Source: Gemmatimonadales bacterium (GTDB lineage: Bacteria > Gemmatimonadota > Gemmatimonadetes > Gemmatimonadales > GWC2-71-9). From it: 64,000 nt of DNA. Shown piece after piece: positions 1 to 64,000 of this stretch. Numbering within the stretch: the first letter of the stretch is position 1; every line of letters begins with the position of its first letter. The notes under the pieces are model-generated. The model saw nothing but the letters and a program-made list of their open reading frames with translations, was not told the origin of the DNA and did no database searches. The DNA is taken from NCBI GenBank assembly GCA_041615815.1, contig JBFJCP010000022.1, forward strand, positions 1-64,000, written 5' to 3'. Position numbers and translations under genes: made by a program.

Positions 1-1
1 C

Positions 2-1186
2 ACGATGTTTCCCACGCAGACCGATCCGTACATGTATGTGTCGGGTCCGCCTCTGCACGTCATTTCCATGAATCTCATGCAGCGCTTCCGGGAGGATCTC
101 GGCTTCGAATTTCCGGTATCGTTCTCCGCGGGCGTCGATGCAAAAAACTTTCCGCATGCGGTTGCCTGCGGCATGGTCCCCGTGACGACGTGCACCGATC
201 TCCTTCGCCAGGGCGGATACGGTCGACTTCCAGCGTACCTGCGGGGCCTCGCGCGGCAAATGCAGAATCTGGGTGTGACGAGCCGAGAGGCGTTCGTGCT
301 TGCCACGCGCGGGAGGGCTGCGGAGGCCGTACAGGCGGCGCTGCAGCAGACTCAGGATGGGGCGCGAACGTGGCGCCTCGAAGGTTCGCGTCTCTCGGAG
401 ATCGCAAATGAGGAGCCAGACAGCCTCCCGCTCGCGCTGCGTGAGACGGCCACCGCCCTCGGGATCGACCCCGACGCCTTCGTGCTCCTGACCACCCGCA
501 TCGCCGGCCGGCTGAACGGCCGCGACATCGTGCCGGCGCTGGCCGAGGATCCACGCTACCATGCCCGCGCCAATGGCAAGACCCCCCGCCAGATCGACAG
601 CCAGCTCGCGCTCTATGACTGCATCAACTGCGACCTCTGTATCGCCGCGTGTCCCAACGACGCCATCTTTGCCTACGAAGCAGAGCCGACGCGGACAGAC
701 ACAGAGCTATTGTCCCAGGGACCGGATGGGGATCTCCGGCGGCAGACCGGTGCTGGGTTTACCATCGAGGAGATTCACCAGCTCGCGGTGCTGAGCGGCG
801 CCTGCAACGAATGCTCGAATTGCGAGGTCTACTGCCCCGAATCTGGCGCACCGTTTCAGCTCAAGGAGCGGGTCTTTCTCAATCGCGCCGACTGTGACGC
901 ATCCCCGCACGTCGACGGTTTCTGGCGCGAGAATGACGTGCTGCATGCGCGCCTTGCAGGACGGCGGATCCAGCTCACCTTGGGCGCCGATGGCAAATCC
1001 GGTACACTGCGGGGCGACGGTTTACGACTCGATCTCTCATGGGAGCCCCTTGGCGTGCGTGGCGGTGAAATCTCGGCGACGTCTCCCCCCTTCGACACTG
1101 CGCACCTCTGGCGCCTGAAGACGGTTTGGAACGCGATCTTCCATTCCGCGACTCCCAACATGGTGAACCCCGGAACCCCACCGTGA
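2..1186 (+). CDS. YgfK-like oxidoreductase, 5' partial (end of N-terminal barrel domain plus 2x[4Fe-4S] ferredoxin domain)
   Basis: MYVSG..PVSFSAG..TCTDLLRQGGYGRL resembles the YgfK N-terminal domain. Two ferredoxin motifs (CINCDLCIAACP, CNECSNCEVYCP). Directly upstream of ssnA; frame open to the window edge. Confidence 0.75.
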   Translation, partial: TMFPTQTDPYMYVSGPPLHVISMNLMQRFREDLGFEFPVSFSAGVDAKNFPHAVACGMVPVTTCTDLLRQGGYGRLPAYLRGLARQMQNLGVTSREAFVLATRGRAAEAVQAALQQTQDGARTWRLEGSRLSEIANEEPDSLPLALRETATALGIDPDAFVLLTTRIAGRLNGRDIVPALAEDPRYHARANGKTPRQIDSQLALYDCINCDLCIAACPNDAIFAYEAEPTRTDTELLSQGPDGDLRRQTGAGFTIEEIHQLAVLSGACNECSNCEVYCPESGAPFQLKERVFLNRADCDASPHVDGFWRENDVLHARLAGRRIQLTLGADGKSGTLRGDGLRLDLSWEPLGVRGGEISATSPPFDTAHLWRLKTVWNAIFHSATPNMVNPGTPP

Positions 1187-2586
1187 GCAACGTTACGCTA
1201 CTCGGCAACGGCGTGGTCGTCCCCCGGCACGGGAAATCGGACGTCATTACCGCCGGCGCTGTGGCATGGCAGGGTGAGCGGATCATCGGTGTGGGGCCGG
1301 GACGCGACCTCAAAGCAGCATATCCAGACGCCCGATTCCTCGACGCCCGGGGCGGCCTCATCATGCCCGGCCTGGTGAACCTACACCACCACTTCTACTC
1401 GGCGTTGGCTCGCGGTCTCGACCCCGGGGCCCCGATGACGAACTTCACCGAAGTGTTGGATCGGCTGTGGTGGCGCCTGGATCGCGCGCTCGATGCCGAC
1501 ACCGTCCAGGTTTCGGCCGAGCTCTCGGCGGCGGATTGTATCCGATGGGGTTGTACCACGGTGTTCGACCATCACGCATCGCCATCGTGCATTGCCGGAA
1601 GCCTCAACGTCATTGCCAACACCCTGGAACAGGCCGGTCTCTCCGCAGTCCTGTGCTACGAAGTGACCGATAGGAACGGCCACCAGGACGCCGTTGCCGG
1701 TCTCAATGAGAATCTCGAGTTCATCGATGCCCGACGGCACCACCCGCGCATCCGGGGGACGATTGGGCTCCACGCGAGCTTCACGCTGCGGGACGAGACC
1801 CTGGCGCTGGCCGCCAACCACCGGCCAAAGGAGTCAGGCTGTCACATCCACGTTGCCGAGGATCGCGTCGACATCTCGGCGTCCCGCGACGCCTTCGGGA
1901 GGGGACCGGTGGAGCGACTGCGAGAGTTCGGCTTGCTGGATAGTCGGAGTCTCCTCGCCCACGGCATCCACTTGGAGCCGCGTGACTACGGGACCATTGC
2001 CGATTCCGCCGGGGTCGTCATTCACAACCCCGAGTCCAATGCCAACAATGGCGTGGGCTACCTTGACGTCGTACGCGTGGCGAAGACCGGCTGTTGTGTC
2101 GGGCTGGGCACCGACGGTATGTCCTCGTCCATGCTGCGCGCCCTCCGCGCCGCCTTTCTCACGCACCGGGCTGTCCGCGAAGATCCAAGCGCCGGGTTCG
2201 AGGTAATGCCGGACCTGTTGGGAAACAACACGCGGATTGCGCGGGAGTTCTTCGCAGAGCCCCATCTGGGCGAGCTGGTTCCCGGTGCTCCAGCGGACGT
2301 GATCGCCATCGACGTGCAACCTCCAACGCCCATAGGGGCGGAGAATCTGTTCGGTCACTTGGTGTACGGCGCCACGGAAGTTCCGATTCGATACACCGTG
2401 GCAAGAGGGCAGCTCCTGCTGGACGACTTTGCCCATACCACTATCGACGTCGAGGGACTCGGCGCCCGGGCGCGCGAGCTCGCGCCAAGCCTGTGGAGCC
2501 GCTTTGCGGCTCTGCCCTGGGGTACTAGCTTCCTCGGGGAAAAAGACGAGATGACGATGAACCAACCACAGGAGCCGCGGAGTTGA
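1183..2586 (+). CDS. ssnA: Aminohydrolase SsnA (amidohydrolase superfamily)
   Basis: MPGLVNLHHHFYSALARGL, LWWRLDRALD, TTVFDHHASP, CYEVTDRNG, GLHASFTL, HIHVAED, HNPESN, LGTDG. GTG at 1183 overlaps the upstream TGA (GTGA). Confidence 0.88.
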   Translation: MSNVTLLGNGVVVPRHGKSDVITAGAVAWQGERIIGVGPGRDLKAAYPDARFLDARGGLIMPGLVNLHHHFYSALARGLDPGAPMTNFTEVLDRLWWRLDRALDADTVQVSAELSAADCIRWGCTTVFDHHASPSCIAGSLNVIANTLEQAGLSAVLCYEVTDRNGHQDAVAGLNENLEFIDARRHHPRIRGTIGLHASFTLRDETLALAANHRPKESGCHIHVAEDRVDISASRDAFGRGPVERLREFGLLDSRSLLAHGIHLEPRDYGTIADSAGVVIHNPESNANNGVGYLDVVRVAKTGCCVGLGTDGMSSSMLRALRAAFLTHRAVREDPSAGFEVMPDLLGNNTRIAREFFAEPHLGELVPGAPADVIAIDVQPPTPIGAENLFGHLVYGATEVPIRYTVARGQLLLDDFAHTTIDVEGLGARARELAPSLWSRFAALPWGTSFLGEKDEMTMNQPQEPRS

Positions 2587-4079
2587 CGGGGAGCGATCGT
2601 AGGGAGAATAGACGGCGGGCCGTGGAGCGGTGCCGGGAGCGAGGCATCGTGATCCCGACGTTCGCCGAAATGCGCGATCCGAAACGGATCGATCCCGCCA
2701 TCCGCCGCGCGCTCGGCACCGTCGGCCTGCACGATACGAATCCGCTCAACCTGTTTCGCATTACCTGGCATAACGACCCGAATACCGGCGGGTACGGGGA
2801 GGTCAACGCGTTCGAGCTCCCAACGGAACTCACCGGTGTTCCGGCCCGCATCATCGGACTGGTGGGTAAGCACTTCCCCACGGGCGCCCACAAGGTGGGA
2901 GCGGCATTCGGGTGCCTTGTCCCACGCCTGGTGAACGGTGAGTTCGACCCAACACGTCATCGAGCGGTTTGGCCCTCGACGGGCAACTACTGCCGCGGTG
3001 GGGCCTTCGACAGCGCTCTACTCGGCTGCCGCGCTGTTGCCATCCTCCCGGAAGGGATGAGTCGGGAGCGTTTCCAATGGCTCGAAAGGATCGGGGTCGA
3101 GATCATCGCCACTCCGGGGTCGGAGAGCAACGTCAAAGAAATCTTCGATGCTTGCTGGGAGATTCGGAAACACCAATCGGACGCCGTGATCTTCAACCAG
3201 TTCGACGAGTTCGGGAATTACCTGTGGCACTTCGGCGTCACGGGGCCGGCGGTGGAGTCAGTGTTTCAACGCGTGGGCGGTCCGGTTGACCGGGTTGCCG
3301 GATGGGTCGGTGCCACCGGATCGGCGGGCACCCTCGCCGCAGGCGACCACCTCAAGAACCTGCACCCCATGGCCAGGATCACCGCGGCGGAAGCCCTGCA
3401 ATGTCCCACGTTGCTCCAGGCTGGGTTCGGCGCACACCGTATCGAAGGTATCGGTGACAAGCACGTTCCCTGGATTCACAACGTTCGCAACACGGATTTC
3501 GTGGCCGCTATCGACGATGAGGCGGCCATGCGTCTGCTGCGACTCTTCAACGACCCCGCCGGTCGGGCTGTTCTGATGCAACAAGGTGTGCCGGAGGGTG
3601 TCGTGGATCAGCTCCCCTTACTCGGCATCTCGTCGATCTGCAATGTGCTGGCCGCGATCAAGACGGCACGGTACTTCGAGCTCGACGAGCATGACCTGCT
3701 CTTCACGTCGTTCACCGACTCCGTGGAATTGTACCAGACCCGTCTCACGGAGCTCGTAACCAAACGTGGCGCGTATACGCCGGTCCAAGCACGGGTGGAT
3801 TTCGAACGGTATTTACTAGGCGCCACGACGGATCACATCCGCGAGCTCACGTTCGCCGACCGCAAGCAGCTACACAATCTCAAGTACTTCACCTGGGTCG
3901 AACAGCAGGGCAAGAGTTCGGAAGAGCTCGACGCCCTGTGGACCCCATCATTTTGGCACGATCTGGTGGGTCAGCTCCCGCGTTGGGACGAAGCGATCGC
4001 CGCCTTCAATCGCGATACCGGCGCGCTCGATCACCTGAAACGCACACCAGCCACAGATACCAGCACGGCGACGCGCTGA
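2583..4079 (+). CDS. PLP-dependent fold-type II enzyme (cysteine synthase-like), function unknown
   Basis: FPTGAHKVGA (PLP lysine), PSTGNY, FNQF, GATGSAGT glycine loop, HRIEGIG. TTG start overlaps the ssnA stop. Confidence 0.8.
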   Translation: MTGSDRRENRRRAVERCRERGIVIPTFAEMRDPKRIDPAIRRALGTVGLHDTNPLNLFRITWHNDPNTGGYGEVNAFELPTELTGVPARIIGLVGKHFPTGAHKVGAAFGCLVPRLVNGEFDPTRHRAVWPSTGNYCRGGAFDSALLGCRAVAILPEGMSRERFQWLERIGVEIIATPGSESNVKEIFDACWEIRKHQSDAVIFNQFDEFGNYLWHFGVTGPAVESVFQRVGGPVDRVAGWVGATGSAGTLAAGDHLKNLHPMARITAAEALQCPTLLQAGFGAHRIEGIGDKHVPWIHNVRNTDFVAAIDDEAAMRLLRLFNDPAGRAVLMQQGVPEGVVDQLPLLGISSICNVLAAIKTARYFELDEHDLLFTSFTDSVELYQTRLTELVTKRGAYTPVQARVDFERYLLGATTDHIRELTFADRKQLHNLKYFTWVEQQGKSSEELDALWTPSFWHDLVGQLPRWDEAIAAFNRDTGALDHLKRTPATDTSTATR

Positions 4080-4091
4080 GGGGAGTTTTCG

Positions 4092-5333
4092 ATGACGCAG
4101 CGAGGTGCAAATGCACTCGCGGCTGCACGGCGTTATGAATCGGACGTCGTGCAGTTTTTGCGAGATATGATCGCCATTCCGGCGGAGAGTCTTCAAGAAG
4201 CCCAACGCGCCGAGCGCATCAAGCAGGAATACGAACGACTGGGATTCGATGAGGTCTTTTTCGACCGTCTGGGAAATGTCGTGGCACGGGTCGGCACCGG
4301 TCCGCTCAAGATTCTCATGGACGGGCACTTTGACTGCGTGGGTGTGGGCGACCCGGGCGCGTGGGCGCACGATCCCTTCAAGGGCAAATACGAGGATGGC
4401 AAGATCTGGGGGCGTGGCGCGGTCGACGAGCTCCCAGCCATCGCCTGTATGGCGTACGGCGCCAAAATACTCCAAGCGCAGGGAGCACTCGATGACGTCA
4501 CGCTGTTTCTATCGGCGACGGTGATGGAGGAAGACTGTGATGGATACTGTCTTCTTCACCTGATCGAAAAAGAGGGCATTCGGCCTGACGTAGTCGTGCT
4601 CGGTGAGCCTACGAACCTCAACGTCTACCGGGGACACCGGGGACGCGTGGAGGCCACCATTACTACCCGTGGGGTGTCGTCTCACGCGGCTCATCCGGAA
4701 CGCGGGGTCAACGCGCTCTACAAAATCGCCCCCATCATTACAGATATCGCAGCCCTGAACGAGACATTGCCAAGCGACGAGTTTCTCGGTAAGGGAACGG
4801 TGGTGGTCTCATCCATCGAGTGCACGACACCCTCGCTGAACGCCGTCCCGGACAGCGCTCGGATCTTCATCGACCGTCGCATGACGGCCGGCGAGACCGT
4901 GGAAGAAGTGCTCGCTCAACTCCGCGCGCTACCGCACGTCGGTGACGCACAGGTGGAGGTACTGTCGTACGACGCTACGAGTTGGCGGGGTGAGCAGGCC
5001 ATGCAGGAGAAGTTCTATCCGACGTGGGTGCTTCCCGAGGAGCATCCCCTGGTGCAGGGAGTGGCACAGGCCGTCAACATCGTGCTCGGAAAGCCACCAG
5101 CAATCTCACGGTGGTCGTTTTCTACGAACGGCGTTGCCAGCATGGGTCGGCATCGGATCCCTACGGTGGGATTCGCCCCAGGACTCGAGGAGCTGGCCCA
5201 CACCACCGGAGAGTGGGTCGCCGTGGACGACCTCATAAAGGCCACAGCGGTCTACAGTCTCATACCCGAACACTTGGCCCGGCGCAGGGAACAACTACTC
5301 AAGGGGAGTGAGGGAGGAGTGAGGAGCGGATGA
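4092..5333 (+). CDS. ygeY: YgeY-family M20 metallohydrolase
   Basis: DGHFDCVG, GRGAVD, TVMEEDCDG, GEPT..YRGHRGR, WSFSTNGVASMGRHRIPTVGFAPG match the YgeY pattern; GGAG RBS upstream. Confidence 0.85.
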   Translation: MTQRGANALAAARRYESDVVQFLRDMIAIPAESLQEAQRAERIKQEYERLGFDEVFFDRLGNVVARVGTGPLKILMDGHFDCVGVGDPGAWAHDPFKGKYEDGKIWGRGAVDELPAIACMAYGAKILQAQGALDDVTLFLSATVMEEDCDGYCLLHLIEKEGIRPDVVVLGEPTNLNVYRGHRGRVEATITTRGVSSHAAHPERGVNALYKIAPIITDIAALNETLPSDEFLGKGTVVVSSIECTTPSLNAVPDSARIFIDRRMTAGETVEEVLAQLRALPHVGDAQVEVLSYDATSWRGEQAMQEKFYPTWVLPEEHPLVQGVAQAVNIVLGKPPAISRWSFSTNGVASMGRHRIPTVGFAPGLEELAHTTGEWVAVDDLIKATAVYSLIPEHLARRREQLLKGSEGGVRSG

Positions 5334-6307
5334 CGAACACGCATCTCAAAGGTCGAGATCTTCTCAGCACGCAGGACTGGGCCCTGGACGAGCTGGAGAC
5401 CTTGTTCGACTTGGCAAAGGAGCTCAAGACCGCCAAGGCGGCTGGTCAGCTGACACCGCTGCTCATGGCCAAGACGCTCTACATGATCTTCTTCGATGCC
5501 TCCACCCGCACCCGAAATTCCTTCGAGACCGGAATGACGCAGCTGGGCGGGCATGGCATCTACCTCTCCCCTGATAAGATGCAGATCAGCCATGGAGAGA
5601 ACGCTCGCGACACCGCCAATGTGCTCTCTCGATACGGTGACGGGATCGCCATTCGGCACTGTGCGTACGACGAAGGCAACCGTTACCTCCGCGATGTCGC
5701 GGAGCATGCGAGCGTGCCGGTGATCAACATGCAGTGCGACGTATACCACCCCTGCCAGATTCTCGCCGACTATCTGACGATTCGAGAGAAGTTCGGCGAC
5801 ACCCGAGGCCTGAAGTTGGGAGTCTCGTGGACGAGTGCGCCGAACTACGTCCGTCCGATCTCGGTTCCCCAAAGCCTGATCTTGCTCATGCCACGATTCG
5901 GGATCGACGTGACGCTCGCGTACCCGCCCGAGTTCCAGCTCATGCCGCAGATCGAGGCTCAAGCCAAGGCCAACGCGGAGGCTGCAGGCGCAGAGTTCGA
6001 GATCGCCGACCGCTTCGAGGCGGCATTCGAAGATGCGGATGCGGTCATCCCCAAGTCGTGGGGTCCCCTGGTGAGCACGTCGGACCACGCCGAGGGCCTC
6101 CGTCTCATCGGGCAGTACCCCACGTGGCGTTGTGAGGGCAAGCACATGGCGCTCGGCAAGGGGCACGCGATCTACATGCACCCGCTCCCAGCAGATCGTG
6201 GCCGCGAGGTGACGGACGAGGTGATCGACGGTCCGCAGTCTGCCGTGTACGATCAGGCCGAGAATCGGCTGCACGTCCAAAAGGCTCTGCTGGCGCTCAC
6301 CTTGTAG
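5330..6307 (+). CDS. YgeW-like carbamoyltransferase (ATCase/OTCase family)
   Basis: STRTR, HPCQ, MHPLP, DQAENRLH. WTSAPNYVRPISVPQS and PKSWG resemble YgeW; no OTCase SMG motif. ATGA overlap with ygeY. Confidence 0.8.
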   Translation: MTNTHLKGRDLLSTQDWALDELETLFDLAKELKTAKAAGQLTPLLMAKTLYMIFFDASTRTRNSFETGMTQLGGHGIYLSPDKMQISHGENARDTANVLSRYGDGIAIRHCAYDEGNRYLRDVAEHASVPVINMQCDVYHPCQILADYLTIREKFGDTRGLKLGVSWTSAPNYVRPISVPQSLILLMPRFGIDVTLAYPPEFQLMPQIEAQAKANAEAAGAEFEIADRFEAAFEDADAVIPKSWGPLVSTSDHAEGLRLIGQYPTWRCEGKHMALGKGHAIYMHPLPADRGREVTDEVIDGPQSAVYDQAENRLHVQKALLALTL

Positions 6308-7567
6308 ATGGCTTCGTTCCGGTTTTGCTGCAGCGAATGTGGCACGCGGTACGGCGAACGCGAGGTTCGGTTGGTGTGCCCGGCGTGTGCTGAAAACCAA
6401 GAACGGGGTGGGGTCACTCGCGGGGTGCTGGACGTGATCCTGGACGAGCTCCCCAGTAGCTGGCCACGAGCGCCCTTGGCGAGCGGCGAGTTCCTGGCGT
6501 CGTTCCTGCCGGTCGAATCGCCGGCGTCGCTCGCCGCGCTCGCGGTCGGCGGAACGCCGTTGCTCGAGGTACCGCAGTTGCGGACACGAGTGGGCATATC
6601 CCACCTCTGGCTCAAAGACGACACGCGAAACCCCAGCGGATCCACCAAGGATCGGGCGTCGTTGCTCGTCGTGGCGAAAGCGCGCGAATACGGGTTGGAT
6701 ACCGTGGCCGCTGCGTCGACGGGAAACGCCGCCACGGCGCTCGCGGCGGTAGCCGCGGCGGCCGGGATTCGGGCCGTCGCCTTTGTACCGCATACGGCAC
6801 CGCAAGCCAAGCTCGCCCAGATGCTCAGCTATGGCGCCGACGTCGTTGCCATCGATGGTAGCTACGACCAGGCCTTCGATCTCTGCCTTGAAGCATGCGA
6901 AGCGTTCGGCTGGTACAACCGCAACACCGCGCTCAATCCTTTTACCATTGAGGGCAAGAAGACGGCGGGGCTGGAGATGGCTCGTCAGCTCTCGCCGGAC
7001 GTAGCCGACGCCGTTCTGGTCCCGACGGGAGACGGCGTGATCATCGCCGGAGTCGCTAAGGGGTTCGCGGATCTGTATCGCGCTGGTCTGGTCCCGAGCG
7101 TCCCCAGACTCATCGCGGTCCAGCCCGAAGGATCCGCCGGCATTGCTCACGCACTGCGCACGGGCGCTGAGCTTCCGACACTCGTCCCAGACGCCCACAG
7201 TGTCGCGGACAGTCTCACCGTCCAGATGCCACGGAATGGCCTGCACGCATTGAAGGTGATCCGAGCGTCAGGTGGGACCGGGGTGGTGGTCACCGACGAG
7301 GCCATCGTAGAGTCGATCGCGCTGTTGGCCCGAACCACGGGTGTCTTTGCCGAGCCCGCGGCGGCGGCGGCACTGGCGGGTCTCCTCGTCGCGCTGGACG
7401 AAGGGGTCGTGACGCCACGCGAACGCGTCGTGTTGTTGATCACGGGCACCGGACTCAAGGATGTGCCGGCCGCGCTCCGAGCAGTGGAGCGGCCTCGAGT
7501 CATTCCCCCGACTCTCGAGGCTGTCACGAGGCGTTTTGGGGAGGCCCAAGAACCGACCACGCGTTAG
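6308..7567 (+). CDS. Threonine synthase-like PLP enzyme
   Basis: N-terminal CxxC..CxxC, NPSGSTKDR, AASTGN, EGKKT, VPTGDG, FAEPA, LITGTGLKD. Starts immediately after the upstream TAG. Confidence 0.85.
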   Translation: MASFRFCCSECGTRYGEREVRLVCPACAENQERGGVTRGVLDVILDELPSSWPRAPLASGEFLASFLPVESPASLAALAVGGTPLLEVPQLRTRVGISHLWLKDDTRNPSGSTKDRASLLVVAKAREYGLDTVAAASTGNAATALAAVAAAAGIRAVAFVPHTAPQAKLAQMLSYGADVVAIDGSYDQAFDLCLEACEAFGWYNRNTALNPFTIEGKKTAGLEMARQLSPDVADAVLVPTGDGVIIAGVAKGFADLYRAGLVPSVPRLIAVQPEGSAGIAHALRTGAELPTLVPDAHSVADSLTVQMPRNGLHALKVIRASGGTGVVVTDEAIVESIALLARTTGVFAEPAAAAALAGLLVALDEGVVTPRERVVLLITGTGLKDVPAALRAVERPRVIPPTLEAVTRRFGEAQEPTTR

Positions 7568-7572
7568 CGCTC

Positions 7573-8955
7573 TCAGAGTACAGGCGCGCCACGCTTTACG
7601 AACTGCCCATGGCCGGGCGATCCCACGTACGTCCCATCGTCCACGATCACCTTCCCCCGTGACATGACGAGGGCGGGGGCTCCCCGGACCGTGCGCCCCT
7701 CGTACGGACTGTAGTCGACGCGCATGTGGAGATTGGCGGCGTTCAGCGTCAGTTCCTTGTCCGGATCCCATACAACGATATCCGCCAGCGATCCCGGCGC
7801 GATGGTTCCCCGTTCCGGCCAGAGCCCGAAGATCTTGGCCGGTGTCGTGGCTGTCAGCTCGACGAACCGATTGAGGCTGATGCGCTTACGCCCGACACCG
7901 CCATCGTACACGAGGCTCATCCGCGTCTCGATACCGGGAGCGCCGCCGGGAATCTTGGTGAAGTCTTCCTTACCGAGCTCCTTCTGCTCCTTCATACAGA
8001 AGGGACAGTGGTCCGTGGCGATCGTCTGGAGGTCGTTGCCGGCCAGCCCGCGCCACAACGCGTCCTGGGAGCCGTGAGCCCTGAGGGGCGGGCTCATGAC
8101 GTACTTGGCACCATCGAATCCGGGTGCCTCGTAGTGTTGGTATTCGAGAAAGAGGTATTGTGGGCATGTCTCGGCATAGGCGGGGAGACCGCGATCCCGT
8201 GCTTCGGTCACTACACCCAGCGCCTCGGCCGCCGAGAGGTGCACAATGTAGACGGGTACCTGGGCCATCTCCGCCAGCGCGATGGCCCGGTAGGTGGCCT
8301 CGGCCTCGGCGCGGGGGGGGCGCGTGAGCGCATGGTACTTGGGCGCGGTATGGCCTTGGGCTAGCGCTCGCTCCACGAGGACATCGATGACCGATCCGTT
8401 CTCGGCGTGCATACAAATGAGCCCGCCGTTCTCGCCACTGCGCAGCATGGCACGGAAGATGGCGCCATCGTCGAGCATGAGCCGATCAGGGTACGCCATG
8501 AACAGCTTGAACGACGTGATGCCCTCGCGAACCAGGGCGTCCATCTCCTGCTCGACTTGGTCGTTCAGATCGCTCACGATCATGTGAAATCCATAATCGA
8601 TGGCCGCCTTGCCTTCGGCTTTTGCCATCCATGTATCGAGAGCCGCGCGCAACGTCTCGCCCCGGAACTGCGTGGCGTAATCCACGATACAGGTCGTGCC
8701 ACCGAAGGCGGCCGCAATGGTCCCCGTTTCGAAGTCGTCCGACGACGTGGTGTTCCCAAACGGCATGTCCAAGTGTGTGTGCACGTCGATCCCACCGGGA
8801 ATGACGTGCTTCCCACCGGCGTCGATGATCCGGTCCGCGGTGACGTCGAGTTGGATTCCGATCGAGTCGATGGTGTCTCCATCCACCAATATGTCGCCCG
8901 CGTAGGCATCGCTGGGCGTGACGATCGTTCCGCCTCGGATGAGCGTTCGTGTCAT
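7573..8955 (-). CDS. hydA: Dihydropyrimidinase / D-hydantoinase
   Basis: IPGGIDVHTHLDMPF, AAAFGGTT, SFKLFMAY, MHAENG, YIVHLS, AETCPQYL, MSPPLR, TDHCPF. Confidence 0.93.
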   Translation of the reverse strand: MTRTLIRGGTIVTPSDAYAGDILVDGDTIDSIGIQLDVTADRIIDAGGKHVIPGGIDVHTHLDMPFGNTTSSDDFETGTIAAAFGGTTCIVDYATQFRGETLRAALDTWMAKAEGKAAIDYGFHMIVSDLNDQVEQEMDALVREGITSFKLFMAYPDRLMLDDGAIFRAMLRSGENGGLICMHAENGSVIDVLVERALAQGHTAPKYHALTRPPRAEAEATYRAIALAEMAQVPVYIVHLSAAEALGVVTEARDRGLPAYAETCPQYLFLEYQHYEAPGFDGAKYVMSPPLRAHGSQDALWRGLAGNDLQTIATDHCPFCMKEQKELGKEDFTKIPGGAPGIETRMSLVYDGGVGRKRISLNRFVELTATTPAKIFGLWPERGTIAPGSLADIVVWDPDKELTLNAANLHMRVDYSPYEGRTVRGAPALVMSRGKVIVDDGTYVGSPGHGQFVKRGAPVL

Positions 8956-9200
8956 GACACCTCTCGTACCGTCTCCATCGTTACGCCGGGCAACTCGCGA
9001 GAACCTGGTTCACCGGCGGGCAGCGCTGAGACGTCTGAGTTGAACGACAATGTTCGGATAAGATAGGAGAGGGGCAGGGGGGTGGCGAGCGTAGTGATGG
9101 AGAACCGATGGGTCCCGTGAACGCGCTTGGGTGGGTCGTGCGACCGCCAGGCGATGGAGGGAATAGCAGGAACCCTGACATTCTTTTGGTGGCTGGCCCA

Positions 9201-10460
9201 TCACCGCTTATACACCACACCCCCCTTCATGACGAAGCTGACTCGCTGCATCGCGGTGATGTCTCGAAGGGGATCTCCCGGAACGGCGATGAGATCCGCA
9301 ACATAACCGGGGACCACTTTGCCGCGATCGTCAGCGCCGAGCAGGGCCGCGGCATTGATGGTGGCTGAGCGAATCGCATCCAACGGCGTCATCCCGCGTT
9401 CCACGAGCGTCGCGAACTCTTTGGCGTTGTCACCGTGGGGGTAGACGGCGGCGTCGGTGCCGAAGCCGATTATCACACCCGCCCGCACAGCGCGTCGCAC
9501 GCTTTCAACGGCCAGCGGGAGGATGGTCTCCGCTTTCATCCGGATCGGCGGCGGGAGCGTCTCGTAGTCGATGGCTCCAACCAGGTACGTCGTCGGTACC
9601 AGATAGGTGCCCCGCTCGAGCATCAGCTGGATCGCCTCGTCGGTGAGCATCGAGCCATGCTCGATCGAGGCCACGCCGGCCCTGACCGCCGCGATGATTC
9701 CCTCGGTACCGTGTGCATGGGCGGCCACGTGCATACCGTGGCGCTTGGCCTCCTCCACGATCGCCCGCATCTCCTCGAGCGTGAACTGCTGCGCGCCCAC
9801 AGGGCCTTCGAACGAAAGCACGCCGGCGGTGGCGCAGATCTTGATGAATTGCGCGCCGTGCTTGATCTGGTAACGCGCCGCGCGAAGCACACCGCTCTCG
9901 CCGTCGGCGATCCCATCGCGATAGTCGGTATCCCGGACCCCTGGTGCCCATCCGGTGATGTCGCAATGGCCGCCCGTGATGCCGAGCGCATTTGCAGCGG
10001 GGACGATCCGGGGACCCTCGAGATCGCCCCGGTCGATCGCGCGCTTCAGCGCCACCCCTGGTAACCCGCTCATGTCGCGGACCGTGGTGAATCCCGCCAT
10101 CAACGTGACGCGCGCATTCTTCGCCGCCCTGAGCGCCGCATCCGCCTCGGTTTCCCGCACCACGCGCGTTACCCATCCTTCACTCAGATCGCCCGCAAAG
10201 TGGGTATGCAGGTCGGTGAGCCCCGGCAGCAGGGTCACGTCGCCAAGATCGATGACTTCGGCTCCCCGCGGCGGTTCCGTCATCACGCGCTGAATACGAC
10301 CGTCCGCGACGATCACGACCGCGTTCATCATCATGCGCCCGGTCTCGACGTCCAAGAGCCGCGCCGCCCGTACGGCGGTCTGGGCAAACGCATTTTCCGC
10401 TCCGCCCGTTAGCCCAAGCAACATCCCTACGAGAATCGAAATGGTCATCGGTCGTCGCAT
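9201..10460 (-). CDS. Exported amidohydrolase family protein (Xaa-Pro dipeptidase-like)
   Basis: Signal peptide ending AFA-Q; LPGLTDLHTH, AGFTTVRD, GGHCD, AAHAHG, SIEHG, FGTDA. Confidence 0.85.
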   Translation of the reverse strand: MRRPMTISILVGMLLGLTGGAENAFAQTAVRAARLLDVETGRMMMNAVVIVADGRIQRVMTEPPRGAEVIDLGDVTLLPGLTDLHTHFAGDLSEGWVTRVVRETEADAALRAAKNARVTLMAGFTTVRDMSGLPGVALKRAIDRGDLEGPRIVPAANALGITGGHCDITGWAPGVRDTDYRDGIADGESGVLRAARYQIKHGAQFIKICATAGVLSFEGPVGAQQFTLEEMRAIVEEAKRHGMHVAAHAHGTEGIIAAVRAGVASIEHGSMLTDEAIQLMLERGTYLVPTTYLVGAIDYETLPPPIRMKAETILPLAVESVRRAVRAGVIIGFGTDAAVYPHGDNAKEFATLVERGMTPLDAIRSATINAAALLGADDRGKVVPGYVADLIAVPGDPLRDITAMQRVSFVMKGGVVYKR

Positions 10461-10495
10461 GGTACACTTCCCAGTATCTGGCTATTTGGCCGGTG

Positions 10496-11263
10496 TCAGA
10501 GCTTGTGTTGGTGCACCCATTCCCAGTGGGCCTTCATCTCCAGTTGGCTCGCTGCCTCCCGGTCCAGGAAGACGCGAACGGACGGATGAAGTTGCAGCGC
10601 GCTGGCGGGGACCATCGACGTCACGGGACCCTCGAGCGCTCGGCCAACGGCCGGTGCCTTTGCCTCGCCGTTCGCCAATAGCATGATGTGACGCGACTCG
10701 AGAATCGTTCCCACCCCCATCGTTATCGCATACACCGGGACGTCTTCGGGTCGCTCGAATAACCTGGCGTTGTCCTGGATCGTCCGTTGCGAGAGCGTCT
10801 TGAGACGGGTCCGCGAGCTCAACGAGCTTCCCGGTTCATTGAAGGCAATGTGCCCGTCCGATCCAATCCCGAGAATCTGGATATCGATGCCGCCGCGCTC
10901 GCGAATGCGTTCTTCGTACCAGGAACAGCATGCTGCGTAGTTGCCGGTCGTTCCCGATGGAAGGTAGATATTGCCGCTGGGGATGTTGACGTGTTGGAAG
11001 AAATGCTTCTGCATGAAGTGGTGGAAGGAATGCGGGTCATCGCTTTGGAGACCCACATACTCGTCCAGATTGAACGTCGTCACCTGCGAGAAGTCGAGCC
11101 CTTCCGCGCGATGGAGGCGCACCAGCTCCGCATACAGCCCGAGTGGAGTCGAGCCGCTCGCCAGGCCGAGCACGGCGTTTGGCTTGGTGCTGATCAAATC
11201 CACGATCATGCGAGCGGCGCGGCTGCTCATCTCTTCGTAGCTATCGGCGATCAGGACTTCCAT
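10496..11263 (-). CDS. nagB: Glucosamine-6-phosphate deaminase
   Basis: LGLASGSTP, TFNLDEYVG, GIGSDGHIAFNEPG, ITMGVGTI, PASALQLHP. ATG at 11263 preferred over the ORF-track start. Confidence 0.92.
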   Translation of the reverse strand: MEVLIADSYEEMSSRAARMIVDLISTKPNAVLGLASGSTPLGLYAELVRLHRAEGLDFSQVTTFNLDEYVGLQSDDPHSFHHFMQKHFFQHVNIPSGNIYLPSGTTGNYAACCSWYEERIRERGGIDIQILGIGSDGHIAFNEPGSSLSSRTRLKTLSQRTIQDNARLFERPEDVPVYAITMGVGTILESRHIMLLANGEAKAPAVGRALEGPVTSMVPASALQLHPSVRVFLDREAASQLEMKAHWEWVHQHKL

Positions 11264-11268
11264 GGTGA

Positions 11269-12558
11269 CTACGGCGTGAGTCCCGCCAACCCCGCCTCTG
11301 CGACGAGGAGCAACAACGCCTTCTGGATAGCGAGGTGTCCGTCCCGGTTGAGCCACCACTCGTGCAGCGCGTGGCCACCTTCGCCATCACCGCCCCGGCC
11401 GATGGTGACTGCGGGGATGCCCAACGAAATGGGAATGTTGGAGTTGGTGGACCCGATGGAGAGCCGCGGCTCGCCCCCCACGAGCTTCGTGGCCGCAACG
11501 GCTCGCTGAACGAGTGGTGTGGCAGGATCGATCTCGCCGGACGGTCGATTGCCAATCATCTCGACGTCCACCTCGAGCGGATCCCCCTCGCGGCGCATCC
11601 GATTGGACGTTTCCAACGCTTCCTGCACCGCGTTCTGAAAGACCGCGTCTACTCCCCGGAGCCGTTCTGGGCTCTCGGAGCGCATATCTACTTCCATCCA
11701 TACGGCAAACGGGATGGAGTTGACCGAAGTTCCACCACCGATACGCCCCACGTTGTACGAGGTCCGCGGACCGGTGGCCACGTATTCAAGGGCGCGCTCG
11801 TCGAACAGCTTGATGGCGAGGCCCATCGCGTGTGCGGGATTTCCCAGCCCGAACGCTCCCCACGAGTGACCACCCGGTCCCTTGAACGTGACGCGGTAGC
11901 GATGCGAGCCGAGGCCGCGGTGCAGCACACGGTCGAGCCCACCCCCGTCCACGGAGATCCACGAATCGATGCGTGGGGCGCCTTGTCTGAACAGGTGTTT
12001 CATGCCGCGCAGATCGCCCAGCCCCTCTTCCCCCACCGTTCCGATGAACAGGAGATTGGACTCCGTCTCGACGTTCGCGGCCTCCAACGCGCGTAATACG
12101 GTGAGCACCACGACCAGTCCACGTGTGTCGTCACCAATTCCAGGCGCGAACAGCGTATCGCCGCTCATGCGCACGGTGACGTCGGTCCCTTCCGGAAACA
12201 CCGTGTCGAGATGGCCGTCCAGCGCCACAGTGCGCGCACCGGTGGTGCCGCGGCGCATCGCGACGACGTTTCCGACTTCGTCGATGTACACCGAATCGGC
12301 GCCGGCCTCCCGCAGCAGCTCCGCATACCGTTCGGCACGGGCCGACTCGGCAAACGGTGGCGCCGGGATCTGGGTGAGCATGATGTGGTTGCTGCGCGTG
12401 GCGGGCTCGAGCTCCACAATGGCCTCGAACGCCGCGCGGATGGAAGGATGGGCCGCGAGGCGGGCCACCTCCCCAGCAGCATCTGTCTGTTGGGCGAACG
12501 CGCTGCCCGCGGGTACCAGCGCAGTGAGAACCGCCCTTCTAATACACCGTGCAAACAT
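11269..12558 (-). CDS. Exported M20/M25/M40 family metallohydrolase
   Basis: Signal peptide (AFA-Q); DGHLDTVF, APGIGDD, VGEEGLGDLRG, GGHSWG, HALHEW. AGAGGAG RBS before ATG 12558. Confidence 0.85.
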   Translation of the reverse strand: MFARCIRRAVLTALVPAGSAFAQQTDAAGEVARLAAHPSIRAAFEAIVELEPATRSNHIMLTQIPAPPFAESARAERYAELLREAGADSVYIDEVGNVVAMRRGTTGARTVALDGHLDTVFPEGTDVTVRMSGDTLFAPGIGDDTRGLVVVLTVLRALEAANVETESNLLFIGTVGEEGLGDLRGMKHLFRQGAPRIDSWISVDGGGLDRVLHRGLGSHRYRVTFKGPGGHSWGAFGLGNPAHAMGLAIKLFDERALEYVATGPRTSYNVGRIGGGTSVNSIPFAVWMEVDMRSESPERLRGVDAVFQNAVQEALETSNRMRREGDPLEVDVEMIGNRPSGEIDPATPLVQRAVAATKLVGGEPRLSIGSTNSNIPISLGIPAVTIGRGGDGEGGHALHEWWLNRDGHLAIQKALLLLVAEAGLAGLTP

Positions 12559-12588
12559 CGAATCTCCTCTCGGATTGTCGTCGCGCAC

Positions 12589-13425
12589 TTACGAAGTCAT
12601 ACGGCGATAGACGCGCACGTAATCCACATAGAGTCGCTGTGGCGACAGCTCCTCCGGCGGCAGGTGCGGCTTATCGAACCAGCCGCCCACCGCAAGGTTG
12701 AGAATGATGAAGAACGAGTGGCCCTCGTCGAATGGCCAGAACGCCGCGTCTTCGCCAGGGGTCTTGGTCACTGTCTGATACGACACGTCGTCCACGTACC
12801 ATTGGATGCGTTCGGCTGTCCACTCGACGGCGAACACGTGCCATTCGTCGTGGAAGCTGCCGGATGGCAGCCGGTACTCGGCAGCCGTGATCCGGTTTCC
12901 TGCCCAGTCGGGGCCGCGGTGGATGGCCGCGGACGTCCAGTCGGGCAGCCGCCCCTTGCCCTCCATGACATCGATCTCGCCGCATCGCGGCCAGCCCACT
13001 TCGTCGATGTTGCCGCCGAGGAGCCAAAAGGCGGGCCACATGCCCACCTCCCCCGGCTGCCGGATGCGTGCCTCGAACCGGCCGTACAGAAACTCACGCT
13101 TGCCCTTCGTGATGAGGCGCGCCGAGGTGTAGCGTCGGTGCTCGAAGTCCTCGCGGCGCGCTTCGATGACCAGTGCACCGTCCTCGAGCCAGGCGTTGGC
13201 GCCGGGCTCAGCGTCCACCCGATTTGTGTAGTACTGGAGCTCCTCGTTGAAGGGATCCGGCATGACTTCCGGCGTCCAGCTCGCTTGGTCGATTGACGTG
13301 CCGTCGAACTCGTCGGTCCAGACGAGCTCCCAGCCGGCCAAGGCCGCCCCGGCCTGCTTGTCGCCCGAAACGCAACCGAGCATCAGGAGAACCACCGGCA
13401 CGAGCTCGACGCGTCGACGAGTCAT
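12589..13425 (-). CDS. GH16 glycoside hydrolase (laminarinase-like), lipoprotein
   Basis: WELVWTDEFDG, YTSARL, WPAFWLLG, catalytic EIDVME, ILNLAVGG, VDYVRVY; lipobox LMLG-C. Confidence 0.92.
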   Translation of the reverse strand: MTRRRVELVPVVLLMLGCVSGDKQAGAALAGWELVWTDEFDGTSIDQASWTPEVMPDPFNEELQYYTNRVDAEPGANAWLEDGALVIEARREDFEHRRYTSARLITKGKREFLYGRFEARIRQPGEVGMWPAFWLLGGNIDEVGWPRCGEIDVMEGKGRLPDWTSAAIHRGPDWAGNRITAAEYRLPSGSFHDEWHVFAVEWTAERIQWYVDDVSYQTVTKTPGEDAAFWPFDEGHSFFIILNLAVGGWFDKPHLPPEELSPQRLYVDYVRVYRRMTS

Positions 13426-13605
13426 CGGGTGACCTTTCCCTCGGGCTACACGAATCCGGGTGCACACAGCACTCGCCCCTGGGTTGCCGTGCTTCGGGAT
13501 TCGCGATCCCGCGTGCTAGAATTCCAGTGCGAGCCTCTGCTCCCTGTACGGGCGTGGAGGGTCTGGTGGTGCGCGGTCGCACGTCGAATCGGTCTCACGG
13601 GCACC

Positions 13606-15054
13606 TCAGCGAGTGGGCGCCTTGCGATAGTCGAGAGGCGGCGACCGATCGCCCACGAGGGGCGTGTACGTGAAGTTGGCCCCCACCCGTCTGTCACGCT
13701 CGGCCTTGGCCGTCCGCACGATGCTGGGATCTCGGAACAGGTCGATGGCAGTGAGTGCCAGCGTTTTGGCTGCCACGACCATTCCTTTATTACCGATCGT
13801 GGTGCCGCCGGCAGCGATCGCCTGCCAGGAATGCGCTGAGGTTCCGGGAACCCAGGTTGCGGCGCTCAGTCCTGCGGTCGGTGTCATCCAGCTCACATCG
13901 CCCACGTCCGTCGAACCACCTTCGGCTTCATTGGAGACATAGAACTCCGCGATCTCCCCCGCGGTCGCAAGCGACGGAACGTCGTCCCGATTCAAGGATG
14001 TCTGGATCGCTTCGGCGAAGACTCGCTCCTCGGCCGAATAGTCGACGCCGCCCACGCGCCTCAGATTCTCGTACATCACGCGGGCGAGCGTCTCGTTGGG
14101 GAGCAACGCGTAGATGCCGTGAATGACCTCGAACTCTACGCGCGTTTCGGTTCCCTGTGCCGCGCCTTCCGCCGCTTTGACCACGCGATCGAACAGCGAC
14201 ATGACGACCTGCGGATCCGGGTTTCGCACGTAGTAATACACCTCGGCGAAATCCGGAATGACGTTGGGGGCCGCGCCGCCCGACGTGATCACGTAGTGGA
14301 TACGAGTCCTATCCGGTACGTGCTCGCGCAGCATGTTGACCATGTGGTTCATGGCCTCCACGCCATCCAGGGCCGACCGGCCGCGGTGCGGGGCCGCAGC
14401 GGCGTGGGCGGACACTCCGTAGAACCGGAACTTGGCGGACTTGTTGGCCAACGAGCTGGATGCCGACGCGCTGTTCTCGTCTCCGGCGTGCCAGTGGAGG
14501 ACGGCATCGACGTTGTCGAACAGGCCTGCGCGCACCATATAGACCTTCCCCGCGCCACCCTCTTCGGCGGGCGTCCCGTACAGGCGGATCGTGCCCCGCG
14601 TCTTCGACTGCTCGAGCCATTCCTTGACGGCGATTGCGGCGGCCGTGGAGCCGGTGCCGAACAGGTGGTGGCCGCACGCGTGCCCGGCGTTCTTCTCTGT
14701 CAGGAGCTTTCGTATGGGAACGCGGTCCTGTGAGATACCCGGCAGTGCGTCGAACTCGGCCAGAATACCGATGATCGGCTGTCCCGAGCCGTAGCTCGCG
14801 ATGAACGCCGTGGGCATCCCCGCCACTCCAACATCGATCGTGAAGCCCGCATCACGGAGCGTCTGTTGGAGCAGCGCGGAGCTCTGTGTTTCCTGGTAGC
14901 CGACCTCGGCGAAGTCCCATATCTGCTGCGCAATGGTGGCGTATTGGGCGGCGCGGGCATCGATGCTTCGAACGACCGACTCGGGTGACTGGGCCGACGT
15001 GTTCGTGCAGAGGGTGATACTGCACGCGACGGCGATCAGCGTCTCATGTCGCAT
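13606..15054 (-). CDS. Exported M20 amidohydrolase (AbgB-like)
   Basis: LAEFDALPG, GHACGHHLFG, GTPAEEGG, GRSALDGVE, GSTDVGDVSW, AHSWQ; signal peptide; GGAGG RBS before ATG 15054. Confidence 0.87.
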   Translation of the reverse strand: MRHETLIAVACSITLCTNTSAQSPESVVRSIDARAAQYATIAQQIWDFAEVGYQETQSSALLQQTLRDAGFTIDVGVAGMPTAFIASYGSGQPIIGILAEFDALPGISQDRVPIRKLLTEKNAGHACGHHLFGTGSTAAAIAVKEWLEQSKTRGTIRLYGTPAEEGGAGKVYMVRAGLFDNVDAVLHWHAGDENSASASSSLANKSAKFRFYGVSAHAAAAPHRGRSALDGVEAMNHMVNMLREHVPDRTRIHYVITSGGAAPNVIPDFAEVYYYVRNPDPQVVMSLFDRVVKAAEGAAQGTETRVEFEVIHGIYALLPNETLARVMYENLRRVGGVDYSAEERVFAEAIQTSLNRDDVPSLATAGEIAEFYVSNEAEGGSTDVGDVSWMTPTAGLSAATWVPGTSAHSWQAIAAGGTTIGNKGMVVAAKTLALTAIDLFRDPSIVRTAKAERDRRVGANFTYTPLVGDRSPPLDYRKAPTR

Positions 15055-15390
15055 GGCGTCCTCCGGCGTCGCTTCGGGGAACTCTCGGATTCGAGGGAAG
15101 AAAAGTAACGGCGGTGGCGAGGATGAGAAACGGCGTCCGATGCACTCCCGTGATTTCGGGCATATCCGTCGTACTCGGGCGACTCCGATTTCTCGGGCGC
15201 CCGCACTCCGGCGCCGCTCCCTTCCCACCGGGCCCGTTCCAGCACGATCCACCCATTCTTTCGGTCGCCGCTGGACCAGGACCTCCGTAGAGTTGGCGTA
15301 GACCCATCAGTCGTATTCCCGGTGCGGGGCTGAAATCTCTCGGGCGCCGTATATTCCCGGTCGAACGAACCCTCAACCGGGAGCCCCCGT

Positions 15391-15945
15391 ATGGGTCTGG
15401 CGGCCGCCGTCATTGTCCTTGTGATTGGTGCCTGGGTCATCATCACATTCAATCGTCTCACGCGGCTTCGGCACATGAGTGGCAACGCCTGGTCCGACAT
15501 CGACGTCCAGCTCAAGCGGCGTCACGACCTGGTTCCCTCGGTGGTCGCGGTCGTGAAGGGGCACGCGGGCTACGAGCGCGAGACACTCGAAGCCTTGACG
15601 GCCGCCCGCACCCGAGCGCTCCAAGCCACGGGTCCCGCGGCGCGCTACCGCGCCGAAGATCCGCTCGGCGGGGCGTTGGGCCGCATCTTCGCGGTTGCCG
15701 AGGCGTACCCCGAGCTCAAAGCAGTCGCGAGCTTCGCTGAGCTGCAGCGGACCCTGATCGACGTGGAGGATCACCTGCAGAACGCGCGTCGATACTACAA
15801 TGCCGTCGTGCGGGACTTCAATATCGCCATCGCGGAGTTCCCCACCATCCTGGTGGCCCGTCCTCTGGGGTTCAGACCGTGGGAATTCTTCGGCCTGGAC
15901 GACGACAGCGAGCGGGCGGTGCCCCGCGTGGAGATGGACGCGTGA
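15391..15945 (+). CDS. lemA: LemA family protein
   Basis: N-terminal TM; NAWSDIDVQLKRRHDLVP, AEAYPELKA, ARRYYNAVVRDFN. Confidence 0.93.
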   Translation: MGLAAAVIVLVIGAWVIITFNRLTRLRHMSGNAWSDIDVQLKRRHDLVPSVVAVVKGHAGYERETLEALTAARTRALQATGPAARYRAEDPLGGALGRIFAVAEAYPELKAVASFAELQRTLIDVEDHLQNARRYYNAVVRDFNIAIAEFPTILVARPLGFRPWEFFGLDDDSERAVPRVEMDA

Positions 15946-17660
15946 GGCGCGCCTTCGTCCTAGCATGGCTCGCGGTGTGGCTGGGAGTCGCTCCCGCCGC
16001 TGCGCAACGTTCGCTCGCGATCAAGCGTTTCGATGCCACCATCCAGGTGGAGCCCGACAGCCGCATCCTGGTGACCGAGGCGATCGTCGCGGAGTTCACA
16101 GGGTCGTGGAACGGCATCTATCGCAGCATTCCCGTGAAGTATCGCACCGCACAGGGGTTCAATTGGACGCTGGGGCTCGACGTCCTGGGCGCGACGGACG
16201 GCGAGGGTCGCCCGCTCAAGGTGGAGGCGAGCCGCGAGCGGCACTACGTCAAGCTCAGGATCTGGGTGCCCGGCGCCGAGAATGCCACGCATACCGTCGT
16301 GCTCCGTTACCGGGCGACGAACGCACTACGGTTCTTCGACGAGCACGACGAGCTCTACTGGAACGTGACGGGCGATGAATGGGACGTTCCCATCGAAGCC
16401 GCCACCGCGCAGATCGAGCTGCCGTCCGGCGCCCAAGGCCTTCGCGCCATCGCGTTCAACGGTGTCTACGGGTCACGGGCCCAGGACGCCGCCGTCGAGG
16501 CCACCGGCACGACGGTCCGCATCACGATGCCCCATGCTTTGGGCTTTCACGAGGGGCTGACGGCCGTGGTGGGATGGAACAAGGGCGTGGTCGCGCAACC
16601 GACCGCCGCTGCACGGGCGGCGGGGGTGCTCACCAGCAATTGGCCGCTCGCGTTCCCGTTCGTGGTGTTCTTCGCGATGCTCTTCATCTGGAAGCGCCGC
16701 GGCAGGGATCCGCGACCCCGCCCGGTCGCGGTACAATACGAGCCGCCCGAGGGCCTGACGCCCGCCGAAGCGGGCGCACTGCTCGACACCTCCGTGGACA
16801 TGCGGGACATCACCGCCACCCTCGTGGACCTCGCGGTGCGCGGGCACCTGCGTTTCGAGGAGCGGGAGGACCGAAAGTTCTTTGGTCTCATCGGCGGGCG
16901 GGAATACGTGATGCACCGCCTCCAACCACGCCGGAGCGAAGACGGTCTCACGAACCACGAACGGCTCGTCCTGGACGGGATCTTCAAGGGTCGGGGGACG
17001 TCGGTGGAACTGTCCGAGCTCGAGGACGAGTTCTACTCCCAGCTCCCCGGTATCAAGACGAGCATCTACAACCGGCTACTCGAGCGGGGATTGTATCGCG
17101 CTCGCCCGGACCGCGTGCGGACGCACTGGGCGATCGCGGCACTGGTGCTCGGTGCTCTCATCGGCATTGGGGGCACTGTCCTGGCCAGCCGCTTCCTCCT
17201 GACGCCGGTGCCCTTCTTGGTGGCTGGGGTGGTGGTGGCGGTTATCGTGCTCGTCTTCAGCCGCATCATGCCCGCCCGCACCGAGGCGGGCGCGCGGGCG
17301 CTAGAGCACGTGCTCGGGTTCGAGGAGTTCCAGCGACGCGTAGATTCGGAGCAGTTCAAGCGCGTGATCGTGGGACATCCCGAATTGTTCGACAAGTATC
17401 TGCCGTTCGCGATGGCCTTCGGTCTGGAGAAGAAATGGGCGAGGGCGTTCGAGGGGATTTACACCGAGCCACCCCGGTGGTACTCCGGTTCGAGTGTCTC
17501 GGACTTCAATGTGAACAACCTGTCCAACAGCCTTTCCAGCTTCTCGAGCCGGGCCGGCTCGACGCTGAGTTCATCGCCTCGAAGCTCCAGCGGATCCGGG
17601 TTTGGTGGAGGGGGATCATCGGGTGGTGGCGGTGGCGGTGGGGGCGGTGGGGGGTTTTGA
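15942..17660 (+). CDS. DUF2207 domain membrane protein
   Basis: DELYWNVTGDEW, ATLVDLAVRG, KYLPFAMAFG, Ser/Gly-rich C-terminus. GTG start overlaps the lemA stop. Confidence 0.88.
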   Translation: MRRAFVLAWLAVWLGVAPAAAQRSLAIKRFDATIQVEPDSRILVTEAIVAEFTGSWNGIYRSIPVKYRTAQGFNWTLGLDVLGATDGEGRPLKVEASRERHYVKLRIWVPGAENATHTVVLRYRATNALRFFDEHDELYWNVTGDEWDVPIEAATAQIELPSGAQGLRAIAFNGVYGSRAQDAAVEATGTTVRITMPHALGFHEGLTAVVGWNKGVVAQPTAAARAAGVLTSNWPLAFPFVVFFAMLFIWKRRGRDPRPRPVAVQYEPPEGLTPAEAGALLDTSVDMRDITATLVDLAVRGHLRFEEREDRKFFGLIGGREYVMHRLQPRRSEDGLTNHERLVLDGIFKGRGTSVELSELEDEFYSQLPGIKTSIYNRLLERGLYRARPDRVRTHWAIAALVLGALIGIGGTVLASRFLLTPVPFLVAGVVVAVIVLVFSRIMPARTEAGARALEHVLGFEEFQRRVDSEQFKRVIVGHPELFDKYLPFAMAFGLEKKWARAFEGIYTEPPRWYSGSSVSDFNVNNLSNSLSSFSSRAGSTLSSSPRSSSGSGFGGGGSSGGGGGGGGGGGF

Positions 17661-17822
17661 CGTCGGGCGGTCGCGACAGCCTCAGTTGACCGCAGGCCTG
17701 GAGAAGATCCTCTCGGTTCTTTCGCGAGTGTCGCTGGGACGCGCACCAGCATTCTCGTGAGGCTATTGTCTTGTGCATTGGGCCGTTCTCGGTGCACGTT
17801 CAGTGGCTTGTCGAGAGGACCA

Positions 17823-19538
17823 ATGCGGCTCACGAGATCCCAGACGCGACGCATGCGCCAACAGCGGACCTACGATGTGTGCATCGTCGGGTCCGGCGCG
17901 GGCGGCGGCATGGCGGCCAAAATTCTGACAGATGCTGGTGCGGATGTCGCCGTGCTCGAGGCGGGTCCCATGTGGGACAACACGACCGACTCGGCGATGT
18001 TCAAATGGCCTCATGACTCCCCGTACCGGGGCGCGGCCATCCCCGAGCGGCAGTTTGGCGAGTTCGACGCCGGGTTAGGAGGCTGGTCGCTGCCCGGTGA
18101 GCCGTACACCAGGGCACCAGGGACGCGCTTCGACTGGTTTCGCGTGCGGATGCTGGGCGGGCGCACGAATCACTGGGGGCGGATCTCGCTGCGCTTCGGC
18201 CCCAACGACTTCCGGCGCCGGAGCCTGGACGGGCTGGGTGACGATTGGCCCATCACGTACGAGGATCTCGAGCCGTACTACGACCGCGTGGATCGTTTGA
18301 TCGGTATCTTCGGCAGCGCCGAGAACCTGCCGAACGAACCCGACGGCCAGTTTCTCCCGCCACCCCGTCCGCGCTGCTGGGAGCTATTCGTCAAGCGTGC
18401 GGCGGACCGGTTGCGCGTCACCTGTATCCCGTCGCGCCTCTCGATCCTCACGCGCCCCCACCATGGCCGCGCGGCTTGCCACTACTGCGGCCAGTGCAAT
18501 CGCGGGTGCGCCACCAACGCCAACTTCTCATCTACCAACGTGCTCGTGCTGCCGGCATTGGCGAGCGGCCGGCTCACGTTGGTCACCCATGCGATGGCGC
18601 GCGAGGTCACCGTGAACCAAAACGGACTCGCCGATGGTGTCCTCTACATCGACACGCGGACGGGCGCCGAGCATCGCGCGCGCGCGCGTGTCATCGTCCT
18701 CGCAGCGAGTGCATGTGAGTCAGCGCGGCTACTCTTGAACTCGCGCTCCTCGCGGTTCCCCGATGGGCTTGGCAACTCGAGCGGCGTGGTCGGCAGGTAT
18801 CTGACGGATACGACCGGCACCGACGTGGCGGGCTTTGTCCCAGCGCTCATGGACGGCCTGCCACACAACGAGGACGGGACGGGCGGCGCGCATCTCTATA
18901 TGCCGTGGTGGCTCGACAACCGCGTGCTCGATTTCCCCCGGGGGTACCACATTGAGATCTGGGGTGGGCGCGGCATGCCCGGGGCTGGGTTCATGGGGAA
19001 CATCCACCGCTACCCGGTGGGAGGCGGCTATGGCCCGGAGCTCAAAGCCACGTATCGGCGCTATTACGGCGCGGTCGTCGGCTTCTCGGGCCGCGGCGAG
19101 ATGATCCCGAACGAGCAAACCTACTGCGAGCTCGATCCCGATACGGTGGACCAGTGGGGCATTCCCGTGCTGCGGTTCCATTTCCAGTGGACACCGCATG
19201 AGCTGCTGCAAGTCAAGCATATGCAGGAGACATTCCGTGCGCTGATCGCGGAGATGGGCGGACAGGCACTCACACCCATGCCCACCGCGGAGGATGGATA
19301 CGGCATTCTTCCCGGTGGTCGGATCATCCACGAGCTCGGCACCACACGAATGGGGACGAGTCCTGCAACCTCAGTGCTGAATCAGCATTGCCAAGCCCAC
19401 GAGGTGAAAAATCTGTTCGTTGCGGACGGGGGACCGTTCACGTCGCAGGCCGACAAGAACCCCACCTGGACCATCCTGGCGCTTGCATGGCGGACCGCGG
19501 ACTACATTGTCGCCGCCCGCAGGAGAGGAGACTTGTAG
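17823..19538 (+). CDS. GMC family FAD oxidoreductase, large subunit (glycoside 3-dehydrogenase-like)
   Basis: YDVCIVGSGAGGG, LGGRTNHWGR, CHYCGQCNRGC, IHELGTTRMG, NPTWTILALA. Start 17823 (GAGAGG RBS) or 17853. Confidence 0.9.
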   Translation: MRLTRSQTRRMRQQRTYDVCIVGSGAGGGMAAKILTDAGADVAVLEAGPMWDNTTDSAMFKWPHDSPYRGAAIPERQFGEFDAGLGGWSLPGEPYTRAPGTRFDWFRVRMLGGRTNHWGRISLRFGPNDFRRRSLDGLGDDWPITYEDLEPYYDRVDRLIGIFGSAENLPNEPDGQFLPPPRPRCWELFVKRAADRLRVTCIPSRLSILTRPHHGRAACHYCGQCNRGCATNANFSSTNVLVLPALASGRLTLVTHAMAREVTVNQNGLADGVLYIDTRTGAEHRARARVIVLAASACESARLLLNSRSSRFPDGLGNSSGVVGRYLTDTTGTDVAGFVPALMDGLPHNEDGTGGAHLYMPWWLDNRVLDFPRGYHIEIWGGRGMPGAGFMGNIHRYPVGGGYGPELKATYRRYYGAVVGFSGRGEMIPNEQTYCELDPDTVDQWGIPVLRFHFQWTPHELLQVKHMQETFRALIAEMGGQALTPMPTAEDGYGILPGGRIIHELGTTRMGTSPATSVLNQHCQAHEVKNLFVADGGPFTSQADKNPTWTILALAWRTADYIVAARRRGDL

Positions 19539-19563
19539 TGGGGACGAATCGAAAAGTGCACCC

Positions 19564-20184
19564 ATGCCGGCCATGAACCGGCGCGAGGCGGTGCGGCTCT
19601 TGGGCGTCGCCCCCATAGTGGGAGCCATGGCCTGGACGGCCGCCGAGGTAGACGAAGCGTGGCGGCTGGTGGGCGGCGCGCGGCGCGCCGGTCAACTGGG
19701 GAGGGCTTTCCAGCCGCGGTTCTTCACAGCACACGAATGGGAAACAGTCCGCTTGCTCTGTGACATGATCCTCCCGCGTGATACGCGTTCGGGAAGCGCT
19801 ACGGACGCGGGGGTGCCCGAGTTCATCGATTTCCTGATGGCCGACGGCGACGACGAGCGCCGCCGAACGGCCATGCGCGGCGGGCTCGCCTGGGTGGACA
19901 CCCAGTGTCGTGAGCGGTTCGGGCAGGCGTTCGTGGACTGCACTGACCCCGAGCGGAAGATCCTGCTCGATCTCATCGCCTGGCCAGCTAAGTCGCCACC
20001 CGAGCTTTCTCACGGCGTGGAATTCTTCAACAGTTTTCGCAACCTGACCGCGAGTGGCTTCTGGTCGAGCAAGATGGGTGTCACGGATCTTCGCTACATG
20101 GGCAACACCGCCGTGCCCGAGTGGAGGGGCTGCCCGCAGGAGCAGCTCGACCGGCTCGGCATGCAGTATGACGAGGAGGACTAG
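19564..20184 (+). CDS. Gluconate 2-dehydrogenase subunit 3 family (Tat small subunit)
   Basis: NRREAV twin-arginine motif; ATDAGVPEFID, GFWSSKMG; follows the GMC gene. Confidence 0.87.
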   Translation: MPAMNRREAVRLLGVAPIVGAMAWTAAEVDEAWRLVGGARRAGQLGRAFQPRFFTAHEWETVRLLCDMILPRDTRSGSATDAGVPEFIDFLMADGDDERRRTAMRGGLAWVDTQCRERFGQAFVDCTDPERKILLDLIAWPAKSPPELSHGVEFFNSFRNLTASGFWSSKMGVTDLRYMGNTAVPEWRGCPQEQLDRLGMQYDEED

Positions 20185-20214
20185 TGGGGATGCACTGCAA
20201 CAGTACGGAGCGCC

Positions 20215-21465
20215 ATGACTGACAAACGGCTGGGCATCGGCTTCATCGGCAGCGGGTTCAACACGAAGTTTCACATCCAGGCGTTCACGGGCGTGCGCGA
20301 CGCAGACGTCCGAGGTGTATGGAGCCCGACTACGAAAAACGCAGACGAGACGGCCGCGTTTGCCCGCCGGCTGGGTGTGGGCGAGGCCAGGTCGTTCCGC
20401 TCGATTGGTGAAATGGTGGCGGATCCGTCCATTGATGCCGTCTGGCTGTGCGGTCCCAATCACGCGCGCATCGAGAACGTCGAGGAGATCGTCGAGACGG
20501 TGCAGCGAGGCGGCGGCGCGCTTCGGGGGATCGCCTGCGAGAAACCACTCGCCCGCAACGTCGTCGAGGCGACGAAGGTCGTGGAGCTCGTGAAAGGCGC
20601 CGGTATCGCGCACGGATACCTCGAGAACCAGCTCTTTGCTCCCGCCGTCACACGCGGCCGGCAGTTGATTTGGGCACGCGGCGCGGCGCTCACCGGCCGC
20701 CCGTACCTCGCGCGCGCGGCGGAAGAGCACAGCGGCCCCCACGCCCCCTGGTTCTGGCGCGGCAATCTCCAGGGTGGTGGTGTTCTCAATGACATGATGT
20801 GTCACTCGGCGGAGCTCGTGCGGTTTCTGTTGACCGAGCCGGGGGCGTCGCGAGCGTCGCTCGAGCCGAAACGCGTGACCGCGCACATCGCCAGTCTCAA
20901 GTGGTCGCGGCCGCAGTACGTGCAGCAGCTCAAAACCACGATGGGCAAAGACGTGGACTATGCGAAACGCCCCTCCGAAGACTTTGCGAGCGTCATGATC
21001 GAGTTTGAGACTCCAGACGGCCAGACGGCCCTTGGCGAGGCCACGACGTCGTGGAGCTTCGTGGGTGCCGGACTCAGGCTTTCCGCCGAGCTCTTGGGTC
21101 CCGAGTACTCGTTGGCGTGGAACACGCTCGACAGCCCACTCAAGCTCTTCTTCTCACGCGAGGTGCAAGGCGAGGCAGGAGAGGATCTGGTCGAGAAGCA
21201 AAACGCCGAGATGGGTCTCATGCCCGTCGTACCAGACGAGCCGGTGGCGTACGGCTATGAGGGCGAGGACCGACATTTCGCTCGGGCCTTCCTGGGCCTC
21301 GAGGAGCCACTGCTCACATTCGACGACGGACTCGAGGTGGTGCGAATCCTGATGACGGCCTACATGAGTGCGGAGCAGGGCCGGACGCTCGAGTTCCCGC
21401 CCAAAGGCCTCGACACGTTCGTCCCGGCCGTGGCCCAAGGGACGTGGTCGCCCACGCGAGGGTGA
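20215..21465 (+). CDS. Gfo/Idh/MocA family oxidoreductase (no signal peptide)
   Basis: GIGFIGSG, ACEKPLARN, GGGVLNDMMCH. Confidence 0.87.
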   Translation: MTDKRLGIGFIGSGFNTKFHIQAFTGVRDADVRGVWSPTTKNADETAAFARRLGVGEARSFRSIGEMVADPSIDAVWLCGPNHARIENVEEIVETVQRGGGALRGIACEKPLARNVVEATKVVELVKGAGIAHGYLENQLFAPAVTRGRQLIWARGAALTGRPYLARAAEEHSGPHAPWFWRGNLQGGGVLNDMMCHSAELVRFLLTEPGASRASLEPKRVTAHIASLKWSRPQYVQQLKTTMGKDVDYAKRPSEDFASVMIEFETPDGQTALGEATTSWSFVGAGLRLSAELLGPEYSLAWNTLDSPLKLFFSREVQGEAGEDLVEKQNAEMGLMPVVPDEPVAYGYEGEDRHFARAFLGLEEPLLTFDDGLEVVRILMTAYMSAEQGRTLEFPPKGLDTFVPAVAQGTWSPTRG

Positions 21466-21534
21466 CAGCCATCTGAAGTGTGATCCGTCGGGAGTCGCAA
21501 CCTGGCGGATCCTGTCGTGTCGCCCTCCCGCAGC

Positions 21535-22866
21535 TCACATCCATCCGGCCCGATAGGTGGGGCTCACCCAATCCTTTGGCACCGGCACGTTGGTCACCGT
21601 ACCACTCGTCGGGTCGATCTCGAGCACGCGGTTCATCCGCACGGCGAGGACGCCGAGGAGCACCATCTCGGTGAGGCCGCCCGCGTGGCCGTCGAACGGT
21701 GAGCCCGCAAGCGCGCTGCCCTTGCACGCCGCAATCCACTCTTCGTAGACGCCGTCCGAGCGTGGGTACTGCTCTGACGGGGGGCTCGCCATGAGGTCGG
21801 CGTGCCGCTGGCGATCGACGAGCCGGGGCTCCTCGCCGTAGATGCCGGCCAACAGCTTCCCGTCGTCGCCGATCCAGAGTTGGCCGCCGATCCCCTCCGT
21901 GGACCACGTCTCGTCCTCGTGCACCTCGGGTGGGATGGATGGCGCGAGGCTCCCGTCCCGCCATACCGCGCGCACCGCGGGCCGATTTCCCCTGGCCGGG
22001 AAGTGGTACACCACGCGGGATGCCGCGGGTGCGGTCTCGGAGTGGAGCGTCGTGGACTCGGGCTCGATTCGCTCCGGGTAGCCGAGGTCGAGCGTCCAGT
22101 AGGCGGCGTCCATCGAGTGGCAGGCAATGTCGCCCAGAGCGCCGGTGCCGAAGTCCCACCAGCCGCGCCAGCGGAACGGAGCATACGCCGGGTGATAGGG
22201 CCGCTCGGGTGCGGGTCCCAACCAGAGGTCCCAGTCGAGGTGCGGCGGAGCGTGGTGTGCCTCGGTAGGCCGGTCGAGTGCCTGCGGCCAGATGGGCCGG
22301 TTGGTCCAATAGTGCACCTCGCGCACCGTACCAATCGCGCCCGCCTCGACCCACTCGCGGATCTGGCGCGTGCCATCCCCGGCGTGGCCCTGGTTTCCCA
22401 TTTGGGTGGCGACCCCGGCCCGGCGCGCCGCCCCCCGAAGCGCCCGCACCTCTCCGATGGTTCGGGCCAGGGGCTTCTGACAGTAGACGGGCTTACCGAG
22501 CCTGAGCGCCAGGAGCGCCGCGGCCGCGTGCGTGTGGTCCGGCGTCGAGACGGTCACCGCGTCGATGTTGCGTCCCTCGCGCTCGAGCATCACGCGGAAG
22601 TCCCCATACCACTTGGCCCGCGGGAATTCCGCAACGGTCTCGGCCGCCCGCTCCTCGTCGACATCGCACAGCGCGTAAATGTTCTCGCCGCTCACCCCCC
22701 GCACGTCGCGGCCCCCCATCCCACCCACGCCGATGCAGGCGACGTTGAGCGTGTCGCTCGGTGCGCGGAACCCGCGGCCCAACACGTGGCGCGGCACGAG
22801 GGTGAACGCCAAGCCGGACGCGACGCCGCCAACAAATGTGCGCCGCGGAATATCGAGCGTCGCCAT
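21535..22866 (-). CDS. Tat-exported Gfo/Idh/MocA oxidoreductase
   Basis: PRRTFV Tat motif; ACIGVGGMG, STPDHTHA, YCQKPL, TQMGNQG, WDLWLGP, WRGWWDFGTGALGDIACH. Confidence 0.9.
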   Translation of the reverse strand: MATLDIPRRTFVGGVASGLAFTLVPRHVLGRGFRAPSDTLNVACIGVGGMGGRDVRGVSGENIYALCDVDEERAAETVAEFPRAKWYGDFRVMLEREGRNIDAVTVSTPDHTHAAAALLALRLGKPVYCQKPLARTIGEVRALRGAARRAGVATQMGNQGHAGDGTRQIREWVEAGAIGTVREVHYWTNRPIWPQALDRPTEAHHAPPHLDWDLWLGPAPERPYHPAYAPFRWRGWWDFGTGALGDIACHSMDAAYWTLDLGYPERIEPESTTLHSETAPAASRVVYHFPARGNRPAVRAVWRDGSLAPSIPPEVHEDETWSTEGIGGQLWIGDDGKLLAGIYGEEPRLVDRQRHADLMASPPSEQYPRSDGVYEEWIAACKGSALAGSPFDGHAGGLTEMVLLGVLAVRMNRVLEIDPTSGTVTNVPVPKDWVSPTYRAGWM

Positions 22867-22994
22867 GTGGTCTCTCCCCCTCGGCTCTATCCCGGGAAGA
22901 CGGTTAGTGGGATGGGCTACAGGCGGTAGACTAGAGGCGACCGGGAAGCTCCGCCGGTCGCCTGTCCATCGCCGGTATCCTGTTGTTTACGCCC

Positions 22995-24263
22995 CTACGT
23001 TGCTCCCGGCCCGGACTGGTCTTCCGCCCCCGCGACGGGCTCGGGATTCACGCGGTCGTAGAACAGCAGTCCGAATCCCACCATGACCAAGGCGGCAAAC
23101 GCGGCCGGGATGAACCAGAACTGTTGCCACTGCGGAAGGGTCAAGGCGGTGGCGTCGCCCAGGAAGCTGTTGAAAACGTTGCCGGCCACCTGCGCGCCGA
23201 TGAGCATTCCGATGCCGTAAGTGACCAGCACCAGCATCCCCTGCGCCTGTCCCCGGATGCCCGGTGTCGACTTCTTGTCCACGTAGATCTGTCCCGTCAC
23301 GAAGAAGAAGTCGTAACAGATGCCGTGCAGCAAGATGCCCACGATGATCATCCAGAAGAGGGCGCTCGGCGCACCGAGGGCAAACAGCACGTAGCGCAGC
23401 ACCCATGCGCCCATGCCGGACAGGAGCATCCACTTCACGCCCAGTCGCAGGAAGAACACCGGCATCAGGAGCATGAAGACGACCTCGGACATCTGCCCCA
23501 GCGTCTGCGTGCCGGCGATGTTCTGAAAGCCGGTCCCCTCGAGGAAGAGCTGCGTGAAGTTGTAGTAGGCGGCCAGCGGGATGGAGATGAGCAGTGAACT
23601 CACGAGGAACACGTAGAACGGCCCGCTGCCCAACTCCTTGAGGGCGTCCATACCGATGATGCTGCGGATGGAGACCGGTTTGCCGGCTGCCCGTGGCGGT
23701 GTGTGCGGCAGCGAGAAGCTATAGAGTCCCAAGAGAATGCTCGCCAGCGCCGCCGTGTAGATCGGCATGGGCGTTTGCTCCGGCAGGCGCCCGCCGCTCA
23801 CGAATGCTCGGAGGACGAAGCTGACAAAGAGCCCAGCGACGATCCACCCGATTGTCCCGAAGACGCGGATGAGCGGGAACTGCTTTTCCTGACTTTGGAT
23901 ATTGTGGAACGCAAGCGAGTTGGCCAGCCCCAGCGTGGGCATGTAACAGAGGTTGTACAGCAGGAGGAGCAGAATGAATGCTACGGGTGCCCCACTCAAC
24001 TGTGGTACCGCCAACATGACCAGGCCGCCGAGCACATGAAGCGAGCCCAGCACCTTCTCCGTCGCAAAATAGCGGTCGGCGATCAATCCGAGGAAGAATG
24101 GCGCAGCAATCGCGGCGATGGGGTTCACCGTGTACGGCCAGTGCGTCAGGTCGCCCATGCCCTCGGCGGTCATGTAGACGGCGACCGATGTGTACCACGC
24201 GCCCCAGATGAAAAACTGGAGAAACATCATGACGCTGAGTCTGCTGCCGAGGAAGCGGTTCAT
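22995..24263 (-). CDS. MFS permease, nucleoside:H+ symporter family (NupG/YegT-like)
   Basis: LSVMMFLQFFIWGAW, IADRYF, FPLIRVFGTIGW, LLHGICYDFFFV; multiple TM segments. Confidence 0.9.
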   Translation of the reverse strand: MNRFLGSRLSVMMFLQFFIWGAWYTSVAVYMTAEGMGDLTHWPYTVNPIAAIAAPFFLGLIADRYFATEKVLGSLHVLGGLVMLAVPQLSGAPVAFILLLLLYNLCYMPTLGLANSLAFHNIQSQEKQFPLIRVFGTIGWIVAGLFVSFVLRAFVSGGRLPEQTPMPIYTAALASILLGLYSFSLPHTPPRAAGKPVSIRSIIGMDALKELGSGPFYVFLVSSLLISIPLAAYYNFTQLFLEGTGFQNIAGTQTLGQMSEVVFMLLMPVFFLRLGVKWMLLSGMGAWVLRYVLFALGAPSALFWMIIVGILLHGICYDFFFVTGQIYVDKKSTPGIRGQAQGMLVLVTYGIGMLIGAQVAGNVFNSFLGDATALTLPQWQQFWFIPAAFAALVMVGFGLLFYDRVNPEPVAGAEDQSGPGAT

Positions 24264-24333
24264 GGTTGGCCGTCGCGATTGGTGGCCACAAAGTCGGAGG
24301 AGGGCACAGCCGAAGCGCTCGACCGGCCCGGCA

Positions 24334-25053
24334 TCATGGCAGCGTCCGGATCTTGATGTTGCGATACGCCACCGGGTCGTCGTGGTCCTGTAGCCCGATG
24401 TGGCCGTTGGCTGCGCGGCCGTACGACGGCCACTCGGCGAACTTGCTGTTTGTCACTCGCGCTTCCCACTCTGGGGTCCACAGCTCGTACTCCACCACCT
24501 TGACCCCGTTGAGCCAGTGCTCCACGTGGGCGCCGCGCGCGACGATCCGGGCCTCGTTCCACTCGCCCGCGGGCCGGACCACTCCACGCGGCGCGGGGTC
24601 GAGCCCATAGTTGGCGCCCGCCGAGGTCAGCGGTGACTGGCCGTCGGGGTGTCGCTCATCGTCCAACACCTGCATCTCTGGAGCCCCCTCGTAGATGCGA
24701 GGCACGTCTTCGGTGGCCCGAAAGAAGACCCCGCTGTTACCGGCGGGCCCGACCCGCCACTCGAGTGCCAGCTCGAAGTCGGCGAACTGGTCCACGGTGA
24801 TGATGTCCCCGCCGGGAGCGACCCGGGCGAGGGTGCCGTCCACCACCCGCCAGCCCTGCGGCATGTCAGTGGCACGGAAACCGCGCCACCCGTCGGTCGT
24901 CTGGCCGTCGAACAGCAGACGCCAACCCTCGGCGCGCTCCTCCGCTGTGAGTGTGTTCGTTGTGTCCTGCTCGATTTGACCCGATGCGGTGCACGCCGCG
25001 TGAGCGGTGAGGGCGAGGAGGAAGGGGACGAAGGGCATGGCTCGTCGGGTCAT
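24334..25053 (-). CDS. DUF1080 / 3-keto-disaccharide hydrolase family
   Basis: GWRLLFDG, GNSGVFF, EMQVLD, GEWN, HWLNG, GHIGLQDH, YRNIKIR; signal peptide. Confidence 0.92.
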   Translation of the reverse strand: MTRRAMPFVPFLLALTAHAACTASGQIEQDTTNTLTAEERAEGWRLLFDGQTTDGWRGFRATDMPQGWRVVDGTLARVAPGGDIITVDQFADFELALEWRVGPAGNSGVFFRATEDVPRIYEGAPEMQVLDDERHPDGQSPLTSAGANYGLDPAPRGVVRPAGEWNEARIVARGAHVEHWLNGVKVVEYELWTPEWEARVTNSKFAEWPSYGRAANGHIGLQDHDDPVAYRNIKIRTLP

Positions 25054-25123
25054 GCGAATCTCACGAGATGGGTGCCGGCCCAGAATATAGCCCTCGCCCA
25101 CCCCTCGCCGTAACTTTTTCTCC

Positions 25124-25945
25124 ATGCTCCCTCGCCGCGATTTTCTCGCGTGGCTCGGCGCGGCCATGGCCGTCATCGGGCGCCCGTGGCAGCTTGCCGC
25201 CGCGCCTCTCGAACGCGTCGGTATCCAACTCTACACGCTGCGCGGTCTCATGCAGCAGGATGTTGCGCGCACGCTCGCGGCGGTTGCCGAGATCGGATAT
25301 AGCGAGGTCGAGTTCGCCGGGTACTTCGATCACCCTCCCCAGCGGATACGGGAGCTGCTCGACGCGCACGGCCTACGGGCACCGGCGGCACATGTGGGGA
25401 TTCCCGAAGTGGGCGATGGGTGGGAGCGCGTGTTGGATACGGCCGAACAAATTGGGCATCGCTACGTTGTAACGCCATGGATTCCAAAGGAGCAGCGCAC
25501 GGCGGAGGGATACCAGCGCCTGGCGGAGTTGTTCAACCAGGCGGGCACGGCGGCGCGAGCCCGTGGGCTCACGTTCGCCTATCACAATCACGACTTCGAA
25601 TTCGCTCCGATGGGTGGCCGGGTCCCGTTCGATGTGCTGTTGGACGAGACCGATCCGGAGCTGGTGTGCTTCGAGCTGGACCTCTTCTGGGTGACGAAAG
25701 GGGGTTACGACCCCCTCGATTACATGGCCCGCCATCCCGGGAGGTTCCCGCTCGTCCACGTCAAGGACATGGCGGCGGACGGTGAAATGGTCGACGTGGG
25801 TCAGGGGCAGATCGATTTTGGCAGGATCTTCGCACGGGCGCGGCAGGCGGGAATCCGGCATTACTTCGTCGAGCACGACGACCCACCGGATCCAGTCGAG
25901 AGCGCGCGGCGGAGTTACGGCTATCTGCACCGCTTGCAGCCGTAG
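25124..25945 (+). CDS. Tat-exported sugar-phosphate isomerase/epimerase-type TIM barrel (AP_endonuc_2)
   Basis: PRRDFL Tat motif; GIQLYTLR, AYHNHDFEF, FELDLFW, HVKDM, YFVEHD. Confidence 0.9.
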   Translation: MLPRRDFLAWLGAAMAVIGRPWQLAAAPLERVGIQLYTLRGLMQQDVARTLAAVAEIGYSEVEFAGYFDHPPQRIRELLDAHGLRAPAAHVGIPEVGDGWERVLDTAEQIGHRYVVTPWIPKEQRTAEGYQRLAELFNQAGTAARARGLTFAYHNHDFEFAPMGGRVPFDVLLDETDPELVCFELDLFWVTKGGYDPLDYMARHPGRFPLVHVKDMAADGEMVDVGQGQIDFGRIFARARQAGIRHYFVEHDDPPDPVESARRSYGYLHRLQP

Positions 25946-26198
25946 GGACCTCGCGGCGCACCCCGGGAGGGTCCCAGTGCCGGTTGGAGCGGAACGCAAT
26001 GAGCTGTGGGGCACGCCTGCGCCGGCTCGTCACGCCGGATGGAAAAGATCGTTGCCCAGCTCAGCAACGGGAGATACAAGCTCGGGAGAGAAGACGGCAC
26101 AACGAGCGTGATTCCCGGCCTCCTCTGAAGGATTCCGCGCGCATTATGGCTACATGCGCGATCCCGGCAGGGGGTGCGGGAGCCCCTCGAGGCGATCC

Positions 26199-26226
26199 TT
26201 GACAGCGGCGGTCCCGGGTGGATCTT
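26199..26226 (+). promoter_or_regulatory. Possible sigma70-type promoter for the susC operon
   Basis: Perfect TTGACA at 26199-26204; weak -10 GATCTT 16 nt downstream. Confidence 0.3.
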
Positions 26227-26536
26227 TGCTGGAACCCTCACCTACAGCCATTTCCATTCAAGAGGATGATCCGTCCTCTCGAACAAGGGCTGGTTGTTGG
26301 TTTCTGTTGACGTAGGCGGGGCTGGGGACCGGGAATCCGCCAATCCCGGTGCTGACCGCCAAGAGGTAGGAATTGGGCGCGATCTACCGTCACAATCAGG
26401 CTCAGGGAACGACCGCCTTTTGGATGGGTGGGCGACCGTTCTTTCTGCTTTATGCACGCTGTCCGTCTGATTTCGCATCCTGACTTCCAACCCTCTGAAT
26501 CAAACGTTCCACTTTGTAACCGTGGAGGGCAGACGT

Positions 26537-29500
26537 ATGGTAATCGTCCGTAAGGTCAAATTCGCACTTCTGGGCAGCCTCTTGTGGGCGGGCCAGGTCG
26601 CGGCGCAGGGCCAGACCGGAAGCATCTCCGGCCAGGTCACTGACGCGACGACCATGGAAGCCGTGGCCGGTGCCGATGTCTCCGTCGAGGGGACGCGGCG
26701 CGGGACGGCCGCACGGCTCGATGGTTCGTTCATGCTCACCGGTGTGCCGGTGGGAACCCAGCGGGTGACGGCGCGCGTCATCGGGTACGCTCCCATGACG
26801 CAAGAGGTCGTCGTCAGGGCCGGGCAGACAACGACGGTCGAGTTCGCGCTCGTCCGTCAGGCCGTGGTGCTGGATGAGATCGTGGTCACCGGCTACGGCA
26901 GCCAGCGCCGCGTGGAGATCACCGGATCAGTTGCCTCGGTGAACGCGGATGAGGCCAACGTTGGCGTGGTGACCAACGCCGACCAGCTCATCCAGGGCCG
27001 GGTAGCCGGTGTGAACATCACGCAGAACAACGGCGAGCCGGGGGGCGGAGTGCAAATCCGGATCCGCGGTGGCACCTCCATCAGCGCCAGCAACGAGCCG
27101 CTGTACGTGGTGGACGGGGTCGCCCTCTCGGGTCAGGCGACCGAAGCGTCGGGGGAAGGCATCGGTGGTGAAGCTTCGTTGGCCCGCAACCCACTGAATC
27201 TCATCAACCCGAGCGACATCGAGTCCATCACGGTCCTCAAAGATGCCGCGGCCGCGGCTATCTACGGTGCCCGGGGCGCAAACGGCGTGGTTCTGATCGA
27301 GACGAAACAGGGCCAGCGGGACAGGATGACCTTCGAGTACGATGGCTACGTCTCGGTTTCGAACCGGGCGCGGTCGTTGAACCTGCTGTCGGGAGCCCAG
27401 TACCGGAGCTTCATTCAGGAACAGGTTACCCTGGGCAATCTGTCACCAACCTTCCTGGACGGGCTTGGGCCGGTCGACAACGATTGGGAGGCTGCGGTTA
27501 CCCGCAGCGCCGTAACCCACAACCACAACCTGTCCTTCTCAGGCGGCACGGCGTCCACGCAGTATCGCGCCTCCCTTGGCTACATGAATCAAGAAGGAGT
27601 GGCGATCAGTGACGGCCTCGAGCGCTTTCAGGCGCGGCTCAACGGCACGCACTACGCCTGGGACGACCGGCTGCAACTGCGCCTGAATCTCAACGCCTCA
27701 CATGTCCGCAACGACTACGTCCCGTTCCAAGATGGTGGGGGCTTCGAAGGAGCGGTGTTCCATAACATGGTCAGCTTCAACCCCACGCAGCCGGTCACGG
27801 TCCCTGATCCGGGAACGGGTCAAGACGTGTTCTACGAGCTCGGAACCGGCCGGCAGTCCGTGCGGAACCCCGTGGCGGTGGCAGAGCAAGTGCAAGACTT
27901 CGCCAACACAACCCGAACGCTTGGCAACGTCAGGGCACAGCTGGATATCGTGCCGGAGATGCTCAGGGGCCAAGTCATTGTGGGCGTGGACCGGAGCGAG
28001 AGCACGCGGCGTATCTATTTCCCCGCGAACAGTGCCGTCGGGGCGGAGTGGAACGGGCGAGCGTTCCAAAAGAGTCGCGAGCTCACGGGGGTGACGTTCC
28101 AGGGCCTCATGACCTTTAGCCACCGTTTCGGCGCGTCGCACGACGTCGAGGTCGTGGGCGGTTACGAGTGGGCTGAGTTTGACACCGACGAGTTCACGGC
28201 GGAGGCCCGCGATTTCCTCACCGACGCATTCAGCTTCGACAATCTGGCGGCTGGTGCTAATCTGCAAACTCCAACTTCCTTCAAGACAGAGAAGACCGGC
28301 ATCGGGCTCTTCTCCAGGGTCACGTACGGCTTCAACGACAAGTACTTCTTGACCGGCGTGATCCGGTACGACGGGTCGTCCGTGTTCGGAGCCGAGAACA
28401 AGTGGGGGGTGTTCCCCGCTATCTCTGCCTCGTGGCGGATCAGCGAAGAGGGCTTCATGCAGGACGCGCCGTTTTCGGAGCTGAAAATTCGCGCGGGCTT
28501 TGGCGTGCAGGGGAATGAGGCCGTACCTGCGTATGCATCCTTGCTTACGCTGGCGCCCAGTGACGGAGACAGCTACCCGTTCGGAGAGGAAAAGACGGTC
28601 GGTGTGGCGCCGACCCAGAATCCGAACGCGGATCTCAAGTGGGAGCGAACGTCGCAATGGAACGTGGCCGTCGACTACGGTTTCGCAGACAACAGGATCT
28701 CGGGCAGCTTGGAGTACTACGTCAAGAACACGTCCGACCTGCTGCTGCGGGTCCAGGTCCCACAGCCGGCGGTCCAGGCGGACCGGCTCGAGAACATCGG
28801 GAAGGTCCGCAACCAAGGCTTCGAGGCCAGCATCGATGCGTTGGTGGTCAACAAGTCCAATCTGACCTGGGAGGCCGGACTGGTGTTCGCGGCCGAGAAG
28901 AACGAAGTCAGGGACCTGGGTGGCCAGAGCTTCATCACGACCGCGTTCGTGAGCGGTCGTGGACAGACAGGACAGGTCTCCCAGCGCATCATCCCGGGCT
29001 TCGCGTTGGGGACGTTCTATGGGCCCGAGTTCGTGGGGGTCGACCCACAGACGGGCCAGCAATTGTTCAACGACTATGAGAACGGCGTCGTCGTGGGGCA
29101 GGTGACGGATCCGGACGCCGATGACTTTGTACCCATCGGCGATGCCAATCCCGACTTCACTGTGGGGTTGCGTAGCCAGATGACGTGGGGCCGGCTCGAC
29201 GCGAGCTTCCTCGTTCGCGCCAAGCAGGGCATGGATGTGTTCAACAACACCGCGCTCGTCTATGCGACGAAGAGCGCTGCGCTCCAGGGCACGAACTTCC
29301 TGGCGTCGGCGTTGACCGACGGGGTCGGGATCGACGAGCCGGCTATCTTCTCGTCCCGGTGGATCGAGGACGGATCGTTCATTCGCCTCGAGAATATCAC
29401 GGTCGGGTACACGTTCGATCTGCCGACCGCGCTCGGGGCCGGGCGCTCGGCGCGAGTCTACGCATCGGCGGACAACCTGTTCTTGATCACGGGCTACTCC

Positions 29501-29614
29501 GGCTATGATCCCGAAACGCATACCGACCGCGGCAACATCGGCGTGCGCGGGGTCGATTATCTTGCATATCCCCGGGGGCGCACGTTCACCACCGGCGTTC
29601 GGTTTGCGTTCTGA
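26537..29614 (+). CDS. susC: SusC/RagA family TonB-dependent outer membrane transporter
   Basis: Signal peptide, N-terminal carboxypeptidase-regulatory-like domain, LDEIVVTGYG, EPLYVVDG, INPSDIESITVLKDA..IYGARGANGVV, NADLKWE, C-terminal Phe. GGAGG RBS before ATG 26537. Confidence 0.95.
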   Translation: MVIVRKVKFALLGSLLWAGQVAAQGQTGSISGQVTDATTMEAVAGADVSVEGTRRGTAARLDGSFMLTGVPVGTQRVTARVIGYAPMTQEVVVRAGQTTTVEFALVRQAVVLDEIVVTGYGSQRRVEITGSVASVNADEANVGVVTNADQLIQGRVAGVNITQNNGEPGGGVQIRIRGGTSISASNEPLYVVDGVALSGQATEASGEGIGGEASLARNPLNLINPSDIESITVLKDAAAAAIYGARGANGVVLIETKQGQRDRMTFEYDGYVSVSNRARSLNLLSGAQYRSFIQEQVTLGNLSPTFLDGLGPVDNDWEAAVTRSAVTHNHNLSFSGGTASTQYRASLGYMNQEGVAISDGLERFQARLNGTHYAWDDRLQLRLNLNASHVRNDYVPFQDGGGFEGAVFHNMVSFNPTQPVTVPDPGTGQDVFYELGTGRQSVRNPVAVAEQVQDFANTTRTLGNVRAQLDIVPEMLRGQVIVGVDRSESTRRIYFPANSAVGAEWNGRAFQKSRELTGVTFQGLMTFSHRFGASHDVEVVGGYEWAEFDTDEFTAEARDFLTDAFSFDNLAAGANLQTPTSFKTEKTGIGLFSRVTYGFNDKYFLTGVIRYDGSSVFGAENKWGVFPAISASWRISEEGFMQDAPFSELKIRAGFGVQGNEAVPAYASLLTLAPSDGDSYPFGEEKTVGVAPTQNPNADLKWERTSQWNVAVDYGFADNRISGSLEYYVKNTSDLLLRVQVPQPAVQADRLENIGKVRNQGFEASIDALVVNKSNLTWEAGLVFAAEKNEVRDLGGQSFITTAFVSGRGQTGQVSQRIIPGFALGTFYGPEFVGVDPQTGQQLFNDYENGVVVGQVTDPDADDFVPIGDANPDFTVGLRSQMTWGRLDASFLVRAKQGMDVFNNTALVYATKSAALQGTNFLASALTDGVGIDEPAIFSSRWIEDGSFIRLENITVGYTFDLPTALGAGRSARVYASADNLFLITGYSGYDPETHTDRGNIGVRGVDYLAYPRGRTFTTGVRFAF

Positions 29615-29672
29615 TGCGGTGTGACGGCGGGATGGGTCGAGCCTTCAGCAACCACGTAACGGTTGAGATCTC

Positions 29673-31241
29673 ATGATTAGACGTCATTTCCAGTACTCGG
29701 TCAAAGGACTGCTCACGCGGCTGATACTAGTCCCGGCCTTGGCGTTCGGACTCGTCACAGGCTGTACGAATCTGGACGAGCAACCGACGAGCGTCATCAC
29801 GCCGGAGAACTTCAACCAGACCGAGGCAGAAATCCTTGGCAGTCTGGCGTCGGTCTACTCGGTGTTGCGCAGCACGCAGTGGAGTTACTACAACCTGAGC
29901 CAGGTGACATCGGACGAAATGATCGTCCCCACCCGCGGGAGCGACTGGTTCGATAACGGTCGGTGGCTCGAGATCCACCGGCATACCTGGAATGCCAACA
30001 GCCCCTCCGGGCTCGATGACATCAACGGAATGTGGGTCGATGCCTTCCGAGGCGTCACCCGGGCCAATGTGCTGCTCGAGGCACTGCAGGCTGTCACCGT
30101 GGCGGATCAAGCGGCCATCGAAGCCGAGGTCCGCACACTCCGCGCCTTCTATTACTACATGTTGTTGGACATGTTCGGTGGCGTGCCGCTCGTAACGACG
30201 ACGGAGATTGGGGCGCGGCCACGCGTCAGCCGCTCCGAAGTCTTCAGCTTCGTTGAAAGCGAGTTGACCGCGGCTCGCGGAGCGCTGCCCGCCAGTTGGC
30301 CGGCGAGCGAACACGGCCGGATCACTCAAGGGGCCGCGGATGCCATTCTGGCGAGCATGTATCTGAACGCCGGAGTGTTCACGACGGAGGCGCCGAATGC
30401 GAACGCGTACAACTCGTGCATGGGTGTCTCGGTGGGGGGCGGAACTGCCTGCGACGCCGCCATTGCGGCGGCGGATCGGATCCTGAACTCCGGTCAGTAT
30501 ACCTTGGCCACGGACTGGCGCTCGAACTTCGAGGCCGGCAACTTTGCCTCGACAGAGAACATCTTCGTCATCAAGAATACGAACCAGACCGGTTTGGGTC
30601 TCAACTTGGTGATGCGGGCGCTACACTACAACCAGTTCAACCCCAGCCCGTGGAACGGCTTCGCGGCCCTGGCGGAGACGTACAACGCCTTCGATGCCGA
30701 TGACCAACGTCGGGAAATCTTCCTCGAAGGACCGCAGGTGAATGTGGAGACCGGCCAGCCAGTCAATGACCGGCAGGGTAATCCATTGGTGTTCACGGTG
30801 GACATCATCGATGAGACCCAGGCCGGGGAAGGCGAGGGGACGCGGGTCCTGAAGTTCTCGCCGGACCCGAACCACGTTGCCGAAAACAACGCGAACGACT
30901 TCACGCTCTTCCGCCTAGCCGAGATCATGCTGATCAAGGCCGAGGCGCTGAACGAGCTGAGCCCGGGCAGCGGCGAAGCGCTTGCCCTGTTGAATACGCT
31001 TCGCGAGCGGGTCTTCGAGCCGGACGAGCCGCTGGCGGCCATCGACCGCGACGTGATTCTGCAGGAGCGGTTGTTTGAGCTCACGTCCGAGGTCAAGCGG
31101 CGATTGGATCTGATCCGACATGGCCGGTTCACCGATGCGTGGTCGTTCAAGCAGGCGGGAGCGCCCCACCTCGTCCTGATGCCGATTCCGCAACTGCAGC
31201 TGGACGCCAACCCGGAGCTCACGCAGAATCCCGGGTACTGA
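29673..31241 (+). CDS. susD: SusD/RagB family nutrient-binding lipoprotein
   Basis: Lipobox LVTG-C; LRAFYYYMLLDMFGGVP, FRLAEIMLIKAEA, ILQERLFEL, DLIRHG, NPELTQNPGY. Confidence 0.93.
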   Translation: MIRRHFQYSVKGLLTRLILVPALAFGLVTGCTNLDEQPTSVITPENFNQTEAEILGSLASVYSVLRSTQWSYYNLSQVTSDEMIVPTRGSDWFDNGRWLEIHRHTWNANSPSGLDDINGMWVDAFRGVTRANVLLEALQAVTVADQAAIEAEVRTLRAFYYYMLLDMFGGVPLVTTTEIGARPRVSRSEVFSFVESELTAARGALPASWPASEHGRITQGAADAILASMYLNAGVFTTEAPNANAYNSCMGVSVGGGTACDAAIAAADRILNSGQYTLATDWRSNFEAGNFASTENIFVIKNTNQTGLGLNLVMRALHYNQFNPSPWNGFAALAETYNAFDADDQRREIFLEGPQVNVETGQPVNDRQGNPLVFTVDIIDETQAGEGEGTRVLKFSPDPNHVAENNANDFTLFRLAEIMLIKAEALNELSPGSGEALALLNTLRERVFEPDEPLAAIDRDVILQERLFELTSEVKRRLDLIRHGRFTDAWSFKQAGAPHLVLMPIPQLQLDANPELTQNPGY

Positions 31242-31270
31242 TTGGGGAAAGTCTCTGTCGTAAGTGTCTA

Positions 31271-31314
31271 CGCCATAGCCTGCTCTCGTCATCGAGGGCA
31301 GGCTGTGGCGTTGT
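31271..31314 (+). terminator. Strong stem-loop after susD (terminator or mRNA stabiliser)
   Basis: CGCCATAGCCTGCTCTCG-TCAT-CGAGGGCAGGCTGTGGCG: 18-bp stem with two G-U pairs; weak U tract (TTGT). Confidence 0.65.
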
Positions 31315-31364
31315 AGGCCGCGTCCCCTGCGTCATACCCTGCCCACCCACTCCGACCCAACGAC

Positions 31365-34300
31365 ATGAACCGGGTATCAGGCCGCGGGCTCCTGCTTGCA
31401 GCGTCGTGCGTCCTGACGAGCTGCTCAGCGGACCGGTCTGCTCCGGAAACGCGACTGGCTGAGCCGCCCGAGGCGAGTGACCAGCTCTTCAGCAGGCTTC
31501 CCGCCGACTACACCGGTATACGCTTCCAGAACCACCTGAGCGATACGCGTGACGTCAATGTGTTCACCTATCGCAACTACTACAACGGCGGTGGGGTGGC
31601 CCTGGGAGACCTCACCGGCGACGGACTGCCAGAGCTGCTGCTCACCGCCAATCTGGGCGCAAATCGGCTGTATTTGAACGAGGGCGAGTTCCGATTTCGG
31701 GATGTGACGGATGAGGCCGGGATAGCGAAGAAGGGGCTCTGGGCCACGGGAGTCACCTTCGCCGACGTGAACGGGGACGGACTCCTCGACATCTACGTCT
31801 GTTACGCGGGAGACGTGGCTGGGGAGCGCCGCGCCAACGAGCTCTACATCCATCAAGGGGTTGGGGCAGATGGGGTGCCCACGTTCCAGGAGATGGCGGC
31901 CGCGTACGGGATCGCAGACGAGGGCTATGCGACGCATGCGGCGTTTTTCGACTATGATCGCGACGGATACTTGGATCTGTATCTGGTCAACAACTCTCCG
32001 CGGCCGGTGAGCAGCTTCGGATTGCGCAACATCCGCCACGAGCGCCATCCATTCGGCGGAGACAGACTCTATCGCAATGAAGGAGAACGCTTTCGAGACG
32101 TCAGCGAGCAGGCCGGGATCTTCGGGAGCGAGGTCGCGTTCGGCCTGGGCGTGGCGGTGGGGGACGTGAACCACGATGGCTGGCCGGACATCTACGTCTC
32201 GAACGACTTCTTCGAGCGGGACTATCTGTATATCAATCGGGGAGACGGAACCTTTGGCGAGCAGCTCGACCGGCAGATGCCTTCTATCAGCTTTTCCTCG
32301 ATGGGGTTGGACATTGCCGATGTCAACAACGATGGATGGCTGGATATCTACGTGACCGATATGCTCCCGGAGGATGATTACCGACTCAAGACAACGTCGA
32401 CGTTCGAAGAGTGGGCCGGTTACCAGACCAAGTTGAAGAACGACTATCACCACCAGTTCATGCGCAATATGCTCCACCTGAACAATGGCAACGGAACGTT
32501 CAGCGACATCGGGCAGATGGCCGGCGTCGCGCGCACGGACTGGAGCTGGAGCGCTCTGATCGCAGATCTCGATCTCGATGGCTACAAAGACATCCATGTC
32601 ACGAACGGCATCCTACGGGACGTCACGTCGCAGGACTACGTCGCTTTTTTGGCAAACGAGGAGACAATGCGGGCCGCCGCTACGAGCGACGAGGTCGACT
32701 TCCTGGGCCTCATCGAATCGATGAGCTCCACCGCGCTCCCCAACTACGCATTCCGCAACGAGGGGGATCTGACCTTCACGAATGCCGGAGCCGCATGGGG
32801 CCTCAACACGCCCGGCTTTTCCAATGGTGCGTCCTACGGGGACCTGGATGGTGACGGCGCGCTCGACCTGGTCGTGAACAACGTCAATCAGGAGGCCTCG
32901 GTCTATCGGAACAACGCCCGGGCCTTTTTGGACAACCGCTATCTCCAGGTCCGGCTGGAAGGGGAAGGGCCCAACCGCTTCGCCATCGGGGCGACGGTGA
33001 CGCTTCGAAGCGGCGAACGGTTGTTGTTCCAGGAGCTGATGCCGTCGCGCGGGTTTCAATCCAGCGTGGATTACGTCCTGACCTTCGGCGTCGGTCGGGT
33101 GGACACCGTCGAGTCCGTGACGGTCGAATGGCCGGATGGGCGAGTGAGTACCATGACGGACGTCGCGACGAACCAGCGTCTCACCATACGGCAGAAGGAG
33201 TCGGCCGGGGCGGAGCCCATCACCCCCAGCCGTGCCCGCCCATGGTTCGTCGACGTCACGGACAGCGTTGTGCTGGGATTTGTGCACCGGGAGAACACGT
33301 TTGTCGATTTCGACCGCGAACGCCTGATGCCGAAGATGCTGTCGATGGAGGGGCCGTTCCTGGCCGTGGCGGATGTGAACGGGGACGGATTGGACGATGC
33401 GTTCATAGGCGGCGCCAAGGATCAAGCTGGTCAACTTCTCATCCAGCAGCGTAGCGGCGGGTTTGTCAGGAGCAACGAGGGGTTGTTCGAACGAGACCGC
33501 GTGTCGGAAGACCTTGGCGCCGTGTTCTTCGACGCGAACGGAGACGGTCGCCGGGACCTGTATGTGGTCAGTGGCGGTAGCGAGTTCTCAGACGTGGCGC
33601 CCGCTCTCCAGGATCGGCTGTACCTCAATGATGGTCGGGGTGTCTTCCGGAAGACGAGCGGCCATCTACCGTCCATGAACATCAGCGGTTCGCGCGCAGC
33701 ACCGGCCGACTTCGATGGCGATGGTGATATCGATCTCTTTGTGGGCGGGCGCGTCGTTCCCTGGCGCTACGGCATCGACCCTCGGAGCGTACTGCTGGAG
33801 AACGATGGCCGGGGACGCTTCCGCGATGTGACGCGGGATGTGGCGCCTGAGCTGCCGCACATCGGCATGGTCACGGATGCCTTATGGCATGACGTCGACG
33901 ACGACGACCGGGAGGATCTAATCCTCGTCGGCGAGTGGATGCCGATCACGATCTTTCGGAATACGGGGTCCGGGAAGCTCGAGCGTGTATCCCCACCTGG
34001 GCTCGAGCGGAGCCACGGCTGGTGGAACCGAATCGTGGCGGGCGACTTCACGGGTGATGGCCGCACGGACTTCGTCGTAGGGAACCTGGGCCTCAACACG
34101 CGCCTCAGAGCTTCCGAGACGCAGCCGGTCACGATGTACGTCAAGGACTTCGATCGGAACGGGTTTGTCGAGCAGATTCTGTCATCCTACAGCGACGGGG
34201 TGAGTTACCCCCACGTACTGCGGGATGAATTGCTCAGAGCCCTACCGGGTCTCCGGGAGCGCTATCCAACATTCGAAGCGTATGCCAAGCAGACCGTGAC

Positions 34301-34748
34301 GGACATCTTCACACCCGCGGAACTGGACGATGCCGTGCTGAAGCGGGCGTATACCCTTGCCACGACCCTCGTGCGCAACAACGGCGACGGGTCCTTCACG
34401 CTTCAGCCGCTGCCCACCGAAGCCCAATTGGCCCCCGTCTACGGCATTTTGGCCGACGACCTCGATGGAGACGGCACGCCCGACCTGCTCGTGGCGGGCA
34501 ATTTCGATGCAGTCAAGCCAGAGATCGGCCGGATGAGCGCCAGCTATGGTCTCTTCTTGCGGGGAGATGGAAGGGGTGGTTTTACGCCGGTGCGGACAGC
34601 GGAGAGCGGGTTCTTCGTGCCTGGACAGGCACGGGACGTCCAGCGCATCGGCACGGAGCGAGGGAGCTTGTACGTGGTGAGCCGCAACAACGACCGACCG
34701 CTCGTTTTCCGGGTCGCCGGGAGCGTGTCAGCGCGTGGCGGTCACTGA
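31365..34748 (+). CDS. FG-GAP/VCBS repeat lipoprotein with central ASPIC/UnbV domain
   Basis: Lipobox VLTS-C; many DxxxDGxxD repeats; AIGATVTL..RGFQSSVD..FGVG..VEWPDG; second repeat block follows. Confidence 0.88.
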   Translation: MNRVSGRGLLLAASCVLTSCSADRSAPETRLAEPPEASDQLFSRLPADYTGIRFQNHLSDTRDVNVFTYRNYYNGGGVALGDLTGDGLPELLLTANLGANRLYLNEGEFRFRDVTDEAGIAKKGLWATGVTFADVNGDGLLDIYVCYAGDVAGERRANELYIHQGVGADGVPTFQEMAAAYGIADEGYATHAAFFDYDRDGYLDLYLVNNSPRPVSSFGLRNIRHERHPFGGDRLYRNEGERFRDVSEQAGIFGSEVAFGLGVAVGDVNHDGWPDIYVSNDFFERDYLYINRGDGTFGEQLDRQMPSISFSSMGLDIADVNNDGWLDIYVTDMLPEDDYRLKTTSTFEEWAGYQTKLKNDYHHQFMRNMLHLNNGNGTFSDIGQMAGVARTDWSWSALIADLDLDGYKDIHVTNGILRDVTSQDYVAFLANEETMRAAATSDEVDFLGLIESMSSTALPNYAFRNEGDLTFTNAGAAWGLNTPGFSNGASYGDLDGDGALDLVVNNVNQEASVYRNNARAFLDNRYLQVRLEGEGPNRFAIGATVTLRSGERLLFQELMPSRGFQSSVDYVLTFGVGRVDTVESVTVEWPDGRVSTMTDVATNQRLTIRQKESAGAEPITPSRARPWFVDVTDSVVLGFVHRENTFVDFDRERLMPKMLSMEGPFLAVADVNGDGLDDAFIGGAKDQAGQLLIQQRSGGFVRSNEGLFERDRVSEDLGAVFFDANGDGRRDLYVVSGGSEFSDVAPALQDRLYLNDGRGVFRKTSGHLPSMNISGSRAAPADFDGDGDIDLFVGGRVVPWRYGIDPRSVLLENDGRGRFRDVTRDVAPELPHIGMVTDALWHDVDDDDREDLILVGEWMPITIFRNTGSGKLERVSPPGLERSHGWWNRIVAGDFTGDGRTDFVVGNLGLNTRLRASETQPVTMYVKDFDRNGFVEQILSSYSDGVSYPHVLRDELLRALPGLRERYPTFEAYAKQTVTDIFTPAELDDAVLKRAYTLATTLVRNNGDGSFTLQPLPTEAQLAPVYGILADDLDGDGTPDLLVAGNFDAVKPEIGRMSASYGLFLRGDGRGGFTPVRTAESGFFVPGQARDVQRIGTERGSLYVVSRNNDRPLVFRVAGSVSARGGH

Positions 34749-35209
34749 TCCAGCTGTTTCGGCCGTTCCGGCTGCTTCGTCTTGATGACGATGACGCCGT
34801 TGGCGCCCCGCATACCGTACATGGTCGTGCTGGCGGCGTCCTTCAGCACTTCGATGGATTCGATGTCGTATGGGTTGATCCCGAATAGGGCCCCCCCTGG
34901 TCCCGGTTGGATGGGAACACCATCGATCACGTACAGGGGCTCGTTACTGCCGAGGATCGACGTTCGGCCACGGATGCGTACGGCGATGCCACCGTTGGGA
35001 GAGCGGGTAACAACCACCCCGGGGAATCGGTTCGCGAGCAAGCGTTCGATGGGCTCGCTGGGGTTTTGCTCGATGTCTTCCGCTGTTAGCGTTCGCTCGC
35101 CCGGTTGGTTCGGCTCCGGGGCTTCCTGGACGTCCCCCTCGCCCGTGCTGGCGGCTTGGGCACAGCCAGCCAAGAGCAAGGTGAAGACCAGGGGATGCAA
35201 TGAAGCCAT
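34742..35209 (-). CDS. TonB-dependent receptor plug-domain-only lipoprotein
   Basis: Lipobox LLAG-C; IRIRG-like segment, NEPLYVIDGVP, INPYDIESIEVLKDA..YGMRGANGVIVIKTK; stops without a barrel (155 aa). Confidence 0.85.
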   Translation of the reverse strand: MASLHPLVFTLLLAGCAQAASTGEGDVQEAPEPNQPGERTLTAEDIEQNPSEPIERLLANRFPGVVVTRSPNGGIAVRIRGRTSILGSNEPLYVIDGVPIQPGPGGALFGINPYDIESIEVLKDAASTTMYGMRGANGVIVIKTKQPERPKQLDQ

Positions 35210-35228
35210 AGGCTAATATACCCTTTTT

Positions 35229-35263
35229 GCTCGTGCCGGTGTTCCACCTGCGGCACGGGCTTT
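35229..35263. terminator. Stem-loop between the plug-only gene and GH97
   Basis: GCTCGTGCCG..CGGCACGGGC, 10-bp stem (one G-U), followed by TTT on the + strand. Confidence 0.4.
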
Positions 35264-35293
35264 CGACCGTCCATCCGTAAATGGAGACATTGC

Positions 35294-37330
35294 ATGTGGA
35301 TACGCTGCACGGCCCGTCATGTGTTCGCCGTCATCTGCGGGATGCTGATGGCGACCCCCGCGTCTGCCCTCGCGCAATTCGGTGTCGCATCGCCCGATGG
35401 TCGGAATCATGTCAGGGTTGAGATCCGTGACGGAAGGCTCCATTACAGCGTGCAACGTGACGGGCGGGCGGTGCTTCTTCCGTCGCAGCTCGGATTCGAG
35501 TTCCGAGCAGCGCAGCCGCTGCGAGATGACCTCCAGGTGGTGGACAGCGCTCGTCAGACGGTCGATCAGACATGGACAACGGTTTGGGGCGAGGTCGCCC
35601 GCGTGCGAGATCACCATCATGAGCTGAGCCTCACCGTGGTCGAGACGTCGCCAGCCGGGCGTCGATTCACCGTGGTGTTTCGTGCGTTCGACGACGGCAT
35701 AGGCTTTCGCTACGAGTTTCCGGAGCAGCCCGGGCTCGGAGCGTTCGAAATCACCGAGGAGCTGACCGAGTTTGCCTTGGCGGACGATGCGAGGGCCTGG
35801 TGGATCCCGGCCAATCGGTGGAATCGCTACGAGTTTCTGTATTCCGCATCGCCGGTGAGCCGGATCGACACCGTGCACACCCCGCTCACGCTGGAAGCCC
35901 GTGACGGCACACACCTTGTCATTCACGAGGCCAACCTCGCCGACTACGCGGCCATGAACCTGGCCCGGACCGGAGACCGGAAGCTCCGAGCCTCGTTGGC
36001 CCCCTGGGCCGACGGCGTGAAGGTCCGGGGCCGCGCGCCCTTCGTGACGCCCTGGCGCACGATCCAGCTAGCGAACCGCGCGGCGGATTTGGCGCCTTCG
36101 GTACTGGGACTGAATCTGAATCCGCCCAATGTTCTGGAAAACACGGACTGGATCCGGCCCATGAAGTACATCGGGATTTGGTGGGGCATGCACATCGGCA
36201 CGATGACATGGAGCTCCGGGCCGAAACACGGCGCGACGACCGCGAATACGGAGGAGTACATGGATTTCGCGGCCGCGAACGGGTTCGGCGGCGTTCTGGT
36301 GGAAGGATGGAACCGCGGATGGGACGGTGACTGGATCGCGAACGGAGACCTGTTTTCGTTTACTGAGGCGTATCCCGATTTCGACTTGCAGGCGGTCACC
36401 GATTATGCACGGGAGCGGGGTGTCACGCTGATGGGCCACAACGAGACGTCCATGGGCATCGAGAACTACGAGCGCCAGTTGGAGGACGCGTTCGCCCTCT
36501 ACGAGTCGCTCGGTATGACCGCGGTAAAAACGGGGTACGTGGGTGACCTGACCCGGGACGGTCACGCGCACCACGGGCAGTACATGGTGCGGCACTGGCG
36601 CAAGGTGATCGAAACGGCGGCGCGGCACGGGATCATGGTCAATGCCCACGAGCCGATCAAGGACACCGGGGAACGCCGGACCTATCCGAACATGATGACA
36701 AGGGAAGGGGCGCGGGGTCAGGAGTACAACGCCTGGGCCGGCGACGGCGGCAATCCGCCGGAGCACGAGGCCATCCTCTTCTTCACGCGTCAGTTGGCCG
36801 GCCCCATGGATTTCACGCCGGGTGTGTTCGACATTCTGATCGAGAGCAGCAACGGAACGCCTCGACGCCCCGAGGAATCGCGGATCCGCACGACGCTCGC
36901 CAAGCAGCTTGCGCTCTACGTGGTGCTTTACTCACCCCTCCAGATGGCGGCGGACCTGCCCCAAAACTACGTGAACCAACCTGCGTTCCAGTTCATCCGG
37001 GACGTTGCCGTGGACTGGGAGGACACGCGGGTGCTCGATGGCAAGATCGGCGACTACGTGGTGGTCGCGCGCCAGGAACGTCGTGGCGAGACGTGGTATG
37101 TAGGCGCCATCACCGACGAGGAAGCTCGCACGCTGGATATTTCGCTTTCCTTCCTCGTCCCCGGACGGCGATACGTCGCCGAGATCTACGCAGACGGCCC
37201 TGGAGCCCATTGGCTGCACAACCCGCTGTCCATCGATATTTCAGAGCGTCCCATCGATGCGGGCTCGCGACTCACCCTCTCGTTGGCCGCTGGCGGAGGA
37301 CAAGCGATACGGATTCGGCCGGCCAGATAA
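35294..37330 (+). CDS. GH97 alpha-glucosidase (SusB-like)
   Basis: SPDG N-terminus, TPWRTIQ, KYIGIWWGMH, KHGATTAN, LVEGWN, MGHNET, KTGYVG, AHEPIK, REGARGQE, GPMDFTPG. Confidence 0.93.
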   Translation: MWIRCTARHVFAVICGMLMATPASALAQFGVASPDGRNHVRVEIRDGRLHYSVQRDGRAVLLPSQLGFEFRAAQPLRDDLQVVDSARQTVDQTWTTVWGEVARVRDHHHELSLTVVETSPAGRRFTVVFRAFDDGIGFRYEFPEQPGLGAFEITEELTEFALADDARAWWIPANRWNRYEFLYSASPVSRIDTVHTPLTLEARDGTHLVIHEANLADYAAMNLARTGDRKLRASLAPWADGVKVRGRAPFVTPWRTIQLANRAADLAPSVLGLNLNPPNVLENTDWIRPMKYIGIWWGMHIGTMTWSSGPKHGATTANTEEYMDFAAANGFGGVLVEGWNRGWDGDWIANGDLFSFTEAYPDFDLQAVTDYARERGVTLMGHNETSMGIENYERQLEDAFALYESLGMTAVKTGYVGDLTRDGHAHHGQYMVRHWRKVIETAARHGIMVNAHEPIKDTGERRTYPNMMTREGARGQEYNAWAGDGGNPPEHEAILFFTRQLAGPMDFTPGVFDILIESSNGTPRRPEESRIRTTLAKQLALYVVLYSPLQMAADLPQNYVNQPAFQFIRDVAVDWEDTRVLDGKIGDYVVVARQERRGETWYVGAITDEEARTLDISLSFLVPGRRYVAEIYADGPGAHWLHNPLSIDISERPIDAGSRLTLSLAAGGGQAIRIRPAR

Positions 37331-40300
37331 TGGTGCGGGATTCACGTCCTAGCGTCTCCAAAGGGTACGCCGCGGGGCGCAGAGGGAGCCACCGGGGCCC
37401 CACCCGAACGGTGCCACTGATCGGCACAGCTGTCCTATTCTTGACGGCCTGTGACCGTACGGAGCACCCCCCTCCGCTGTTCGAGCTTCTTCCTCCCGAA
37501 CGAACCGGGATCGCGTTCGTCAACGAGGTAGTGGACACGCCTGAGCTCAGCATCCTCAACTATCTCAATTTCTACAACGGTGGCGGTGTGGCGGCTGGTG
37601 ACATCGATGGCGACGGCCTCGCGGATCTCTACTTCACGTCGAACCTGGGGTCCAATCGGCTCTATCGTAACCTGGGCGATTTCCGATTCGAAGACATCAC
37701 CGAGCGAGCCGGCGCAGGAGCGGTTGAAGGCTGGAAGACGGGCGTGACGTTCGCCGACGTCAACGGCGACGGATACCTCGACATCTACGTCTCGACCGTC
37801 ACCCACCTTACGGTGCGTGGACGCAATGTGCTGTTCGTGAACGACGGTGATGGCACGTTCACGGACCGGACCGCGGAATACGGACTCGAGCATGTCGGCT
37901 ACTCGACCCAGGCCACCTTCTTCGACTATGACGAAGACGGAGACCTGGACATGTATCTCTTGAACCACTCGACACACGAGGAACGCGGAAGAACTTGGAA
38001 CCCGCAGCGCGAGACACGCCACCCCAAGGCAGGCGATCGCCTCTTCCGGAACGAGGGCCTCCGCTTCCTCGATGTCAGCGAGGTGTCCGGCATATACGGC
38101 GGTGTCGAAGGGTACGGTTTGGGGGTAGTGGTCAGCGACCTGAATGTCGATGGCTGCCCCGACATCTTCGTCGCCAACGATTTTCACGAGAGTGACTTTC
38201 TCTACCGCAACAACTGCGACGGCACCTTCACCGAGTCCATCGCCACCTCAACCGGACACACCAGCTTTTCCTCGATGGGCGTCGATGCCGCCGATTTCAC
38301 CAACGACGGCAGGACGGACCTCGTGGTTCTCGACATGCTCCCGGAGCGCGAGGAGATCCTGAAACGCTCCGCTAACGCGGAAGACTTGAATATCTATCAG
38401 ATGAAGCAGCAGGCCGGTCGTCATTCGCAATACGGCCGAAACACGCTTCAGGTGAATCGTGGCCGCGGCCGATTCAGCGAAATCGGCTATCTGGCAGGCG
38501 TGTATGCGACCGACTGGAGTTGGGCGGCGCTGTTTTCCGACCTGGACAACGACGGGTACAAGGACCTGTTCGTCACCAACGGCATCTACCGGCGGCCCAA
38601 TGATCTGGACTACATCAGCCACGTGGCGGACCGCGCGGTCCAGGCCGCTCTCGAGCAAGGCATCACGACTGAGCTTCTCACGACGCTGTTGGCAAAGATG
38701 CCCCAAGTGCCGATTCCCAACTTCGCCTATCGGAACAACGGCAATCTGACCTTCACCGACATGGCCGACCCGTGGGGCTTGGCACAGCCGGGGTTCTCGA
38801 CGGGCGCCGCCTACGTGGATCTCGACAACGACGGTGCGCTCGATCTTGTCGTGAACGACATCAACGGGCCTGCGGGGATCTACCGAAACCGCGCCCGCGA
38901 GATCGATGGCCACCATTACCTGACGGTCCACCTGAAAGGAACCGGGGCGAATACGAGCGGCATTGGCGCAAAGGTCGTCATTCACCATGACGGCCGGATG
39001 CAGCTGCTCGAGCAAATGCCAACTCGAGGTTTTCAATCTTCGGTCGACCCGCGCCTCCATTTTGGATTGGGAGCCTCCCAGCGGATAGACTCGCTGATCG
39101 TCATCTGGCCGGACCGTCGTTATCAGGTCCTGGGAGATGTGGCGACAGACCAGACGGTCACGCTTTCCCAGCAGGACGCGTCTGGCCGGTATGCGTACCG
39201 CAAGGACCAGGGGAGCCAGCCGCTGTTCGAGAACGTCACCGCTCAGCTCACCATCGATGTCAACCATTTGGAGAACAGGTTCTTCGACTACACGCGCCAG
39301 CCGCTCATCCCGCACCAGCTCTCCACCGAAGGACCTGCCCTCGCCGTCGGTGACGTCAATGGCGATGGTCTGGACGACCTCTACGTGGGCGGTGCCAAGT
39401 GGCAACCGGGACGGCTCTTGGTTCAGCGGCGTGATGGCACGTTCGGCCGCGTCAATGAGCGTGTCTTCCGTGCCGACAGTCTGCACGAAGACGTGGACGC
39501 GGTGTTCTTCGATGCCAACGGCGATGGATTTCAGGACCTCTATGTCGTGAGCGGCGGCAACGAGTTCTGGGGAGATCATGGGGCGCTACAGGATCGGTTG
39601 TACGTCAACGACGGACAGGGTCGTTACCATCGAGACGAAGTCGCCCTCCCAGCATTCTTCGAGAACGGGTCCTGCGTGGTGCCGGGCGACTTCGACGGCG
39701 ACGGTAACCTCGACCTCTTCGTCGGGAGCCGGGTGATCTCCCGGCGCTACGGTCTCATCCCACGTAGCTACCTCCTGCAGAACGACGGCATGGGTCGATT
39801 CCGCGATGTGACCATAGAGCAAGCGGAGGCGCTGGCTGAAGTGGGAATGGTGACTTCCGCCACCTGGGTGGATTACGACGACGACGGGCGGCTCGACCTG
39901 ATCGTCGTTGGAGAGTGGATGCCGATACGGGTTTTTCAGCAGCAGGATGGCCGGTTCGTAGACCGCACCGTTGAGGCGGGGTTTGCGAAGACGAGTGGCT
40001 GGTGGAATCGCGTGGTAGCGGCCGACCTACGAGGGACGGGACGCCCGGATCTCATTCTCGGCAACCTGGGGTTGAACTCCTACATCCGGGCATCATCCGA
40101 TGAACCGGCGCGGCTGTACATCCATGATTTCTCTCAGAACGGGGCGGTGGAGCAGATTCTCACGTTTCCCAAGCATGGCGTGAGCTACCCGATGGCGAGT
40201 CGGGACGATCTGATCCGAGCGATTCCGCAACTGCGGAGCCGGTACGCCTCCTATGCCGACTTCGGGGCCAGCCGGATCGAGGATATTTTCTCGGCGTCGG

Positions 40301-40719
40301 AACTGCGCGAGGCACAGGTCCGGGAAGCGCGTCTGTTTGCTAGCTCCGTGGCTCTGAACAACGGAGACGGTTCCTTCGATCTCCAGCCGCTACCCATCGA
40401 GGCCCAGTACGCCCCGGTCTACGCCGTGCAACCGGAAGACTTCGATGGTGACGGGCACACCGATCTCGTTATCGCAGGCAATTTCTTCGAGGTTCCGCCC
40501 GTGCGCGGGCGATATGATGCCAGCTATGGCCTCATGCTTCGCGGTGACGGGGCGGGCAGGTTCGCAGCGGTGGACCTGGAGACGAGCAATCTCGTGATCG
40601 TTGGACAGGTGCGGGACCTGGAGCTGCTGCAATACGCGGACGGCAGCCGGCTAATTGTCGTGGCGCGGAACAATGAAACGGTCCAGATTTTCCGTCCGCT
40701 CGCGCTCAAACGGCCCTGA
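37330..40719 (+). CDS. FG-GAP/VCBS repeat lipoprotein with ASPIC/UnbV domain (paralog of 31365-34748)
   Basis: Lipobox FLTA-C; same architecture (GIGAKV..RGFQSSVD..HFGLG..IWPD). Start ATG 37330 overlaps the GH97 TAA; GTG 37411 is an alternative. Confidence 0.88.
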   Translation: MVRDSRPSVSKGYAAGRRGSHRGPTRTVPLIGTAVLFLTACDRTEHPPPLFELLPPERTGIAFVNEVVDTPELSILNYLNFYNGGGVAAGDIDGDGLADLYFTSNLGSNRLYRNLGDFRFEDITERAGAGAVEGWKTGVTFADVNGDGYLDIYVSTVTHLTVRGRNVLFVNDGDGTFTDRTAEYGLEHVGYSTQATFFDYDEDGDLDMYLLNHSTHEERGRTWNPQRETRHPKAGDRLFRNEGLRFLDVSEVSGIYGGVEGYGLGVVVSDLNVDGCPDIFVANDFHESDFLYRNNCDGTFTESIATSTGHTSFSSMGVDAADFTNDGRTDLVVLDMLPEREEILKRSANAEDLNIYQMKQQAGRHSQYGRNTLQVNRGRGRFSEIGYLAGVYATDWSWAALFSDLDNDGYKDLFVTNGIYRRPNDLDYISHVADRAVQAALEQGITTELLTTLLAKMPQVPIPNFAYRNNGNLTFTDMADPWGLAQPGFSTGAAYVDLDNDGALDLVVNDINGPAGIYRNRAREIDGHHYLTVHLKGTGANTSGIGAKVVIHHDGRMQLLEQMPTRGFQSSVDPRLHFGLGASQRIDSLIVIWPDRRYQVLGDVATDQTVTLSQQDASGRYAYRKDQGSQPLFENVTAQLTIDVNHLENRFFDYTRQPLIPHQLSTEGPALAVGDVNGDGLDDLYVGGAKWQPGRLLVQRRDGTFGRVNERVFRADSLHEDVDAVFFDANGDGFQDLYVVSGGNEFWGDHGALQDRLYVNDGQGRYHRDEVALPAFFENGSCVVPGDFDGDGNLDLFVGSRVISRRYGLIPRSYLLQNDGMGRFRDVTIEQAEALAEVGMVTSATWVDYDDDGRLDLIVVGEWMPIRVFQQQDGRFVDRTVEAGFAKTSGWWNRVVAADLRGTGRPDLILGNLGLNSYIRASSDEPARLYIHDFSQNGAVEQILTFPKHGVSYPMASRDDLIRAIPQLRSRYASYADFGASRIEDIFSASELREAQVREARLFASSVALNNGDGSFDLQPLPIEAQYAPVYAVQPEDFDGDGHTDLVIAGNFFEVPPVRGRYDASYGLMLRGDGAGRFAAVDLETSNLVIVGQVRDLELLQYADGSRLIVVARNNETVQIFRPLALKRP

Positions 40720-40766
40720 TCGGTTCTCTGCAGCGGTTGCGGAAAGCGTGGAGGTAGCGCGTGATA

Positions 40767-41597
40767 TCATCGGAGCGGCCATCGAAGGCCACGGTGCGCT
40801 GACGGAGCCGCCTGCGCGTCGGGCTGCGCCGCCTCAGCACGTGATTTCCACCACATCTCGACGAGCAGCGCGGCCGGCCCGACAATGAAAAGTGCGTAAA
40901 ATGGCGCATAGATGACCTCGGCGAGCCGGAGCAGCATCTCGACGAACGCGACGAGGAACACGACGACGATCGCGCCTCGCTTGGATGATACCGTGGTCTT
41001 TGGGTCCGTGATCATGAACAGCGCGAAGAGCTGGTACATGGGCCCCGTGATTGGGGCGATCTCCGCTGCGAACGAGCTGTCTGTGAATACAGTCCGCACG
41101 TAGGCGAAGACGAAAAAGGACGCTACGTACGCCAACGTGATGTGTGCGCGCTTGGCTAGCCAAATCGCATTCAGGCCCACCGTCCAAATGACGAGCATCG
41201 GCCACAGGTCGTTCCCCCACTGAACGCTCAACGGCGCTACGGCAAAGGGCGCCAGGAAGAGCAGGGCGCAGATGCCGAAGTTGGATGGATTCCAGAGGTG
41301 TCGCCCCTTCATTCGTAGGACGTACTTCGACATGATGGAGAGCACCCCACCCACCGCGTAGGGCCACAGCACGGGCGAACGCACGAGGATGGCAATGCTG
41401 ATGCCGGAGATGTAGGCACTGACGAGCTGCTGCGGCCGGCCCGTGAGAAGACGCCGTAGCGCGAATTCTGTCGCCATGGCCGAAAAGATCGCGAGGGCGA
41501 TCGCCTCGTAGCCGCGCAACACCCCGTAAGACCAGTGAGCGCCGATCAGGATGAGCGTAATGAGAAGTGGCGCCGTCAGGCGCCGGTCGTACTTCAT
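40767..41597 (-). CDS. RnfD/NqrB-like (UnbU-like) polytopic membrane protein
   Basis: Hydrophobic ~276 aa; SKYVLR..HLWNPSNFG and FMITDPKT resemble RnfD/NqrB motifs. ATGA overlap with the upstream gene. Confidence 0.75.
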   Translation of the reverse strand: MKYDRRLTAPLLITLILIGAHWSYGVLRGYEAIALAIFSAMATEFALRRLLTGRPQQLVSAYISGISIAILVRSPVLWPYAVGGVLSIMSKYVLRMKGRHLWNPSNFGICALLFLAPFAVAPLSVQWGNDLWPMLVIWTVGLNAIWLAKRAHITLAYVASFFVFAYVRTVFTDSSFAAEIAPITGPMYQLFALFMITDPKTTVSSKRGAIVVVFLVAFVEMLLRLAEVIYAPFYALFIVGPAALLVEMWWKSRAEAAQPDAQAAPSAHRGLRWPLR

Positions 41598-43432
41598 TGC
41601 GGCTCCGTGAGGGCGTGCAGAGTGTTGATGGCGGGCGATGGGATCGTCTGTACGGTACCGGAGGGCCAGCGGATCACGATACTGTCGACCTGCGACGCGG
41701 GGCCCAACCCGTAGTGTGCCCGACGCTGGTTCTGCGAGGCAAACCCGTTGCCGCCATCGATCTGCTGAATCTGCTCCGTGCCCGCCCAATAGAGGTGCAG
41801 CTCCGCACCGATGGCGCTCCGATTGCTACGGGTGCCCTCCAACGCGAACGCGATCCAGCCGTGCTCGGCCCTGACCGTGTTCTTGTAGACCAAGAGTGGC
41901 CCGCGCTGATACGCCACCACGACGTCAAGCACGCCGCGGTTCCAGAGATCGGCGACCGCTACGGCACGCCCATCGTATCGATTGACCACCCCAACGGCCG
42001 GGGTCACGTCTTGGAATCGGCCCGTTCCGTCGTTCAGCCACACGCGGTCCGCTTGGTAGCCTGAGAGGCTGCGCCCCCGCATGGCGGGCCAATTGCTCGC
42101 GTCGGCGATAATGTTGCGATGGCCACCGGCGACCATGGAGTAGTCGTACCAATAGCTGTCCCGCGTCTCGCCCGAGACGAAGCCGTTGGTCACGAAGAGA
42201 TCGAGCCAGCCGTCGTTGTTCAAGTCACCAAACTGCGCACCGAAGGCAAAACCAGCCAACTCCACCCCCATGGCGCCGGCTAGGTTCCGATAACGGGGTG
42301 CCCCGCCCGAGTCATGCGTGGGCACCCACAGGTCGTTGCCGTGGATGAGCACCCCGGGCTCCGAGATGTTGGTCACGTAGAGCGTCCACTCGCCACGGTT
42401 CAGGACATCTCCGAACGATGCGTTCATCCCGCTCTTCGGCGTGCGAGCGACGTTCGCCTCGCGGCCGACCTCGCGGAAGCGCCGGCCTCGATCGTTGATG
42501 TACAGCTCGTTGATCCCGAAATCATTCGCGACGAAGAGATCTGGATCGCCGTCGTGGTCCACATCCGCGGCCGCCGCGGCGAGCGTCCAGCGCTCGCTCG
42601 TCAGACCGGTGGCCTCAGCAACTTCTTCGAAGATGCCATCGCCCCGATTACGGAAGAGATAGTTGCGTCCACCATTCTGCGCATACTCGAAGCTCTCGGG
42701 CATCACGCGGGTGTTGGTGAGATTCCACAGATTCAGGTCCGCGGGATAGAACCCACCCACGAAGAGATCGATCCAGCCATCACGGTCGTAGTCGAACCAG
42801 ACAGCCGCGTTGGCGTTGATCCAATCGGGCAAGTTGGCGGACTCAGTGACGCGCGTGAAACCGCTCCCGCGGTCGTTGTGGAACAGCTCGGGGCGACCCC
42901 ACCGGTACAGGAACAGGTCCTCATAGCCGTCGTTATCGTAGTCCCCCCACACGGCTCCCATCGAGACACCGGTGGCCCGGTGATTCACCTCCGCCACGCC
43001 CAGTGGAGCGGCCACGTCTTCGAAGGTGCCGTCCTGCCGGTTGCGATAGAGCGCGTTCCGGCTACCCACTGCGCTGTTCGTCACGTACAGGTCCTGCCAG
43101 CCGTCGCGGTCGAAATCCGTGACCGAGACGGCGGCACCGTACGCCGCTACCGCCGGCATGATGGGCTCGAGTTTAGGGTCGAGCATTGGTGGCTGGTGGG
43201 TGAACCGGATGCCGGCAGCATCCGAAACCGCTTGGAGTGCGAAGCCGTAGCGCTCGAGAGCCGCCGGCACGCTCAGTCCGGCATCGTCCGCCCGGGAGCC
43301 CGACGAGAAGTACCGGACGGCAACCGGCGTGGCGAGGAGCCCAAGGAAGACGAACGCCGTGAGAGCCTTGAGAAAGCGACGCGGCCGTGGGGCCGCCGCT
43401 CCCTCAACGGTCGATTCTGGGCGCGAGTGCAC
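41594..43432 (-). CDS. CRTAC1/UnbV-like protein (FG-GAP repeats plus C-terminal ASPIC/UnbV)
   Basis: N-terminal TM; DFDRDGWQD, DYDNDGYED, DLNNDGWLD; SNRSAIGA..GGNGFASQ..HYGLG..IRWPSG. Confidence 0.88.
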   Translation of the reverse strand: MHSRPESTVEGAAAPRPRRFLKALTAFVFLGLLATPVAVRYFSSGSRADDAGLSVPAALERYGFALQAVSDAAGIRFTHQPPMLDPKLEPIMPAVAAYGAAVSVTDFDRDGWQDLYVTNSAVGSRNALYRNRQDGTFEDVAAPLGVAEVNHRATGVSMGAVWGDYDNDGYEDLFLYRWGRPELFHNDRGSGFTRVTESANLPDWINANAAVWFDYDRDGWIDLFVGGFYPADLNLWNLTNTRVMPESFEYAQNGGRNYLFRNRGDGIFEEVAEATGLTSERWTLAAAAADVDHDGDPDLFVANDFGINELYINDRGRRFREVGREANVARTPKSGMNASFGDVLNRGEWTLYVTNISEPGVLIHGNDLWVPTHDSGGAPRYRNLAGAMGVELAGFAFGAQFGDLNNDGWLDLFVTNGFVSGETRDSYWYDYSMVAGGHRNIIADASNWPAMRGRSLSGYQADRVWLNDGTGRFQDVTPAVGVVNRYDGRAVAVADLWNRGVLDVVVAYQRGPLLVYKNTVRAEHGWIAFALEGTRSNRSAIGAELHLYWAGTEQIQQIDGGNGFASQNQRRAHYGLGPASQVDSIVIRWPSGTVQTIPSPAINTLHALTEPQ

Positions 43433-46400
43433 GATGGAAGATCCGCGGCGTCACGTAGCGGGTGTGAAAAACCTTCCAGTCTTCCGGGTGGCGGCGGTAC
43501 GCCGGATCGTCCTCCAACCGGCCCGGTGGGCGGGCATAGTCGGACATCCCATGATAGGGCAGTGGGAGGACGGTCGTCGAGAAGCCCGTATTGTAGTCTC
43601 CGTCTTTCACCCAACCGTCGCCGATGAGCACGAAGTCGCGCGTCCAGCCTTCCGGTGGGGCAGACGGGGCCGGAAATCGGAGAACCAATTCGTCTCCTGC
43701 GTTCATTATAGTATATCGGTCGTCGATAGCCTCGTTCAAAGGGCGTACGTCGCCGAAGCGGGTATGGAAGCCTACGAGGTCCCGCCACTGTGGTACCGCG
43801 GTGACAATCTCGTTGTAGTCCGGAAGCTCGGGTGCGGTACGGCGAGCCTGCGTCACTTGCGAGAAGCCGCGGTACCGCAGCTCGGCCGTGGTGGGGAGGA
43901 GCCGGTGCACAGCGACCGGTGCGTCGGGCTGGCCTACCGTCCACGCGATCTGATCCCAATAGATCTCCATGTTGGTGCGCAGACGCACGTGGCGCGGCGT
44001 CGCAGGTCGGAAGGCGTGCTGCAGATCGATGAGTATCGTTTTCGTTTTTCCGGCCGGGAACCCGATATCGGAATCCACGATCGTCCAACCCCCGTTGCCG
44101 TCCGGCACCTCGAGCTGCAGCCCGCGCGGCCCAGGATGGTCGCCCTGGGTGACGGCGACATTGATGGAGGCATCGGTGGGATACACCCATCCGGATGCGA
44201 CCAGCCAGAGCGGTTCTTCGGTAGGGACATCGGTACCGAGTGCGATCTCGACATAGTGCTCGCGGGCGATACCCTGGTAGTCACCCAGTTCGAACGTGTC
44301 TACGAAACGCTCGTCACGCGTACGGATCAATCCGGTCACGTCGCGCCCCGCATCATCCCGAACCCAGGCCACGGCACGGAGCGGTTGCATGACGTGCACC
44401 GTACGTGCGGGTGGAGGGAGCGTGAAGCGTTCGTCGACGAACACCTCAGTACCCGTTGGATGGTCTACGACCATCAGCGAGACGTGATCGAAGAAGTGTG
44501 TTTCCCACAGCTCCGCCGTGATGCGCACGTCATAGAACCCGTTGCGCGGAGCCAACTGATCGCCCCGGATCTTGATCCAGTCCTCGCTGTGGATCACCGT
44601 CGCGTCTCCCTGCGCGTTGATCCGCAGACCGAGCGCCGAGCGCCAGATGAAATCCGTCACGAACTGCATCCCTTCGCCATCGAACGTGAACACCCAGGGA
44701 CACGAGCCCTTGAGCCGCTGTCGCGTCAGGATCGTCTCGTTGGTGGCCGAGAGGTTGAACTCGGCTTGGACGGTCCCATTGGGCCAGATGATGCGGGCGA
44801 CATCCACTTGCGGGTGCTCTCCCAGGCCGACGTGGATGGCAGGACCCTGGATCACCTGCTTCTGGTACAGCAGGCCCGCCCTGATCTCGATCTCCCCGCC
44901 TATTCCGAACGAATTGATGCGTCGATCCCCGGTAGTCTGTGCTGCCTGAGGGCGGATGTTGGTCGAGTAATAGTCCGTAGTGCCGCGGTTGACGAGCAAC
45001 CGTGTCGCACCGTCCGACGACACACCGATCAGGTCGAGCCGACCCTCACCGCTGACGTCGGCGATACTCGTGATCTGGATATCCACCGGTGAGAGGAGTC
45101 TCAACCCGAGCGCCGTGTTGAGCCACACCCGTGCGCTGGAGGCCGCGGATGCCACGAGATCGAGATCGCCATTGTTATCCAGATCGGTCACGAAGAGTCG
45201 TGTCGCTGAAGGACCGGTCGGTGAGAAGTCCGGCCACCGCGTGAGCGCTTCGGCTTCCCAGTCCCCCTCCTCGAGCGAGAGCCGGCTCAGTGTCCCGTCT
45301 GCCCGGAGGAGCACCAGGTCCAGGATCGCGTCCCGGTTCAGGTCCGAGGCGGCGATCGCGTGCACGGACCCGAGCGTATCCGGCACCGGGAGTGGCTCGA
45401 ACTGCGGAACGCGGAAGCGGCCGTTACGGAACACGCGTAGGCGGCCGTCCGCGTCGAGGAGCGCGGCATCCGGGTCACCATCGGCATCCAGATCGGCCCA
45501 CACGAAATCACGCACACCGGCCGTTCCCTGAAACTCGGGATAGAGCTCGAATCGCCCGTCGCCCCGATTGCGGAGCACCACGGGGGCGCCCTCCGTCGCT
45601 CCGAGCACGAGATCCAAGTCACCCTCCATGTCCAGGTCGGCGGCCCAAACGCCGGCGTACGACCCAACGGCCACACCCCGCGGGAAGGCCTCGCGCGTCA
45701 CATCCGTGAAGGAGCCGCTCCCGTCCTGACGGAGCAGGCGAAGTCCGCCCGGAGTTGCCAGTGCCAGGTCCATCCGGAAGTCGTCGTTGTAGTCCAGCGG
45801 TGCAATAACAGCCGGCGAAAACGGCGCAGTCGCTGGTCCAGCAGGGAACTCGAACGCCTCGACCCGGCCGGGCTCTGGTGAGATCCACACGGTCCCAGGC
45901 CTCGCAGCGACCAGCGCGAGCGGCACCTCGTCGCTGAGCCACAGCGCACGCACCCAGGCCATGGGTCCAGCCGGTGCCACCGAGAGCGTCTCCGGCAGGA
46001 ACTGGAGCCCCGTATCCGGCGGGGCCGACTGCGCGGAGGGGTTGGGCAGCCGCACGAAACGCGTCAGCAGGAGTTCCACTCGGCTCGGCGAGGCGAGCAC
46101 AGCGTCCTGGTCGTCGGCATAGGCGGGTAGGGGCTGCAACTCCGCCTGCAGAAACGCGATCTGGGTGGCGGCACGGGCAAATGCGCCTGCCTCACCGGCG
46201 CTCAGCACCACCCGAAGCTCGTCGGCGAGGGGGAACGACAGGCGATCGGCCCGAGCGCCAATGCGGTCGAGCGTCTGGCGGAGCGCCCCCAGGTCCTGCA
46301 GTTTGGCGGCGAGGCGCGCGCGTTCGAGCAGGGCCACCAGATTCTCGGGCTGCACGGCCAGAATCCGCTCGATCAGCTGCGCTGCGTCTACGTCGCTCTC

Positions 46401-46934
46401 GGGGCGATCCTCTTGTTCGACGACCTGGGCCAGGAGATAGAGGGCCCGGAGGCTTCCGGGGTCGAGTTCGACGGCGCGCCGAAGGTGTTCCGTGGCCGCG
46501 TCGGGGCGCCCTCGCTCGCGCGCGACGAGCGCGGAGATAAACAGGATGCGGCTGTCCTCGGGAGCAAGCCGGCGTGCTTCTTCGAGCCGGTCCGCCGCCT
46601 GGTCCAATTCGCGTCGTTGGAGCGCGATCATCCCGCGATTGGCCCAGCCGGCCGGCTCTCGGGGGATGAGTTCCGTGAAGCGCGCGAAGGCGGCTTGGGC
46701 GAGCCCGCTCTCCCCGGCCTGAGCGGCCGCCACACCGCGGTAGAAGGCCGTAACGGCATCCGCGTAGGTGGGGGACGAAGGGTCGGGGAGATCGCGCCCG
46801 CAGGCCGCTGCACCCAAGGCGAACACGAGCGCGGCGGAAGTGTGAAGAGCGACTCTCAACGGGCCTGACCGATGTTCCTGGGGAAGTTGCTCAAGGAGTT
46901 TTGGGAAGCTAGATCCGTGGGTGAGAGGGCGCAA
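43404..46934 (-). CDS. TPR + FG-GAP + ASPIC/UnbV lipoprotein with a long uncharacterised C-terminal domain
   Basis: Lipobox GAAA-C (true start probably ~25 codons downstream); TPR helices; DLDMEGDLD, DLDNNGDLD; GIGGEIE..HVGLG..IWPNG; then KGSCPW.. domain. Confidence 0.82.
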   Translation of the reverse strand: MRPLTHGSSFPKLLEQLPQEHRSGPLRVALHTSAALVFALGAAACGRDLPDPSSPTYADAVTAFYRGVAAAQAGESGLAQAAFARFTELIPREPAGWANRGMIALQRRELDQAADRLEEARRLAPEDSRILFISALVARERGRPDAATEHLRRAVELDPGSLRALYLLAQVVEQEDRPESDVDAAQLIERILAVQPENLVALLERARLAAKLQDLGALRQTLDRIGARADRLSFPLADELRVVLSAGEAGAFARAATQIAFLQAELQPLPAYADDQDAVLASPSRVELLLTRFVRLPNPSAQSAPPDTGLQFLPETLSVAPAGPMAWVRALWLSDEVPLALVAARPGTVWISPEPGRVEAFEFPAGPATAPFSPAVIAPLDYNDDFRMDLALATPGGLRLLRQDGSGSFTDVTREAFPRGVAVGSYAGVWAADLDMEGDLDLVLGATEGAPVVLRNRGDGRFELYPEFQGTAGVRDFVWADLDADGDPDAALLDADGRLRVFRNGRFRVPQFEPLPVPDTLGSVHAIAASDLNRDAILDLVLLRADGTLSRLSLEEGDWEAEALTRWPDFSPTGPSATRLFVTDLDNNGDLDLVASAASSARVWLNTALGLRLLSPVDIQITSIADVSGEGRLDLIGVSSDGATRLLVNRGTTDYYSTNIRPQAAQTTGDRRINSFGIGGEIEIRAGLLYQKQVIQGPAIHVGLGEHPQVDVARIIWPNGTVQAEFNLSATNETILTRQRLKGSCPWVFTFDGEGMQFVTDFIWRSALGLRINAQGDATVIHSEDWIKIRGDQLAPRNGFYDVRITAELWETHFFDHVSLMVVDHPTGTEVFVDERFTLPPPARTVHVMQPLRAVAWVRDDAGRDVTGLIRTRDERFVDTFELGDYQGIAREHYVEIALGTDVPTEEPLWLVASGWVYPTDASINVAVTQGDHPGPRGLQLEVPDGNGGWTIVDSDIGFPAGKTKTILIDLQHAFRPATPRHVRLRTNMEIYWDQIAWTVGQPDAPVAVHRLLPTTAELRYRGFSQVTQARRTAPELPDYNEIVTAVPQWRDLVGFHTRFGDVRPLNEAIDDRYTIMNAGDELVLRFPAPSAPPEGWTRDFVLIGDGWVKDGDYNTGFSTTVLPLPYHGMSDYARPPGRLEDDPAYRRHPEDWKVFHTRYVTPRIFHRALAPRIDR

Positions 46935-46995
46935 GGCGACGCACGGGCGCTCGGTGCACGGGCGCCACCGCCCGGTAGCGGGCAGGCGCTAAGCA

Positions 46996-47049
46996 TTACG
47001 GGCCGATGGAGATAGGCGTATACTAGCCGGTTCCAAGCTGGAAAACCGG
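46996..47049 (+). promoter_or_regulatory. Possible promoter with downstream inverted repeat
   Basis: TATACT at 47019-47024, TTACGG 17 nt upstream, then CCGGTTCCA-AGC-TGGAAAACCGG imperfect palindrome. Confidence 0.3.
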
Positions 47050-47083
47050 ATTCCACTCGTTCACCAAAGACCTTGAGGTCCCC

Positions 47084-48703
47084 GTGGGCTTACTAGCCAG
47101 TTTCGACTGGGTCGTGATCGGCCTGTATTTCGTGCTTGTCTTCGGCGTCGCCATCTGGGCAACCATGCGGGAGCGCGCGGACCGCGGGACATCCCAGGAC
47201 TACTTTCTCGCGGGCCGTCATGCGGGTTGGTTCATCGTCGGCGGCTCACTATTCGCCTCCAACATCGGATCCGAGCACCTCGTGGGCCTGGCGGGAACGG
47301 GGGCGGCAAGCGGCGTGGCCGTGGGACAGTTCGAGGTCCTCGCTTCGCTGATCCTGTTGATTCTCGGTTGGGTGTTCGTGCCGTTCTACCTGTCGAGTGG
47401 CGTCTTCACCATGCCCGAGTTCCTCGAACGACGTTACTCGGCGGGTGCCCGGTGGTACCTGGCGGTCATCTCCATCATCGGCTACGTGCTGACCAAGATC
47501 TCGGTCACGATCGCTGCCGGCGGCATCGTCTTCGAGGCGATCATGGGGATCGACTTTTGGACCGGTGCGCTCGTGGTCGTGGTGGTGACGGGAGTGTACA
47601 CCATCTTCGGCGGACTGCGCGCCGTGTTGTATACGGACTTGCTGCAAATGTTCGTGTTGATCGGTGGCGCGGTGGCGGTCACACTCCTGGGGCTCAGCGC
47701 CTTGGGTGGCTGGGGCGCCATGACGGACACCGTGGGTCCCGGATTCCTCACGCTGTGGAAGCCAATGTCGGACCCGGACTTTCCGTGGACCGGCATTCTC
47801 TTTGGAGCGCCGATCCTCGGCGTGTGGTACTGGTGCACGGACCAGTTCATCGTGCAACGCGTGCTGGCGGCCACCAACCCGGATCATGCTCGTCGCGGAA
47901 CAGTATTCGCCAGCTACCTGAAGCTGCTGCCGCTCTTCATTTTCGTGATCCCGGGCGTGATCGCCTTCGCACTCTCGCAGCAGGGTCGGCTACAGCTCGA
48001 CGCGCCAGACCAGGCGTTGCCCACGCTCATCGCCGTGCTGCTGCCGATCGGGTTGCGCGGCCTCGTGGTGGCCGGATTGCTGGCGGCGCTCATGAGCTCG
48101 CTGTCTTCCGTGTTCAATTCCACTTCCACGTTGGTCACCCTGGACGTCTACAAGAAGCTTCATCCCGAAGCACCGGAACGACGGCTGGTGCTGGTGGGCC
48201 AGGTCACCACCGCGGTGCTCGTGGTGTTCGGCCTACTGTGGATCCCATTCATGAAGCTGATCTCCGGGCAGCTCTACCAGTATCTGCAGAGCGTGCAGGC
48301 GTACATCTCGCCCCCGATCGCGGCAGTATTCTTGATTGGCGTCCTGTGGCAGCGCGTCAACGCAAACGGCGCCATCGCGGCCCTCATTACGGGATTCGTG
48401 CTGGGTATGGGGCGACTGGTGGTGGAAATCAGCCAACCACTCCAAAAAGGGTTCCTGGAGACCTACGCGGACATCAACTTCCTGCACTTCGCCGTGATCC
48501 TTTTCGTGATCTGCACGGCGGTCCTGGTGATCGTGAGTCTGCTGACGCCAACGCCGCCCGCACCGAAGGTGGCCGGCCTGACATTCGCCACGCAAGAACC
48601 GACAACCGCCGCAGAATCCGATCCTCGCTGGCGCCGAAGGGATCTCGTGCTGAGCGTACTAGTGGTGATGTGCGTGGGGTTGGTGTGGATCTACTTTTCG
48701 TGA
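47084..48703 (+). CDS. Sodium:solute symporter (SSS, sugar-type)
   Basis: DYFLAGR, SLFASNIGSEHLVGLAG, TMPEFLERRY, GGLRAVLYTD, YWCTDQFIVQRVL, AALMSSLSS. Confidence 0.93.
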   Translation: MGLLASFDWVVIGLYFVLVFGVAIWATMRERADRGTSQDYFLAGRHAGWFIVGGSLFASNIGSEHLVGLAGTGAASGVAVGQFEVLASLILLILGWVFVPFYLSSGVFTMPEFLERRYSAGARWYLAVISIIGYVLTKISVTIAAGGIVFEAIMGIDFWTGALVVVVVTGVYTIFGGLRAVLYTDLLQMFVLIGGAVAVTLLGLSALGGWGAMTDTVGPGFLTLWKPMSDPDFPWTGILFGAPILGVWYWCTDQFIVQRVLAATNPDHARRGTVFASYLKLLPLFIFVIPGVIAFALSQQGRLQLDAPDQALPTLIAVLLPIGLRGLVVAGLLAALMSSLSSVFNSTSTLVTLDVYKKLHPEAPERRLVLVGQVTTAVLVVFGLLWIPFMKLISGQLYQYLQSVQAYISPPIAAVFLIGVLWQRVNANGAIAALITGFVLGMGRLVVEISQPLQKGFLETYADINFLHFAVILFVICTAVLVIVSLLTPTPPAPKVAGLTFATQEPTTAAESDPRWRRRDLVLSVLVVMCVGLVWIYFS

Positions 48704-48763
48704 GGAACCGGTTCTGGGGCCAACCTGCGGAAGGAATCGCGGGATCAAGAGGAGGGAGCCACC

Positions 48764-49642
48764 ACGACGCGGCGACGTGATTTTCTGAAGGTGCTCGGTG
48801 TTAGCGCAGCCGCTGGTGCTGCTATGGGCACGCGAGCCCGCGCGCTTGCGGCGTCCAGCGCCGACGGGGCGGTTCCACCCGGCCGCCTGCGCCAGTCCGT
48901 ATGCCGCTGGCCGTTCTCGTCCATTGCGCTTCCCGACTTCTGCCGCGCCGTGGCCGACCTCGGTCTCGGCGCGATCGACCTGCTCGCGCCCGAGGAGTGG
49001 ACGGTAGCCGCCGATTATGGCCTGACCTGCTCGATGGGATATCCCGCGGTGCGGCGCGACTTCATCACGCGCGGGCTGAACGATCCCGCGAACCACCCGT
49101 TGCTCCTGCGCGAGCTCGAACGCGCGCTCCCGCTCGCCGCGCGTCACGGGGTGCCCAACGTGATCGGCATGTTCGGTAACCGGGACGGTCGGAGTGATGT
49201 GGAGGGGATCGACGCCTGCGTCGCTGCGCTCTCCACGATCGCGCCTCTGGCCGAGCAGGAGGGCGTGACTATCTGCATCGAGCTGCTCAACAGCCGCGTC
49301 GACCACGCCGACTACCAGGGAGACCGCACCGCGTTTGGCGTGCAGGTCATGGAGGCTGTGGGCTCTCCCCGTGTGAAGCTACTCTACGACATCTACCACA
49401 TGCAGATCATGGAGGGCGACGTGATCCGCACGATTCGCACGCACCGGGCGCATATCGCTCACTTCCACACCGCCGGCGTGCCCGGACGCCACGAGCTGGA
49501 CGACACACAGGAGCTGCACTACGTGGGTATAGCCCGCGCGATCGCAGACCTAGAATTCGACGGCTGGTTTGCCCATGAGTTCATTCCCACACGCGATCCC
49601 ATCGCGAGCCTGCGCGCCGCGATCGAGCTCTGTACGGTGTAG
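48764..49642 (+). CDS. Hydroxypyruvate isomerase-like TIM barrel with a Tat-type leader
   Basis: LRQSVCRW, ELLNSRVDHADY, KLLYDIYHMQIMEGD, HFHTAGVPGRHE, HEFIP. The first canonical start is GTG 48791, but in-frame TRRRDFLK lies upstream; ACG 48764 proposed. Confidence 0.85.
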   Translation, partial: TTRRRDFLKVLGVSAAAGAAMGTRARALAASSADGAVPPGRLRQSVCRWPFSSIALPDFCRAVADLGLGAIDLLAPEEWTVAADYGLTCSMGYPAVRRDFITRGLNDPANHPLLLRELERALPLAARHGVPNVIGMFGNRDGRSDVEGIDACVAALSTIAPLAEQEGVTICIELLNSRVDHADYQGDRTAFGVQVMEAVGSPRVKLLYDIYHMQIMEGDVIRTIRTHRAHIAHFHTAGVPGRHELDDTQELHYVGIARAIADLEFDGWFAHEFIPTRDPIASLRAAIELCTV

Positions 49643-49747
49643 GCGGGACGGGTGCCGAATGCTATGGGGACTTCACGTTCGCCCCAGCTCGATTCGCTAC
49701 GCAAACCCGACACCCTACGCCCGATCACCGATACGGACCGTCTCCCA

Positions 49748-51388
49748 CTATCGTTCCGCACGGACAACGTCAAAGACATGGCTTTCGAGCGGGCCGAGTT
49801 CTGGGAGTGGGACGTAGCTGCTGATCCGCCCGTTCCGTCCGACCCTGAGCGGCGCCGCCCCCGAATTGCCGAGCAGACTCTGCACCTCATAACGGCCTGG
49901 CGGTAGCACGCGCCCCTCCGAAATCACGGTCACGCCTGCGAGCGTCGCCGTGCCGAGGTTGACAATCACCAGGGCGGTCTTGTCCCCATCTTGCCGCAGG
50001 TACGCCGCTATCGCGTCCCTACTCGCGGTGAGTGGTAGCAGGTCACCGGTGGCACCCAGCCCGGGATGCTGGGCACGGAGGTGAATCAGGTCGCGATGCG
50101 TGGTGAGCAGCGAGTTGGGGTCCGCGTCCTGCACTTCCACGTTGGCGGTGAGCGAATCCGGCTGAAGCGGCTCCCACGCCATGCCATCGGTGAAGCCGGC
50201 CCCCGGCCCTCGACGCCACTGCATGGGCGTCCGCAGGCGTGGGTCCGGCTTGTCGCCACCCATCCCGATCTCCTCCCCGTAGTACACGAACGGCAAACCG
50301 GGCAGGGTGAGCAGAATCGTGGCGGCCAGCTTGGCGCGGGCCACGTCCCCCCCGAGCTCCGTGATGGTACGAGTCTGGTCGTGGTTGCGGAGAAAGGGCG
50401 ACCAGCGATCGCCGGGCAACTCACTCTGGAGCCTCAGGACCGGCTGGAGGAGCTTCTTTGCCGAGCCGTTCCGCACCGCCTCGAGAATGGCGTCGGAGAC
50501 TTCGAAGGCGAAGTGCGCGTCGAGTTGGTCCGGGTAGTAGGCCAGCATGGCACCCGTCGAGTCCCACACCTCGCCAATCGTGAACGCATCCGGCTCGATG
50601 GTTCGGATGGAGGAGGCGAACTCACGGAGAAACAGGTGGCTCCCCGGAGTGTGCTTGAGCCGTCCGTTCTCTTCGAGTAGGTAGGGGATCGCGTCGAGGC
50701 GGAATCCGTCGACCCCGATCTCTTCGAGCCAGAACCGCGCAACCTTCTCTGCCTCTTCGCGGACTGCGGCCGTCTCGTAGTTCAGGTCCGGCATCCCGCC
50801 CCAGAATACTCCGTAGTAGTACTCCTCGCGAACGGGGGAGCGGTGCCACACCTGTTGGCCCCAGGGCCCTTGTATACCGGGATCGGTGGCGGACCACACG
50901 AACCAATCGCGGTAAGGCGAGTCCGGGTTGAGCAACGCGTCCTTGAAGAACGGGTGCTCACTGGAGGCGTGGTTCAATACGAGATCCACCAATACGCGAA
51001 TGCCCCGCGCGTGCGCCTCGGTGACGAGACGTTGGAGATCGTCGTTCGTGCCATAGTCGCGCTCGACACGGTAGTAATCGGTCACGTCATACCCGTGATA
51101 GCTCGGCGATTGGGCCACGGGCATGAGCCAGACGCAGCGTGCGCCCAGGTCGTGGCGCGAGTTTGGGTCACCGTCGTTGATGTAGTCGAGCTTCTCGATG
51201 AGCCCGTTCAGGTCACCAACGCCATCGCCATCGCTGTCGTAGAATGAGCGGACGAAGATCTCGTAGCAGACGGCGCTGCGCTTCCAGTCAGACGCGCCCG
51301 GGGCATCGGTATCCTGGGCGTTGGTCGGGGTGGGGAACGCGAAGAGAGCGACGCAGAGCGCAGCAACGGGATTGCGGGGCATCGGCAT
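49748..51388 (-). CDS. Exported GH13 alpha-amylase family protein
   Basis: Signal peptide; YEIFVRSFYDSDGDG, SYHGYD, DLVLNH, MPDLN, DGFRLDA, GEVW, FLRNHDQ, YYGEEIGM. Confidence 0.93.
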   Translation of the reverse strand: MPMPRNPVAALCVALFAFPTPTNAQDTDAPGASDWKRSAVCYEIFVRSFYDSDGDGVGDLNGLIEKLDYINDGDPNSRHDLGARCVWLMPVAQSPSYHGYDVTDYYRVERDYGTNDDLQRLVTEAHARGIRVLVDLVLNHASSEHPFFKDALLNPDSPYRDWFVWSATDPGIQGPWGQQVWHRSPVREEYYYGVFWGGMPDLNYETAAVREEAEKVARFWLEEIGVDGFRLDAIPYLLEENGRLKHTPGSHLFLREFASSIRTIEPDAFTIGEVWDSTGAMLAYYPDQLDAHFAFEVSDAILEAVRNGSAKKLLQPVLRLQSELPGDRWSPFLRNHDQTRTITELGGDVARAKLAATILLTLPGLPFVYYGEEIGMGGDKPDPRLRTPMQWRRGPGAGFTDGMAWEPLQPDSLTANVEVQDADPNSLLTTHRDLIHLRAQHPGLGATGDLLPLTASRDAIAAYLRQDGDKTALVIVNLGTATLAGVTVISEGRVLPPGRYEVQSLLGNSGAAPLRVGRNGRISSYVPLPELGPLESHVFDVVRAER

Positions 51389-51634
51389 GCTACGTTGGTC
51401 TCCGATCGATCATGGGTTCTGGCTGAGCGGGAAAACGTAGTCTTGCTTCGGCGCCCAGACAAGAATGCTTCTCTGTGACCTCTCTGTCCTCTTTGGTGCC
51501 CACTGTGGCCACCCCACGTCCCGCCGATGGCAAACGCGAACTTGTCATCCTCCGTGTCGCGGAGCTGGTTCACGTCGCGTACATTAACCGCCTCGACCAC
51601 AATTTTCCCTGACCAGGCTGGGATGGTATCACCG

Positions 51635-54118
51635 ATGCAGATGCTCGCATCTCTCATAGTCATGCAGTCCCTGTTCCAAGCGCTGCAGATGCCGGTCCTG
51701 GAGTTTCCGGAGGCCGGGCTGGACGATCCGGCGGCGTACGAGGGGTATTCGACGCGGTTCTTCCGAGATTCTCGTGGCAACACGCTGCAGATCTATCGCA
51801 ATGACCGGGACGGTCGTGTCGTCCACGTGTGGGCGGACGCCGCGAACCAGAGCGCCGCGTTCACCGTTCGCGACGTCGCAGGTCGTCCGGCCGCTGCAGG
51901 CTGGGGCGGACCGGGGGCCGCGACTGAGTCGTACGGGCGCTTCCGCGTGCTACGGCACCGCCTCGCCTGGGAGAGCAGCGGCCTCGAGATCGGATGGTTC
52001 CTGCTCGGAACCATGCGTCAGGAGCGGGATTTCCAGTATCTGGAGTGGCACCGGAAGCCCTACGCCGATTCACCCTTCATGCTAAGCGAGCTGACCGGCC
52101 TGATGAACAGCCTGGATCGGCTTCCAGCCGGGGAGCGCGCGCGCCACATCTCACTCTTGGGTGCCCGAGATCTCGAGGAGCTTCGGACCCGGTTGCAGCC
52201 CCATGTCACGCTGACCCAGGATGAGGCGGAATGGACGGTCTTGGTCGAACATACGAGCCTGGATGGACGGAACCACTTGACGCTCGAGCTGCGAGGAGAT
52301 CCGATGGCCTCCGCCGCTTCGTTGTCAGGTGACCGGGTTTCCGTACGGGCGCGCTCCGGCCAACGAATCGAGCTCGACGTGACCGTGACCACGGATGCCG
52401 ACGCGCTAACTCCGCTCGGCCGCGAGCGGCTGTTCAACGACGCTTTCAACGATTACTACGCACGCCAGCGGAGCAGAGCCGAGAGCCTCATGACGACCCA
52501 GACCGTGGAAGAGGTCGAAGGGGACTCCTGGCTCAACGCGTTTCGGCGCTTCGAGCGCCAAGTGCGCGGTCTCGAGCTCCTGAGCTCGGAGGAGAAGCTG
52601 ATCGCGTCCATGCCGAACTACGCGACGTACTTCGGGCGCGATCAGATGATGTCCGCGCTCATGCTCGAGCCCGTTTCGTCGGTGGATCTGCAGGAGCTCG
52701 TGATCGCAAGCGTGCTCCGAAAGCTCGCCCCATCGGGCAATGCGAGCCACGAGGAGGCCCTGGGGGGCCAAGCGATTCGCGAGAACGCCGCCGAGTACAG
52801 TGCGCTGATCCGGGCGTGGGACGAGGAGCGGGAAAGGAATGCGGACGCTGCCGCCGGTCACCTTGCGCGCGCGAGGCAGCTGCTGGGGGATCTGCAAGCC
52901 GTGCGGGAGAACTACCGCATGGTGGATGACGATTTCCAACTGCCCGTGCTCGTTGCGCGATACCTCTCTCGCCTGGACGTGCCGGCAGAGAGAAAACGAC
53001 GCTTTCTGACCAACCCTGCGGGGCCCGGCCAGTCACGTCTCGATGCACTCATGCGGAACCTTGCCTTCGTGGCCGAGCTGGCGCGGCCCTACGCCCAGCA
53101 GCCGGTGGCCACCAACCTGGTGAGCTTCTTTCACCGTGATGACGAAGGGTGGCTTCCAGGCAGCTGGCGCGACAGTCGTGTGGGATACGGCAATGGTCGC
53201 TTTGCCATGGACGTGAACGTGGTGTGGGTCCCCCAGGGCCTGGAGGCGCTGGAGCGCATCCTGGAAGCGGTGAACGCGCTCGGCCTTTCCGTGGAGCCTG
53301 TGCTGGCGCGTATGCCGGACGCCTCCGCCCTGGAGACATATCTCCATGATCCGGCTGCGCGACGTGCGGCGATCGCCACGTGGCGCGGCGCCCGTGGGCA
53401 CTTCGAAGTGCGGCTGGAGCCCGATGAGATCCGCCAGCGCGTGGACCGATTGCTGGAGCCCCTGCCGGCCGCGGAAACTGACTACTGGCGACACCGCCTC
53501 GACGAAGGTGGTGCCGCCCTACGGCCGCTCACGTTTCTGGCGCTTTCGTTGAACGACGCAGGCCAGCCAATCGCCGCCGCCAGTACCGACCCAGCCACCG
53601 AGCTTTTTCTGGAGGATTACACCGAAGAGATCCTAGCGGGCACGGCGGATCCGGCGGCCGTGCTCGACATGCTCGACGCTATCGTGCGACCCTATCCCGT
53701 GGGGCTCTTCGTCGAGGGACTCGGTCCGGTCGTCGCAAACGATGCGTACACGAGTGCGCTCGTGCAGCAGCAGTTCCGGGACGACCTCTATCATTCGCCC
53801 CGGGTGGTCTGGGGGCGCGAGGTGAACCTCCTGCTCCTGGGGCTGGCTCGGCAGATCGATGCCGCCTACGGCGCGACCGGTCGGCTGCGAGATCAGCGCG
53901 GGGTGGTTCGCTCGTACGTCCGTACGCTGCGCGAGGTGCTGGAGACGATGCAGGAAGCGGTCGAGGCCTCGGGCCTCAGCCACAACGAGCTCTGGAGTTA
54001 CCGGATCCAGGGCGGTACGCTCCGTCCGGTGCGTTACGGTGTGAGCTCCGACATCCAGCTCTGGAACGTGACCGATCTCGCCGTTCGTTTCTTGTTGGAC
54101 CGGTTGCCGCCACAGTGA
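51635..54118 (+). CDS. Hypothetical protein, probable (alpha/alpha)6 glycoside hydrolase-like (glycogen debranching-like motifs)
   Basis: Long ORF with TYFGRD, SHEE, YRMVDDDF, GSWRDS..DVN, YHSPRVVW, ELWS, QLW. Start uncertain (51623/51635/51641). Confidence 0.6.
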   Translation: MQMLASLIVMQSLFQALQMPVLEFPEAGLDDPAAYEGYSTRFFRDSRGNTLQIYRNDRDGRVVHVWADAANQSAAFTVRDVAGRPAAAGWGGPGAATESYGRFRVLRHRLAWESSGLEIGWFLLGTMRQERDFQYLEWHRKPYADSPFMLSELTGLMNSLDRLPAGERARHISLLGARDLEELRTRLQPHVTLTQDEAEWTVLVEHTSLDGRNHLTLELRGDPMASAASLSGDRVSVRARSGQRIELDVTVTTDADALTPLGRERLFNDAFNDYYARQRSRAESLMTTQTVEEVEGDSWLNAFRRFERQVRGLELLSSEEKLIASMPNYATYFGRDQMMSALMLEPVSSVDLQELVIASVLRKLAPSGNASHEEALGGQAIRENAAEYSALIRAWDEERERNADAAAGHLARARQLLGDLQAVRENYRMVDDDFQLPVLVARYLSRLDVPAERKRRFLTNPAGPGQSRLDALMRNLAFVAELARPYAQQPVATNLVSFFHRDDEGWLPGSWRDSRVGYGNGRFAMDVNVVWVPQGLEALERILEAVNALGLSVEPVLARMPDASALETYLHDPAARRAAIATWRGARGHFEVRLEPDEIRQRVDRLLEPLPAAETDYWRHRLDEGGAALRPLTFLALSLNDAGQPIAAASTDPATELFLEDYTEEILAGTADPAAVLDMLDAIVRPYPVGLFVEGLGPVVANDAYTSALVQQQFRDDLYHSPRVVWGREVNLLLLGLARQIDAAYGATGRLRDQRGVVRSYVRTLREVLETMQEAVEASGLSHNELWSYRIQGGTLRPVRYGVSSDIQLWNVTDLAVRFLLDRLPPQ

Positions 54119-54643
54119 ACGACGGCAGTTTGGCCTCGGGCCACGTGGCCGTCGTGGAGCCTGTCTCGAGTCGGCAACGGTGTCCAGTGGGCGACCGGGG
54201 AGTTAGCACGCAGCGCCGCAAGAACAGAGTGGGCGCGCCAACGCCAAACAGCGGTTCCGTCAGGGGATGTGCGATCGCCCCCACGAGTGCACCCTCCTGG
54301 TCGAGGAGGTGGTAGATTCGCGTGGTGGACTGGTATCGAATCTTCATCCGTCCCTTCCTCTCGCCGTGGCAGGCGAGCTGTTTGTGGCCGAAATCGCGCT
54401 GTGGTCCGCCATTCATCAATACCTTTGGACCGGCCAGCGCGTCACTGGGTGGGTTATGTTAAGTTGAGCACGACGGAACCCCGAGTGTTGCACAGGAGGC
54501 CCGCTCACCCCACCGGCGGATCCCGATCATGCCACCGCTGGCACAGCAAACCGATCGCCAGTTTCAGGACACGCGAGTGCGCGCCGGTCAGCGACCCCAA
54601 ACGAACGAGGAACGACGTCCCTCAAGGCAGAAAACCCGACATC

Positions 54644-55801
54644 GTGACTTATTCAGGCAAGTTCTCGCTTCTGACGTTCTTGTTCGTACTCGCGGCGATC
54701 GGGTGTGACGGCACCGAGGGTCCGATGACGTCCCTGCCCCCCACGCCGTTCCCAATGACGGTGCCGGACGGGTTTACGGTGGAGATCTTCGCCGTCGGGC
54801 TCGATCTCCCGACCTCCATCGCCTTTCCCCCGGATGGTTCGGACCGGCTCTTCGTGAACGAGCTGCAAACCGGCAGGGTGCGCATCGTCGAGAATGGCAC
54901 TCTGCGCGACGAGCCCTTTGCGGAGGTGGCCACGAACACCACCGGTGGGTTTCCGGTCAGTGGGGAGAATGGGCTCTTGGGTATCGCCTTCGATCCCCAG
55001 TACCGCGTCAACCGGTACGTCTATGTCACCTACGCCACGCGCACCGATTCGGGCACCTTCGGGACCGTTGCGAGGCTCACCGATGTGAACAATCGGGGCG
55101 AAGATTTCACGGTGTTGCTGGAAAGTGTCCCCAGCGCAGCCGGCCACCAGATCGAGAGCCTCACGTTCGGGCCGGACGGTCTGCTCTACGTGTCCGCCGG
55201 GGACGCCTTCATGGAGGGCGAAGTCCAGGACACGGACAACTTCCTTGGGAAGATCCTCCGAATGAATCCCGATGGCAGCCTTCCGGGCGACAATCCCTTT
55301 CCAGGGTCTTACACCTACGCCTACGGGTTCCGGAACTGTTTCGACCTGGTGTTCAACAACTCGGGTGATCTGTTCTCCACCGACAACGGGCCGGACAGAG
55401 ATGACGAGCTGAACGAAGTCGTCGCAGGAGGCAACTACGGTTGGCCGGTGGCGCTTGGCGAAACGTCTGCTCCCGAATTCATTGCACCACTCCACGTGTG
55501 GTCCCAGATCGTCGCTCCTGCGGGGATGTTGTTTTACCAGGGCACGCAGTTTCCGGCGGCGTATCGGGGGAAGCTGTTTTTGGTCCTGTTCGGAGACACC
55601 TTTGCACAGGGGCCTAGCGATCGAGCCAAACGAGTGCAGGTAATCGACCTGGATGCGCCGACCCTCTCGCTGGAGGATTTTGCGGTGTACGATTTCGCCG
55701 ACATCGGTAATCCCCTCGATGTGACGGAAGGACCCGACGGGAGCCTCTTTCTGAGCGACATTTTCCAGGGGCGAATCTTCAAAATCAGTTACGAGGGGTA
55801 G
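54644..55801 (+). CDS. PQQ-dependent glucose/sorbosone dehydrogenase (GSDH) family lipoprotein
   Basis: Lipobox AAIG-C; GLLGIAFDP, FGPDGLLYVSAGD, GKILRMNPDGSLPGDNPF, AYGFRN, DNGP..DELN..GGNYGWP. GTG 54644 chosen as start. Confidence 0.87.
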   Translation: MTYSGKFSLLTFLFVLAAIGCDGTEGPMTSLPPTPFPMTVPDGFTVEIFAVGLDLPTSIAFPPDGSDRLFVNELQTGRVRIVENGTLRDEPFAEVATNTTGGFPVSGENGLLGIAFDPQYRVNRYVYVTYATRTDSGTFGTVARLTDVNNRGEDFTVLLESVPSAAGHQIESLTFGPDGLLYVSAGDAFMEGEVQDTDNFLGKILRMNPDGSLPGDNPFPGSYTYAYGFRNCFDLVFNNSGDLFSTDNGPDRDDELNEVVAGGNYGWPVALGETSAPEFIAPLHVWSQIVAPAGMLFYQGTQFPAAYRGKLFLVLFGDTFAQGPSDRAKRVQVIDLDAPTLSLEDFAVYDFADIGNPLDVTEGPDGSLFLSDIFQGRIFKISYEG

Positions 55802-55814
55802 CGGACACTTCGCG

Positions 55815-58016
55815 ATGACTGGCCAGACCGTTCGCTCCCTTCTCTTCATTTCGACGGTGCTTCTGCTCGTAGGGTGTGACCGCGCATCGGCGCCAAAGAG
55901 TCCCGCCTCGATGCCGGACGAGCCCTCACCCCCCTTCCGCAATGTGGAGACGATGACGGCGTATGTGGGTGACGAGGCCTGCACGCCCTGTCACGAGGAA
56001 GTGGCATCCGCTTATCAGGAGCATGCGATGGCCCGGTCGTTTCATCGCTGGACGCCCGAGGTGCGGATCGAGACCACTCCAGACGAGCCTCTGCTACACG
56101 CTCCCACTGGTTTCTACTACGCAATCGTTGAGGATGGGGACGCATTGTATCAAGAGGAGTACCTCATCGGGCCGGAAGAAAGGCGTCTGCACGAGCTCCG
56201 TCGGCGGATAGACTACGTCATGGGTAGCGGCAGTGTGGCCAGAACGTATTTCACCGAAGAAAACGGCCGGCTGTTTCAACTCCCGCTCACCTGGTATCGC
56301 GAGCAAGGCTGGGATTTCAGTCCCGGATACGAACTGAACAACGCTCGGTTCGATCGTCTCTTGCCCGACCGTTGTATCGCTTGTCATGGGAGCTATCCGC
56401 GGCCCATCGCCTTCGTGGAGGGGAAGTACGCGGAGCTTCTCCCCGGTATCGGCTGCGAGCGGTGCCACGGTCCCGGCGCCCTCCATGCCACGGAGCGCGA
56501 GCTAGGCTCGCCGGCGGACAGCACGTACGACGACACCATCGTCAACCCGAAACACCTGCCGTTCGAGCGACGGCTCGACGTGTGCGAGCAGTGCCACGTG
56601 CACACGCCGGTGACGGTGCTGCGAGAGAGCAGGGATGCGTTCAGCTACATACCGTCGCAGCCGCTGCGCGATCATGCAGCTTTCTTCAAAGCGACCGGGA
56701 GCATCGACATCGTGTCCCACGCAGACCGGTTACGGCAGAGCGTGTGCTTCATCGAGACGCGTCCTACCGAACGGCCTCTCGAGTGCGCTACGTGTCACAA
56801 CCCGCACGCGCCGACGCCCGATCGTGGGACTCAAAACCAGCCGTGTCAGACCTGCCACCCTCCCGCCACGCTGGGTCGCCGTTTAGCGGCCTCGGCTGCG
56901 CTCCCGGATCATGCAGCAACGGCCAACTGCGTGAGTTGTCATATGCCGACGGTGAAGGAACGCGCCGTTCCGCACGGCACGTTCACCGATCACTGGATCC
57001 GTGTGCTCACCGCCTCGTCCACCCCGGCCGGGGCACGCCGTGCCGGCGACCGACCCATTGAAGCTTACTTCGAACGTGACCGGACAGGGCAGGACGCCGA
57101 GATCTACCAGGGCATGGGGGAAATTCTCTATGCGACATTGGCTCCTGATGCAGAACTGCTGAGCGAGGCCGCAGAGAGGCTGGACCGGGCGTTAGAGCGG
57201 GACACGACGCGCGGCGACGCGCTGTTCATGCTCGGCTTGGCGTATCGACAACTGGGAAACTTGGACGGTGCCATTCGGGCCCTCGAGCGGTCTATCCGCA
57301 TGGATCCCGATCGTCCTCAGCGGCTCCACGCTCTCGCCCGGGCATACGAAACTGCGGGACGCGATCCCGGCAACGTAGAGCGACTCTATGAACGTGCGCT
57401 GGAGTTGCAGCCAGCACTGGCTTGGATCCGCGCTGATTATGCCCGTTTCTTGCAGGAGCGAGGGCGGCGCGAGGAGGCTGAAGAGGCCTACCGCCTGTCG
57501 CTCGCCGAGCGCCCGAGTCTCGACGTGGCTGCATTCAACCTGGGTACGCTGTTGACCGGGCGGGGGCGCCTGGGTCAGGCCAGGGAGGCGTTCCAGCGAG
57601 CCGTGCGGTTCAATCCGTCGCTTGCCGAAGCGCTTGCACCGCTCCTTTACGTCCGCACCGCGGGAGGTGTGGTTACCGGAGTGCGGGTGTTGGGGTCACC
57701 GATAGCGTCGTTGCCAGTGCGCTACCGCGGGCCAGAGGCCGTTCAGGTGAGCGTCGATCCGATGGTTGCCCAGGCCGGGATCATGTTCGTCAACGTTCGG
57801 CCTGGTGCGTCCGTTCGCATCGTCGAACCTGATGGAACGCTCGTACGAGCTTTGACCGCTCCGGAGGGACAGCGCCTGCTTTGGGATCTGCTCTCCGCGG
57901 CCGGCCGTCCGATTACCGGTGGTCTACACTACGTCGAGGTGCGGGCGCAAGATGCGTCCGGCCGGTCCGTCCCACCTCAGCGCTTTGCCTTGGGGATCGT
58001 TCGTGTGGGCGATTGA
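55815..58016 (+). CDS. Multiheme (7 CxxCH) cytochrome c lipoprotein with TPR repeats
   Basis: Lipobox LLVG-C; CTPCH, CIACH, CERCH, CEQCH, CATCH, CQTCH, CVSCH; TPR helices; beta-rich C-terminal domain. Confidence 0.88.
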   Translation: MTGQTVRSLLFISTVLLLVGCDRASAPKSPASMPDEPSPPFRNVETMTAYVGDEACTPCHEEVASAYQEHAMARSFHRWTPEVRIETTPDEPLLHAPTGFYYAIVEDGDALYQEEYLIGPEERRLHELRRRIDYVMGSGSVARTYFTEENGRLFQLPLTWYREQGWDFSPGYELNNARFDRLLPDRCIACHGSYPRPIAFVEGKYAELLPGIGCERCHGPGALHATERELGSPADSTYDDTIVNPKHLPFERRLDVCEQCHVHTPVTVLRESRDAFSYIPSQPLRDHAAFFKATGSIDIVSHADRLRQSVCFIETRPTERPLECATCHNPHAPTPDRGTQNQPCQTCHPPATLGRRLAASAALPDHAATANCVSCHMPTVKERAVPHGTFTDHWIRVLTASSTPAGARRAGDRPIEAYFERDRTGQDAEIYQGMGEILYATLAPDAELLSEAAERLDRALERDTTRGDALFMLGLAYRQLGNLDGAIRALERSIRMDPDRPQRLHALARAYETAGRDPGNVERLYERALELQPALAWIRADYARFLQERGRREEAEEAYRLSLAERPSLDVAAFNLGTLLTGRGRLGQAREAFQRAVRFNPSLAEALAPLLYVRTAGGVVTGVRVLGSPIASLPVRYRGPEAVQVSVDPMVAQAGIMFVNVRPGASVRIVEPDGTLVRALTAPEGQRLLWDLLSAAGRPITGGLHYVEVRAQDASGRSVPPQRFALGIVRVGD

Positions 58017-58050
58017 CAGGGTCGAGTGGTTCCGAGGCTACCAGACCGCC

Positions 58051-59766
58051 TCATAACTCCCCACGCTTGGTTGCCTCCACCGCGTAGTCACATGCCCGGG
58101 CCGTGAGGGCCATGTACGTGAGCGACGGGTTCTGGCACGCCGCCGAGGTCATACACGCCCCATCCGTGACGAACACGTTGGGCACATCATGGAGTTGATT
58201 CCACGAGTTGAGTACGGACGTTCGTGGATCGCGTCCCATGCGGGCGGTTCCCATTTCGTGAATCCCTTCGCCCGGCCGGTAGATGTCCTCCCACGTTTCC
58301 ACGTCCGTGCAGCCGGCCGCCTGTAACATTTCCGCCCCGGCCACCTTCATGTCTCGCCGCATGGCCAACTCATTTTCGCCAATGGTGCAGTGGATCCGAA
58401 GCACCGGGAGCCCCCAGGCGTCCTTGACGTACGGATCCAGCATGACGTAGTTGTCGTGGCGGGGAAGCATCTCGCCGAACCCCCAGAGGGCAATACGCCA
58501 TCGTCCCGGAGTCCGGAGCCGGTTCTTCAGCTCTGCACCAAGACCCGGTTCTCCGATTCCGCGGCCCCACCCTTCGCGGCTGGCGCCCCCCTGATAGCCG
58601 TACCCGCGCACGAAGTCCGGCCGGCGGGTCCGTGCGTCCACGTTGCGGTAGCGTATCACGTATATGCCGTTCGGGCGGCGGCCGTAATAGTAGCGGTCCT
58701 CGAGTCCGGGAATCGTCCCCACGGCGCCCAGCTTGAAGTGGTGATCCATCACATAATGACCCAGCGTGCCACTCGAATTCCCCAATCCGTCCGGGAAGCG
58801 GGGCGAGGTACTCATCAACAGGATCTGGGTCGAGGCGAGCGAGGACGCGCACAGGAACACGATCCGTCCCTTGAACTCGAGGTCCTCATGGGTCTCGGCG
58901 TCGATCACGCGGACGCCGGTGACGACATCTCGGCTCTCGTCGTAGATGAGGCTGTGGACGATGCTGTGTGTGCGGATGGTGAGCTTGCCCGTCTGGAGCG
59001 CTGCGGGAAGCGTGCTACTCTGACTGGAGAAGTAGGCGCCCACGGAGCAACCGCGAGCGCACGGGCCGCAGTAGTGGCAGGCGCCCCGCCCGTTGTGTGG
59101 CTGTGTCAGCACGGCGGAGCGGCCGATGGTCATGCGTCGATCAGGGAAGGCCCGCTCGATTCCCGCTTTCACTCGCAGCTCGCCCGCGTTGAACGGCATG
59201 GGGGGCAGGAACTGGCTGTCCGGGAGCTGGGGCATGCCCTCCGCCTGGCCGCTCAGACCGATGAACCGTTCCACGTAGTCGTACCACGACTCGATATCCG
59301 CGTACCGTATTGGCCAGTCGATCGCGATTCCCTCTCGGGCGTTCGCCTCGAAGTCCAGATCGCTCCAGCGATACGATTGCCGGCCCCACATGATCGAGCG
59401 GCCGCCGAGGTGGTGGCCACGGATCCACAGGAACGGCTTGTCTTCGTCGAACGTGTACGGGTTCTCCCGGTCGTTGACGAAGAAGTGGGCATTGTCCTCG
59501 CTCACGGGGCCGGCTTGCGACTGGAGGAATTGCTCCTCCTTGAACCGATGGTTGTCACCTCGGCCGCGGTACTCCATCTCCCACGGGGCCTTGTGCTCGG
59601 TGATGTAGTCCAGGCCATGTCTCACCGGCCGTCCCCGCTCGAGGAGCAGAACCTCCATACCTTTTTCGGTCAGCTCCTTCGCGGCCCAGCCTCCCGTGAT
59701 GCCGGATCCCACCACGATCGCATCGTAGGTTTTGCCGTTTCCGGCCTGCGCGGTTGGGAAGTTCAT
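58051..59766 (-). CDS. GMC family FAD oxidoreductase, large subunit (glycoside 3-dehydrogenase-like)
   Basis: YDAIVVGSGITGGWAAKEL, LGGRSIMWGRQ, CHYCGPCARGC, IHEMGTARMG, QNPSLTYMALTARA. ATGA overlap with the small subunit. Confidence 0.92.
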   Translation of the reverse strand: MNFPTAQAGNGKTYDAIVVGSGITGGWAAKELTEKGMEVLLLERGRPVRHGLDYITEHKAPWEMEYRGRGDNHRFKEEQFLQSQAGPVSEDNAHFFVNDRENPYTFDEDKPFLWIRGHHLGGRSIMWGRQSYRWSDLDFEANAREGIAIDWPIRYADIESWYDYVERFIGLSGQAEGMPQLPDSQFLPPMPFNAGELRVKAGIERAFPDRRMTIGRSAVLTQPHNGRGACHYCGPCARGCSVGAYFSSQSSTLPAALQTGKLTIRTHSIVHSLIYDESRDVVTGVRVIDAETHEDLEFKGRIVFLCASSLASTQILLMSTSPRFPDGLGNSSGTLGHYVMDHHFKLGAVGTIPGLEDRYYYGRRPNGIYVIRYRNVDARTRRPDFVRGYGYQGGASREGWGRGIGEPGLGAELKNRLRTPGRWRIALWGFGEMLPRHDNYVMLDPYVKDAWGLPVLRIHCTIGENELAMRRDMKVAGAEMLQAAGCTDVETWEDIYRPGEGIHEMGTARMGRDPRTSVLNSWNQLHDVPNVFVTDGACMTSAACQNPSLTYMALTARACDYAVEATKRGEL

Positions 59767-60341
59767 GCCCATGTCCGCCCGACCTCCTTCAGAGGCAGGT
59801 CGCTGTCATAGCGACCGGGCGCCGCAAGCCATTGAAGCTCTTGGGTCGCCCCGATCTCGGACGTGTAGTACCCGACGAGCGTCCATTCCTTGAGGGTGGC
59901 GAAGAAGGGCAGCGGGTCGGCGTTGGTTTTCCGCGCGTGCACGGCCTCGTTGTCGAGGCGAGTGAGCAGCGCGCGCTGCTGCTCCGATGTGGCTTCCCCA
60001 AAGGTGGCACCATGGGCCTGTTGCATCTCTTCGTCGATCGTGCCTAGGCCACGCATGAACCGCTCGCGGCCCGCAGGCTCCGCCCATTTCCCCAGCAGCT
60101 TGTCGATGAAGGCTGTCACACCAACGTCCTTCGCCCCTGGGGTGTCGGTGGTGGGGATGATGTGATCGACCATGAGATCGAGAAGGTCGACCTGGTCGGC
60201 CGTCAGCGTCTGAGGAGTCCATGCTGGCGTGGGCGCCTCCGCCCGGCAGCCGGAGAGGACTGCGGCCACCACCGGCGCGGATATGGCCCCACCAATGAGG
60301 AGTGACAGTTGGTGAAGGGCTTCTCGACGGGAGAGGTTCAT
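59763..60341 (-). CDS. Gluconate 2-dehydrogenase subunit 3 family (Tat small subunit)
   Basis: SRREAL Tat motif; IIPTTDTPGA, FFATLKEWTLVGYYTSEIG. Confidence 0.9.
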   Translation of the reverse strand: MNLSRREALHQLSLLIGGAISAPVVAAVLSGCRAEAPTPAWTPQTLTADQVDLLDLMVDHIIPTTDTPGAKDVGVTAFIDKLLGKWAEPAGRERFMRGLGTIDEEMQQAHGATFGEATSEQQRALLTRLDNEAVHARKTNADPLPFFATLKEWTLVGYYTSEIGATQELQWLAAPGRYDSDLPLKEVGRTWA

Positions 60342-60368
60342 AGGCGCGCCTGAGTTCAGTTGAGTCAC

Positions 60369-60427
60369 CGGCAACTTCGGGATCTGATAAGTTGCCGATC
60401 GATTGGCTCTACCGCAAATGCTTTGCG
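60369..60427. promoter_or_regulatory. Cluster of inverted repeats in a divergent intergenic region (candidate operators)
   Basis: CGGCAACTT-N11-AAGTTGCCG (60369-60397), GCCGATCGATTGGC (60394-60407), CGCAAA-TGC-TTTGCG (60413-60427). Confidence 0.4.
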
Positions 60428-60536
60428 TCGTCGGGCCTGGAAGGGCCGCATCCCATGCCGTTTCTTGTCTTCTTGGCGTCGGGCTGGCACTTTCGCGGGC
60501 GCGATTCCTTCGTCCAATCGGTTCCCCGAGGTATGC

Positions 60537-62198
60537 ATGCCCCAATTCGAGCTTGCGGCCCCCGACCTGGTGATGGTGCTGCTCTACGTCGTTTTCATCG
60601 TGGCCCTCGGCCTCTACTTTGCGAAGCGAACCAAGACCACTGACGACTACTTCCTGGCGGGCCGTTCGCTGACCTGGTGGCTGATCGGTTTCTCACTGTT
60701 CGCATCCAACGTCTCATCCAGCACCCTCATCGGATTGTCCTCGTCGGCCTTCGGCTCCGGCATTTCCGTCTACAACTACGAATGGATGGCAGCGCTGGTC
60801 CTGATCGTGTTTCTGGTCTTCTTCCTTCCGTTCTACCTGAAGACGAGGGTGTACACGATGCCGGAGTTTCTCGAGAGGCGTTTCGACCAGCGATCCAGAT
60901 ACTACTTTTCGGCGCTGCTGGTCCTGATGAACATCACCATCGATACGGCTGCCGCCCTGTATGCGGGAGCTCTGGTGGTCCAAATCATCTATCCGGAGAT
61001 TCCCCTCTGGCAGTCCGTGCTTGTCCTCGGGATCGTGGCGGGTGCCTACACGATTGCAGGCGGACTGAAGGCGGTGGTGTACACGGACGCGGTGCAGGCT
61101 GTGCTACTACTGATCGGCGCTTGCCTCGTCGCCGTGTTGTCCTTTAACGCGATCGGCGGCTCCTGGTCCGCCGTCGTGGCAGCCGTTCCCGCCGATGACC
61201 TATCGATCGTTCGGCCTGCGTCGGACCCGGTCTTACCGTGGCCGGGGCTGATCACCGGTGTCTTCCTGTTGGGCTTCTATTTTTGGGCTACCAACCAGTT
61301 CATGGTGCAGCGCGCGTTAGGAGCGAAGAATCTCGACCACGGTCGGTGGGGCGCGCTCTTCGCCGGTCTGCTCAAGCTTCCCATCATCTTCATTATGGTG
61401 TTGCCCGGCATCTTCGGCCGGCTGTTGTATCCCGCAGCGGAGTATCCGACCCTGGCAGAAAATTCGGATCTCATCTTCCCAACGCTCATGTTCGATCTCC
61501 TACCGGTTGGCATCCGCGGGCTCATCATCGCTGCCCTGGTGGCGGCGATCATGTCGAGCGTGGACTCCACACTGAACTCGGCGTCCACTTTGGTCACGAT
61601 GGACTTCATCAAGAAGCTGAAGCCCAACGTGCCGAATCACAGTCTGGTCATCGCCGGTAGGATCGTCACGTTCGTGTTCATGTCGCTTGCGATCGTGTGG
61701 GCGCCTCAGATCATCAAGTTTCCGAACATCTGGACGTACCTGCAACAGATGCTGGCCTACCTGGCGCCGCCTATCGTGGCATGCTTCTTTGCCGGCGTGT
61801 TCTGGAAGCGGGCCAACGGACATGGGGCATTTGCCGCGCTCGTGGTTGGACACCTGGCCGCCGCCGTCATCTTCGGCCTCGCGCTCTCCGGGTCGGTCAT
61901 CATCCAGACGCAAGCGTTGACGGCCGAGCAAATGCAGATGGCCGCGGCCGGCACGCCGGTGATTCACTTTCTCTACCTCGCGCCCATTCTTTTGGTCTTC
62001 TCCCTCGTCGCGCTGGTGGGTGTGAGCCTCGCTACCGCAAAGCCTGACGACGAGGTGGTGCGTACCTTGACGTGGTCTCCGGCCCTCTTGGCGGAAGAAG
62101 CACCGGCACTCCGAGGCATGCCATGGTACAAGAACTATCGCTACCAGTCGGCCGGCATGCTGGTGTTGATAGCGATCTTCGTGATCGCGTGGTGGTAG
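60537..62198 (+). CDS. Sodium:solute symporter (SSS, sugar-type)
   Basis: DYFLAGR, SLFASNVSS, YTMPEFLERRF, GGLKAVVYTD, FWATNQFMVQR, AAIMSS; ATG 60537. Confidence 0.93.
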   Translation: MPQFELAAPDLVMVLLYVVFIVALGLYFAKRTKTTDDYFLAGRSLTWWLIGFSLFASNVSSSTLIGLSSSAFGSGISVYNYEWMAALVLIVFLVFFLPFYLKTRVYTMPEFLERRFDQRSRYYFSALLVLMNITIDTAAALYAGALVVQIIYPEIPLWQSVLVLGIVAGAYTIAGGLKAVVYTDAVQAVLLLIGACLVAVLSFNAIGGSWSAVVAAVPADDLSIVRPASDPVLPWPGLITGVFLLGFYFWATNQFMVQRALGAKNLDHGRWGALFAGLLKLPIIFIMVLPGIFGRLLYPAAEYPTLAENSDLIFPTLMFDLLPVGIRGLIIAALVAAIMSSVDSTLNSASTLVTMDFIKKLKPNVPNHSLVIAGRIVTFVFMSLAIVWAPQIIKFPNIWTYLQQMLAYLAPPIVACFFAGVFWKRANGHGAFAALVVGHLAAAVIFGLALSGSVIIQTQALTAEQMQMAAAGTPVIHFLYLAPILLVFSLVALVGVSLATAKPDDEVVRTLTWSPALLAEEAPALRGMPWYKNYRYQSAGMLVLIAIFVIAWW

Positions 62199-62325
62199 AC
62201 GGGGAAGTCTGCTACGGAGTCACTGCGAGAACGCGGATCGGACTTGCAGCGGACGAATCGCGAGGAACACGGATCGTTCGCGCAATCATTCGCGTGCTCG
62301 AGGAGCCATGCGCGGCCGTCGCGCC

Positions 62326-63204
62326 ATGTCGAAGACCATCGTAGCCATCGGCGAGGCGCTCTGGGACCTCTTCCCGGACGGGCGGCGCCCGGGTGGTGCA
62401 CCGTGTAACGTCGCCTTCCATGCTGCGCGACTGGGAAACCGGGGTGTGATTGTCACGCGCGTGGGTGACGATCCCGACGGGGACGAACTGGTGGCATTCC
62501 TGCGCGAGCGGCGGGTCGATACCGACTACGTGCAGCGCGACGGCACCAGGCCCACGGGCACGGTGGTGGTGACCATCGAGCATGCCGAGCCACAGTTCGC
62601 GATCAGCGAACAGGTGGCGTGGGACAACATCTCGACGGACGATCATGCCCGTACACTCGTTCGTACTGCCGATGCCATCTGCATCGGCTCGCTTGCCCAA
62701 CGACATGAAGTGAGCCGCGCGGCCATTCGAGAGCTGCTAGCAGAGGGGCGCGGTCAGGCCCTCATCGTTTTCGATGTCAATCTTCGTTCCCCATTCATCG
62801 ATGCGGCCGTCATCGAAGACACTCTTCTGGTCTCTGACGTGGTCAAGATGAGTGAAGCGGAGGTCGCAATGCTGTCCACCCTGCTCGATCGGCCGTCACT
62901 GATCGGGTGGCTAGTGGACAAGGTTGGAGTGCAAGCCGTATGCGTGACGCGGGGAAGGGACGGCGCCACGATCACCACTCCGGAGAGAACGGTCACGGCA
63001 CCCGGGATAGAGAGCAATACGTCAGCTGGTGATGTGGTGGGCGCCGGCGATGCATTTACGGCTGCGATGGCCCATCAGCTCGTTCGTGATGCCGCACCGG
63101 AGGAGACCTTGCGTGCCGCGAATCTCTACGCGGCCCTCATTGCGACCAAGAAGGGCGCCATGCCGATGGTGTCGCAAGAAGAGCTCGCAGCAATTGGCAT
63201 GTGA
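62326..63204 (+). CDS. PfkB family carbohydrate kinase (fructokinase-like)
   Basis: AIGEALWD, PGGAPCNVA, VGDD, FDVNLR, VTRG, DVVGAGDAF. Start 62326 or 62308. Confidence 0.9.
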   Translation: MSKTIVAIGEALWDLFPDGRRPGGAPCNVAFHAARLGNRGVIVTRVGDDPDGDELVAFLRERRVDTDYVQRDGTRPTGTVVVTIEHAEPQFAISEQVAWDNISTDDHARTLVRTADAICIGSLAQRHEVSRAAIRELLAEGRGQALIVFDVNLRSPFIDAAVIEDTLLVSDVVKMSEAEVAMLSTLLDRPSLIGWLVDKVGVQAVCVTRGRDGATITTPERTVTAPGIESNTSAGDVVGAGDAFTAAMAHQLVRDAAPEETLRAANLYAALIATKKGAMPMVSQEELAAIGM

Positions 63205-63240
63205 AACAGTGTTGACACCACAATCGGCTCCGGTCGTGCA

Positions 63241-64000
63241 TCACACGACCACGACGGCCTCGTGTGGTAGCAGGTGGAGAGTGCCCCGCACTACGTTGCC
63301 CTCGCTGGCGCGCTGTGTGGATACCGCGATTTGGCCAGCCCAATCCGCCACATCCATGGAGCGTAGTTCACGAGAGAAATTGACGGCAACGAGCACGCGC
63401 TCACTGGTTTCGGAGCGCTCAAAGACGAAGCAATCTGGCGGCGTGGGATCCACGGGCGTGTAGATCCCGGTTCTGAGAGGGGCGGAGCCTCGTCTGAGCT
63501 GGAGCAGCCGGCGATACAAATGGAGATGTGAGTCGGGATCCCGCAGCTGCGATTGCACGTTTCGTACGGCGTAGTCACTGCCAAGGGGCAGCCACGGATC
63601 GTCAGCGGACGTGAATCCGGCGCCTGGCTCCGGCGACCACGGCATGGGTGTTCGGCAACCGTCTCGGCCCAGACTCGCTTCGGCGAGGCCCCAGGGATCC
63701 TGCTGTTGGTCCGGTGGGATCTTCGCCTCGCGCATGCCGAGCTCGTCACCGTAGTACAGCGTCGGCGATCCCCGTAGCGTAAGTAGCAGCACGGCTGCCT
63801 GGCGGCTTCCCTCGTCTCCCAGTCTGGTGGCGAGGCGTCGATCGTCGTGATTTCCCAATACGTAATTGGGCCACGCCCCAGCCGGAAATTCCGATTCCAC
63901 GCCGTCCACGACCCGGCGAACGGCGTCCGCCGTCCAGGGCACCTTCAGGAGTCCGAAGTTTGCCGGCATGTTCAGCTCGTCGAGGTTATCGCCGTAGTAC
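63241..64000 (-). CDS. GH13 alpha-glucosidase family, 5' partial
   Basis: NYVLGNHD, LLTLRGSPTLYYGDELGM, GRDGCRTPMPW; frame runs off the window edge. Confidence 0.9.
   Translation of the reverse strand, partial: YYGDNLDELNMPANFGLLKVPWTADAVRRVVDGVESEFPAGAWPNYVLGNHDDRRLATRLGDEGSRQAAVLLLTLRGSPTLYYGDELGMREAKIPPDQQQDPWGLAEASLGRDGCRTPMPWSPEPGAGFTSADDPWLPLGSDYAVRNVQSQLRDPDSHLHLYRRLLQLRRGSAPLRTGIYTPVDPTPPDCFVFERSETSERVLVAVNFSRELRSMDVADWAGQIAVSTQRASEGNVVRGTLHLLPHEAVVVV

Follow-up and report, generated by a model that had tools for sequence, protein, structure and literature searches.

An enediyne E4/E5-like gene pair in a sugar locus of a Gemmatimonadales bacterium: a candidate riboflavin-based membrane redox module

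Three overlapping genes on the minus strand of a 64,000-nt stretch of Gemmatimonadales DNA (the window; contig JBFJCP010000022.1 of assembly GCA_041615815.1) include an adjacent pair, B and C, which is related to the enediyne proteins E4 (UnbV) and E5 (UnbU). We propose that B and C together make up a redox module of the membrane, with riboflavin as its cofactor and a periplasmic propeller as its cap, and put the probability of this reading, like that of a redox role of the pair, at roughly 55%.

The locus and its conserved core

According to the ORF list and Pfam, gene A (43404-46934, minus strand) codes for a predicted lipoprotein of 1176 aa with TPR repeats, an FG-GAP propeller, an ASPIC/UnbV domain and an all-beta C-terminal region of ~440 aa; gene B (41594-43432, minus strand) for a protein of 612 aa with an N-terminal membrane anchor (residues 21-39), an FG-GAP beta-propeller and an ASPIC domain; and gene C (40767-41597 from its ATG, minus strand) for a membrane protein of 276 aa with the RnfD/NqrB fold. 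A and B overlap by 29 nt, B and C by 4 nt (ATGA). The Pfam matches are TPR, FG-GAP_3 and UnbV_ASPIC (26.1 bits, cut-off 23.4) for A, FG-GAP_3 and UnbV_ASPIC (73 bits) for B, and PF03116 (36.5 bits, cut-off 27.7) as the sole domain of C. A preliminary description of the locus had named three overlapping genes for two ASPIC/UnbV proteins and an RnfD/NqrB-like protein, and both the ORF coordinates and the HMM search which it suggested agree with it. The NP and FMITDP motifs which it saw in C are present (residues 103-104 and 194-199), and a sequence check found the [S/T]GA[S/T] flavinylation motif in none of the three proteins, as it had said. Its divergent SSS transporter and nearby sugar genes are likewise in place: a sodium:solute symporter is encoded at 47084..48703 (plus strand), and the convergent region (26522..40719, plus strand) carries genes for SusC-like, SusD and GH97 proteins and for two double-propeller ASPIC proteins (31365-34748 and 37093-40719). 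A promoter and terminator scan of the locus gave signals no better than shuffled sequence.

Across several phyla, C directly follows B at 131 of the 132 loci that could be tested, although such tallies are not independent because the 80 GTDB loci are closest matches, mostly from Acidobacteriota. Single-chain E5-like/E4-like fusions also exist (P0206, P0213). A adjoins the pair upstream in 89/118 loci; the conserved core is therefore the B-C pair, with A optional, and the trio expected to be conserved as a unit is so only in this reduced form. Panel counts exclude loci below 15 kb (28/80, 6/33 and 2/20 left out). The unpublished G495 enters the 31/251 tally only, and no sequence was drawn from it.

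The real start of A is probably a TTG near 46856, which, judging from orthologue N-termini, would give a lipoprotein signal of 19 residues, with Cys45 at its end. Its C-terminal region (residues 738-1176; 43407..44723, minus strand) matched no NCBIfam or Pfam family and, in the atlas, hypothetical proteins only. Invariant there are Cys745 (in KGSCP), the sole cysteine of A apart from that of the lipobox, and E811, D816 and H893. Within the region lies a galactose-binding-like jelly roll whose CBM32/35 matches are weak and generic (Z 8-9.4, equal to those of non-sugar jelly rolls), and fold searches with Foldseek and VIA gave no clear match when the 527-residue model was searched whole, effectively probing model residues 179-355. 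A was also considered as a substitute for E3 and rejected, having no similarity to DUF1702. It may be an optional lipoprotein scaffold or a substrate-capturing subunit. The interaction domains of which A and B are built (TPR, FG-GAP, ASPIC), the CBM-like jelly roll of A and the frequent occurrence of these loci as clusters of ASPIC paralogues would also suit a non-catalytic envelope scaffold or sensor made of B, C and possibly A, in which any flavin would be a structural or sensing ligand. We regard this as improbable: neither regulators nor signalling domains recur in the neighbourhoods, and E4/E5 belong to a conserved biosynthetic cassette.

Fold and candidate riboflavin pocket of protein C

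The AF2 model of C (pLDDT 83) matches RnfD in Foldseek (E 1e-7, TM 0.67), and the VIA fold search ranks two RnfD structures and NqrB first (Z 19.2, 18.8 and 18.7; next best 10.7), followed by urea and ammonium transporters (Z 8.5-10.7). Phmmer of C against the PDB gave no matches, a profile search of the PDB reached RnfD with no better than E 0.014, and hhalign of the C alignment against one NqrB gave a probability of 5%; the link to RnfD thus rests on Pfam, the fold searches and the multiple alignment, of which PF03116 and the fold searches confirm the RnfD-like membrane protein of the preliminary description. The loop which bears the FMN-Thr spans 74-85 residues in nine canonical NqrB/RnfD proteins, 33-36 in 82 C proteins and 39-42 in seven E5 proteins; [S/T]GA[S/T] occurs in 1/82 C rows and is not conserved.

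In NqrB, riboflavin is bound by T162, G198, N200, N203, A205, F342 and D346 (PMC10643135). The C motif H100-x-x-N103-P-x-N106 (41280..41300, minus strand) covers the N200/N203 columns, and within FMITDP (residues 194-199; 41001..41018, minus strand) F194 corresponds to F342 and D198 to D346. H100, N103 and D198 are kept in 112/112 aligned rows (82 C, 23 distant, 7 E5), and S/T64, in the T162 column, in 111 of them; H100, N103, P104, D198 and P199 are among the seven columns invariant in 32 diverse rows. On the strength of these residues we consider it likely that C holds riboflavin, with the provisos that His stands in the place of N200 and that conserved NP and TDP are not unique to flavin binding, as they may also be structural motifs of a urea/ammonium-channel-like fold.

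This bears on an unlikely alternative, in which C would be a urea/Amt-like channel or transporter for small solutes or ions, B would gate or feed its outer mouth, and the pocket residues would line a pore devoid of flavin. The transporter-fold matches given above fit it, as do the modelled position of B on the outer face of C, the TonB-dependent receptors near 15/52 and 11/27 loci, and the lack of a cytosolic redox partner and of cofactor motifs in B (which contains neither Cys nor a heme or flavinylation motif). However, the invariant columns coincide with experimentally defined riboflavin ligands, NqrB double mutants in N200, N203 and D346 lose riboflavin while the Km for sodium is unchanged (PMC9293633), and redox neighbours recur.

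A link to the quinone pool through C, as once suggested, receives no support: where NqrB has G141, C has M41 (I in 42 and L in 17 of 82 rows), and C aligns with 7xk3_B from residue 49 onward, leaving the N-terminal helices AH-I/II of NqrB without counterpart. Since C lacks an NAD-binding domain, an RnfC-like neighbour and an NqrB-type quinone site, no electron donor was identified at the locus.

The earlier statement that Rnf and Nqr are absent holds at the locus but not genome-wide: contig C66 carries nqrE-, nqrF- and apbE-like genes (nqrF and apbE named from sequence, not by scan) which begin 163 nt from the contig start. Searches of the assembly, which is 95.7% complete, found neither a canonical NqrB/RnfD nor an FMN_bind protein, and nqrA-D are therefore probably unassembled. 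C might then be the NqrB/RnfD subunit of this organism's Na+-NQR, displaced to another locus, a reading which we reject: C has neither FMN-Thr loop nor quinone site, it scores 29.8 against a TIGR01946 cut-off of 207, the NqrC-type FMN_bind protein is missing from the assembly as well, the nqr contig begins just before nqrE, and in both same-genus genomes a C orthologue exists apart from a canonical NqrB/RnfD.

Predicted B-C complex, gene neighbourhood and proposed mechanism

The complex prediction for B and C reached an ipSAE of 0.79 (best of three controls 0.00), with at least 89% of contacts in agreement between runs and a partner pLDDT of at least 83. An FMN ligand was present in the run, and the ipSAE refers to B-C, not to FMN. 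In calibration, the ipSAE mark was reached by 116/157 solved complexes and 2/215 mismatched pairs, counts which hold only roughly because our own alignments and a ligand were used. By sequence no similar complex was found, B matching CRTAC1 only and C RnfD only. In the model, a Trp-bearing insertion of B (residues 428-452; 42077..42151, minus strand; W428, W448 and P449 invariant), which is common to B and E4 and missing from most other ASPIC paralogues, docks on the outer face of C over the vacated FMN face. B and C thus very probably form a two-subunit inner-membrane complex, as the prediction suggests, and for these two proteins the envelope complex proposed earlier gains support.

C has lost the covalent-FMN loop of the RnfD/NqrB fold and kept the NqrB riboflavin residues, and the complex would act as a one-flavin redox relay. 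The propeller of B, with its insertion over the vacated face, would close off a chamber on the periplasmic surface of the membrane, where the flavin could exchange electrons with a substrate or partner. The electrons may be supplied by separate redox partners, for example the NapH-like protein in Acidobacteriota, and not through a quinone site on C. A NapH-like membrane ferredoxin is encoded near 29/46 Acidobacteriota loci and multiheme cytochromes near 7/27 Gemmatimonadota loci; against the reading, ApbE lies near only 1/79 loci.

SusD genes lie near 11/27 Gemmatimonadota, 8/18 Rhodothermia and 0/46 Acidobacteriota loci, in a carbohydrate panel whose genes were chosen from those of the window and of these loci, which biases it toward finding such a link. 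The supposed carbohydrate association is accordingly seen at part of the loci in the first two groups but not in Acidobacteriota, and the divergent symporter is kept in close relatives only. That B-C serves the periplasmic processing of SusC/SusD-imported compounds in this genome is the weakest step of the proposal, and we consider it doubtful.

Relation to enediyne E4/E5 and comparison with known systems

The phylogeny asked for in the preliminary description bears out the E4/E5 homology. B groups with enediyne E4 at SH-aLRT 99 as its sister clade, not nested within it; C and E5 form separate 100/100 clades inside one 97/94 superclade, C not being nested in E5, and this E5-like superclade is marked by HxxNPxN. 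The claim that the pair occurs without pksE also stands. Tblastn with SgcE3/E2 gave no matches in the 95.7%-complete genome and the 80 loci (the same query detects L189); PKSE was likewise found neither in the genome nor in the 80 loci, its only matches being short KS/AT-level ones elsewhere. A DUF1702 Pfam search of the genome was blank, which is uninformative alone because it was equally blank in all control genomes.

PMC9992847 describes E3, E4 and E5 as conserved in enediyne pathways and calls their function unknown; PMC10760148 has E3/E4/E5 build the enediyne core together with PKSE and TE. The redox reading can also be narrowed: following the role proposed for E3/E4/E5, B-C would be a tailoring enzyme (desaturation, halogenation) for a lipid-like or polyene metabolite, the sugar locus being a mere landing place among ASPIC genes. 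This version draws on the core-building role, on a diiodotetrayne intermediate that Gui and co-workers reportedly described in 2024, on the grouping of B with E4 and their common W428, W448 and P449, and on halogenase-like FAD enzymes encoded near 8/52 and 6/27 loci in three phyla. These genes, however, score far below the NCBIfam halogenase cut-offs and are absent from most loci, and no E3/DUF1702 or PKSE was found in the genome or the 80 loci; we rate this version as less probable still than a channel.

More tentatively, the E5/UnbU-type proteins may represent a widespread third branch of RnfD/NqrB: minimal riboflavin redox modules in which exchangeable caps outside the cytoplasm (E4/ASPIC propeller, DUF2330, redoxin) replace the covalent-FMN loop. 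E4-E5 would then be a riboflavin-radical enzyme with a membrane-surface chamber. In Streptomyces it would perform the oxidative chemistry behind the enediyne core, whereas in Gemmatimonadota, Rhodothermia and Acidobacteriota it would carry out redox reactions in the periplasm on substrates that the cell imports. Among the matches listed in our literature search, mostly non-subscription, no paper linked E5/UnbU to RnfD or riboflavin, and none described PKS-free E4/E5 pairs.

The locus and its relatives supply a cofactor hypothesis for E4/E5 (riboflavin in an NqrB-type pocket), a predicted architecture with the E4 insertion over the old FMN site, named residues to mutate, and PKS-free homologues as material to express for a direct test of the E4/E5 role. 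Since the NqrB site has been called the only known catalytic riboflavin-binding motif (PMC9293633), a stand-alone family using it would, if real, show that chemistry at work outside respiratory pumps. In genome mining, a label of "enediyne biosynthesis protein E4/E5" or "RnfD" at such a locus does not signify that an enediyne pathway or Rnf complex is present.

C shares with RnfD/NqrB the inverted five-helix fold (Z ~19), PF03116 and riboflavin-pocket residues, but its FMN-Thr loop (~50 aa) is deleted, NqrB N200 is replaced by His, and the G141 quinone rim and N-terminal amphipathic helices of NqrB are missing. Unlike Rnf and Na+-NQR, the locus is devoid of RnfA/E/G/C/B and NqrA/C/D/E/F; none of the five other subunits was found in the scanned window region or in recurring neighbour clusters. 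Nqr/Rnf-like two-subunit flavinylation systems (PMC8238504, PMC11334425), for which complexes without FMN-Thr have been published (PMC11334425), resemble the predicted B-C complex in having a stand-alone NqrB/RnfD-like domain without the flavinylated Thr and one extracytosolic subunit as a close cap. They have a C-terminal PF00175 NAD-binding domain, an FMN-bind partner and ApbE, whereas B-C has no NAD domain and its predicted cap is an unflavinylated FG-GAP/ASPIC propeller. An ApbE-linked clade (L139-L143, L149) has the same 33-residue linker, and C falls in a different clade (97/94).

B has the FG-GAP propeller and ASPIC domain of CRTAC1/ASPIC-UnbV proteins (it matches the solved structure of CRTAC1, 9etn, at E 7e-24), and differs in having a membrane anchor and the E4-type insertion, which is missing from most other paralogues. 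The enediyne cassette is also among the closest known counterparts. On the C-1027 plasmid (NZ_CP013739), we take SgcE4 and SgcE5 to be the two genes ahead of the PKS which are annotated as CRTAC1 and RnfD. The cassette differs in its E3/DUF1702 and PKSE, and at PKS-free loci the third gene usually encodes the large TPR-ASPIC lipoprotein. In both, the propeller gene adjoins and precedes the membrane-protein gene; B is 27% identical to SgcE4 over 595 aa (E 3e-47) and C 32% to SgcE5 (E 5e-19), E4 and B share the W...WP insertion, and E5 and C share the same loop deletion, HxxNPxN and TDP.

The overlapping genes and their conserved core

The three overlapping minus-strand genes were recovered with the coordinates and overlaps originally assigned to them. 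Gene A (43404-46934) codes for a predicted lipoprotein with TPR, FG-GAP, and ASPIC domains, gene B (41594-43432) for an anchored FG-GAP/ASPIC propeller, and gene C (40767-41597) for a membrane protein which scores above the PF03116 cut-off, in agreement with its description as RnfD/NqrB-like (domains from Pfam). A and B overlap by 29 nt, B and C by ATGA. Protein B has a single hydrophobic segment (residues 21-39), preceded by a basic stretch.

The best 80 of at least 555 relatives from a GTDB scan comprise 65 from Acidobacteriota, 4 from Gemmatimonadota, 4 from Balneolota, 3 from Rhodothermota, one each from Pseudomonadota and Verrucomicrobiota, and 2 unassigned; among the matches listed, Gemmatimonadota are the nearest named relatives. 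Matches were found in 44/301 sampled genomes of the same phylum (distant paralogues included), in 25/151 from the class of a Balneolaceae genome (here termed Rhodothermia), and in 31/251 from the phylum of an Acidobacteriota genome (including distant paralogues and the unpublished genome G495). A C orthologue is present at 136 loci; B is directly upstream of C in 131 of the 132 that are testable, while an A-type gene precedes B in 89/118 (by set 62/66, 11/30, 13/19, and 3/3). The conserved unit is thus the B-C pair rather than the trio of the preliminary description, A being frequent but optional.

Protein A has a lipobox at Cys45. The strict lipobox pattern occurs in 16/29 orthologues, and most of those failing it still show the cysteine (among 25 inspected). 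The C-terminal 527 residues yield a confident all-beta model (pLDDT 87.6) with generic jelly-roll folds as its only structural matches. All 81 aligned rows share Cys745, E811, D816, and H893. Cys745 (KGSCP; window 44700-44702, minus strand), the sole invariant non-lipobox cysteine, lies where the uncharacterised C-terminal region of A begins and is possibly a metal ligand, nucleophile, or processing site. A might serve as a scaffold or substrate-capture subunit.

The locus is devoid of Rnf/Nqr genes, as reported, but the genome is not: nqrE-, nqrF-, and apbE-like genes occupy positions 163-3112 of the 3.9-kb contig G000:C66, close to its start. NqrB and NqrC were not found in the assembly, nqrA-D probably being unassembled. 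That C is a displaced NqrB, acting as a pump subunit, was rejected as hardly credible because both same-genus genomes carry a canonical NqrB/RnfD alongside C, which makes C a paralogue.

The membrane protein and its predicted partner

The AF2 model of C (pLDDT 83) matches RnfD and NqrB best (Foldseek E 1e-7; Z 18.7-19.2). Urea and ammonium transporters come next (Z up to 10.7) and would fit a gated channel, a reading which we consider fairly unlikely. The segment that carries the flavinylated Thr spans 74-85 residues in 9 canonical proteins of relatives, compared to 33-36 in 82 C proteins and 39-42 in 7 E5 (UnbU) proteins of enediyne cassettes. C and E5 are thus devoid of the entire loop and not merely of the flavinylation motif, the absence of which had been noted before.

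The riboflavin ligands of NqrB are T162, G198, N200, N203, A205, F342, and D346 (PMC10643135); double mutants of N200/N203/D346 lose riboflavin (PMC9293633). NqrB numbering was set on the NqrB of a relative (L093), where inter-residue spacing is as published, and was then read across the alignment. At ligand positions, in C numbering, H100, N103, and D198 occur in 112/112 rows and S/T64 in 111/112. Invariance across 32 diverse rows is limited to K91, H100, N103, P104, L190, D198, and P199. A flavin in C and a redox role of B-C are predicted; counting against them, NP/TDP could be structural. That the pair is a scaffold or sensor seems quite improbable to us.

The proposed direct link to the quinone pool was not upheld. 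Any change of NqrB G141 is said to block quinone binding (PMC10643135), and this column holds M41 in C (I in 42 and L in 17 of 82 rows). The structural alignment of C with NqrB begins at residue 49, past the N-terminal helices bearing L26, A29, and L33. The NqrB quinone site is not retained in C.

ApbE-linked RnfD-like proteins of Gemmatimonadota (299 aa; L139-L143, L149) have the same short linker as C but NxxNPAA; no NAD-binding domain was found in the one scanned, whereas published Nqr/Rnf-like systems have one.

Co-modelling of B and C with FMN gave a score of 0.79 (runs 0.79, 0.80, and 0.77; best control 0.00), with at least 89% contact agreement between runs and a partner pLDDT of at least 83. 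This mark is reached by 116/157 solved complexes and 2/215 mismatches, a benchmark that is rough here given our own alignments and the ligand. The modelling supports binding of B to C; for the envelope complex proposed for all three proteins, it covers this pair only. A sequence search retrieved no solved complex like B-C. In the model, the B anchor (18-43) packs against C 73-93, while B 428-452, 246-250, and 358-365 contact C 111-131, 172-187, and 227-229. With N103 and D198 as anchors, helices were placed according to the description of Clostridium tetanomorphum RnfD, where helices III, V, VIII, and X hold FMN at their outer ends (PMC9588780). C 111-131, 172-187, and 227-229 probably correspond to these ends, so that an insertion specific to B and E4 (UnbV), B 428-452, would cover the vacated FMN face. 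In two proteins (P0206, P0213), E5-like and E4-like halves are fused in one chain.

Neighbourhoods and the link to sugars

The sugar-locus setting is borne out by SusC, SusD, GH97, GH13, two SSS, two GMC, GSDH, and Gfo/Idh/MocA genes in the window (Pfam). The divergent SSS transporter lies beside the trio as described, but only the closest relatives share this arrangement. GMC oxidoreductase, gluconate 2-dehydrogenase subunit 3, 3-keto-disaccharide hydrolase, Gfo/Idh/MocA, and TIM-barrel genes (17757-25945 and 58051-60545) form a set which we take to resemble an oxidation-elimination pathway of glycoside cleavage; the trio has comparable flanking genes in two Rhodothermia loci (L166, L167). 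An 863-aa ORF (51527-54118, plus strand) matches no Pfam or NCBIfam family and is kept near the locus in several Gemmatimonadota (L001, L111, L112, L126). TPR repeats fused to a multiheme cytochrome c are encoded at 55815-58016 (plus strand), with a glucose/sorbosone dehydrogenase gene on one side and a GMC oxidoreductase gene on the other; homologues occur near B-C in L055, L124, and L133.

A panel of 28 carbohydrate queries, biased toward these loci, was applied to loci of at least 15 kb, which include kin and are not independent samples. Any panel match was found in 17/27 Gemmatimonadota loci (SusD 11/27), with an own-genome background of 12 among 172 20-kb tiles (SusD 0), and in 9/18 Rhodothermia loci (SusD 8/18). 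SusC-SusD directly follows A-B-C in six Rhodothermia loci; five of those genomes together contain 70 SusD matches over 20.6 Mb, which corresponds to no more than about 7% of tiles. The Acidobacteriota counts are 8/46 (SusD 0/46), in a phylum that may seldom have SusD at all. Because of this, the kinship of loci, and the clustering of ASPIC paralogues, the sugar link may be partly positional. Biosynthetic tailoring by B-C, unconnected to sugars, is judged unlikely.

In the 46 Acidobacteriota loci, B-C is repeatedly accompanied by a NapH/MauN-like membrane ferredoxin (29/46; E 1e-8, below cut-off), by a His-rich membrane protein (26), and by a YtkA-like protein (23). Genes for halogenase-like FAD enzymes lie close to 8/52 and 6/27 loci, and those for multiheme cytochromes close to 7/27. 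In three phyla, a halogenase-like FAD enzyme and a RaSEA-like radical SAM protein, mostly with an asparagine-synthase-like protein, recur near B-C (L060, L078, L125, L130, L131, L133, L135, L137, L194, L195).

Comparison with enediyne and Nqr/Rnf-like systems

C resembles genes of enediyne cassettes carried by Streptomyces plasmids. Compared to the C-1027 plasmid, C shows 32% identity to E5 (E 5e-19) and B 27% to E4 over 595 residues (E 3e-47); B is the top match of E4 in the source genome. The claimed relationship is supported by trees. A quickly built tree of 45 ASPIC proteins places B, E4, a fusion, and two paralogues from L017 on one branch (SH-aLRT 99). Insertion residues W428, W448, and P449 are each shared by at least 94% of 17 B rows and by 11/11 E4 rows; among 16 further ASPIC paralogues, mostly without the insertion, each is found in 0-1. 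A more thorough tree of 32 membrane proteins resolves C, E5, and DUF2330-linked proteins as distinct clades under one node (97/94), which excludes ApbE-linked and canonical RnfD/NqrB proteins; the tool warns of long branches meeting for these last two. Neither the source genome nor the 80 loci gave a match to E3 (DUF1702), and PKSE matches were limited to short domain-level ones, in line with the reported lack of pksE. Judged from sequence, B-C is thus a sister of E4/E5 that lacks PKS and E3, rather than an enediyne cassette.

The DUF2330-linked clade, likewise without the FMN loop, has DUF2330 (PF10092) in place of the E4 propeller (adjacent in L176-L178 and L186; fused in L184, L185, L187, and L188) and retains HxxNPxN and TDP/SDP, a hint that the outer caps are interchangeable.

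Three Acidobacteriota pairs of E4/E5 type without E3 or PKS (L190:7925-10749, L191:9562-12480, L192:7505-10410) are nearer to enediyne proteins than B/C (E4 identity 38-46%), the L190 and L191 membrane proteins falling inside the E5 clade. RoxA-like cytochrome c proteins precede the L191 and L192 pairs; the L191 pair is also preceded by a catalase-like protein and adjoins the NapH-like/YtkA/His-rich module that recurs near Acidobacteriota B-C. L189:3363-13405 (G505, sampled from phylum Acidobacteriota) carries the complete DUF1702-E4-E5-PKSE cassette together with a probable thioesterase gene, possibly an enediyne-type pathway outside Actinobacteria. On Serratia proteamaculans plasmid NZ_MT039191 (L083:1-12619), DUF1702, E4-like, and E5-like genes lie beside stand-alone ketosynthases, with FAD oxidoreductase, glycosyltransferase, and histidine methyltransferase genes and no PKSE in the 20.6 kb examined. 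On a Metabacillus plasmid (L082:9330-10717), a redoxin gene is overlapped by an E5-like RnfD gene, with a mercury-resistance cluster nearby.

According to PMC9992847, PMC9682884, and PMC10760148, E3/E4/E5 are conserved proteins whose function is unknown. No report tying E5 to RnfD or riboflavin was found in the literature searched, which lacks most subscription journals. Although this is one locus of many, the function of E4/E5 becomes directly testable.

We consider it most likely, with a probability of about 55%, that B-C acts as a minimal redox module in which riboflavin, bound in the cytoplasm-side pocket of C, would pass electrons to or from a substrate or partner located in a chamber beneath the B propeller. 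Donors and substrates would be supplied by lineage-specific partners. The published analogue is the two-subunit Nqr/Rnf-like system, which is likewise devoid of the Thr but, unlike B-C, relies on an NAD domain and on a cap that is flavinylated (PMC11334425, PMC8238504).
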